From positions 1-35,937 of the forward strand of contig CALXKR010000001.1 in NCBI GenBank assembly GCA_944388895.1: DNA of 35,937 bases. Direction: 5' to 3'. The notes under the pieces were generated by a model, which did no database searches, was not told the origin of the DNA, and worked only from the letters and a program-made list of their open reading frames with translations. Shown here piece by piece: positions 1-35,937 of the stretch; position 1 is the stretch's first letter; the number at the start of each line of letters is the position of its first letter. The translations under genes and the position numbers were made by a program. The stretch comes from an uncultured Clostridia bacterium (GTDB lineage: Bacteria > Bacillota > Clostridia > TANB77 > CAG-508).

Positions 1-579
1 CCAACTTTTAAGCATTATTTTATATTTAGCTTTGTCTTCTGCAACAGATGATATTGCCATTCTAATTCCTACATAAATTAGAACTATTGCCGAACCAATT
101 ATTGATAAATTTCTTACTGCTACATACCATGTGGCAACTGAATTGCTCATTGAAATAATCATCTCTGAATTTGCACCAGTTAAGTTAGCTACATCGAATA
201 CATTTATATGAAATAAACTATAATTTCCTAAAAGTAAATCTTGAATAGTAAAGTTAGAAGTCCCGCCTGTTACAAAAAGGGACATCATAATATTTATCAA
301 GGTTGGAATTATAGCTACAATTTCTCCTAAAGCTGTTGCAATTACCTTAATTACATTTTCAAATACCTCTAAAACATTAGTTAAAGTATTTCCATCATTT
401 GAAGTTGTATCTCCCTTACCATCATTCCCCCATTTATCTATTTGTTCTCCTAAATTATTACCTGCTATGTTAGTAGAAAAAGGGTCTTCAGGGGAAACAT
501 ATGTTGCTACGGAGTATTGTGTTAGCAAAGCTAAAACAGCAATTACTAATACTATTATTTGTAATATTCTTTTTTTCAT
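1..579 (-). CDS. N-terminal part of a polytopic membrane protein, VirB6/TrbL-like by context (3' end lies outside the window)
   Basis: An open frame runs from the ATG at 579-577 (SD-like GGAGAAGGGGG just upstream) to base 1, exactly 193 codons. My translation starts MKKRILQIIVLVIAVLALLTQYSVATYV (signal/TM). Further hydrophobic segments follow (VAIIPTLINIMMSLFV, LSIIGSAIVLIYVGIRMAI). It sits 25 nt downstream of the VirB4 gene. Function is assigned by position only. Confidence 0.45.
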   Translation of the reverse strand, partial: MKKRILQIIVLVIAVLALLTQYSVATYVSPEDPFSTNIAGNNLGEQIDKWGNDGKGDTTSNDGNTLTNVLEVFENVIKVIATALGEIVAIIPTLINIMMSLFVTGGTSNFTIQDLLLGNYSLFHINVFDVANLTGANSEMIISMSNSVATWYVAVRNLSIIGSAIVLIYVGIRMAISSVAEDKAKYKIMLKSW

Positions 580-603
580 TTATCCCCCTTCTCCTACTAT
601 TTT

Positions 604-2550
604 TTATTCTTCACTTTTTTCTTTTAATTTGTTAACATTTGTTTCCATAAATTCAAATTCTTTCTTAGTTGGAACTATTTCAATTATTGCTGTTTGCTCT
701 CCAACTTTAAATAACCCTTGTCCTCTACTACATGTTGTTAAAAAAGAAGCTTCTCCTTCTGATAATTTAAATACCTCTTTTATATATTGAATTTCTGATT
801 TGTCTTGTGCTAAAAACAATTTTGTATCTGAAGATGTAAGAACTGCTTGAACTTCTGATTTTTCATAGAAGTCTTGAAATCTTTGTGATACTACGGCAAG
901 TGATACATTTCTTTTTCTTGCACGTCTTGCCATTTTGTTTAGAAAGTCTACTGCTTCTGGATAAGGTAAAAGCATCCAAGCTTCATCAACTAAAACTCTC
1001 TTTTTACCTGCTTTTGATTTATCCTCACTATTTCTTTTAACATATTTTTCCCATATCCAAGAAAGTAATATTTGTTGAGCAAGTGGTCTTGCAAATCTTT
1101 CTTCTAGGTTTGATATATCTAAATTTATAAAAGATGTTCCTTCTAATAAATCAAATGTAGATTGTCCATCAAAATATGACATTTGTCCATTAAACTCTCT
1201 TACATATTGTCTCATTACTTTAATTAAGTAACTATAATGACTTCTATAATCTGGATTTGTGTTTTTATTTGCATTTTCTTCTAATCTATGATACCAAGAG
1301 CCTATAGTTGGCATTTGTTTTTTGCTTTTACCTAAATAGTCACTCTTCATAATTGTACTAGAATTGATTGCATATAGACTATTTACATCATTATTTATTC
1401 CAATAGCTGCATATTCTTCGGCAGCTGCTTCAGCTATAATTTGTTTTGTTACTTCATTAATGTCTTCTGATCTAGTACTTCCCCTTGCCATTGTTAATAA
1501 AATTTGTGTAACATCTTCTACTTTATTCTCAACATTAAGAACAACTTTTTCTCTACCTGTGATTTCATCTCTTGTTATTTCTGGCTCTATATCAAAAGGA
1601 TTTATAATTGTTTTTGAATTAGGAGATATTACTACATTTATTCCACCAAGAGCCTCTGCAACAATTCCATATTCTCCTTCGGCATCTAGTGCTAAACTTT
1701 CTATTCCCATTAAAACTGCTGATCTTGCAATTAAAGTTTTTATAGTAACACCTTTACCAGCACCTGATTTACCAAAAACGACCATATTGTAATTACTTAA
1801 TTCTGAGCTAAAGTTATCATATAATATTGGTAACCCTGTTTGCCTGTTGAATCCTATTGGAATTCCATTTTCATGTCCTACATCAGAATTTATAAAAGGA
1901 AACACTGTTGCCATTGATCTACGATCAAATGTATGTGTTTTTGCAATTTTATCTTCTCCAAATGGTAAATTAGATTTAAAAGCATCTTCTTGCATTGCCC
2001 AAGCTGTTTTTATTCCAATAAGAGTTTTTGCCATTTCTGAAGATAGCAATTCTGTTTGTTTATCTAATTCTTCTAAGCTATATGCATATAATGTACATAT
2101 AATAGATGAATCATATAATTTATCCATACCACTAGCAATAGCATCTCTTAAGCTTTCAGCCTCTGCCCTTTTTTGAGCTAATAAACTTTCACGGTTTATA
2201 TCACCTCTATCTATTGCTACTATTCTTTCAGATTCCAATTCATTTATTGTTTTATTTAAATCACTTTGTGATTTTGCTTCACTTATTGGATTTATAAATA
2301 CTGATACATTTATATCTCCAAAAGTATACATTCCTCTTAATAATTCTGGGAATGTACACATTCTTGGCAATGTAGAAATTGTTAATGTTCTAGCAAATTT
2401 ACTAGTATTTGATACAATTTCTAGTTGTCTAGTATGAGTTGCATCTATTCCTGAAGGAGCTATTAAATCTTTTATATCTTTGCTCCTTTTTGTGAACCCT
2501 TTATCATTATTTGGAGTTTGAACTTGATTTAAACTCTCATTATTTTTCAT
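604..2550 (-). CDS. VirB4/TrsE/PrgJ-type T4SS ATPase
   Basis: 648 aa. Walker A is VVFGKSGAGKGVT and Walker B is KRVLVDEAWMLL. The N-terminal region (IAPSGIDATHTRQLEI...TLTISTLPR...INVSVFINPI) matches the pattern of VirB4-family N-domains. ATG start with AGGAGG SD. Confidence 0.85.
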   Translation of the reverse strand: MKNNESLNQVQTPNNDKGFTKRSKDIKDLIAPSGIDATHTRQLEIVSNTSKFARTLTISTLPRMCTFPELLRGMYTFGDINVSVFINPISEAKSQSDLNKTINELESERIVAIDRGDINRESLLAQKRAEAESLRDAIASGMDKLYDSSIICTLYAYSLEELDKQTELLSSEMAKTLIGIKTAWAMQEDAFKSNLPFGEDKIAKTHTFDRRSMATVFPFINSDVGHENGIPIGFNRQTGLPILYDNFSSELSNYNMVVFGKSGAGKGVTIKTLIARSAVLMGIESLALDAEGEYGIVAEALGGINVVISPNSKTIINPFDIEPEITRDEITGREKVVLNVENKVEDVTQILLTMARGSTRSEDINEVTKQIIAEAAAEEYAAIGINNDVNSLYAINSSTIMKSDYLGKSKKQMPTIGSWYHRLEENANKNTNPDYRSHYSYLIKVMRQYVREFNGQMSYFDGQSTFDLLEGTSFINLDISNLEERFARPLAQQILLSWIWEKYVKRNSEDKSKAGKKRVLVDEAWMLLPYPEAVDFLNKMARRARKRNVSLAVVSQRFQDFYEKSEVQAVLTSSDTKLFLAQDKSEIQYIKEVFKLSEGEASFLTTCSRGQGLFKVGEQTAIIEIVPTKKEFEFMETNVNKLKEKSEE

Positions 2551-2574
2551 TATGGACTTTCCTCCTATCTTTGG

Positions 2575-3750
2575 TTATATATTTTTCTTAATTACTTTTT
2601 TAGTTGTTTTTTGCTCTCCACTATTTTCTGTATTTCCATCTATTTGCTTTTTACTCTCTTCGTAAAGTTTTTTGCTCATTTCACTTTTATTTTCTTCTAA
2701 TAATTCCAAAGCCCTTTGTTTTATTTTTTGTTCCTTAATTCTTTCTTCCCTTATTTTTTTATCAGCTTCAATAATTCCTTGAGTTGCTAATTTAGTTGCC
2801 TCTTCTTCAATTTGCTTTTCAATTCTAGCCTTTTTCTCTTGCATTACGTCTTTTGCTGTTGAATACAATCTATCGTATTCAGAATTTAATGCATTTTTTA
2901 ATGTATAAACTTCTGAATCATCTCTATTATATGCTACATATAATAATTCCATTAATTCTTCTGAATCAAGTACTTTTGCTGAAACTTCCGCAGAAGCTAA
3001 GGCTCTAATTAATGTTTGTGCTCTTGTATATAATTCTGAAAAAGCTATATCGTTTATTTCTTCTTTTGAATATGTACTTGTATCTCCAAATTCTGAAGTA
3101 TAATATGATAGTACTAGGTATGTTTTTTGTTGTAAAATATTTTTACTTGCATTTAATCTTTCTGTATAGCTTGTAACTGATTCACTATATTCCAATATAT
3201 TTTGTTTTCTTCTTCTCTCAAATTCTAATTTTGAAACAACCTCATTTGCTCCTCTTTTTTTTGCATTTTCAATTTGAGCACTTAGTCTTTCAATTTGATT
3301 TTTTACATCTTGTATTCTGTTATGGTATCCATCGATTAATTCGTCAAAATTTAGTGTTCTTGTTTGAACATACAGTTGAATTGGGTATCTAAGTGTATTT
3401 AAAAATTCTATAAATCCTGATTCCACTGCATTTTTTTCATCTTCTGAAAGTAAGTCATAATTTATTCCTTTGCACTTTAATACCATTACATACTGTTTAC
3501 CATTTTTTCTTACAATCATATTATCTTGTATTTCATCAAATTCCATAAATTCATATATTGAATCTATAACTTTTCCATCTCTTGTAATTAAATTAGGTTT
3601 TGGTTGTTCTTTCTTTTCTTGAGTAGTAGCACTTTGAGGTTCTTGTTTTTTTCTCATTTTATAAATAAGTAATACCGCAACCAATCCAAGCAATAATATT
3701 AAAACTAATATAACTATAAGTAATAAATTAAGTATTTGTATAGTATCCAT
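2575..3750 (-). CDS. T4SS-associated membrane-anchored coiled-coil protein whose N-domain resembles a VirB4 N-terminal domain; no P-loop
   Basis: 391 aa. N-terminal TM (ILNLLLIVILVLILLLGLVAVLLIY), then ITRDGKVIDSIYEFMEFDEIQDNMIVRKNGKQYVMVLKCKGINYDLLSEDEKNAVESGFIEFLNTLRYPIQLYVQT, then K/E-rich coiled-coil sequence. The ATG directly abuts the stop of the upstream gene (3751-3753) with AGGAGG inside that gene. The domain assignment is from my memory of Tn916 Orf16-type N-termini. Confidence 0.45.
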   Translation of the reverse strand: MDTIQILNLLLIVILVLILLLGLVAVLLIYKMRKKQEPQSATTQEKKEQPKPNLITRDGKVIDSIYEFMEFDEIQDNMIVRKNGKQYVMVLKCKGINYDLLSEDEKNAVESGFIEFLNTLRYPIQLYVQTRTLNFDELIDGYHNRIQDVKNQIERLSAQIENAKKRGANEVVSKLEFERRRKQNILEYSESVTSYTERLNASKNILQQKTYLVLSYYTSEFGDTSTYSKEEINDIAFSELYTRAQTLIRALASAEVSAKVLDSEELMELLYVAYNRDDSEVYTLKNALNSEYDRLYSTAKDVMQEKKARIEKQIEEEATKLATQGIIEADKKIREERIKEQKIKQRALELLEENKSEMSKKLYEESKKQIDGNTENSGEQKTTKKVIKKNI

Positions 3751-4176
3751 CTATTTTTCCTCCTTTGTATTATTAGTAATTTTATTTAATAATTTTCCAA
3801 AATTTAAGCTATCCATTTTATTGGCATAGTCTGGTTCTTTTCTAGGTATAGCGTATGTATAAACTTTTTTATTTTTATTGAACAATATATATCTTAAAAT
3901 AATATCGTCTAAAGAATCTCCACCTACATTTTTTGCTAATTTTGTATTTCCTGCTGTTGGCATCTTTATAGTTCCAATTCCATAACCAATTAAACTTAAA
4001 ATTGCAACACATGCTATTCCCACTGGTTTAAGTCCTAGTATAATTCCAAATATAAAGTATAAAATCATCCCAATGAAGGCTCCTATGACAGTATAAATTA
4101 ATGACTTTGCCGTAAAAATATATAAAATTCTACTTTCACCTTTTAAATTATTATTTGGTATATAATAACTACCCAT
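3751..4176 (-). CDS. PrgI/VirB3-like small T4SS membrane protein
   Basis: 141 aa with two adjacent TM helices in the N-terminal half (LIYTVIGAFIGMILYFIFGIILG / VGIACVAILSLIGYGIG). Located upstream of the VirB4 gene and translationally coupled to the next gene. Confidence 0.5.
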   Translation of the reverse strand: MGSYYIPNNNLKGESRILYIFTAKSLIYTVIGAFIGMILYFIFGIILGLKPVGIACVAILSLIGYGIGTIKMPTAGNTKLAKNVGGDSLDDIILRYILFNKNKKVYTYAIPRKEPDYANKMDSLNFGKLLNKITNNTKEEK

Positions 4177-4194
4177 AAAAATTTCCTCCTTTGT

Positions 4195-4584
4195 TTATCC
4201 TAATAAATTATTCATTAAATTTACAAGTATTGTAAAAATTCCAATACCTCCATATATAACTACTGTTGCAATTACAAGCCCTATTAATTTTTGTTTTATA
4301 TCAGCTTTTCCTGATGGATCAGTTAACATATATTTAACTCCTAAATACATAAAACATCCAACCAAAACAACAGAACCAATAGAAATTAATATTTGTCCTA
4401 TTGGTAATAATTTTCCCCATACTTCATCTGTTGTTATTGGTGGATTTTGAGATCCTTGATTTATCCATTCATCTGCTTTATCTTTCATATTTCCAGCAGT
4501 CGTTGCATATGCATTGTTTTCTAATGACAGTAGTATTAAAATTGCACATACAATCATTGTTCCTATTTTTATAATTTTTTTCAT
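4195..4584 (-). CDS. VirB2/TrbC-like T4SS pilin paralogue 1
   Basis: 129 aa. Signal peptide ends ...NNAYA. A variable segment is followed by two TM helices joined by the short charged loop TDPSGKADIKQK. Same architecture as the two paralogues upstream. Confidence 0.6.
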   Translation of the reverse strand: MKKIIKIGTMIVCAILILLSLENNAYATTAGNMKDKADEWINQGSQNPPITTDEVWGKLLPIGQILISIGSVVLVGCFMYLGVKYMLTDPSGKADIKQKLIGLVIATVVIYGGIGIFTILVNLMNNLLG

Positions 4585-4619
4585 AATATACTCCCTATTT
4601 TACATTTATAATTATGTGT

Positions 4620-4649
4620 ATTATATACTTTGCGACATATTATTTTCAA
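4620..4649 (-). promoter_or_regulatory. Sigma-A-type promoter for pilin paralogue 1
   Basis: Minus strand: TTGAAA (4649-4644), 18-nt spacer, TATAAT (4625-4620), about 35 nt upstream of the ATG at 4584. Confidence 0.5.
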
Positions 4650-4665
4650 TAGTTTTTATAAATTT

Positions 4666-5040
4666 TTATTTAATATTTGTTAACGCTAAATTTGAAATTA
4701 TTTGTACAATTCCTCCTGCTGCAAATAGCATTACTGCTCCTACTGCTAAGTATATCATCTTCTTTTTTATTTCAGCCTTTGCATCTGGTGCTGATATCAT
4801 ATATTTAACTCCTGAATACATTAAAATAATAACAGCTGCCCCATAGAAGATAACTTGTAATATCCATAATACTTTACCCCCTATGTCTGAAATTGGATTA
4901 TCTGAAGAATTATATATGTCATCCATATTGCCAGGTAAAGTTATTCCTCCAGCGTAACAATAACTAGTAAAAATACTTCCCAAGATTATTAATAATATTA
5001 CTATAAAAATTACTTTAAACAATATATTTTTTCTGTTCAT
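4666..5040 (-). CDS. VirB2/TrbC-like T4SS pilin paralogue 2
   Basis: 124 aa. Signal peptide ends ...SYCYA. Two TM helices are joined by SAPDAKAEIKKK. The C-terminal ...NLALTNIK is nearly identical to paralogue 3. Confidence 0.6.
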   Translation of the reverse strand: MNRKNILFKVIFIVILLIILGSIFTSYCYAGGITLPGNMDDIYNSSDNPISDIGGKVLWILQVIFYGAAVIILMYSGVKYMISAPDAKAEIKKKMIYLAVGAVMLFAAGGIVQIISNLALTNIK

Positions 5041-5072
5041 TTTTTCTCCTTTTAATTTAACTTATTAAATCT

Positions 5073-5102
5073 ATTATACTATTATTCCTTGCTAGTTTTC
5101 AA
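5073..5102 (-). promoter_or_regulatory. Sigma-A-type promoter for pilin paralogue 2
   Basis: Minus strand: TTGAAA (5102-5097), 18-nt spacer, TATAAT (5078-5073). SD AAAGGAG precedes the ATG at 5040. Confidence 0.5.
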
Positions 5103-5145
5103 GTGTTTTAATGAATTTTAATGCATTAAAACGTGTATTTTTAGT

Positions 5146-5181
5146 AAAAAAAAAATAAGCAATCTTACTTGATTGCTTATT
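5146..5181 (-). terminator. Rho-independent terminator after pilin paralogue 3
   Basis: 11-bp perfect stem AATAAGCAATC / GATTGCTTATT (5154-5164 / 5171-5181) with a 6-nt loop. On the minus strand it is followed by a run of about 9-10 U (plus-strand A run 5146-5155). It starts 8 nt after the stop at 5189. Confidence 0.75.
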
Positions 5182-5188
5182 TGGTTTA

Positions 5189-5548
5189 TTATTTAATATT
5201 TGTTTCAGCTAAATTCTTAATTATTGCTAATATTCCACTAGCTGCAAATAATAATATTGCACCTACAACATATATGATAGCTGTTTTCTTTATTTCTGCT
5301 TTTCCTTCTGGAGATGCTGTTATAAACTTAATACCTACAAATATAAGCATAATAACTGCTGCAGCAAAAGCTATCATTTGTATGATAAATATTACATTTC
5401 CTGTTATGCTATTTATTGAGCTAACTCCTGTACCTCCTGGTTGTACCGCACTTGGAATAGATGCTCCAAGAACTATACTAAAAGCACTTAGGATTGCTGT
5501 TATAATAAATAATACAGATGTTATCTTAGCTAATTTTCTTGTATTCAT
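5189..5548 (-). CDS. VirB2/TrbC-like T4SS pilin paralogue 3 (promoter-proximal; candidate major subunit)
   Basis: 119 aa. Signal peptide ends ...IVLGA. Two TM helices are joined by ASPEGKAEIKKT. Strong SD GAGGAGG. Confidence 0.6.
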   Translation of the reverse strand: MNTRKLAKITSVLFIITAILSAFSIVLGASIPSAVQPGGTGVSSINSITGNVIFIIQMIAFAAAVIMLIFVGIKFITASPEGKAEIKKTAIIYVVGAILLFAASGILAIIKNLAETNIK

Positions 5549-5578
5549 AATACTCCTCCTCTTAATATACTATAACTA

Positions 5579-5607
5579 ATTATAGATGATATTAACAGTA
5601 TTGTCAA
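5579..5607 (-). promoter_or_regulatory. Consensus sigma-A promoter for pilin paralogue 3
   Basis: Minus strand: TTGACA (5607-5602), 17-nt spacer, TATAAT (5584-5579). Both hexamers are perfect consensus. Confidence 0.65.
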
Positions 5608-5649
5608 TATTTTTAGCTATTTTTTTACATTTTTCTAGCTAAGCATTTA

Positions 5650-5802
5650 TTATTTTGCAATTTTCACTTTACTTTCTCTATAATATTTTGCTATAAGTTC
5701 ATCTAATTGTATGCTTATATTATATATAATTTTATAGTCTTCATTTTTTAATATGGCTTTATTTAGCTTTTCTCTTAATTCATTTATTTCCTTATCCAAC
5801 AT
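5650..5802 (-). CDS. Spo0E-like aspartyl-phosphate phosphatase family mini-protein (50 aa); too short for the ORF track
   Basis: My translation is MLDKEINELREKLNKAILKNEDYKIIYNISIQLDELIAKYYRESKVKIAK. It fits the Spo0E-family pattern (I-x-x-L-R-x-x-L ... S-x-x-L-D-x-L-I). SD AGGAG lies 8 nt upstream. Confidence 0.5.
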   Translation of the reverse strand: MLDKEINELREKLNKAILKNEDYKIIYNISIQLDELIAKYYRESKVKIAK

Positions 5803-5831
5803 AATATCACTCCTAATCTTTTATCACTTAT

Positions 5832-5860
5832 AAAATACCATATTTTTACAATAAAGTCAA
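5832..5860 (-). promoter_or_regulatory. Possible extended -10 promoter for the Spo0E-like gene
   Basis: Minus strand: TTGACT (5860-5855), 17-nt spacer, TGg-TATTTT (-10 at 5837-5832). Confidence 0.35.
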
Positions 5861-5917
5861 TATTATTTTGGTAGGTTTTAAGGTTTGCTGTCGTTTTTTG
5901 GTCGACAATTTTCGACA

Positions 5918-7177
5918 TTATTTTTTTATTACAGATAATGCAGACATATCCTCTTTAAATAAGTTATTTTTTATATTTTGAACATAGTTTATATCTATTT
6001 TATTAAAAGATTCTATATATTCAAGACTATTAATTCCTCTTATAGCGTCTTGTAAAAACAGTCTTCCTATGTTCTCTACATCATTATATTCAGACACATA
6101 TTCACCATATAGAGCTTTTTTACTTCTTTCAAAATCTTCTAATTCAAGTTCTTCATTTTTTATTGCATTTAATATATTTTCATATACTTTTTTAGGCTCG
6201 TCTGATTGACCCGAAATTAAAACATGAGAATATTCATCTGAAAATTCATAATCAAAGTCTAAAGGAGACATAATTGTTCCTTCATTATAAAGTTTTTGAT
6301 ATAATTTTGAGCTTTTTCCTATCAAACTATTTAATATTATTTCTATTGCTATTTGTTTTTTTACACAGCTTTCATCTTTTAATATATCTCTAAAGCCAAC
6401 TATAAATATTGGAATATTAACGTCCATTTTTTGTTCTTTATATTTTTTATTAATTTTGTTTTCGTATTCTGGATAAATTCTTTTAATTTTATCCATTTTT
6501 TCTTTTGGTAATAATCTCTTTTTTACTTCTTGCACTATTTTTTCTGGTTCAAAATTTCCACTTATACACATAATCATATTAGATGGGTGATAAAAAGTAT
6601 TGTAGCAATCATATAATGTTTCTTTTGTAATATGACTTATAGATTCTACAGTTCCTGCAATGTCTATCTTTATTGGATTATTTTTATATAAACAGTCCAT
6701 CATATTTACATATAATTTCCATGCTGGCTCATCATCATATCTGCCTATTTCTTGTCCAATAATACCTCTTTCTTTTTCAACATTTTCGTCTGTAAAATAT
6801 GGGTGTTGAACATAATCCATAAGTTCATCTAATCCTTCATAAAAATTACTTGTTCCTCCAAATAAATAGGCCGTATGATCATTTGTTGTATAAGCATTTG
6901 CATCTAATCCTAAAGACATTAATTTGTATAAGCTATCTACTCCATTTTCTTGTTCAAACATTTTGTGTTCTAAATAGTGAGCAACTCCATCAGGTACTTT
7001 TATTTCTTTTCCTGTTTTAGGCTCAATAAAATGGTTATCTATAGATCCAAATTTTGTTCCCCATATAATATACTTCTTTTCAGTATTCTTTTTAGGAACA
7101 ACTAGAATTTTCATTCCATTTTCTAAAGTTTCTATATACACCTTTTCATTTATTTGTTTGTTTTCTATTATTTCCAT
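5918..7177 (-). CDS. M16 (pitrilysin/insulinase) family zinc peptidase, active subunit
   Basis: 419 aa. Inverted zinc motif HxxEH is present (GVAHYLEHKMFE). Paired with an M16-like gene 4 nt upstream. Confidence 0.85.
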   Translation of the reverse strand: MEIIENKQINEKVYIETLENGMKILVVPKKNTEKKYIIWGTKFGSIDNHFIEPKTGKEIKVPDGVAHYLEHKMFEQENGVDSLYKLMSLGLDANAYTTNDHTAYLFGGTSNFYEGLDELMDYVQHPYFTDENVEKERGIIGQEIGRYDDEPAWKLYVNMMDCLYKNNPIKIDIAGTVESISHITKETLYDCYNTFYHPSNMIMCISGNFEPEKIVQEVKKRLLPKEKMDKIKRIYPEYENKINKKYKEQKMDVNIPIFIVGFRDILKDESCVKKQIAIEIILNSLIGKSSKLYQKLYNEGTIMSPLDFDYEFSDEYSHVLISGQSDEPKKVYENILNAIKNEELELEDFERSKKALYGEYVSEYNDVENIGRLFLQDAIRGINSLEYIESFNKIDINYVQNIKNNLFKEDMSALSVIKK

Positions 7178-7181
7178 GAAC

Positions 7182-8381
7182 CTAGTCCTCCCTCTTTAGA
7201 AAATAAATTGTGTCCATAGTTACTTGTTTAGCAATTTCTATAATTTGTTCTTTAGTAATATTTTTTAGTTTCATAATATAATCTTGTACTGTTAAATTTT
7301 CTTCAAATAGTGATTGATCAAAATAAAATGCAATCATATCTTCTGCAGACTCTGGTATTAAGCTTATAGATGAAATTAATAATTCTTTTGCTGCATCAAA
7401 TTCTTCATCACTAATATTTCCATTTTTCATTTCTTCTAACTGTTTTTTTATAATATTTAAAGTTTTTTCATAGTTTGCTATTTCTATTCCTGTTTTTATT
7501 AATATTGTATTTTGTCTTCTAATATATGAAGAGCTTGCTGAATAAGCTAAACTTTCCTTTTCTCTAACATTTTGGAATAATTTAGAATTTGCTCCTCCAC
7601 CAAGAACAGTATTAAATAAAGAAACTGCCATTTTATTTGTATTTGGAGCATTTAATCCAATTATTAATTTACCTTGAGTTACATCCAAGTTTTCCTTTAC
7701 TATTTTAGTTTTTCCTGTTTTAAAATGCTTAATGTCTATTTTTTCTAGTAAATTTGTTTTTATGTTTGGTATTTTTATGTTTTCTATATTTTCTCCCAAT
7801 ATAAATAGGTCTACTTTAGATTCTTTTATTATTTTTTTATAATAATCATATAAGTTTTTTTCGTCAATGTTTTTTAAATCTTCTATATTACCATATTTAT
7901 ATAATGAATATGGTTCACCATCAAACATTTCTTCAATAAGTCTTTCTATAGCATAAGAAGCTTTATTGTCTTTTCTTGAAAGTAACATTTTAGAAAGGTT
8001 TTCTTTTTCCTGTTCTACATACTCTTTTTTGAAAGCTTCATTTTCAATTAAAGGATTAAATATTATTTCAAGTAATAGGTCTATTCCATCTTGTAAGTTA
8101 TTTTCATTATTTAAAACATACTTATTATCTAATGTTTCTAAGTAAAATTTAAGTACATGATAATTTCCTATTTTATCTACTCCACAGTTAAACCCTGCTC
8201 CATACATTTCTTCTAATTTTTTTGAAATATCTTCTTGAGTAGTTAAATTTTTCGTTCCTCTCCTTAAAACAGATACTAATAATGCATTTTTAGTTACAGT
8301 TTCTTTTTTTAGAGGTAATGTTAAAAATACTGAGCATAAATTTGTTTTAAATTTATTTGTTTGAAGTTTTGTAATTTCCAT
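7182..8381 (-). CDS. M16 family peptidase-like protein without the HxxEH motif (probable non-catalytic partner)
   Basis: 399 aa. Similar length and layout to its neighbour, but I find no HxxEH. The tandem arrangement resembles YmfF/YmfH-type pairs. Confidence 0.7.
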   Translation of the reverse strand: MEITKLQTNKFKTNLCSVFLTLPLKKETVTKNALLVSVLRRGTKNLTTQEDISKKLEEMYGAGFNCGVDKIGNYHVLKFYLETLDNKYVLNNENNLQDGIDLLLEIIFNPLIENEAFKKEYVEQEKENLSKMLLSRKDNKASYAIERLIEEMFDGEPYSLYKYGNIEDLKNIDEKNLYDYYKKIIKESKVDLFILGENIENIKIPNIKTNLLEKIDIKHFKTGKTKIVKENLDVTQGKLIIGLNAPNTNKMAVSLFNTVLGGGANSKLFQNVREKESLAYSASSSYIRRQNTILIKTGIEIANYEKTLNIIKKQLEEMKNGNISDEEFDAAKELLISSISLIPESAEDMIAFYFDQSLFEENLTVQDYIMKLKNITKEQIIEIAKQVTMDTIYFLKRED

Positions 8382-8391
8382 TCTTTCCTCC

Positions 8392-9849
8392 TTAGTCTAT
8401 GGTTTGATAAATATCAAAATTTTCTATTTTTCCAATATACTTCATATTTTCTTTTATGTACGTTATTGATTTATCTGAAATTTGAAAAATTTCATTTTTT
8501 TCATCGCTTAATAAAAGAATTTGAGTATTTTTCAATTTTTTTATTTTTTCAAGCAAACCTTTTTCTCCATCTTTACCTAGGTTTCCCTTAAAAGGCCAAT
8601 CATATACGTTATTGTCCAAATCATTCAACGTTAAAGAATAAAATGGTGCATATGTTGAAAAAACAATTGTGTCCTTATTATTATTTTTTATATATTGACT
8701 TACAGTTTCAATTTCTTTTTGTAATTGTTCTTCTATTATTGAACCATAAAAAATTGATGTAGTTTGCATTTGTTTAATATAATTATAAAATCCTAAAGTG
8801 CTTATTATTATCATATATATTGATATTATTAGTATTGCCACTTTTAAGATTATTTTTTGCATTTTTTTCTCTATTATTGGATATACTAAATAGTGTAAAT
8901 CATATGCGACATTAATTAAAAGGCAAATGCATGCCAATTTTAAGTGATAGACATTAAAGATTGGCACTAATAGTATTAATGAACATAGTGAAAATATTAA
9001 CAATATAGTTAATTCTTTTCTTACTTTTTTGCTTTTTTCAATTTTTATTATCACATTATATAACAAAATTGTAATAATTGTGAAGAAAATAAATATACTG
9101 CCTGGTAGCAAAATATTTTTACTAAATACAGTGTTTTCATTTCTAAATTCTGATATTCCAAGCATAGTATAGTTTATAAAATTATATAAATTATTTTGTA
9201 TTAACAAATGCAATAAAAAAAATGTAGTTAATATACCTGCTATAAATAATTGTTTAATTAGTGCTTTTATATTCTTATTATATATTTGGAAAACTGTCAT
9301 GGCTAATAAATATCCTGCTGCTAGTTTTTGATTACTAATAAAAACTAAAAAAAGTATAATTCCTTGAAATATATTTTTATGCCTATCTTCTTCATTTTTT
9401 AAGTTAAATAATAATCCAAGTTCGAAAAAAATATAAGCAAGTACATTATAATTTGCTCCTGCTTGGGCAATTTCAGATGTAAAAAGCATAATTAGTAAAG
9501 TATATAATAAAGATGCTTGTTTAGTTATTTTTAATGTTTTTAATATTTTATAGCATAACACATATAGTATAGTCATTAATATTAGATTATATACTCTATA
9601 AACTAAGAAATTACTGCCTAATATACCAAGAAATATTTTTCCTATATAAAAAAATAGCGGAGTTATAATTACATTGGTATCTTTATATATAGTTAAGCCA
9701 TTTGCCATTTTATAGGTATTTAAAAAATTTATTAGTTCGTCATTATTTGTTAAAAATATATTAAATACATTTGAGAGTAGTATTATAGCTATTAGCATTG
9801 TTATTAGTAATATATCATGTTTTTTTAAACTTTGAATTGCTTTTTTCAT
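8392..9849 (-). CDS. Polytopic membrane protein, possible GT-C fold (GT39/ArnT-like) glycosyltransferase
   Basis: 485 aa with about 11-12 hydrophobic helices, an acidic DE pair in the first loop (TNNDELINF) and a C-terminal soluble domain of about 110 aa. No clear SD precedes the ATG at 9849. Function is tentative. Confidence 0.45.
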   Translation of the reverse strand: MKKAIQSLKKHDILLITMLIAIILLSNVFNIFLTNNDELINFLNTYKMANGLTIYKDTNVIITPLFFYIGKIFLGILGSNFLVYRVYNLILMTILYVLCYKILKTLKITKQASLLYTLLIMLFTSEIAQAGANYNVLAYIFFELGLLFNLKNEEDRHKNIFQGIILFLVFISNQKLAAGYLLAMTVFQIYNKNIKALIKQLFIAGILTTFFLLHLLIQNNLYNFINYTMLGISEFRNENTVFSKNILLPGSIFIFFTIITILLYNVIIKIEKSKKVRKELTILLIFSLCSLILLVPIFNVYHLKLACICLLINVAYDLHYLVYPIIEKKMQKIILKVAILIISIYMIIISTLGFYNYIKQMQTTSIFYGSIIEEQLQKEIETVSQYIKNNNKDTIVFSTYAPFYSLTLNDLDNNVYDWPFKGNLGKDGEKGLLEKIKKLKNTQILLLSDEKNEIFQISDKSITYIKENMKYIGKIENFDIYQTID

Positions 9850-9850
9850 A

Positions 9851-9877
9851 ACAAAATAAGGGCGTATATAACGCCCT
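9851..9877 (-). terminator. Rho-independent terminator after rpsU
   Basis: 7-bp GC-rich stem AGGGCGT / ACGCCCT (9859-9865 / 9871-9877) with loop ATATA. On the minus strand it is followed by TATTTTGTT. Confidence 0.7.
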
Positions 9878-9885
9878 CCTTTCTC

Positions 9886-10056
9886 TTAGAATTTTCTTTT
9901 TCTAGCTGCCTCTGACTTTTTCTTTCTTTTTACACTAGGTTTTTCATAGCATTCTCTTTTACGTACCTCTTGTAAAACACCATTTCTAGCACATTGCCTT
10001 TTAAATCTTTTTAAGGCATCTTCTATATTTCCATTATTAACTTTTACCTCTGACAT
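9886..10056 (-). CDS. rpsU: 30S ribosomal protein S21 (56 aa); too short for the ORF track
   Basis: My translation is [56 protein letters not shown]. It carries the conserved S21 core RFKR...G...E.R.R..YEKPS.KRK. SD is GGAAGGAGGGG. Confidence 0.9.
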
Positions 10057-10127
10057 TAATATCCCCTCCTTCCAGTGATTACAACTATTGTATGGGTTTT
10101 TGGGATATCTCCCTAAAATACCTATTT

Positions 10128-10157
10128 ATTATACATTATTTGGTATAGTATTGTCAA
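10128..10157 (-). promoter_or_regulatory. Sigma-A promoter for rpsU
   Basis: Minus strand: TTGACA (10157-10152), 18-nt spacer, TATAAT (10133-10128). Leader of about 70 nt. Confidence 0.55.
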
Positions 10158-10176
10158 TACTTTAAATTTATATTTT

Positions 10177-10680
10177 TTAAAAGTTTACTTCTACTATTTT
10201 ATTTTCTTGTAAGCATTTAGGTATGTCTAAGACTCTTTGGTTACTTGAACCTCTAAACATTAATTCAGGATCTTTCTTTTCTTCTACAAATCGACCATCA
10301 ACTAAAACATCTATATTATTTAAAAGTTCATTTGTTGTACTATCATTTCTATTTTTTAATTCTTCGTATGTATATCCAGTATAGCACCATACATTTAAGT
10401 TTGGCTTTTCCTCTTTTAATCTTTTTACAAAGTGTAATTCGTCTTTTATATTTTGAGGGCATAGAGGTTCTCCTCCACTTAATGTTACTCCTTTAATAAT
10501 AGAGTTTTCTTTTATTTTATTTATTATTTCATCTTCTTTAAAGTCTTCTCCATAATTAAAGTCTTGTGCTTCTAAATTTTGACAATTTGGGCAGTGGTGT
10601 GGGCAGCCACTACAAAACAGTACTGCTCTCCAACCTAATCCATTTGATATACTTTCATCATAAAATCCTGCCATTTTCAT
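10177..10680 (-). CDS. nrdG: Anaerobic ribonucleoside-triphosphate reductase activating protein (radical SAM)
   Basis: 167 aa. Cluster motif CPHHCPNC (CxxxCxxC). Starts 5 nt downstream of nrdD. Confidence 0.9.
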   Translation of the reverse strand: MKMAGFYDESISNGLGWRAVLFCSGCPHHCPNCQNLEAQDFNYGEDFKEDEIINKIKENSIIKGVTLSGGEPLCPQNIKDELHFVKRLKEEKPNLNVWCYTGYTYEELKNRNDSTTNELLNNIDVLVDGRFVEEKKDPELMFRGSSNQRVLDIPKCLQENKIVEVNF

Positions 10681-10685
10681 GTATA

Positions 10686-12974
10686 TTACGCTCCTTTTAT
10701 TCCTGTGTTATGTGTTACTCTATCGTGTAATTCTGCTAGTTTTGCATTATTCCATCTATTTGTTGTTCCAACTAAATATCCTGTTATTCTTTGAATTGTG
10801 TCTATTTCTTCGCTTCCACATTTTGGACATTTATGTAAATCTGCATCTGAATTTTCAAATCCACAATTCATACATCTTGATCTTGTATGGTTTACACTTC
10901 CATATCCCATATTATATTTATCCATTAAATCTACTACGGCTTCAATTGTTTCAGGATTTTTTGTAGCATCTCCATCAAGTTCTATATAGAAAATATGTCC
11001 TCCACCTGTTAATGCATGGTATGGAGCTTCTATTTTAGCTTTTTGTTCTGCTGTGCATTTATACCATACTGGAACATGATTTGAATTTGTATAGTATTCT
11101 CTATCTGTAACTCCTAATATTGTTCCGTATTTTTTTCTATCAATTCTTGTAAATCTTCCTGATAATCCTTCTGCTGGTGTAGCTAATACGCTGTAATTTA
11201 AGTCGTATTTATCTGAATATTCTCCTGCTAATTCTTTTAATCTTCCTACTATTTCTAGACCGAATTTTTGAGCTTCTTCAGTTTCTGCATGATGTTTACC
11301 AATTAAAGCTGTTAAACATTCCGCTAACCCTATAAATCCTATTCCTAAAGTTCCTTGTTTTAATACTGGTTCTACTGAATCAGTTGGGCCTAATTTTTCA
11401 CTGCCTTCCCACATTCCAGCCATTAATAGTGGGAATTGTTTTGCAATAGCTGTACATTGGAATCTATATCTTTCATATAATTGTTTTGCTGTAATATTAG
11501 CATATTCTTCTAATTTGTCCATAAAGATTTTTTTAACAGTTTTTTTGTATTTTTCAGTCATTTTTTCATCGCTACCTCTACCTAGGTCAAATTTTAATCC
11601 TGTTTTTTCTTGAGCTTCTAATGCTGATTCTATTGCTAATCCTGGTAAATTAATTGTAGTAAATGATAAATTTCCTCTTCCTACAGATGTTTTTTCTCCA
11701 TGTCTATTTTCGAATACTCTAGTTCTACAACCCATTGTAGCACATTCATAATAATATCTATGTGGATCATCTTTATTCCATTTTTCATTTTGATTGAAAG
11801 TTGCATCTAAGTTAATGAAGTTAGGGAAAAATCTTTTTGCTGTTACTTTACATGCAAATTTGTATAAATCATAATTTGGATCTTCTGGAAGATAGTTTAC
11901 TCCTCTTTTCTTTTTCCAAATTTGTATAGGGAATATTGCTGTTTCTCCATTTCCTACACCTTCATAAGTTGATTCAAGCATTTCTCTTATTATGCATCTT
12001 CCTTCTGGAGAAGTATCTGTACCATAGTTTATTGAACTAAATACAACTTGGTTTCCTCCTCTTGAATGAATTGTATTCATATTATGTATAAATGCTTCCA
12101 TTGCTTGATGAACTCTATTTACTGTATTGTTTATTGCTGCTTGAATATCTCTTTCTTCATCTTTTAAGCCTTTTAATTCTTTTTTGATATAATCTTTTGG
12201 CTGATAATTATATAGTTTAGATAAATCTTTATCTAATAATCCTTCTATTTTTTTGATTTCTTCTAAAAATGTTTTTTTAACATATGGTGCTAAATAAAAA
12301 TCAAATGCTGGTATTGCTTGTCCTCCATGCATTTCATTTTGCACTGTTTCCATTGAAATACATCCAATTATACTTGCTGTTTCTATTCTTTTTGCTGGTC
12401 TAGAAGAACCATGTCCTGCTCTAAAACCATTTTCTAAAATTTTATCTAGAGGATGTTGCAAACAAGTTAAAGATTTTGTTGGATAATAGTCTTTATCATG
12501 AATGTGAATATATCCATCCTTTACTGCTTGTCTAACTTCTGGTGAAAGTAAAAAATCATCAACGAATGGTTTAGTTGTTTCTGAAGCAAATTTCATCATC
12601 ATTCCAGCTGGTGTATCTGCATTCATATTTGCATTTTCTCTTGTTATATCATTAGCTTTTGCTCCAATAATATCTAAAAATACTTCCTTTGTTTTTGATT
12701 TTCTTGCTACATCTCTATTATATCTATATGTAATGTAACTTTTAGCAACTTCTTTTCTTGAAGAACCCATTAATTTATTTTCTACTAAATCTTGTATTTC
12801 ATATACAGAAGTTTGTCCTTTATTTTCTATTTGTTTTTCTACATCATTTGCCACTTTGTTAGCTAGGTCTATATCTACTCCTCCTTGAGTTTGTGCCATT
12901 GCTAAAGTTATTGCTTTAACTATTCTTTCTTTGTTAAAATCTACTACTCTTCCATCTCTTTTTATTACTTGCAT
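10686..12974 (-). CDS. nrdD: Anaerobic (class III) ribonucleoside-triphosphate reductase
   Basis: N-terminal ATP-cone (VIKRDGRVVDFNKERI). C-terminal zinc site CMNCGF...CPKCGS and glycyl-radical motif RITGYLVG. I place the start at the ATG 12974-12972 because the TTG at 12989 used by the track overlaps the SD (TTGGAGGAACAAAAAATG). Confidence 0.93.
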   Translation of the reverse strand: MQVIKRDGRVVDFNKERIVKAITLAMAQTQGGVDIDLANKVANDVEKQIENKGQTSVYEIQDLVENKLMGSSRKEVAKSYITYRYNRDVARKSKTKEVFLDIIGAKANDITRENANMNADTPAGMMMKFASETTKPFVDDFLLSPEVRQAVKDGYIHIHDKDYYPTKSLTCLQHPLDKILENGFRAGHGSSRPAKRIETASIIGCISMETVQNEMHGGQAIPAFDFYLAPYVKKTFLEEIKKIEGLLDKDLSKLYNYQPKDYIKKELKGLKDEERDIQAAINNTVNRVHQAMEAFIHNMNTIHSRGGNQVVFSSINYGTDTSPEGRCIIREMLESTYEGVGNGETAIFPIQIWKKKRGVNYLPEDPNYDLYKFACKVTAKRFFPNFINLDATFNQNEKWNKDDPHRYYYECATMGCRTRVFENRHGEKTSVGRGNLSFTTINLPGLAIESALEAQEKTGLKFDLGRGSDEKMTEKYKKTVKKIFMDKLEEYANITAKQLYERYRFQCTAIAKQFPLLMAGMWEGSEKLGPTDSVEPVLKQGTLGIGFIGLAECLTALIGKHHAETEEAQKFGLEIVGRLKELAGEYSDKYDLNYSVLATPAEGLSGRFTRIDRKKYGTILGVTDREYYTNSNHVPVWYKCTAEQKAKIEAPYHALTGGGHIFYIELDGDATKNPETIEAVVDLMDKYNMGYGSVNHTRSRCMNCGFENSDADLHKCPKCGSEEIDTIQRITGYLVGTTNRWNNAKLAELHDRVTHNTGIKGA

Positions 12975-13078
12975 TTTTTGTTCCTCCAATTCTGCATTTA
13001 AAATTCAGATTTTTTCAAAAATGATTTTTTCAAAATTTTCATTTTTTATGTAATCTTTTTCTTCTTAAGTGCAAACTT

Positions 13079-13107
13079 ATATTACTATTAAAAAATTAAA
13101 ATGTCAA
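13079..13107 (-). promoter_or_regulatory. Sigma-A promoter for nrdDG
   Basis: Minus strand: TTGACA (13107-13102), 17-nt spacer, TAATAT (13084-13079). Leader of about 100 nt. Confidence 0.5.
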
Positions 13108-13290
13108 TACATTTTTAAATATTCAATATGTTCATTTGTTATGTTTATTTAGTCAGTTTTTATTTATTTTTCAGTACTTTCCGTTTTATTGTCTTTTTGT
13201 CGTTTTTTGTATTTTTTTCTTGTTTCCTTAGTTGTATTCTATGTTTTAAGGATTTATTTTATTTTTTTGAATTATTTTATTTTTTGTTTT

Positions 13291-13339
13291 AAAAAAGAGT
13301 ATTTTCGAAAAATGATTTTTTCAAAAATACTCTTTTTTT
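13291..13339 (-). terminator. Rho-independent terminator after the sortase gene
   Basis: Long AT-rich hairpin GAGTATTTTCGAAAAA-TGA-TTTTTTCAAAAATACTC with one bulge, flanked by A6 and T7 runs. It touches the stop codon at 13338-13340. Confidence 0.7.
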
Positions 13340-14057
13340 ATTTTTCTCTTGCCTTAACAACTAATCGTTGTTGTCCATAATTCGTGCAAGTAATTAATGT
13401 TATTTCTCTTTGTCCATTCGTAAGTTGGCTAGTACAACTTACATCTGTAGGCTCTACAACATATTTGTTATATACTGAATAAGTTACTGTTTCTCCATTT
13501 AAATCTTTTAAATTTATTTCATCTCCTATTTCTGCTGAACTTAATTTTCCAAACATTTTTCCATTTTTATAATTATGCCCTACAATAACATAATTTCCTA
13601 CTTTATTAGGATTTGGTCCCCAATACTTACAAAGTGATATTTTTAATAATTCATCTGTTTCTTCAGATAATACCGGATAATTAATTCCTAACTTTGGATA
13701 ATCCAGTATAGCTTCAGTAGTATAACTTTGTCCATTAGCTGTAATTTCAGAATTTATTGTATTAGATGTTGTACTCGGAAGATCTATTATTGGGATTTCT
13801 TCATTTTCTTCATTATCATTATCTAAAGCTACAACAATAACTCTTTCTTCAACAGTAGTATTATCTCCATTCATTTGGGTTAATATTTCTCTAGAAATCT
13901 GTTCTTTTTGATTTTTATCATATTCTGCAACTACATAATAGCCAGCAAGAATTATAACTAATATAAGACATAAAATAAATATTATTTTATACACTTTACG
14001 TTTTTTTCGCATTTCTTGTGTAACATATATTTTTTCTGAAACCAATATTTGGTTCAT
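13338..14057 (-). CDS. Sortase family transpeptidase
   Basis: 239 aa. N-terminal TM anchor, catalytic His context VIVGHN, TLxTC motif (ITLITCT), downstream Arg (RLVVKA). Confidence 0.85.
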   Translation of the reverse strand: MNQILVSEKIYVTQEMRKKRKVYKIIFILCLILVIILAGYYVVAEYDKNQKEQISREILTQMNGDNTTVEERVIVVALDNDNEENEEIPIIDLPSTTSNTINSEITANGQSYTTEAILDYPKLGINYPVLSEETDELLKISLCKYWGPNPNKVGNYVIVGHNYKNGKMFGKLSSAEIGDEINLKDLNGETVTYSVYNKYVVEPTDVSCTSQLTNGQREITLITCTNYGQQRLVVKAREK

Positions 14058-14067
14058 ATAGTCCTCC

Positions 14068-14871
14068 TTATAATTTATTAGCTAATTGGGCATATTGTTC
14101 TAATGTTAATGTTTCTCCTCTTACATTTTCATTTATATTTAGTTCTCTTAATATTTCTTTTAGTCTTTCTTTATCAACTACTGTTGATAAAGAATTAATT
14201 AAAGTTTTTCGTCTTTGATTAAAATTTGCTCTTATAATTTCAAAAAACATAGTTTCATTTTTTACTTCAACTAGTTTATTTTCTCTTATTTTAAGTTTTA
14301 CTATACTAGATTCTACTTCTGGATTTGGTATAAAAGCTTCTTTTGACACATTTCCAACAATTTCTGCATTAGCATAGTAATTTACAAAATATGTTATTGC
14401 TCCTGCTTTTTTGCTTCCTGGAATAGCACAAATTCTTTCAGCAACTTCTTTTTGTATTAAAACAGTTATGTCTTTAATATTTGTTTTTAATAATTTTGTT
14501 ATAATTGAAGTTGTTATATAATATGGCAAATTTGCAACGACCTTCGCTTTTGGCGCAATTTTATCTATATCAACGTTTAATATATCTTCATGTATAATTT
14601 CTACATTATTATACAATTTAAAGCGTTCATTTAATATTGCTATCATTTTATCATCTAATTCAACTGCAATAACTTTTTCTGCTTTTTCTGCCAAAATAGC
14701 TGTAAGAGTTCCTAATCCAGGTCCTATTTCTATTATAGTATCTTGTTCATTTACTCCACTTGCAATTAGGTTCAAAGCTTCCTCATCAAAGAGAAAGTTT
14801 TGTCCTAATTTTTTGTTTGGGTGAACGTTATATTTGTTCATAATATATTTTGTTTCTTCAAATACATTCAT
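14068..14871 (-). CDS. rsmA: 16S rRNA (adenine1518/1519-N6)-dimethyltransferase
   Basis: 267 aa. KKLGQNFL near the N-terminus, SAM-binding EIGPGLG, and the NLPYYI motif. Confidence 0.9.
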   Translation of the reverse strand: MNVFEETKYIMNKYNVHPNKKLGQNFLFDEEALNLIASGVNEQDTIIEIGPGLGTLTAILAEKAEKVIAVELDDKMIAILNERFKLYNNVEIIHEDILNVDIDKIAPKAKVVANLPYYITTSIITKLLKTNIKDITVLIQKEVAERICAIPGSKKAGAITYFVNYYANAEIVGNVSKEAFIPNPEVESSIVKLKIRENKLVEVKNETMFFEIIRANFNQRRKTLINSLSTVVDKERLKEILRELNINENVRGETLTLEQYAQLANKL

Positions 14872-14889
14872 TTTATTATTCCTTTACCT

Positions 14890-17145
14890 TTAACGTTGTG
14901 TTGTAGATGTTTTTTCTTGTAAAGTAACATTTATTACTGTTCCTTCATCTACAGAAGTTCCTGCTTGTGGATCTTGTGCTATTACAATTCCACTTCCAGT
15001 ACTAGCAATATTTAAATTTTTTGCTTTAAGCATAATTTTAGCCTGTTCAAAAGTAACTCCTTTAAGATCTGGTACACTTTGTGAAACTCTGTCATCATTT
15101 CCTTCTTTATATAGTTTTACTATTCCTCCAGGAGTAAGTTGAGTTCCTTTAGGTGGTACTTGCTCTTTAACAATATCGTCTGCAGATGCATTTGTATTAT
15201 ATTCTAATCCAGCTTGCTGTAACATTTTTTGAGCCTCTGCAACAGTTTTATTGGTTACATCTGGTGTGCTAATAGTTTCTGTAGAAGAAGTAGATACTTC
15301 ATTTGATGGTATATCTAAATATGGCAACACTTCTGATAATATTTGTGATACAGCTGGTGCTGCAATACTTCCGCCATAGTAGTCAGATGTTTGTGGAGCA
15401 TATAAAGTAAGTAAAACGACTAGTTCTGTATTTTCTACTGGTGCTATGGCAACAAAAGATGCTACATACCCATTTTCTGGATGGTTAGGATCAGGCTCAG
15501 ATGTTCCTGTTTTTCCACCAATTGTATATCCTTTTACTTGTGCATACTTTCCTCCACCTTCTTCTACAACGTCTTTCATTATATCTTTCATTTTGTCAGC
15601 AGTTTCTTTTGATACCACTTGTCTAACTTCTTTTGTTTCTATATTAGTTATGTTTCCTGTATCTGGGTTTTCTATTTGTTTAACAACATGAGGAACTACC
15701 ATTTTTCCATCGTTCGCAATACTAGATATAGCTGTTATTAATTGTAAAGGAGTTATTGTAAATCTTTGACCAAAAGACATTGTTGCAAGTTCAACTGGTC
15801 CTACATTTTCTTTTGCCCAAAAGCCACTTGCTCCTTCACTAGGTAAATCAACTCCAGTTTTATCAAAAAGTCCAAAAGCTTCTAAATACTTATAAAAAGT
15901 ATCAACTCCTATTCTTTGTCCTAATTGAATTAATGCAGGGTTGCAAGAATTTTCCAAGGCATTTCTAAGAGTTTGCTTGCCATGTCCTGATGTTGCTGTA
16001 CATTTTATTTTTCTATCAGCTACTTCTTCATATCCTGAACAGAAAAAATCGTTTTCTGTATCGGTTTCTACAACATTTTCTTCTAGACCTATTGCTGCGG
16101 TTAATACTTTAAATGTTGATCCTGGCTCATAGGTATCTAAAACTGCTCTATTTCTCCACATTGAGTATAATGTATTTGTTTTTTCTTGTTCAGAAAGATT
16201 ATCCCATCCATCACTGTACCATTCTGTTGGAGTATATGGATCATTTAAATTATAATCAGGATATGTTGCCATAGCTAAAATGTCTCCATCCTTTGGATCC
16301 ATAATTATAACATTTCCACCACGTTCACATTTATTTTCTTCAACTGCTTGTTTTAAATATTTTTCTGCTATAGTTTGAATATTTGAATCAATAGTAAGAT
16401 AAATATTGCTTCCGTTTTCTGGAGCTATATATTCTTCATTTTTGTCTGGAATCGCATCCTGTGTAACATCTATTGCTGTTGTAAGTTTTCCAGATGTTCC
16501 TTTTAATACATCATCATAACTTAGTTCTATTCCATCTAGTCCTTGGTTATTGCTTCCGCAAAAGCCTATAACATTTGAGGCCAAATTATTATATGGATAA
16601 TATCTTTTTACATCTGCATCTATATTTACTCCTGATGTAACCTTATTTTCTGTAAGCCAAGTTCTTAGCTCCTCAACTTTATCTGTTTCTACTTTTGATG
16701 CTATTGTTTCAACACTATTAGAACTGATTAATTTTTGGTATACATCATCACTGTTTAAATCAAATATTTCTGCAAAAGCATTTGACATATTTCTTTTTAA
16801 TTCTTCTGTTGCTTGTTCATTAGTCTGTCCATTTTTTCCTTTTGCTTTTATATAACTAGGATTTACAGATATAGTGTCAACTTCAACACTAATTGCTAAA
16901 GCCTTTCCTGTTGAATCATAAATTGTTCCTCTTTTTGCACTTATTAAAGAACTAGAAGTAGATTGGCTATATTCTTTTTCTTTTAGCCAGTCACCATCTA
17001 CAAATTGTAGCCATGCAACTCTAGATAAAAGTATTACAAATACAAGCAATAATGTAATAACTAATCCTAAATATTTTTTTAATGATATTTTTCTATTTAT
17101 AGGTATAATTTTACTTTTTTTAACTTTTTCAAATTTTTTTGACAT
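14890..17145 (-). CDS. Class B penicillin-binding protein (FtsI/PBP2B/SpoVD type) with two C-terminal PASTA domains
   Basis: Motifs STFK, SCN (SxN) and KTGT are present. There are two PASTA-like repeats near the C-terminus. I prefer the ATG at 17145 (SD AAGGAAG, MSKKFEKV...) over the TTG at 17175 used by the track. Confidence 0.9.
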   Translation of the reverse strand: MSKKFEKVKKSKIIPINRKISLKKYLGLVITLLLVFVILLSRVAWLQFVDGDWLKEKEYSQSTSSSLISAKRGTIYDSTGKALAISVEVDTISVNPSYIKAKGKNGQTNEQATEELKRNMSNAFAEIFDLNSDDVYQKLISSNSVETIASKVETDKVEELRTWLTENKVTSGVNIDADVKRYYPYNNLASNVIGFCGSNNQGLDGIELSYDDVLKGTSGKLTTAIDVTQDAIPDKNEEYIAPENGSNIYLTIDSNIQTIAEKYLKQAVEENKCERGGNVIIMDPKDGDILAMATYPDYNLNDPYTPTEWYSDGWDNLSEQEKTNTLYSMWRNRAVLDTYEPGSTFKVLTAAIGLEENVVETDTENDFFCSGYEEVADRKIKCTATSGHGKQTLRNALENSCNPALIQLGQRIGVDTFYKYLEAFGLFDKTGVDLPSEGASGFWAKENVGPVELATMSFGQRFTITPLQLITAISSIANDGKMVVPHVVKQIENPDTGNITNIETKEVRQVVSKETADKMKDIMKDVVEEGGGKYAQVKGYTIGGKTGTSEPDPNHPENGYVASFVAIAPVENTELVVLLTLYAPQTSDYYGGSIAAPAVSQILSEVLPYLDIPSNEVSTSSTETISTPDVTNKTVAEAQKMLQQAGLEYNTNASADDIVKEQVPPKGTQLTPGGIVKLYKEGNDDRVSQSVPDLKGVTFEQAKIMLKAKNLNIASTGSGIVIAQDPQAGTSVDEGTVINVTLQEKTSTTQR

Positions 17146-17276
17146 AATTTCTTCCTTTATCTTATAGTTATACAATTATATTTTATATTATATTAGGATA
17201 AAAATCAAGAAAATTTGATTAGTTTTTATGTAACTTTTTTCTAATACTATTTTAAATTTTTTAGTTGTGTAATTTT

Positions 17277-17318
17277 AAAAAACCTACATGTTTTTAAATT
17301 AAAACATGTAGGTTTTTT
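17277..17318 (-). terminator. Rho-independent terminator after ftsH
   Basis: 14-bp perfect stem AACCTACATGTTTT / AAAACATGTAGGTT (17281-17294 / 17301-17314) flanked by A and T runs. Confidence 0.8.
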
Positions 17319-17326
17319 AATTTTAT

Positions 17327-19132
17327 TTACATTTCTTCAAATATATTGTCAAACTCTTCTCCAGTAATCTTTTCTTTTTCTACTAAAATTGTAGCAACTT
17401 TGTCTAACTTGTCTCTATGTTCACTTAGTATAGCTTTTGCTTCAGAATAAGCACTGTCTATAATGCGTTTGATTTCTTCATCAATAATACCTGCTGTTTC
17501 TTCAGAGTATGATTTTTCTTGTCCCCAGTCTCTTCCAATGAACACTTCATCTTGATCAGAACCCAATGTAATTGTTCCTATTCTTTCACTCATACCGTAT
17601 TTTGTAACCATAGCTTTTGCTATTTGTGTTGCTCTTTCTATGTCATTACTTGCTCCAGTTGAAATATCTCCTAACACTAATTCTTCTGATGCTCTACCAC
17701 CTAATAAAGATACTATGTTTTCAAGCATTTCTGTTTTAGATATAAATGATTTATCTTCTGTTGGTCTATACATTGTATATCCTCCAGCCATTCCTCTAGG
17801 AATAATTGATATTTCATGTACTGGATCTTGAGTTTTTAAATATCTACTTACTACCGCGTGACCGCCTTCATGATAAGCAACTAATTTCTTTTCTTTGTCG
17901 CTTCTTACTCTTGTTTTCTTTTCTGGACCCATAGTTACTTTAACCATGGCATCTTCTATTTCTCTTTCTCCTATTTCAGATTTATCTCTTCTGGCTGCTA
18001 AAAGAGCTGCTTCATTAAGCACGTTTTCCAAGTCTGCTCCTGTAAATCCCGAAGTATTTTTTGCAATAATGTTTAAGTCTACATCACTTGCTAATCTTTT
18101 CTTTTTAGCATGAACTTCTAATATTTGTTCTCTTGCCTTTACATCTGGGGCTGGAACTACAATTTGTCTGTCAAATCTTCCTGGTCTAAGTAAAGCTTTA
18201 TCTAATACGTCAGGTCTGTTTGTTGCAGCTAATACTATAACACCTTCATTTGCTGAAAATCCGTCCATTTCAACAAGCATTTGGTTTAATGTTTGTTCTC
18301 TTTCATCATGTCCTCCGCCAAGACCTGCACCTCTTTGGCGTCCAACTGCGTCTATTTCATCTATAAATATTATACATGGTGAATTTCTTTTTGCTTCTTC
18401 AAATAAATCTCTTACTCTTGAAGCACCAACACCAACGAACATTTCAACAAAGTCTGAACCACTTATAATAAAGAATGGCACTCCTGCTTCTCCAGCAACT
18501 GCTTTAGCAAGCAGTGTTTTTCCTGTTCCTGGTTGACCAACTAATAAAACACCTTTAGGAATTCTTGCTCCCATGTCTGTAAACTTCTTAGGATTTTTCA
18601 AAAATTCAACTATTTCTTGTAATTCTTCTTTTTCTTCATCAATACCTGCTACATTTGCAAAAGTAACTTTATTTCTATCATTTGCACTTATCATTCTTGC
18701 TTTACTTTTTCCGAATGTCATTGTTCCTTTTTGTTGTCCTCCAGCTCCTCCTAAGAAAAGCATAGCCATAAGTACAAGCAATAAAATTGATGATATTGGT
18801 AGTAATAAGTCTGATACAACTAATAAAAATGATTTATCTGCTTCTACAACATTTATAGTATTTTCTTTCATAGAACTATTTAAATTTTCCATTAAATTGT
18901 CTACGCTTGGTATATTTACATTTTTAATATTAGAATCATTTTTTAATTTTACTCTAGCACTTGCACCACCATATTCTATTTCTATATCTGTAACTTCACC
19001 AGCTTGAATTTTTGTTAGTAGTTCTGAATATGTTAGCTCTTTATTTGATCCATTTAATAATGCTGGTATTACAAATAATAATATAATTCCTATAATCAGC
19101 CAAACGGCTAAAGTTTTAATACTGTTCTTCAA
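17327..19132 (-). CDS. ftsH: ATP-dependent zinc metalloprotease FtsH
   Basis: 601 aa. N-terminal TMs, AAA+ Walker A GQPGTGKT, Walker B IIFIDEID, zinc motif HEGGH. The start codon is TTG (19132-19130), preceded by AGGAGG. Confidence 0.95.
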
Positions 19133-19261
19133 GTTATTTTCCTCCTTGTGTTTTTATATAAATTCATATTGTAGGGTATCACAATAGTTTTATTTATGCA
19201 ATAGTTTTTTCAAAACTTTTTTGCTGTAACCCTTGATATTTCTAGGTTTTACTTACGGAAA

Positions 19262-20260
19262 TTAGGTTAAGGGCGTAAAAATAATTTTTTTATTTTTTAT
19301 GCTTACTTTTAAGTTTTTATTTACTATTGTGTATTTATTTCCAATATTTCGCCTGCTCATTTCAATTATGTCATCTATGTTTACTTTTTGTATATTTCTA
19401 GTGGTTCCCAGCAACTTTTGTATAACATATAATATTAAATTTTGTCTTATATTTATTGGTAAATTATTAAATGAATTTACTTCTAACTCTATTTTCCCTA
19501 GAGATTCACTGCCTATTTTATTATATATATTCTCTACTTCTTTATTTATGTATGTATTTTCATTTTTTACAATTTTAGATAGCCTACTTAAATTTTGAAC
19601 AATATTAGGGTTTAATTCTTTTAAGTATGGAAGTAACTCATTTCTTATTTTGTTTCTTTTATATATATTTTCTTTATTTGTATAATCTATTCTTGGGTTT
19701 AATTTGTTTTTTTCGCAATATGCTTCTATTTCTTCTCTTTTACAATTAATTAATGGCCTTATATATTTATTATACTCTTTAGGTTGTATTCCTTCTAACC
19801 CTGAAAGTCCACATCCCCTAATTAAGTTAAGAAGAACTGTTTCTGCATTATCATTCATATTATGTGCTATTGCTATTTTATTTGCACTTTCTTTTTTAGC
19901 TATCTCATCAAAAAAAGCATATCTTACTATTCTTCCTGTTTCTTCTTCTCCTCTTTTTTCTTTTTCTGCTAATTTTATAATATCTGCTCGCTTAATATAA
20001 CACTTAATTTTCATTTCTTTGCATACATTTTCCACAAATTGTTCATCTTCTGTGGAATCTTTTCGAATTAAATGGTTAATATGTGCAACTACAATTTCAT
20101 ATCCTAACTTTTCTTTGTATTTATTTAAACAATATAAAAGAGTAATAGAGTCGGGGCCTCCTGATACCCCAACTACTATTTTATCTCCTTTTTCAATTAA
20201 ATTATTATCTTTAATGGTATTCAAAAAATTTTCTTCCAAAGAATCCAAACGAGTAGCCAT
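19262..20260 (-). CDS. tilS: tRNA(Ile)-lysidine synthase, short form
   Basis: 332 aa. PP-loop SGGPDS. Found upstream of ftsH as in many Bacillota, although no hpt gene lies between them here. Confidence 0.85.
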   Translation of the reverse strand: MATRLDSLEENFLNTIKDNNLIEKGDKIVVGVSGGPDSITLLYCLNKYKEKLGYEIVVAHINHLIRKDSTEDEQFVENVCKEMKIKCYIKRADIIKLAEKEKRGEEETGRIVRYAFFDEIAKKESANKIAIAHNMNDNAETVLLNLIRGCGLSGLEGIQPKEYNKYIRPLINCKREEIEAYCEKNKLNPRIDYTNKENIYKRNKIRNELLPYLKELNPNIVQNLSRLSKIVKNENTYINKEVENIYNKIGSESLGKIELEVNSFNNLPINIRQNLILYVIQKLLGTTRNIQKVNIDDIIEMSRRNIGNKYTIVNKNLKVSIKNKKIIFTPLT

Positions 20261-20269
20261 ATTTCCTCC

Positions 20270-20459
20270 TTTTTTGATTAGGGACGTTCCTTAATCGAAA
20301 AAAATATTTTATAAATCAAAATTTATTTTTTTCGAAGTAAGGACGCGCAGTTTGGAGCCCCCTTTAGTGGGGCGACAGCAAGGAACACGGAGAAAAGAAT
20401 AAAATTTGTTGATAAATTTATTAATAATTTTCGATTAAGGAACGTCCCTAATCAAAAAA
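20270..20459. repeat. 190-nt element with 32-bp perfect terminal inverted repeats and a GC-rich core; structured RNA or MITE-like element of unknown family
   Basis: 20270-20301 (TTTTTTGATTAGGGACGTTCCTTAATCGAAAA) is the exact reverse complement of 20428-20459. The interior has imperfect AT-rich pairing plus a GC-rich core containing the hairpin GCCCC-CTTTAGT-GGGGC (20357-20373). The repeat is seen directly; its function is unknown. Confidence 0.6.
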
Positions 20460-21785
20460 TTAACCTTTATATTTATTTGCAAATTTTGTATAACTTGGCA
20501 TCCATAATAGTTCTACGGTTCCTGTTGGTCCGGCTCTATGTTTTGCAATAATTACTTCTGCAATATTTTTTGCTTCTGATTCTGGATTATAGTAATCATC
20601 TCTATATAAAAACATTACTATATCCGCATCTTGCTCTATTGATCCTGATTCACGTAAGTCTTGAAGCATAGGTCTATGGTCTGGTCTTGCTTCTGGTGCA
20701 CGTGATAATTGTGAAAGTGCCAATACTGGTACATTTATTTCTTTTGCAAGTATTTTTAAGGATCTACTTATTTCTGCTATTTCTTGCTCTCTACTTTTAG
20801 TATTACCACTACCTTGAATAAGCTGTAAGTAGTCTATTACTACTAGCCCTATATTTTTTTCTAGCTTTAGCTTTCTACATTTTGCTCTTATTTCAGCTAT
20901 ATTTATTCCCGCACTATCGTCAATAAATATTCCTGCAGATTCTGAAAGTTCTCCTGAAGCTATTGCCAGCTTTGACCATTCTTCATCTGTAATGTCTCCT
21001 TTTGCAACTTTTTCACTATCTACCATAGCTTGGGCACACAAAATTCTGTTTGCACACTGTTCTTTTGACATTTCGAGACTAAATATTACTACTGGTGTAT
21101 TTGCATTTACTGCTGCATTTGTTGCAACATTAAGTACAAATGCAGTTTTTCCCATAGCAGGTCTTGCTGCTATTAGTACTAAGTCTGAGTTATGAAATCC
21201 TGCAGTTTTATTGTCTAAATCTATAAATCCTGATGCAACACCTGTTATATGTTGCTTTTGATTATATAATTGCTCTAATTCTGTAAAAGAATCTACTAAT
21301 ATATCTCTTATTGATGCATAACCTTTTTGTGATTTTCTTTGCATTAAATCAAATATCTTTTTTTCAGCACTATCCATTAATATTTCTACTTCTTCATTTT
21401 GATTATATCCTATTTCTATTAATTGATTAGCTGTTTTTATTAAACTTCTTAAAATAGATTTTTCTTCTACTATTTTAATATATTTTTCAACATTTGCTGT
21501 TGTTGGAACTTTTTCAGGAAGTGATACCAAATATTCAAGTCCTCCAACTGCTTCAAGCTTTCCAAGTGAAGTTAATTCATCTTTTAAAGTAATTATATCT
21601 ATTGGTTCTGCTTTTGCATATAAGTTCATAATTGCTTGATATATTGTTTTGTTATCTTCTCTATAAAAATCTTCTGGTTTTAATACTTCCATTGCAGATA
21701 TAACTGCATCTTTATCTGTCATCATACTTCCAATTACAGCTTGCTCTGCTTCATCGTCATGTGGTGGTACTTTTCCTAATTCCAT
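20460..21785 (-). CDS. dnaB: Replicative DNA helicase
   Basis: 441 aa. N-terminal PPHDDEAEQAVIGS, Walker A ARPAMGKT, and the typical DnaB C-terminal RecA-like domain. Confidence 0.95.
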   Translation of the reverse strand: MELGKVPPHDDEAEQAVIGSMMTDKDAVISAMEVLKPEDFYREDNKTIYQAIMNLYAKAEPIDIITLKDELTSLGKLEAVGGLEYLVSLPEKVPTTANVEKYIKIVEEKSILRSLIKTANQLIEIGYNQNEEVEILMDSAEKKIFDLMQRKSQKGYASIRDILVDSFTELEQLYNQKQHITGVASGFIDLDNKTAGFHNSDLVLIAARPAMGKTAFVLNVATNAAVNANTPVVIFSLEMSKEQCANRILCAQAMVDSEKVAKGDITDEEWSKLAIASGELSESAGIFIDDSAGINIAEIRAKCRKLKLEKNIGLVVIDYLQLIQGSGNTKSREQEIAEISRSLKILAKEINVPVLALSQLSRAPEARPDHRPMLQDLRESGSIEQDADIVMFLYRDDYYNPESEAKNIAEVIIAKHRAGPTGTVELLWMPSYTKFANKYKG

Positions 21786-21803
21786 AGTTAAAAGATCCTT
21801 TCT

Positions 21804-22250
21804 TTATTCTCCAATTACATGTACTTTTAATTTTCCTACAACGCCCTCATATAATTTTAAGTCTACTACAAATATTCCTGTAGTTTTAATTGTTTCTTTT
21901 AAATCTACTTTCTTTTTATCTACATCAAATTTATATTGTTTTTTTAATTGTTCAGATATTTCTTTTGCAGTAACTCCACCAAAAATCTTTCCATTTTCTC
22001 CAGCTTTTACTTCTATTTTAAGCATAATATTTTCTATTTTTTTGCTTAATTTTTCTGCTTCGTCTTTTTCTACCATTTTTTTATGAGCGTTTGCATCTTG
22101 CTTTGATTTAAGCTTTGCTAAATTTTGAGCATTTGCTTCTACTGCTAAATTTTTTGGTAATAAAAAGTTTCTTGCATAACCATCATTGGCATTTATTATT
22201 TCGTCCTTTTTCCCTACACCTTTTACATTATCTAACAATATTACTTTCAT
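21804..22250 (-). CDS. rplI: 50S ribosomal protein L9
   Basis: 148 aa. [15 protein letters not shown]...[10 protein letters not shown] is the canonical L9 N-terminus. Confidence 0.95.
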
Positions 22251-22296
22251 AATATTTCTCCTTTCTAATTTTTATTAGAATATATAAATTGTTTTA

Positions 22297-24330
22297 TTAG
22301 TTCTCTATCTCAAAGAAATATTCATTTATTCTATTAATAAGCTCTTGCTTAGCATCTTCCATACTCATGCCTTCAACTTGTGCACCAGCAAGTGTAATAT
22401 GTCCTCCGCCACCAAGTTTTTCTAGTATTAGCTGAACATTTATTCCACCTATTGATCTACCGCTAATATATATTTTTTCACCGGTTTTTCCTAGTACAAA
22501 TGAAGCATTTATTCCACCTATTGTTAATAATTCATCTGCTGCCTTTGCTGCTATAATATTAGCATTTTGGTCATTATCTTCATAAGTAGAAATTGCTATT
22601 GTATCATTTACTATTTCAGATTTAGCAACAATGTCTGCAATTACTTGATATGTTTCTAAATCACTTTGGAACCATTTTTTTACTTTTATTATATCTAATC
22701 CGCATCTTCTTAAATAAGCTGCTGCTTCAAAAGTTCTTACACCTGTTTTGAATGTAAAGCTTTTTGTGTCTAGCATAATACCTGCATATAATGCTTCAAC
22801 CTCTAACTGAGTAAGTTCTACATCTATTTGTGAATATTCTAAAATTTCAGTGACTAATTCTGATGCAGATGATGCATAAACTTCATGGAAAGTTAGTATA
22901 GCGTTTTCTATGTAATCTGTGCTTCTTCTATGGTGATCTATTACAACAATTTTACTTACTTTATCTAATAATTCTGGTGCTTCTACATAAGTTGTTTTAT
23001 GAGTATCTACTATTATAAGTAAAGTATTTGGTTTTATAATATCTAAAGCTTCTTGTTTTGTTACAAATGCTTCTGTATATTCCCCTGATTTTTTAGCTGC
23101 CATTAAAAAGTTATCTATTCCAATTCCAGTTGTTTCATTAACAATTTTTGCTTCTTTTCCAAGAGTTTTTGTTAATCTATATAAACCTAAAGCTGATCCA
23201 ATAGAATCCATATCTCCATTACTATGTCCCATTAGTAAAACATTATCAGCTTCTCCAATAAGCTCTGTTAATGCATGTGATACCATTCTTGCTTTTACTT
23301 TTGTCCTTTTTTCAACTTCTTGAGTTCTTCCTCCAAAAAATTGATATCTACCATCCATTTTAACAATAGCTTGGTCTCCACCTCTACCTAAAGCTATATC
23401 TATTACAGTTCTTGCTGAAGTAGCTTTTTCAGCATTTGTTTCTCCATCATCTGAAAAACCAATACTTAGTGTAGGTCTTGTAATATCTGGTATGTCTATG
23501 TCTTTTACTTCATCTAAAATATTAAATTTGTCTTTTTCTGCTTCTTCTAAATACTTTTGTTCCATTATACAGAAAAAAGTATCTCTGTCAGATTTAACAA
23601 TTAGAGAATTGTATTTTGCTCCCCATTCATAAATATATTTTTCCATTTTAGCAACTAGTTGTGGCTTTATTTCACTAGATATTCTTTGGCTGATTTCTTC
23701 ATAATTGTCTATCATAATAATACCAATACAAATATCTGATTCTTTTTGTTTTTGTTCTAATTTTTTTAAATAAGTTTCATCTATAAAGTATAAAATTGTA
23801 GTATACTCTTGCTCTTTTAAATGAGCTTTATGTGATTTTACATATGACCCCATTACTTTATAATCTTTATTTTCTATTTTAATATTAGTTTCTATTCTTC
23901 CTTTAACTTTATCTTGTTTGTTATCTTCAGAATTTTCTATTGTTAATTTTATTCCTTTTACAATTTCAGTTAAATATTCATTCATATTAATATTTAGATT
24001 TTCAAATTCTGTAACAAACTTTTCGCTTTTCCAAATAACATTTCCGTTTGTTTCAACTATTGTTAATGGAAATGGCGAATTTATTAAAGTTGTTTTTGCA
24101 GTAGTATTTACATTTAAAGTTAAGTCTTTAAGCTGTTCAGATAACTCTGCTTTTCTTTTTTTGTTTGTCCAAATTGTATACCAAATGATTAAGGCATAAA
24201 TAATTATGCCCGGTAATATTAATTTATAGTTTAGTATGCATATTGATATTATTAAAATTGCTATTATTATTAAATATATTTTTGTTCTTGATATGAATGT
24301 CTCCCAATTTTTATAATTGTTATTCGGCAT
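22297..24330 (-). CDS. gdpP: GdpP/YybT-type DHH/DHHA1 cyclic-di-AMP phosphodiesterase
   Basis: Two N-terminal TMs, central PAS/degenerate GGDEF-like region, DHH motif (VVIDHHRRS) and DHHA1 GGGH (LGGGGH). Synteny is gdpP-rplI-dnaB. The start is uncertain: the track uses GTG at 24351, and I prefer ATG at 24330, preceded by GGGGAGA. Confidence 0.85.
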   Translation of the reverse strand: MPNNNYKNWETFISRTKIYLIIIAILIISICILNYKLILPGIIIYALIIWYTIWTNKKRKAELSEQLKDLTLNVNTTAKTTLINSPFPLTIVETNGNVIWKSEKFVTEFENLNINMNEYLTEIVKGIKLTIENSEDNKQDKVKGRIETNIKIENKDYKVMGSYVKSHKAHLKEQEYTTILYFIDETYLKKLEQKQKESDICIGIIMIDNYEEISQRISSEIKPQLVAKMEKYIYEWGAKYNSLIVKSDRDTFFCIMEQKYLEEAEKDKFNILDEVKDIDIPDITRPTLSIGFSDDGETNAEKATSARTVIDIALGRGGDQAIVKMDGRYQFFGGRTQEVEKRTKVKARMVSHALTELIGEADNVLLMGHSNGDMDSIGSALGLYRLTKTLGKEAKIVNETTGIGIDNFLMAAKKSGEYTEAFVTKQEALDIIKPNTLLIIVDTHKTTYVEAPELLDKVSKIVVIDHHRRSTDYIENAILTFHEVYASSASELVTEILEYSQIDVELTQLEVEALYAGIMLDTKSFTFKTGVRTFEAAAYLRRCGLDIIKVKKWFQSDLETYQVIADIVAKSEIVNDTIAISTYEDNDQNANIIAAKAADELLTIGGINASFVLGKTGEKIYISGRSIGGINVQLILEKLGGGGHITLAGAQVEGMSMEDAKQELINRINEYFFEIEN

Positions 24331-24405
24331 TTTTCTCCCCATTTTCTGCACTATTGTTATATTGTTTTATACAATAATACATTATATATTGTACTATTTT
24401 TATAG

Positions 24406-25260
24406 CTATTTGTCAATTTTTATATTTTTTAAATACTCTTTTGTTTGTCTATATCCTTCATAATATAATTCTTGCATCTTCTTTTTTTCTAATAATCCTA
24501 CTCCTTCAGTTTCTATTGTTAATAAATAATCACTTCCGTCCCACTCATATTTTGCAAGTTCTTTACATATTACTGATATAGAATGATTTGCAATTTGTAT
24601 AATATTTTTGCATACATTTTTTTGATATTTATCTTTAAAAACAATACTTATAACTTTATCTGCTCCAGCATTTTTTGTTTCTCTCCATGGTATGTTTTCA
24701 GCAATTCCACCATCTACTAATAGCTTTCCATTATAGTTACATGGTGAAAATACTCCGGGAAAACTACAACTTGCTTGAACAGCATTTCCTATATTAATAT
24801 CATTAATATACTTTACATTTTCTGTTTTATTTTTAAATTTGCAATTTGAAAATACATATAATTCTTCTGTTTCAATGTTTACAGCAGGTATAATTAAAGG
24901 CTTTTTTATTTGATTTATATTATATATTCCTTTTTTGCTACATACTTCATTTATTAACTTACTAATTTTAGTTCCACTATTAAGCCCATCTATTACAATT
25001 CCTTTTCCTGTAAATATATTTTTAAAAAACTTTTTTATATTTTCAAAATCAATATAATGAAAATCTTTTGCATATTTATTAAATATTTCATGCATTTCAT
25101 CTGCATTATATCCACATGCATAAAGTGTGGCAACTATACTGCCAGATGAAGTTCCTGAAACATAATCAACTTTTATATTTTCTTCTTCTAAAGCTTTTAT
25201 TGCTCCAATATGAGCTATTCCTTTTATTCCTCCGCCTGATAAACTTAAACTTATTTTCAT
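24406..25260 (-). CDS. Patatin-like phospholipase
   Basis: 284 aa. Oxyanion GGGIKG, nucleophile GTSSG (GxSxG), catalytic Asp in VDGGI. Confidence 0.85.
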   Translation of the reverse strand: MKISLSLSGGGIKGIAHIGAIKALEEENIKVDYVSGTSSGSIVATLYACGYNADEMHEIFNKYAKDFHYIDFENIKKFFKNIFTGKGIVIDGLNSGTKISKLINEVCSKKGIYNINQIKKPLIIPAVNIETEELYVFSNCKFKNKTENVKYINDINIGNAVQASCSFPGVFSPCNYNGKLLVDGGIAENIPWRETKNAGADKVISIVFKDKYQKNVCKNIIQIANHSISVICKELAKYEWDGSDYLLTIETEGVGLLEKKKMQELYYEGYRQTKEYLKNIKIDK

Positions 25261-25289
25261 AAAAAACCCCCAGAATATATTATTCTGGG
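25261..25289 (-). terminator. Hairpin plus U-run between the kinase-fold gene and the patatin gene; overlaps the patatin SD
   Basis: 9-bp stem CCCAGAATA / TATTCTGGG (25269-25277 / 25281-25289). On the minus strand it is followed by GGTTTTTT and then the patatin ATG (25260). Confidence 0.5.
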
Positions 25290-25308
25290 TTTATGTAAAT
25301 TGTGCTAT

Positions 25309-26484
25309 TTATCTGTCAACATCTTCATCACCTTGATAATTTCTGTTTGGTAATTTTCTTTCTTTTTGATATCTTTCTTCAAATTCTTCTGCTTTTTTAG
25401 ACCAATATATATTTTCTTGTCCTTCTTTATAAAAAAAGTCAGTATCAATTATTACAAATTCTCCTTTTTCTAAAATGCCATCCACAATTTCTTTATCAAA
25501 CCCTATTGAGTTGTGTGCAACATCCATCTCTATTCCATTTAATGTTGGTCTATTTCTTCTTTTAAGTTTTCCTATATTTTCCCATCTAATATCAGTCCAA
25601 ATAATACCGTCTGATCTTAATTCTTTGTACATTTTGTACAATATTTCTGAATTTTTTTCTTCTTCTTTTATTTCAGTATCTACTTCATCATTAATTTCTA
25701 TACAAAATATGTCTTGCCCATCTTCTGCAAAATTTATTCTTGTTAAGGGTTGTAATATTCTTCTATGGTTTGGCATATTATAATTTTCTCTAACAGTTCC
25801 TATTTTTAAAATTTTTTCTCCTATTTTATATGCATTACTAAATTGTCCATTACCACAAAAGTCAATATCTATATATTTTTTATTTTCGCTTTTTAGTAAT
25901 TCATCTATTATAATAGCTAATGTTTTGGAATAGTTTTTAGCGGCTTTTTGCTTTGTTCCATTTTGCGGAATATATAATGTTTCCATTCCTACATTTTTAT
26001 TTAACAAACCTTCTGCAATTTTTTCTTTGTGTTTTACAAGTAACTCATTTAAAGTTTCATCTATCTCTTGATTTTTGTTTTTTAAAACTTGTGCTACATC
26101 AAATAGAAAATCAAAACCTACCTTCTTTGATAACTCCTCTATATTTTCTAGTAAAAAGCTAAAATTACTATTTGAGCTTTCAGCAAAAGCCTTATAAAAA
26201 TTTTGTAAATTATAATTATCTTTATCTCTTATTCTTTTTATAATTTGCAAAAAATTATCTTTAATTTTATCACCAAATGCTTCATATTCTAGGCATTCTT
26301 TAATAAAATAAAAGAATAAATTATCATCAATAGTATTTAATATTTCATCAAAATTGTTTATTATTATTTGTTTAGAATTTTTAGAACTATTACTTAACAT
26401 TTTTAGTATTTCATTATATGCTAGTCTTGGTTTTACTTTTCTTAAAATTCTAATTTTTTTCAAGAATATTTCTTCTTCTTTCAC
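25309..26484 (-). CDS. Uncharacterised protein: helical N-domain of about 200 aa plus a minimal protein-kinase-like fold
   Basis: 391 aa. Gly-loop-like CGNGQFSNAYKIG, Lys in KILKIG, catalytic-loop-like TDIRWENIG (D-x4-N), DFG-like IIDTDF. GTG start preceded by AGGAGA. The fold call rests on motifs only. Confidence 0.45.
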   Translation of the reverse strand: MKEEEIFLKKIRILRKVKPRLAYNEILKMLSNSSKNSKQIIINNFDEILNTIDDNLFFYFIKECLEYEAFGDKIKDNFLQIIKRIRDKDNYNLQNFYKAFAESSNSNFSFLLENIEELSKKVGFDFLFDVAQVLKNKNQEIDETLNELLVKHKEKIAEGLLNKNVGMETLYIPQNGTKQKAAKNYSKTLAIIIDELLKSENKKYIDIDFCGNGQFSNAYKIGEKILKIGTVRENYNMPNHRRILQPLTRINFAEDGQDIFCIEINDEVDTEIKEEEKNSEILYKMYKELRSDGIIWTDIRWENIGKLKRRNRPTLNGIEMDVAHNSIGFDKEIVDGILEKGEFVIIDTDFFYKEGQENIYWSKKAEEFEERYQKERKLPNRNYQGDEDVDR

Positions 26485-26502
26485 TATCTTCTCCTATTTT
26501 AT

Positions 26503-26535
26503 AAAAAAGACACACTTTTTAGGTGTGTCTTTTTA
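26503..26535 (-). terminator. Rho-independent terminator after rpoC
   Basis: Stem AGACACAC / GTGTGTCT (26508-26515 / 26523-26530), extended by A/T runs on both sides. It starts directly after the stop at 26536. Confidence 0.75.
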
Positions 26536-29500
26536 TTAATACTTCTTTAATGCTTCTTTTAAGTTTTCTTTTTCAGCTCCAGACTCAACTTTTTCAGTAT
26601 TAATATGTGTATTTTGGTATCTTGACATACCAGTTCCTGCTGGAATTAATTTACCAATAATAACATTTTCTTTTAATCCTATTAAGTCATCTGTTTTTCC
26701 TTTAATTGCTGCTTCAGTTAAAACTTTAGTTGTTTCTTGGAATGATGCAGCTGATAAGAAACTATCTGTTGCAAGAGCTGCTTTTGTAATACCTAGTAGA
26801 ATTCTCTTTCCTGTAGCTGGAGTCTTTCCTTCTGCCTCTAGTTCTTTATTGATAATTTCTAAGTCATTTATATCTACTAAAGAACCTGGAAGTAAGTTAC
26901 TATCTCCATTATCTTCTATTCTTACTTTTTTAAGCATTTGTCTTGCTATAACCTCAATGTGCTTGTCATTAATATCAACACCTTGATTTCTATATACCTT
27001 TTGAATTTCTTGTACTAAATATTCGTGAACACCTTCAGGTCCTTTTATCAATAATATTTCATTAGGATTAATTGAACCTTCAGTAATTGGATCACCAACT
27101 TCTATATTATCTCCTTCTTGAACACATAATTTAGCACCAAATGGTATTGAATAAGTTTTTGCATTATCTTTACTAATTACTGTAACTTCTTTCTTTTTCT
27201 TTTCTTCTGAAATTTTTACAGTACCTTCTATTTCTGAGATTATTGCTAATCCCTTTGGTTTACGAGCTTCGAAAAGCTCCTCAACTCTTGGAAGACCTTG
27301 TGTTATATCTGCAACACCGGCAACACCACCAGAGTGAATAGTTCTCATTGTAAGCTGTGTACCTGGTTCACCTATTGATTGTGCAGCTATTGTTCCAACT
27401 GCTTCACCAATTGTAATAAGTTCACGTGTTGCTAAGCTCATACCATAACATTTAGCACAAATTCCATGTTTTGTTTTACAGTTAAGTGGAGAACGTACAA
27501 CTACTCTTTCAATTCCAGCATCAACTATCTTTTTAGCTACTTTTTCTGTAATTAATTTATCAGTTGTAGCTAAAACTTCTCCTGTTTCAGGATGTTTAAT
27601 ATCATTTAATGGATATCTACCAATTAATCTTTCTTGTAAGCTTTCAATTACTTGATTTCCATCTTTAATTGCATATACTTCTAGTCCTTCATGAGTACCA
27701 CAATCGTCTTCTCTTATAATTAAGTCTTGTGAAACGTCAACTAATCTTCTTGTTAAGTAACCAGAGTCAGCTGTTCTTAAAGCTGTATCAGAAAGTCCTT
27801 TACGTGCACCATGTGCAGAAATGAAGTATTCTAGAGCATCTAGACCTTCACGGAATGAAGATTTAATTGGAATTTCAACTGTTTTACCAGTTGTACTTGC
27901 CATAAGACCACGCATACCAGCAACTTGTCTTAACTGGCTTATGTTACCACGGGCTCCAGATTTTGACATCATAAATATTGGATTTAAATTGTCAAAATTA
28001 TTTTGCATAGCTGTAGCTACTTTGTCTGTAGCCTTTTCCCATATTTTAATAACATTTGCATATCTTTCATTATCTGTTATTAAACCACGAGCATATTGTT
28101 TTGTAACTTTATCTACTTCTTCTTGAGCTTCTGCTAAATCTGCAGCTTTTTCTTCTGGTACTTTAACGTCATCTATAGAAACAGTCATACCAGCAGTTGT
28201 ACAATGTTTGTATCCTGTTGATTTAATGTAATCAAGAAGTGTTGCTGTTCTGTCTAATCCATGTACATCTATACATTTTGCAATTATTTGTTTTAATTGT
28301 TTTTTAGCAGTTGTAAAGTTAATTTCTGGTTCAAATTTGTTTTCTGGTTTAGTTCTATCAACAAAACCTAAATCTTGTGGAATTCCTTTATTGTATATAA
28401 TTCTTCCAACAGTTGTTTCTATCATACCATGATCTATTTCTTTTCCATGTTCATCTACTTCTGCCATTCTTATATGAACTTTTGCATGAACACCTAAATC
28501 ATGGTTTGCATATGCCATTTCTGCTTCTTCTGGAGAAGAGAAATACATTCCTGCTCCTAATGTTCCTTTTCTTACTTGTTCTTCATAAGAATCATCAGGA
28601 TCTGCTTCTACTTCCATTGTTAAATAGTAAGCACCTAAAATCATATCTTGTGATGGTTCTGTTATAGGCTCACCATCTGTAGGTTTTAACAAGTTATTTG
28701 TTGAAAGCATTAAATATCTTGCTTCTGCTTGTGCTTCTGGTGATAATGGTAAGTGAATAGCCATTTGGTCACCATCAAAGTCAGCGTTAAATGCTGTACA
28801 AACTAATGGATGAAGTTTTATAGCTCTACCTTCAACTAATACTGGTTCAAATGCTTGAATACCAAGTCTGTGAAGTGTAGGAGCACGGTTTAGCATTACT
28901 GGGTGATCTTTTATAACATCTTCTAATACTTCCCATACTGCTGGATCTAATCTTTCTACCATTCTTTTTGCATTTTTAATGTTATGTGCTAAGTTTCTAG
29001 CAACTAATTCTTTCATAACAAATGGTTTAAATAATTCAACAGCCATTTCTTTAGGAACACCGCATTGGTAAATTTTAAGTTCTGGTCCAACAACTATAAC
29101 TGAACGTCCTGAATAGTCAACACGTTTTCCTAGTAAGTTTTGACGGAATCTACCTTGTTTTCCTTTTAATAGGTCTGATAAAGATTTTAAAGCTCTTCCA
29201 CCAGCACCTGTTACTGGTCTACCACGTCTTGAGTTGTCAATTAGTGCATCTACTGACTCTTGTAACATTCTTTTTTCGTTTCTTACAATTATTTCTGGTG
29301 CACCTAATTCTAATAATCTCTTTAATCTGTTATTTCTGTTTATAACTCTTCTATATAAATCATTTAAGTCTGATGTAGCAAATCTACCACCATCTAATTG
29401 TACCATTGGTCTTAAATCTGGTGGAATAACTGGTACTACATTCATTATCATCCATTCAGGTCTATTTCCTGATTGTCTAAATGAATCAACTGTATCTAGT

Positions 29501-30129
29501 CTTTTTATTATTTTTGCCTTTTTTTGTTCACTTGCTTTTACTAGTTCTTTTTTTAATTTTTCTGCTAATTTTTCTACATCAATTTCTTCTAGTAATTTTC
29601 TTAAAGCTTCTGCACCCATTTCAGCTGTAAAAGAACCTACTCCATATTTTTCTTCAGCATCATGGTATTCTTTTTCAGTTAAAACTTGACCTTTATCTAG
29701 TCCTGAAGTACCTTTGTCTGTTACTATATATGATGCAAAATATACTACTTTTTCAACTGATCTTGGTGATATATCTAGCATAAGTGCTATTCTATTAGGA
29801 ATTCCTTTAAAATACCAAATGTGTGCAACTGGTGCTGCAAGTTCAATATGTCCCATTCTTTCTCTTCTAACTTTAGATTTAGTTACTTCAACACCACATC
29901 TATCACATACTACTCCTTTGTATCTGATTCTTTTATATTTTCCACAATGGCATTCCCAGTCTTTAGTTGGTCCGAATATTCTTTCACAGAATAGACCATC
30001 TTTTTCTGGTTTTAGTGTTCTATAGTTTATAGTCTCTGGCTTTTTAACTTCACCTTTTGACCATTCTCTTATTTTTTCATCTGATGCTAATCCAATTTTA
30101 ATTTTGCTTAAAGATTCTAATTCGTCCAC
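26536..30129 (-). CDS. rpoC: DNA-directed RNA polymerase subunit beta prime
   Basis: 1197 aa. Zinc-binding CHCGKY...CDRCGVEV and catalytic [12 protein letters not shown] start preceded by GGGGG. Confidence 0.97.
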
Positions 30130-30237
30130 TTTTTAGCCCCCTATAATTTATTTTTTGCCTATTCTTTTGCAAAGTATTTACACAGCTGCTCAATCTATTT
30201 TGATATACTTTGCAAAATTCTAAGCTATTCAATTAAA

Positions 30238-33200
30238 TTATTCCTCATAATTTCCATCATCATATGAGTCATCTATGTCTTCATCTAAATATTCTTCTCC
30301 AATTAGACTGTCATCTGACTCGTCAGCTAATTCTTCAAATATGCTGTCTCCTTCTTCTTCTAATTCTTCATCTGTTTCAGAGTATCCATCTGCTAATTCT
30401 TTTTCATCTACTACAAGTTGTTCTTGTGTTTTAGAATTATTTACTACGTTAAAGTCAACTCCTTCATCTATGTCTTCTTTTAATTCTATTTCTTCATTTT
30501 TATCTGAATATAGTCTTAAATCTAGACCTAGAGATTGTAATTCTTTAAGTAATACTTTAAATCCTTCTGGTACACCTGGTTTTGGTATATCTTCACCTTT
30601 TACAATTGCTTCATATGTTTTAACACGTCCAACAATATCGTCTGATTTTGTTGTAATCATTTCTTGAAGTGTATATGCTGCACCATAAGCTTCTAATGCC
30701 CAAACTTCCATTTCACCAAATCTTTGTCCACCAAATTGTGCTTTACCACCTAAAGGTTGTTGTGTAACTAATGAGTATGGTCCAGTTGAACGAGCATGTA
30801 TTTTATCATCAACTAAGTGATGTAGTTTTAACATATACATAACACCAACTGTTACTGGATGATCAAAGGCATCACCTGTTCTACCATCATAAATAGTAGT
30901 TTTTCCATCTCTAGACAATCCTGCTTCTTGTAATAGCTCTTCAATTTCTTTGTCTTTTGCACCATCAAATACTGGTGTTTCAACTTTCCATCCTAAAGCT
31001 CTTGCAGCCATACCTAAGTGAACTTCAAGTACCTGACCTAAGTTCATACGAGAAGGTACACCCATTGGGTTTAGTACAATGTCTACTGGTGTTCCATCTG
31101 GTAAGAATGGCATATCTTCTTCTGGAAGTATTCTTGAAATAACACCTTTGTTACCATGACGTCCTGACATTTTATCACCAACAGATATTTTTCTCTTTGT
31201 AGCAATATAACATCTTATAACTTGGTTTACCCCTGGTGCTAATTCATCTGAATTTTCTCTAGTAAATATTTTAACATCTACTATAGTTCCAGCTTCTCCA
31301 TGTGGTACTCTTAATGATGTATCTCTAACTTCTCTTGATTTTTCACCAAAGATAGCTCTTAAAAGTCTTTCTTCTGCTGTAAGCTCTGTTTCTCCTTTTG
31401 GTGTAACTTTACCTACTAAAATATCTCCTGGTCTTACTTCAGCACCAACTCTTATAATACCATCTTCGTCTAAGTCTTTTAAGCTGTCTTCACCAACGTT
31501 TGGAATATCTCTTGTTATTTCTTCTGGTCCAAGTTTTGTATCACGACATTCGCAATCGTATTCTTCAATGTGAATTGATGTATAAACATCATCTTTAACT
31601 AATCTTTCACTAATTAATACAGCATCTTCGAAGTTGTAACCTTCCCATGTAGAGAAAGCTATAAGTACGTTTCTTCCTAGAGCCATTTCTCCATTTTCAG
31701 TTGATGGTCCATCTGCTATTGTGTCACCTTTTGCAACTTTTTCACCAACGCTAACCATTGGTCTTTGGTTAATACATGTACCACCATTTGTTCTTTTGAA
31801 TTTTAATAATTTATATTTTTTAATTTCATTTTTGTTATTTCTAACTTGAATTTCGTCACCTGTTACTTTTTCAACTATTCCATCCTCTTCAGCAACAACT
31901 GTAATTCCTGAATCTTTTGCTGCTCTATATTCCATACCTGTTCCAACTATTGGAGCTTCTGGTTTTAAAAGTGGAACTGCTTGACGTTGCATGTTTGAAC
32001 CCATTAGAGAACGTTTTACGTCATCATGCTCTAAGAAAGGTATCATTGCTGCTGCAACAGAAACTAATTCTTTTGGTGATATTTCAACATAATCTACTTT
32101 ATCACTTGAAACTTCTTTAATTTCAGTTACTTGTCTTACTTTAATTCTTGAATTAATGAATTTACCTTCACTGTCTACAGGTTCAGATGCTTGGGCTATA
32201 ATATATTTATCTTCTTCGTCAGCAGATAAATAATCTACTTGATCTGTTAATTTACCTGTTTCTTTGTCTACTTTTCTGTATGGTGCTTCAATAAATCCAT
32301 ATTCATTTATTCTAGCAAATGATGAAAGTGCTGAAATTAAACCAATGTTAGGTCCTTCTGGTGATTCTACTGGGCATAGTCTACCATAGTGAGTATAGTG
32401 AATATCTCTAACTTCGAAACCAGCTCTTTCTCTAGTTAAACCTCCAGGTCCTAATGCTGAAATTCTTCTTTTATGAGTTAGCTCAGATAATGGGTTTGTT
32501 TGATCCATGAACTGAGATAATTGTGAACTTCCAAAGAATTCTCTAATTGATGATGATATTGGTTTTGTGTTAATTAATGCTTGTGGAGTTATTGAGTCTA
32601 AATCTTGTATTGTCATTCTTTCACGAACAACTCTTTCAAGTCTTGCTAGACCAATTCTAAATTGGTTTTGTAATAATTCTCCAACACATCTAATACGTCT
32701 ATTTCCTAAATGGTCTATATCATCAATTTTTCCTAAACCATGAGATAAGTTTAATAAATAGCTTATTGATGCTATAATATCTCCATTTGTTATGTTCTTT
32801 GGAACTAATTCTTCCATTCTTTCTTTTATTGTGTCATGTAATTTAGCTTCTTCTGTAGTATCAAGTATTGATTTTAATACTTCATAATTTACTAATTCTT
32901 TAATGTGTAAATCACTTAAATCTACTGTAACAAAGTTATTTATATCTACTGTTCCATTACCTATTACAGTAACTTTTTTGTCTCCTACTTTTACATTTAC
33001 AATGTTAATTCCAGAATTTTGAATTTGTTTTGCAACTTCACTTGAGATAACTTCGTCTTTTTCAACAAAAATTTCTCCTGTTTCGCCATCTGATATAGTA
33101 TCAAATGCAATTTGTCCAGTGATTCTTTCTGCTAAACTTAATTTGTTGTTAAATTTATGTCTTCCTACTTTTGCTAGGTCATATCTTTTTGGATCAAAGA

Positions 33201-33981
33201 ATAATCTGTCAAATAATGTTCTAGCAGCATCTACTGTTGGAAGTTCTCCTGGTCTTAATTTTTTGTAAATTTCAATTATAGCTTCATCAGATTTTTTGAT
33301 TGGATCTTTATCTAGAGTTGCTTTTAATAATTGTTCTTCTCCAAATAGGGCTAATATTTGGTCGTCTTTTTCAATTCCTATTGCTCTTAATAGAGTAGTT
33401 ACTGGAATTTTTCTTGTTCTGTCAACTCTTACATAAAATACATCATTGTTATCTGTTTCATATTCAAGCCAAGCTCCTCTTAAAGGCATTACTGTCGATG
33501 TAAATAATTTTTTACCTGTTTTTGTATCCATTGTATAAGCATAGTAGCAACTTGGTGAACGTACTAACTGGCTTACAACAACTCTTTCAGCTCCATTAAT
33601 TACGAATGTAGCTGTGTCTGTCATAAGAGGAAAATCTCCAAGATAAATTTCTTGTTCTTTAATTTCTCCTGTTTCCCTGTTAAATAGTCTTACTTTAACA
33701 TGTAATTTAGTTGAGTATGTAGCATCTCTTTCTTTTGCTTCTTCTACTGTGTACTTTGGGTTTTCATCCATACGATAGTCTAAAAATTCTAGAACTAAGT
33801 TTTCTGAATAGTCTACTATTGGAGAAACATCTCTTAAAACTTCTCCTAATCCTTCGTTAATGAACCAATTATAAGAATCTTTTTGTACTTGAATTAAGTT
33901 AGGCATTTCTATAAAGTCGCCTATTTTTGAAAAAGATTTTCTTGTAGTTTTTTCATGTTTAATGTCTTTAACTTGTACCAA
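30238..33981 (-). CDS. rpoB: DNA-directed RNA polymerase subunit beta
   Basis: 1247 aa. Conserved blocks include [13 protein letters not shown] and the rifampicin-cluster region [21 protein letters not shown]. Acidic C-terminal tail. TTG start (33981-33979) preceded by GGGGGG. Confidence 0.97.
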
Positions 33982-34161
33982 AGGTAATCCCCCCTAAATA
34001 AATTTAAGCAGACTTTTTATACGACTTGCCCGAAAGTCCTTCTTGCAATATGCCCATTTTATATTTTCTAGCTCCTGCTCTCTAGCCAAAAAGGTTATAA
34101 AATAAAGCATATTCAATTCCTCTTTTTAGGCAATTTACATAAATAAACTGAAGAAGGCAAA

Positions 34162-34200
34162 AGAAAGGTAAACCGACAGTATAGCCGATTTTACCTTTCT
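34162..34200 (-). promoter_or_regulatory. Terminator-like hairpin inside the rpoB leader (possible attenuator)
   Basis: 11-bp perfect stem AGAAAGGTAAA / TTTACCTTTCT (34162-34172 / 34190-34200) with a 17-nt loop. On the minus strand it is followed by TTTGCC. Located about 85 nt downstream of the predicted promoter. Confidence 0.4.
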
Positions 34201-34288
34201 ATATAAAATTCAATTATTTAATAATTAACGAATTTATCATCTATTAGCCCTCTAGATTTTATTTCCGTACATTTAATATACTTTAATT

Positions 34289-34318
34289 ATTATACAACCT
34301 ATTGTAAAGGCTTGTCAA
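34289..34318 (-). promoter_or_regulatory. Sigma-A promoter for rpoBC
   Basis: Minus strand: TTGACA (34318-34313), 18-nt spacer, TATAAT (34294-34289). This implies a leader of about 300 nt. Confidence 0.55.
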
Positions 34319-34341
34319 TAATTTTTGAAATATTTTTAAAG

Positions 34342-34378
34342 AAAATATGCAGATCATTACTTATAACCTGCATATTTT
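34342..34378 (-). terminator. Rho-independent terminator after the FGE-domain gene
   Basis: Stem AAAATATGCAG / CTGCATATTTT (34342-34352 / 34368-34378) with a 15-nt loop and a T-rich tail on the minus strand. Confidence 0.6.
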
Positions 34379-34432
34379 TTAGTTATATATTTTTTTCAAT
34401 GTTCAAGCTAAGAGCTTTCTCACTAGTTTTGG

Positions 34433-35626
34433 TTACTTCCACATATACAGCGGCTTTAGCCCATCAAGCACTACAAATACAAAGCTGAACGGAAACCGTC
34501 CGCGGCTGTCCGAATAGTCGGGATCGTCGGCGCTGTAGCGAGAAGACGCTGGACCGTAAGAACCTGAATCGTTGTAACCGCCCCCTCGAGTCACACGGTA
34601 GTCAGTGGAGTCCGCTTCCATTGTCCATTCCCAAACATTTCCTGCTAAGTCATATATGTTTTTTACTCGGTAATTATCACTTGAACCACATGTTTTTTTA
34701 CTAACAGTATAATTTCCTTTTCCTGTTGAATTTGCTACATATGAACTTGATGTATCACATGTTGAAGTTTTATATGCTGGGTCTATCCAAGCCATTATTT
34801 CATCCCACTGAGTTCCATATATTAATGTACTTGTTACTCCGTAAGTATTTTTATCTGTATACATTCCTTTTGATTTTGCTACTGCTCCATCTGTTCCTAT
34901 TTCTGTCATACTTGTTCCCCATGGTACATCTACCCAAGGATTTGCTCCTTTTTTACTTACTACTTTTCCATTCTCATTTCCAGCTTCAAATCTTGCTACA
35001 TAAAATCCTTTATTTTTTTCTACACTTGCTTTCATAGCGTTATATTCTTCTACTTCACTTGGATATCTAGAACCTTCTGGTGCTGGTTCATAATAACTTG
35101 AAATTGATTGTGTCGAACCATTATAGTAACTAGGATATCTCTTAAATTCACTAAAATTCTCCACTGGCACCCATACAAATTGATTTCCTACTAGTCCATC
35201 TGCTGGTATATTGGCTTGGTCTGGGTGGCTCTCTTTTGAATATTTATTTTCGTCTGCTTTTGCGTCAGATATTACTATTCCATCATTTTTTGTTCCACCT
35301 ACATAGTAGAATCCTTTTGGTATTGTTACGCCCTCTACTTGGGTTTGATTTCCACCACCTTGGCTTCCGCCATTTCCATTCATATATTCATCCAAGAAAT
35401 TTGATACCTTATCTATTTCATCTTGTTCATTTTTACTTGCTTCTTCCCATTTTTGTGTTGCATTCTGGGCTCTTGTAAATATTCCGTTATTTCCTATTGT
35501 TAAATTTATTGCTACTGCTGCTAATATTAGTAAAACTATTATTGTTACTACAAGTGCTATTAATGTTATGCCTTTTGCTTCTTTTTTTATCTTTTTAATG
35601 TCTAATATTTTCCTATTATTTTTCAT
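34433..35626 (-). CDS. Pilin-like N-terminal anchor plus FGE/SUMF1 (C-type-lectin fold) domain surface protein; the 3' end looks frameshifted relative to the family end-motif
   Basis: 397 aa. N-terminus is KGITLIALVVTIIVLLILAAVAINLTIGNNGIFTRA, which is prepilin-like but has Ala instead of Glu at +5. The FGE-domain hallmark DLAGNVWEWT...RVTRGGGY is present. ATG with AAGGAGG SD. Confidence 0.8.
   Translation of the reverse strand: MKNNRKILDIKKIKKEAKGITLIALVVTIIVLLILAAVAINLTIGNNGIFTRAQNATQKWEEASKNEQDEIDKVSNFLDEYMNGNGGSQGGGNQTQVEGVTIPKGFYYVGGTKNDGIVISDAKADENKYSKESHPDQANIPADGLVGNQFVWVPVENFSEFKRYPSYYNGSTQSISSYYEPAPEGSRYPSEVEEYNAMKASVEKNKGFYVARFEAGNENGKVVSKKGANPWVDVPWGTSMTEIGTDGAVAKSKGMYTDKNTYGVTSTLIYGTQWDEIMAWIDPAYKTSTCDTSSSYVANSTGKGNYTVSKKTCGSSDNYRVKNIYDLAGNVWEWTMEADSTDYRVTRGGGYNDSGSYGPASSRYSADDPDYSDSRGRFPFSFVFVVLDGLKPLYMWK
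34448..34618 (-). other. GC-rich, adenine-poor block at the 3' end of the FGE-domain gene; candidate DGR variable region
   Basis: The composition switches abruptly just after the WEWTME codons. The coding strand is rich in NNC codons (GAC, TAC, AGC, GCC, CCC, CGC) in a genome that otherwise prefers A/T-ending codons. No matching template repeat occurs in this window. Confidence 0.5.
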
Positions 35627-35902
35627 TAGTCTTCCTCCTTTTGTTTTTTATACTTTTAACTTATTGTTTATCTATTTTCTTCTTTATATACTCTAAAGTA
35701 TATTTTGTTGTTTATTTTTATATTTTTATTATACCTATTCATATAAATAGTATTTAAACTTTTTTATTTAGACATTAAGTTTTCAAGGTTCTTTTACTAT
35801 TTATATTAAATAGATTTAATCATTTATATTTTATACATAATTTTTATTTTTTGCAATACTTTTTTATATTACATTTTTGTTACATTTTTAATAAAAATAC
35901 TT

Positions 35903-35920
35903 ACGCCCAAAAAAGGGCGT
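35903..35920 (-). terminator. Possible terminator of an off-window upstream gene
   Basis: Stem ACGCCC / GGGCGT with a 6-nt loop. On the minus strand it is followed by AAGTATTTTTATT. Confidence 0.45.
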
Positions 35921-35937
35921 CCCCATTGGGTTTAATC

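Follow-up and report, generated by a model that had tools for sequence, protein, structure and literature searches.

The DNA analyzed here (the window, a single stretch of 35,937 nucleotides with ~29% G+C) comes from an uncultured, low-GC gut Clostridium for which the nearest GTDB genomes, for example, those of Clostridium sp. CAG:440 and Candidatus Merdicola, show at most 78% DnaB identity. All the genes in the window that encode products of at least 100 aa with a family match are located on the minus strand and, in the region of interest, follow the order gdpP, rplI, dnaB, tilS, ftsH and then a class B PBP gene. The spacer between dnaB and tilS is filled by an element of 190 bp (20270-20459) that consists of two arms and a centre with a GC-rich core (Table 1).

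Table 1. Genes, arms and predicted signals at and around the dnaB-tilS junction (L-numbers denote the contigs and loci used for comparison)
Feature	Position	Strand	Basis or remark
gdpP	22297-24351	-	Pfam/NCBIfam
rplI	21804-22250	-	Pfam/NCBIfam
dnaB, replicative helicase, upstream gene of the unit	20460-21785	-	Pfam DnaB, DnaB_C (2e-109); NCBIfam TIGR00665
dnaB stop codon	20460-20462	-	adjoins the end of the right arm (20459)
dnaB-proximal (right) arm, 15-3-15 near-palindrome	20428-20459	.	exact 32-nt inverted repeat; adjoins the dnaB stop codon
Terminator-like site: arm hairpin followed by a TTATTAATAA tail	20418-20458	-	loose scan; consensus match only
Candidate invertible segment	20302-20427	.	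centre of L088 is the reverse complement of the L103 and L104 centres
GC-rich conserved core with strand asymmetry and a 5-bp GC hairpin	20332-20397	.	composition; identity in L100
Weak promoter-like site TCGAAA-18-TAAAAT (spacing also read as 17/18), facing tilS	20306-20335	-	9 of 12 positions match
tilS-proximal (left) arm	20270-20301	.	exact reverse complement of the other arm; adjoins the tilS Shine-Dalgarno sequence
tilS ribosome-binding site (GGAGG, 20265-20269) and ATG (20258-20260)	20258-20269	-	read from the sequence
tilS, tRNA lysidine(34) synthetase, first gene downstream of the element	19262-20260	-	PF01171 (5.7e-57); TIGR02432 (8.2e-61)
ftsH, second gene downstream of the element	17327-19132	-	Peptidase_M41, AAA and FtsH_ext domains
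Clear terminators of the genome, A-tract/stem/T-tract	17270-17325, 13291-13338, 26499-26539		

Comparison of the minus-strand ORFs of at least 100 aa across the 36-kb window with Pfam and NCBIfam revealed no recombinase, transposase or reverse transcriptase (RT) domains, in agreement with the first-pass annotation of this DNA, which had reported neither an RT nor a transposase next to the element; Y1 transposase/RAYT genes were likewise not seen in the window, and ARAGORN detected no tRNA or tmRNA genes in it. Elsewhere on the minus strand, amid housekeeping genes, the region 604-5548 encodes a TraG/VirB4-like P-loop ATPase, two ORFs without a family match and three tandem paralogous T4SS-pilin (PF18895/TrbC-like) genes, and may be what is left of a conjugation or secretion system, or a locus for a pilus. 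Five minus-strand ORFs of 141-485 aa, within 2575-4176, 8392-9849, 25309-26484 and 34433-35626, have no Pfam match; four of these (all except 3751-4176) were also scanned with NCBIfam, with the same result.

The two 32-nt arms of the element, separated by 126 nt, are perfectly complementary, as had been read from the letters in the first-pass annotation, and the window contains no other long perfect inverted repeat. In 100 sequences simulated with a first-order Markov model of the window, the maximum length of a perfect inverted repeat within about 460 nt ranged from 11 to 17 nt, so that the observed repeat lies well beyond the simulated maximum of 17 bp. The predicted fold of the whole element is highly stable on both strands (-68.6 kcal/mol, z = -8.5, on the minus strand; -74.4 kcal/mol, z = -10.0, on the plus strand) and includes, as had been proposed, AT-rich imperfect pairing that lengthens the helix inward of the arms. 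The centre folded alone is only modestly structured (z = -2.3 and -2.7). The GC-rich core described previously is well delimited, with 56% G+C compared to ~29% in the window, and contains the expected 5-bp GC hairpin with a 7-nt loop (GCCCC/GGGGC). The right arm directly abuts the dnaB stop codon, as annotated; the left arm was thought to be separated from the tilS Shine-Dalgarno sequence by 1 nt but the actual gap is 0 nt.

Each arm is itself a near-palindrome that consists of two 15-nt half-sites (TTTTTYGATTARGGA) flanking a 3-nt centre and self-complementary at 13 of the 15 positions; on the minus strand, the dnaB-proximal arm reads TTTTTTGATTAGGGA-CGT-TCCTTAATCGAAAA, followed by A. The element accordingly contains four half-sites in the layout -> <- ... 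-> <-, and the window has no other exact match to the half-site TTTTYGATTARGGA; two further matches, with 2 mismatches each, are at chance level. On the sense RNA, the dnaB-proximal arm alone is predicted to fold at -13.3 kcal/mol (z = -4.5), and a terminator scan flagged both arms as hairpins on their own. The polarity of the arms is T-tract/stem/A-tract, opposite to that of the clear terminators of this genome. The complementarity between the arms is Watson-Crick throughout, with zero G-U pairs, which is more typical of constraint at the DNA level. The arm centre GGACGTTCCT may partly resemble the core of the Bacteroides Mpi repeats (putatively ARACGTWCGT). Arms and core were also compared, by eye, with sigma-54 promoters, CIRCE, CtsR, LexA, parS, CodY, cre, dif and hix sites, none of which fit.

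The signals that can be recognized in the centre are weak and depend on its orientation. The 66-nt core contains 23 C and 14 G, such that in the orientation found in the window, the sense RNA is C-rich and G-poor (15 C against 7 G, and 21 C against 13 G, in 60-nt windows of the sense RNA) and becomes G-rich once the segment is flipped. The arm hairpin with the tail UUAUUAAU passes a loose scan for intrinsic terminators but has an AT-rich stem and the polarity opposite to that of the terminators of the genome; in the sense strand, this terminator-like site is present only in the orientation of the window, and in the flipped contig described below (L088), the tail is antisense and lies beside the other arm. 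No canonical terminator was detected in either orientation. Promoter-like sites in the region are not more numerous than expected from shuffled sequences, and the site that faces tilS falls below the threshold of the tool in L104 and L088, both of which have TAAGAT. The promoter-like and terminator-like sites, which are matches at the consensus level, swap strands when the segment is inverted, as does the C/G skew of the core. Two tiny ORFs are found in the core, one of 16 codons on the plus strand (20339-20392) with a TTG start and AAGGA upstream, and another of 21 codons on the minus strand (20323-20388) with a GTG start and without a Shine-Dalgarno sequence; the core is invariant among the sequences found.

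Searches for RNA families and for additional copies of the element were negative. At gathering thresholds, Rfam 15, including the 6S family, yielded zero matches in the whole window; in a relaxed search of 20150-20600, with E-values up to 10, the only matches were plant miRNA-precursor and sRNA models aligned to the stem, the best score being 38 bits for plant miRNA precursor models with a 140-bit threshold. No second copy of the element is present in the 36-kb window, and scans with up to 4 mismatches for the arm and up to 2 for the half-site, in the window and all the fetched loci, returned nothing beyond this locus and that of one relative, L089. Exact-pattern scans with the arm (GATTARGGACGTTCCYTAATC) gave 0 matches each in the GTDB genomes (one per species), the JGI metagenomes and IMG/VR, those with the core (GTCGCCCCACTAAAGGGGGCTCC) gave 0 matches in the JGI metagenomes and IMG/VR, and blastn with the element against PLSDB and INPHARED (GenBank phages) found no match. 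The flanks (...GGTTAA | element | GGAGGAAAT...) contain no direct repeat, that is, there is no target-site duplication. The terminal inverted repeats notwithstanding, the suggestion that the element is a MITE finds little support, given the lack of a target-site duplication and of a second copy in the window or in the five public collections.

To place the element in an evolutionary context, we compared the dnaB-tilS junction across relatives. The element is absent from 80 GTDB loci encoding DnaB relatives, in which blastn-short produced only AT-rich noise. In most of the loci where dnaB is adjacent to tilS, the two genes overlap or are separated by no more than ~50 nt, and the remaining junctions hold unrelated insertions. 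Because most of the spacers are short and the others carry varied insertions, the comparison of these sequences indicates that insertions have repeatedly targeted this junction in the clade, making it a hot spot, and that the short spacer is ancestral. The long spacers, of 540-1765 nt, are those of L003, L006, L012, L022, L024, L033, L026 and L043. In L012, the spacer contains a YhgA/Transposase_31 gene with a long KEEKVAQ/KEKDIT repeat tail; in L006, a HepT-like/nucleotidyltransferase (MNT) toxin-antitoxin pair; in L003, an Amidase_2 gene; and in L022, L024 and L033, members of an unannotated family of proteins of 114-136 aa. In Clostridium sp. CAG:440 (L019:5336-6338, FR898635.1), a gene for a 249-aa Y1_Tnp/IS200-like (RAYT-like) protein lies between dnaB and tilS and is preceded, directly after the dnaB stop codon, by two tandem REP-like palindromes, TTGCCA-N17-TGGCAA; the sequences of these repeats are unrelated to the arms of the element. 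In another contig (L087:1-266, ERZ28614405 scaffold_48038), an AbrB/MazE-like gene runs straight into the interior of dnaB, a junction that probably reflects chimeric assembly of the metagenome and not a real rearrangement.

Closer to the window, the junction appears in several states. The first-pass annotation had proposed examining whether the spacer is empty in close relatives, and such is the case in some of them: lineages with 78-79% TilS identity have spacers of 30-33 nt. In one at 80% (L089:2424-2500, ERZ16268232 scaffold_278), the spacer is 77 nt long and consists of the arms without the 126-bp centre. It comprises two arm-like dyads of 31 nt that are 2 nt apart (TTTTCAATTTAGGACGGTCCTTAATTAAAAA, TA, TTTTCAAAAAAGGACCGTCCTAAATTGAAAA) and are predicted to form a 22-bp perfect stem (-33.1 kcal/mol, z = -7.9). 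Compared with the arms of the window, 6 of the 22 stem positions differ, with both arms changed together, so that complementarity is perfect in each species. The complete element was identified in L100, a relative with 87% TilS identity, where it is 96.4% identical over 164 nt, and the core is 100% identical; the tilS genes of the two are 85.2% identical overall and 70.3% identical at third codon positions. Because the element is so much more similar than the third codon positions of tilS, this comparison indicates that it is either under purifying selection or has been recently exchanged. The spacer of a relative with 77% DnaB identity (L008:4115-4211) contains AATTGGGGACGTTTCCTTATGAG, which resembles the arm sequence GATTAGGGACGTTCCTTAATCG and may be a decayed arm relic or a convergent hairpin.

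Within the species, the element was found in 15 contigs from different metagenomes that are 98.6-99.2% identical to the window. The segment between the arms measures 126 bp in the window; most strains have 125 bp at this place. The orientation is that of the window in 14 contigs, namely, 13 with full-length copies and L118, which lacks the outer 10 nt of one arm but otherwise carries the complete element. In the remaining contig, L088 (ERZ28614524 scaffold_22980, sample SAMEA6814609), the arms and flanks are unchanged but the centre is inverted: it is identical to the reverse complement of the L103 and L104 centres, down to the A-to-G SNP that these two carry. The element is internal to this 4.2-kb contig, with ~2 kb of collinear flank on each side. 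L088 retains the T5/A6 asymmetry of the outer arm edges, which places the break points inside the arms. Furthermore, L088 differs from every other strain at 14-19 sites in dnaB and 3-12 sites in tilS and therefore represents an independent strain within the ordinary diversity of the species rather than a reshuffled copy. Another contig, L111, assembled with SPAdes, begins precisely where the tilS-side arm meets the centre, the kind of break that a branch of the assembly graph would produce, although this is only a hint. The comparison is one between samples, with a single flipped contig, rather than between cells of one population; on this footing, it indicates that the element occurs naturally in both orientations, with the break points in the repeats. 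Of the three options offered in the first-pass annotation, namely, a structured non-coding RNA (ncRNA), an RNase III processing stem and a MITE, none corresponds to what the comparative data show, and inversion of DNA was not among them. The argument from the perfect arms to symmetry at the DNA level nevertheless pointed in the right direction.

The best reading, although there is about as much to be said for it as against it, is that the element is a small invertible DNA cassette (inverton) of the type found at flgB and cwpV of C. difficile, here embedded in the rplI-dnaB-tilS-ftsH transcription unit, which is an unusual, housekeeping context. In its favour are the exact inverted repeat, the near-palindromic build of each arm, the inverted centre of L088 with break points inside the arms and long collinear flanks, the start of L111 at an arm edge, the similarity of the element in L100, the likeness to the flagellar switch of C. 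difficile and the strand change of the terminator-like and promoter-like sites. Programmed, recombinase-driven switching is plausible, at an evenly balanced level of confidence, and rests on the one flipped contig; we infer that the inversion would depend on a recombinase, be reversible and have a regulatory output. Several considerations count against an invertible cassette: only 1 of the 15 contigs is flipped; the 36-kb window contains no recombinase gene among the ORFs compared; the promoter-like site is weak and at chance level, and canonical terminators are missing in both orientations; tilS and ftsH are housekeeping genes and, as such, unusual targets of phase variation; and, judging from the arms-only allele of L089, the arms may serve some purpose without the centre.

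Under the proposed mechanism, the 126-bp segment would flip between two identical 32-bp sites in inverted orientation and thereby alter the signals met by transcripts between dnaB and tilS-ftsH. In the common orientation, the sense strand would present the arm hairpin with a U-rich tail, then a C-rich, G-poor tract and the weak promoter-like site directed toward tilS; in the flipped orientation, all three signals would face away, and the tract would be G-rich. The tilS and ftsH genes were presumably co-transcribed with dnaB ancestrally, because the spacers of the sister lineages are too short to accommodate a tilS promoter. By analogy with cwpV and flgB, orientation could then set whether expression of tilS-ftsH is insulated from the dnaB operon or coupled to it, and such a switch would tune this coupling rather than fully shut off the essential tilS-ftsH genes. 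A 32-bp perfect duplex is predicted in the read-through RNA for both orientations and, judging from the modelled fold, would be a plausible RNase III substrate in either. It is possible, if rather unlikely, that a recombinase-driven phase switch between the helicase gene and the essential tilS-ftsH pair generates subpopulations that differ in FtsH and TilS dosage or in antisense transcription into dnaB; if so, the recombination sites would be older than the cargo, an order of events suggested by the arms-only allele in the sister lineage L089.

The element could, more tentatively, belong with REPIN-, BIME- or Correia-like sequences, in which case two REP-like hairpin units, inverted around a conserved core, would act at the RNA level and the flip would be accidental. 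Such an element would have been inserted or grown at the hot-spot junction, its duplex serving as an RNase III substrate, a 3' stabilizer or an attenuator that separates the dnaB and tilS messages, and the flipped allele would be an infrequent by-product of recombination or of replication template-switching between the perfect arms. Several observations are consistent with this scenario: the arms are an inverted doublet of imperfect palindromes predicted to form a hairpin, and the element in its entirety, which adjoins a stop codon within an operon, is predicted to adopt a long rod shape; L089 retains the arms only, with a perfect stem that has changed at 6 of 22 positions without loss of complementarity in either species; the junctions of relatives carry varied insertions, including the Y1/IS200-like transposase of CAG:440 beside REP-like palindromes; and published properties of Correia elements and REPINs fit. 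However, the element is present in a single copy in 36 kb, with no other arm or half-site in the fetched loci except for L089; neither arm nor core has matches in the GTDB-genome, JGI-metagenome, IMG/VR, PLSDB and phage collections; and there is no target-site duplication. In addition, the all-Watson-Crick arms, free of G-U pairs, point rather to a constraint on DNA, and the conserved, strand-asymmetric 66-nt core is needless for a role as an RNA stem. An RNase III or stabilizing stem, by itself, also leaves unexplained the presence of the centre in both orientations.

It is improbable that the flipped centre of L088 arose during assembly and that the element is a conserved palindromic spacer, such as a terminator or an operator pair, fixed in one orientation. 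There is indeed a single flipped contig, and the inverted repeats visibly disturb assemblies, with the Logan contigs L083, L084 and L100 and the ENA contigs L111 and L118 ending in or at the element; the ends of the Logan contigs are uninformative because an inverted repeat of 31-32 bp breaks k = 31 graphs regardless of inversion. Nevertheless, misassembly of L088 is unlikely because the arms, at 31-32 bp, are shorter than the reads and the usual final k-mers, and, from what is inferred about assemblers, a flipped path would need junction k-mers derived from flipped molecules. Moreover, the flipped segment matches base for base and includes a SNP that is also found in other strains, and the dnaB and tilS differences of L088 mark it as an independent strain. 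A stand-alone gene for a structured ncRNA (6S-like or Y-like, as the first-pass annotation had considered) transcribed from the spacer is very improbable, the strong predicted fold and conserved core notwithstanding, given that no Rfam family reaches the gathering score on either strand and the relaxed matches cover the stem only, that the centre alone folds modestly, that no convincing pair of promoter and terminator surrounds the element, and that a discrete RNA gene would not be expected to lie either way round while the arms stay in place.

Known invertons are located mainly upstream of genes for surface structures, motility, restriction-modification and signalling. If the element is indeed a conserved invertible cassette at the boundary of dnaB and tilS-ftsH, it would extend phase variation to essential housekeeping functions in uncultured gut Clostridia; should it, moreover, act as a phase switch, core proteostasis and translation, rather than surface structures, would vary in a gut Clostridium with a reduced genome. 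The locus also offers a compact natural series, from the empty spacer through the arms-only allele to arms with cargo facing either way, from which the origin of such switches could be traced. If, instead, the element acts at the RNA level, it would be a single-copy, selected, REPIN-like element of operon punctuation, which is of more modest interest.

Comparison with known systems helps to delineate what is distinctive in this element. Correia elements (CREE) of Neisseria are roughly 100-150 bp long and consist of a conserved core between terminal inverted repeats; they can give rise to promoters, and RNase III binds or cleaves them in transcripts. The element described here shares the terminal inverted repeats and the conserved core, but CREE are high-copy MITEs with TA target duplications, neither of which is seen here, and a core that inverts while the arms stay in place is not among the traits that define CREE. 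REPINs are inverted doublets of REP sequences that form hairpins and are extragenic, often located just past stop codons. The likeness to REPINs and BIMEs is that of two imperfect palindromes in inverted arrangement with a spacer between them, predicted to form a long hairpin after a stop codon. However, REPINs occur in tens to hundreds of copies along with a RAYT, whereas here there is one copy, with no RAYT in the window and no copy in the public collections, and the spacer holds a conserved GC-rich core.

A different set of parallels is provided by site-specific recombination. The core sites of recombinases (hix/gix, loxP/FRT) consist of paired inverted half-sites around a short centre, and two such sites in inverted orientation lead to inversion of the intervening DNA, as with the Hin/Gin serine invertases and the loxP/FRT-type tyrosine recombinases. 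The arms of the element are similarly built, with inverted half-sites around a short asymmetric centre, and there are two of them in inverted orientation. The dyad axis of each arm falls on a base (15-3-15 or 13-7-13), which fits a 7-bp overlap of the tyrosine type better than a 2-bp core of the serine type.

Close precedents are found in C. difficile. The flagellar switch Cdi4, with 154 bp between 21-bp inverted repeats, and the cwpV switch Cdi1 are both inverted by the tyrosine recombinase RecV, the gene for which lies elsewhere, as is often the case for inversion switches of this kind. Both Cdi4 (flgB), which acts in a Rho-dependent manner, and Cdi1 (cwpV), with an orientation-specific terminator, regulate expression after transcription initiation. 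The element analyzed here differs from Cdi4 in that its arms are longer, perfect and internally dyad-symmetric, without sequence similarity to the Cdi4 repeat, and from both switches in that the downstream genes are the housekeeping tilS and ftsH rather than genes for surface or signalling functions. It resembles both in its architecture, a short segment (here 126 bp) between inverted repeats (here 32 bp) in transcribed DNA just upstream of an ORF. The resemblance to Cdi4 extends to the type of evidence: Cdi4 was first recognized when the sequence of one strain matched only after the segment had been reverse-complemented, and here, too, it is one strain that carries the inverse sequence.

Follow-up and report, generated by a model that had tools for sequence, protein, structure and literature searches.

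The window, meaning the whole 35.9-kb stretch of DNA that was analysed (35,937 nt of contig CALXKR010000001.1), carries a minus-strand gene for a 397-residue protein next to its right edge, referred to here as the target gene (Table 1). The gene adjoins rpoB on its downstream side; on the upstream side, about 300 nt remain before the contig ends. The encoded protein has more than 7,900 homologues, and an exact look-up of its sequence in the assembly index gave no record. Pfam scans of the remaining window genes returned housekeeping functions only and no RT. Pilus machinery was not seen near the target gene in the window. No Rfam or tRNA match was obtained in the window at gathering thresholds; the sole sub-threshold Rfam match, at 20270-20459, was a generic hairpin resemblance to a plant miRNA model.

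Table 1. Features of the target gene and its 3' flank, in window coordinates.
Feature	Positions	Strand	Basis and remarks
Target gene, 397 aa	34433-35626	-	ORF; pilin-like leader and hydrophobic helix, linker, predicted C-type-lectin/FGE-type domain with variable region
N-terminal residues 1-43	35498-35626	-	Basic leader MKNNRKILDIKKIKKEAKG, then hydrophobic ITLIALVVTIIVLLILAAVAINLT; pilin-like, +5 is Ala, not Glu
Predicted C-type-lectin/FGE-like domain, residues 93-397	34436-35350	-	AF2 domain model, fold matches and profile match
Candidate variable region (VR) proper, 135 nt, 45 codons	34499-34633	-	Codon table, codon-position counts, A-column counts
Extra codon GCC in the run of AAC-type codons	34529-34531	-	Found in L007 as well as the window; lacking in the four other clade members
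Site of the extra base, CGC GGA, corresponding to TR ...AAC AAA	34499-34504	-	AACAAAC in place of AACAAC; downstream sequence shifted +1
Canonical end GFRSALYL(stop), in frame +1 relative to the ORF	34471-34497	-	Three-frame translation
Invariant VR 3' end and IMH-like sequence, CGGTTTCCGTTCAGCT / TTGTATTTGTAG	34471-34498	-	Homology to VR ends of cassette-bearing loci
Post-VR segment also found at relatives' targets, both cis and remote (…CTGAAYGCTAAAGCCGCTG…TAGTGAGAAAGC)	34414-34479	-	blastn, alignment
Read-through tail (…VLDGLKPLYMWK, stop)	34433-34470	-	3' non-coding in in-frame relatives

The first-pass annotation of this DNA had proposed a pilin-like N-terminal anchor, and this was retained in part. 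One feature of class III signal peptides was present, namely a short basic leader ending in Gly (…KKEAKG/ITLIALVVTIIVLLILAAVAINLT) followed by a hydrophobic helix of about 20 residues. However, the Pfam N_methyl match to the N-terminus stayed below threshold (14.9 bits, E = 0.02, cut-off 21.2), and position +5 was occupied by Ala both in the window protein and throughout the family consensus. No NCBIfam prepilin match to the target protein was found. Profile searches gave weak matches to the pilins 9egp, 9laa and 9lab, and a full-length AF2 model (21 sequences, pLDDT 49) showed a long N-terminal helix at low confidence. One homologue bears the NCBI name 'type II secretion system protein'. Judged from these sequence features, the target protein is pilin-like, and its identity as a pilin is weakly supported.

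The fold of the remaining protein was modelled with higher confidence. The AF2 model of residues 93-397 (117 sequences) reached a pLDDT of 85.4 and a pTM of 0.87. The best Foldseek matches of this domain model in the PDB were the DGR variable proteins TaqVP (5vf4), Mtd (1yu0-1yu4) and TvpA (2y3c), followed by FGE-like sulfoxide synthases. The matches to TaqVP and Mtd had probabilities of 0.97-1.0, but TM-scores were low (0.30-0.40) and sequence identity was 13-15%. A profile search with the target protein detected pFGE (1y4j) at 1e-6 and TvpA at 0.064, and the Pfam FGE-sulfatase match was weak, with 18.4 bits against a cut-off of 23.3. In the predicted structure, the variable region is located in the C-type-lectin/FGE-type fold at the C-terminal end of the protein.

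The 3' part of the target gene was marked by its composition. The 171-nt block at 34448-34618 that the first-pass annotation had flagged showed a GC content of 0.567 (z = 5.4). This is the highest among all 171-nt windows in the 35.9 kb, for which the mean is 0.288 and the sd 0.052. The next-best 171-nt window more than 300 nt from the block reached 0.439. Adenine accounted for 31 of the 171 positions on the coding (minus) strand, a fraction of 0.181 compared with a mean of 0.434 and a minimum of 0.281 elsewhere in the window. The ratio of GAC to GAT was 5/2 in the block versus 151/430 in the other genes of the window, and that of TAC to TAT was 4/1 versus 62/346. Third codon positions comprised 18 C, 13 T, 9 G and 7 A in the block, whereas the other genes had 5543 A, 3543 T, 654 G and 641 C. 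The annotation had described a sharp switch from AT-rich to GC-rich, adenine-poor and NNC-biased sequence that is foreign to the rest of the window, and these figures bear it out. Its GAC/GAT and TAC/TAT counts were reproduced, the peptide that it quoted was correct on translation, and its estimate of about 23 A in about 135 nt agrees with the roughly 24 A in 135 nt after the WEWTME codons obtained from 30-nt tallies. The range itself needed correction. The block is real, but the flagged interval runs about 50 nt too far in the 3' direction, into the IMH-like end and the read-through tail, and omits the first variable codon at 34631-34633; the putatively mutagenised stretch is 34499-34633.

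Within these boundaries the hypervariable codons of the VR are of the NNC/NNT type and number about 22; in addition, an NNN codon lies at its 5' end and an NNA codon at its 3' end. The other codons form an invariant scaffold that is largely free of adenine. This scaffold was identical in the window and in three to four relatives from independent assemblies, including L091, L008 and L010. The proteins of the window and these three loci are 82-87% identical, and within the VR they differed at positions 1-2 of NNC/NNT codons only. In a comparison with four related loci, variable columns of the VR were distributed over codon positions 1, 2 and 3 as 18/16/0, whereas position 3 dominated in the rest of the gene (7/8/28, 19/17/41 and 9/12/19). 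Third-position change was therefore zero across the 45 VR codons and 19-31% elsewhere in the gene, which argues for resetting from a common template and not for descent. When the TR of a relative was used as reference in place of the cognate TR, 33 of its A columns were variable and 22 constant, compared with 8 variable and 91 constant non-A columns. On this sequence evidence, the variation of the VR is confined to positions of presumed template adenines, that is, positions 1-2 of AAC/AAT codons. The run of AAC-type codons also contains an extra codon (Table 1), and in-frame indels beside AAC repeats are a described feature of DGRs (PMC5758913).

Complete cassettes were found in relatives. A cassette was present alongside the target in 7-8 of 80 related loci, including L001, L016, L023, L038, L048, L054 and L090, and the gene order was target, a MutS-domain-I-like small protein (143 aa), bAvd, RT and TR. 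In L001, with a target 64% identical to that of the window, MSL-like, bAvd, RT and TR lie directly downstream, and 23 of the 24 TR/VR mismatches are located at TR adenines, the sole exception being a boundary mismatch. Five further cassettes showed 18-24 of 19-25 mismatches at TR adenines. Where VRs lay on contigs of a MAG other than that of its TR, these remote VRs matched the one TR, and mismatches fell on A in 19 of 20 cases for L026, 19 of 20 for L049 and 21 of 25 for L041. The MAGs HT69, ERR4835933.1 and Chick115 held one TR and several dispersed targets, and single MAGs carried five to six or more paralogues. One TR thus fits VRs spread over several contigs in these MAGs, so remote targets are usual in this gene family.

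In the window itself, no repeat of the block was found elsewhere in the 35.9 kb, and tblastn searches with the MSL-like, bAvd and RT proteins of a relative gave no match. Together with the Pfam scans, this agrees with the initial observation that TR, avd and RT are absent from the window. The VR scaffold pattern, with N at the adenine sites, had 0 matches in GTDB species genomes, JGI metagenomes and IMG/VR. A search for the cognate TR via RT homologues led to the contigs of P0122-P0125, whose RTs are 88-95% identical to the L001 RT and which carry TRs with other scaffolds. One of the TRs on these contigs breaks off after 45 nt. The template of the window VR would read …CGTGTGAATCGAGGGGGCAATTACAACAATTCAGGTTCTAACAATCCAGCGTCTAATCGC…, or in a longer form GAAGCGAACTCCACTAACAACCGTGTGAATCGAGGGGGCAATTACAACAATTCAGGTTCTAACAATCCAGCGTCTAATCGCAAC(AAC)nAATCCCAACAATTCGAACAGCAACAAACGGTTTCCGTTCAGCTCTAAT. 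The first-pass annotation had also considered a cassette just beyond the right edge of the window, and this was rejected. The orthologous locus L091 continues there into a gene with a peptidoglycan-binding domain (PG_binding_1), the sister strain L007 has an IS4-like transposase inserted at that site, and cassettes in related loci are located downstream of the target, where the window has rpoB. We lean towards a cassette that is still present in the genome from which the window derives.

The 3' end of the VR resembled that of cassette-bearing loci. In those loci, TR and VR diverge after GCT, where the VR reads GCTTTA and the TR GCTCTA. The homology of CGGTTTCCGTTCAGCT/TTGTATTTGTAG to their VR ends places a putative IMH at the 3' end of the VR. 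The IMH-like end and about 60 nt downstream of it were conserved with active targets, and by blastn the window sequence 34479-34414 aligned with L001 7504-7566. This post-VR segment may belong to the site by which targets are recognised. RNAalifold, applied to look for a conserved hairpin or cruciform downstream of the IMH like that of BPP-1, gave -1.2 kcal/mol and no covariation, so no such structure was detected.

The protein does not end at the GFR motif, as had been assumed. A terminal G[FY]R..LY[LI] was in frame in 83 of 120 homologues. In the window the corresponding strand is shifted to frame +1, and the ORF instead ends in RFPFSFVFVVLDGLKPLYMWK followed by the stop codon. The TRs of L001 and L096 read CCCCAACAAACGGTTTCCGT; in these two related cassettes the extra base is thus carried by the TR. 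L092 is one base shorter at this site and in frame. In the favoured reading, the TR lineage of the window copy carries one extra A (AACAAAC), which puts GFRSALYL(stop) out of frame, so that the protein ends in RFPFSF… and a read-through tail. Length and frame of the tail vary among relatives, and the tails of P0001-P0009 differ by 2-nt indels. Programmed ribosomal frameshifting was considered as a means of restoring GFR but discarded, since the shift site belongs to the hypervariable positions (CGC GGA, GAC CTA, AGC TTA, GAC TTA) and offers no conserved slippery sequence. A more speculative proposal, which we consider rather unlikely, is that the TR of the clade itself carries the +1 frameshift (AACAAAC), that retrohoming copies it to every target, where RFP(F/C)… and a read-through tail replace the terminal strand GFR… although cassettes are intact and go on diversifying the shifted genes, and that the frame of the last strand is toggled by RT slippage. 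A single base in that A-run distinguishes in-frame alleles, both at this locus (L092) and on the same scaffold (L005/L042). If true, the DGR would not only diversify codons but also drive an on/off or alternative-C-terminus switch. Decay is another way to read the extra codon and the out-of-frame GFR end; this counts against the favoured explanation.

The best explanation, to which we assign a probability of about 0.85, is that 34499-34633 is the VR of a DGR target gene, which is or was presumably written in trans by a cassette elsewhere in the genome. By analogy with the relatives, an MSL-like/bAvd/RT cassette would transcribe an adenine-rich TR, the RT would copy it with adenine-specific errors, and the cDNA, with the conserved IMH-like 3' end as its anchor, would take the place of the VR. 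In this way AAC/AAT in the TR would turn into NNC/NNT in the VR; scaffold codons, which avoid adenine, would be protected from mutagenesis. Rewriting of adenine to N, combined with the adenine-free scaffold, would produce the GC-rich, A-poor and NNC-biased patch in a genome with 29% GC. The last 45 or so codons would encode the predicted ligand-binding face of the C-terminal lectin/FGE-type domain. The window copy would be a remote target adjoining rpoB with no cassette within reach. The first-pass annotation had already suggested both a DGR VR at the C-terminus of a lectin/FGE fold and a remote or trans target. The former gained support from the scaffold and adenine-site variation of the relatives, their cassettes and the PDB fold matches, and the latter is suggested by the remote VRs of relatives that match one TR and by the lack of a cassette in view.

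The timing of rewriting was approached through the same locus in other genomes. L091 and L092 represent the same rpoB-adjacent locus in other lineages, and their VRs differ from that of the window; VRs thus differ at one locus between lineages 8-12% apart. The VR was probably rewritten after the split from the L091 and L092 lineages (about 8-12% nucleotide divergence) and would have stayed unchanged since the split from strain L007 (about 2% divergence). L007, from another sample and with 98% nucleotide identity, showed 100% identity to the window in three segments, namely VR, read-through tail and the intergenic sequence that follows, compared with 17 differences in the rest of the gene and 22 in rpoB. 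Ongoing hypervariability between close strains was thus not seen, and the unchanged VR, despite substitutions elsewhere, indicates no recent diversification. These data also suit a fossil or orphan VR, written by a DGR in the past, whose cassette was lost or whose site is no longer used and which is now ordinary DNA beginning to decay. The cognate TR was absent from the searched collections and the sampled RT contigs, decaying cassettes and garbled VRs are known in the family (for example L054, L049, L027 and L040), and only the first 63 nt or so of the conserved post-VR element are kept in the window versus about 190-267 nt at cis targets. Several observations weaken this reading, which we regard as possible but unlikely. 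The scaffold had zero substitutions at non-adenine sites compared with three clade members, so any loss of the cassette would need to be very recent. The +1 state is not decay per se, since it occurs in the TRs of the intact cassettes L001 and L096, whose targets are still diversified. The identity with L007 spans 1.6 kb (33605-35211) and may stem from a recent sweep or from recombination.

Gene conversion among paralogous lectin-domain genes, with variable codons under diversifying selection and no reverse transcription, is favoured by the several paralogues per genome and by the identical scaffold at rpoB-, GerA- and UPF0236-adjacent loci. We judge it very improbable. Under conversion, scaffold and variable codons would be copied together, but each copy has its own set of variable codons; in addition, the variation is limited to the adenines of the relatives' TRs and to codon positions 1-2, and relatives have complete retroelements whose TR/VR mismatches fall on A only. 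A gene end acquired horizontally or by recombination, or a chimeric assembly, could be suspected from the abrupt compositional switch inside the gene and the nearby contig end, but is the least credible reading, as the same junction and block recur in at least five independent assemblies (L007, L008/L009, L010, L091, L092) and both occur throughout the family, with the switch coinciding with the VR boundary in every member.

The window target has counterparts among known DGRs. The DGR of Treponema denticola is likewise cellular (non-phage), and its target TvpA is of the FGE-type C-type-lectin class with a C-terminal VR. Its one TR serves TvpA and seven further targets scattered over the genome (PMC5758913), an arrangement of one TR and dispersed paralogues that was also seen in the relatives' MAGs HT69, ERR4835933.1 and Chick115. 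In contrast, TvpA is a lipoprotein whereas the N-terminus of the window target is pilin-like, the host here is one of the gut Clostridia, from an uncultured lineage with low GC, an MSL-like gene forms part of the related cassettes, and the canonical GFR end is frame-shifted in the clade of the window. The relatives' cassettes match DGR 'architecture D' (Wu et al. 2018; MSL, avd, RT and TR), as in Legionella pneumophila, and MSL, which occurs together with avd, has been described as an accessory gene (PMC5758913). The window holds no cassette parts, and its own cassette would belong to this architecture by extension from the relatives. Mtd of BPP-1 and TaqVP of Thermus aquaticus share the C-terminal VR, the diversified AAC-type codons and an IMH-like sequence after the VR. 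Mtd is a phage tail-fibre tip, whereas the window target is a chromosomal gene adjoining rpoB, and the GC-rich hairpin that follows the IMH in BPP-1 has no detected counterpart here. Bacteroides DGRs are reported to act on the adhesive tips of type V pili, whose components they diversify (bioRxiv 10.1101/2024.11.15.621889). These are likewise gut bacteria with DGR-diversified lectin-type modules on proteins predicted to be displayed on pilus-like or surface structures, but pilus class and phylum differ, and the window target has a weak type-IV-like leader without Glu5. Overall, the system belongs to a known type, unusual solely in the extra base that puts the normal last strand out of frame.

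The known mechanism of DGRs is left unchanged by these findings. Large metagenome surveys of DGRs state themselves that targets not adjoining the RT are undetectable to them (PMC8144416), and the window illustrates how a remote target of this kind, hidden from such surveys, can be recognised by composition and codon pattern alone. Comparison of one locus across lineages can establish DGR action with the cassette out of view, the signal being variation at codon positions 1-2 and none at position 3. The target belongs to a very large pilin-like lectin family of uncultured gut Clostridia with several copies per genome. TR-borne frameshifts would mean that one template mutation is broadcast to all targets, which bears on the decay of the element and possibly on the switching of protein ends in this family.

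The GC-rich block at 34448-34618 was interpreted as a genuine variable region (VR) of a diversity-generating retroelement (DGR), borne by a remote target gene, with a probability of about 0.85 for this identity and history. The first-pass annotation had proposed this reading, which was borne out by variation at A sites, the cassettes of relatives and remote VRs on separate contigs. The GC-rich, adenine-poor and NNC-biased composition it described was confirmed by counting. The GC content of the block (0.567) was the maximum among all 171-nt windows (mean 0.288, sd 0.052; runner-up 0.439), and coding-strand adenine was 0.181 against a mean of 0.434. GAC/GAT counts were 5/2 in the block and 151/430 in the other window genes; TAC/TAT counts were 4/1 and 62/346. 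Two additive effects, which match the codon table, would explain this foreign-looking composition. Adenine-rich AAY codons of the template would be randomised at positions 1 and 2 and would retain C or T at position 3, while the scaffold codons, mostly A-free (CGT GTG, GGG GGC, GGT TCT, GCG TCT, CGC, CCC, TCG), would be shielded from mutagenesis. In a 29% GC genome with A/T-ending codons, both effects would shift the patch towards G/C.

The flagged range held a real block but overran the VR by about 50 nt, reaching into IMH and tail, and missed the first variable codon. Boundaries were redrawn from related loci in other samples, namely L091 (protein P0002), L008/L009 (P0006), L010 (P0004) and L092 (P0007), whose proteins were 82-87% identical to that of the window.

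Features of the target locus and of template repeats (TRs) in related cassettes
Feature	Position	Strand	Remark
Target ORF, 397 aa	34433-35626	minus	block at its 3' end
VR proper, mutagenised	34499-34633	minus	comparison with related loci
Extra-base site of the window	34499-34504	minus	
Invariant VR 3' end and IMH-like sequence (CGGTTTCCGTTCAGCT/TTGTATTTGTAG)	34471-34498	minus	retained in window
About 63 nt of post-VR sequence of relatives	34414-34479	minus	retained in window
rpoB	30238-33981		downstream of target ORF, 451-nt spacer between
L001 TR	9576-9710		AACAAAC at ~9686-9692, extra A near 3' end
L096 TR	~1390-1545		extra A near 3' end
L054 TR	13370-13501		extra C in RGG codons (CGTGGTCGGCAAT)

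Every scaffold base of the VR was common to the window, L091, L008 and L010. They differed solely at the first two positions of some 22 NNC/NNT codons, at the codon preceding EW (34631-34633) and at the last NNA codon. Variable columns by codon position numbered 18/16/0 (of 46/46/45) in the VR versus 7/8/28, 19/17/41 and 9/12/19 in the three upstream thirds of the gene. Third positions varied in 19-31% of codons elsewhere in the gene versus 0 of 45 VR codons, pointing to repeated overwriting from a conserved template and not to descent with protein-level selection. With the TR of the cassette-bearing relative L001 as an outside guide, 33 A columns were variable and 22 constant, compared with 8 variable and 91 constant non-A columns. 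Downstream, the rpoB leader and rpoB follow in L091 as they do in the window, and L092 has the same downstream spacer. Relative to the window, both showed 8-12% divergence in the gene outside the VR and in rpoB, and their VRs were different. As diverged lineages carry different VRs at one locus, the rpoB-adjacent copy appears to have been rewritten after the lineage split. No cassette lay beside this copy in the window, L091 or L092 lineages. The sister strain L007, from another sample, was 98% identical to the window over 3.9 kb; the gene outside the VR differed at 17 sites, rpoB at 22 and the upstream sequence at 53. It shared with the window an extra GCC codon (34529-34531) in the AAC run, absent from the other four loci. 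No difference was found between the two across 33605-35211, the whole VR included, indicating no recent VR change.

Complete cassettes were present in relatives. Protein P0018, 64% identical to the window protein, was encoded on contig L001 (95.9 kb). After its gene came those for a 143-aa MutS-domain-I-like (MSL-like) protein, the accessory protein bAvd (124 aa) and a reverse transcriptase (RT, 334 aa), and then a 135-nt repeat of the P0018 gene's own 3' end. Such an order, MSL accessory gene included, has been described among DGR architectures (PMC5758913). In L001, 23 of 24 VR/TR mismatches lay at TR adenines, the exception being the boundary C/T where the IMH begins. Five further cassettes from GTDB MAGs aligned without gaps, and 18-24 of their 19-25 mismatches fell on A. 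Scanning the GTDB species genomes yielded 362 related loci, every one of them in an uncultured Clostridia MAG of animal-gut origin, with at least 5-6 copies in some MAGs. Just 7-8 of the 80 loci retrieved from these had a cassette alongside. Within single MAGs, comparison of the one TR present with VRs on other contigs placed 19/20 mismatches at A in HT69 (L026), 19/20 in ERR4835933.1 (L049) and 21/25 in Chick115 (L041). More decayed remote copies reached 23/27 (L025) and, with a gap, 22/29 (L027). Remote targets are the rule in the target family. ERR3414584_bin.74 held three VR copies with the same VR peptide, L046 4460-4582 and 6230-6352, 1.8 kb apart on one contig, and L048 11222-11344 on another. 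Their mismatch counts against the L001 TR were identical, and they could be recent duplicates, a collapsed assembly or an inactive element. The cassette and post-TR spacer were present in L048, where the TR search returned none.

The window itself was reported to lack TR, avd and RT, and indeed nothing similar to the MSL-like, bAvd or RT proteins was found anywhere in it. The VR scaffold pattern was absent from three public collections, and four RT contigs sampled from 2,282 RT homologues all had TRs of other scaffolds. A cassette just beyond the right edge had been suggested but finds no support in the genes present there in L091 and L007. The last 98 nt of the window matched L091 at 98%; in L091 this stretch is the terminator region of a PG_binding_1 protein gene with the same orientation. 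L007 has an insertion here, an IS4-like DDE transposase gene (3-1235) that joins window sequence at ~35884. This IS insertion next to the target gene is specific to the L007 strain; the window and L091 continue into the PG_binding_1 gene. The main rival explanation is a recently orphaned VR whose cassette was lost; we consider it rather probable that the source genome still holds the cassette. Two other readings, gene conversion without RT and a gene end of chimeric or horizontal origin, conflict with the site pattern and with occurrence in at least five independent assemblies.

The DGR target differed from the initial description in its C-terminus. The canonical GFR end claimed for the protein is encoded but out of frame: the ORF ends in …SDSRGRFPFSFVFVVLDGLKPLYMWK*, and frame +1 reads …DGFRSALYL*. 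The TRs of L001 and L096, whose RTs are 95% identical, read …CCCCAACAAACGGTTTCCGT and are thereby one base longer than the in-frame …AAC ATC GGT TTY CGT of other cassettes. The +1 length was also found in the window, L091, L008 and L010; L092 was one base shorter in the run and ended in GFRSALYL*. Among the best 120 homologues, 83 had in-frame ends and 26 the shifted pattern (RFP…); P0011 was shifted too, by eye. Both ends occurred within the same close clades. The 80 GTDB loci yielded 77 VR ends, of which 13 had GFR…* in frame +1. Tails beyond the ancestral stop vary in length and frame and therefore appear to be accidental read-through. The shifted tail was the least confident part of the AF2 model. 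DGRs are known to produce indels, frameshifts included, beside AAC repeats (PMC5758913). A shift that resides in the template and is broadcast to targets still being diversified is less usual. Frameshifts were located in the TRs themselves and copied into VRs (L001, L096, L054). The cis VR of L054 and the remote VR in L049 read RGRRL* or RGRQL*, truncated because of the extra C in the L054 TR.

The VR-to-MSL-like spacer (L001 7504-7770; L008 4422-4619) was conserved among cassette loci at 70-75% over ~250-270 nt and included a palindromic stretch of 66 nt (L001 7612-7676), whose outer stem showed, by eye, compensatory changes in L008 (GGGATTTTTC…GAGAAAAATCCC vs GGACTTTTTC…GAGAAAAAGTCC). Remote targets retained just the first 60-130 nt of this spacer, the window the first part only, and no conserved hairpin was found in the window's post-VR stretch. 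The ~100 nt right after the TR (L001 9696-9800, …CTCTAATATTATTTCAGATTATATATTTTACGGAATATATACAGTAAAGTATTAGATATTAAAG…) were 81-100% identical across the cassettes compared (L001, L016, L023, L038, L048, L054, L090, L093, L094 and L096), whose RTs were only 68-97% identical. This conserved stretch is probably a functional non-coding part of the DGR RNA.

The remainder of the window was ordinary low-GC chromosome (rpoC, dnaB, L9, FtsH, PBP, NrdD/G and others), with a T4SS-like patch at its left end. A near-consensus sigma-70 promoter (TTGACA-17 nt-TATAAT: ttgacaagcctttacaataggttgtataat) was read by eye at 34290-34325, minus strand, in the target-rpoB spacer and was conserved in L091; rpoB thus appears to be served by a separate promoter immediately downstream of the DGR target. 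Within the conjugation-type patch (604-5548), three small paralogous genes (4195-4584, 4666-5040, 5189-5548) matched T4SS pilin/TrbC-VirB2 models and adjoined a TraG/VirB4-type P-loop ATPase gene (604-2550). The patch has no relation to the DGR target. The sole other GC-rich patch (~20339-20393) lay within 126 nt flanked by a perfect 32-nt inverted repeat (20270-20301, 20428-20459), in the spacer from a PP-loop (TilS-like) gene to dnaB. Rfam gave only a generic hairpin match below threshold for 20270-20459; this region may represent a miniature mobile element or an invertible segment, or may encode a structured RNA.

Pfam matches of the target protein to FGE-sulfatase (18.4 bits) and N_methyl (14.9 bits) were weak and below cut-offs. 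The family is very large, with more than 7,900 matches at E <= 1e-3 among 8,000 candidates. A 21-member profile matched pFGE (1y4j, 1e-6) and the Treponema DGR variable protein TvpA (2y3c, 0.064), and its N-terminal part gave weak pilin matches. The full-length AF2 model was poor (pLDDT 49). Residues 93-397, modelled with 117 sequences, reached pLDDT 85.4 and pTM 0.87, with values <50 only in the last 15 residues. The best PDB matches of this domain were the solved DGR variable proteins TaqVP (5vf4), Mtd (1yu0-1yu4) and TvpA, the last common to profile and fold matches, at modest TM-scores of 0.30-0.40; FGE-like sulfoxide synthases came next. The proposed pilin anchor was upheld in part. The leader, KKEAKG followed by ITLIALVVTIIVLLILAAVAINLT, resembles class III (pilin-type), but position +5 is Ala, not Glu, in the protein and the family consensus, and N_methyl stayed below its cut-off. 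The N-terminus looks pilin-like without being a demonstrated pilin. Glu5 is likewise missing from minor pseudopilins situated at the tip, GspK for example, and its absence here would, speculatively, fit a ligand-binding tip. Cellular DGRs, MSL/Avd/RT/TR cassettes, lectin-fold targets and multiple remote targets have each been described before; just two features are less familiar, the pilin-like anchor and the template-borne frameshift.
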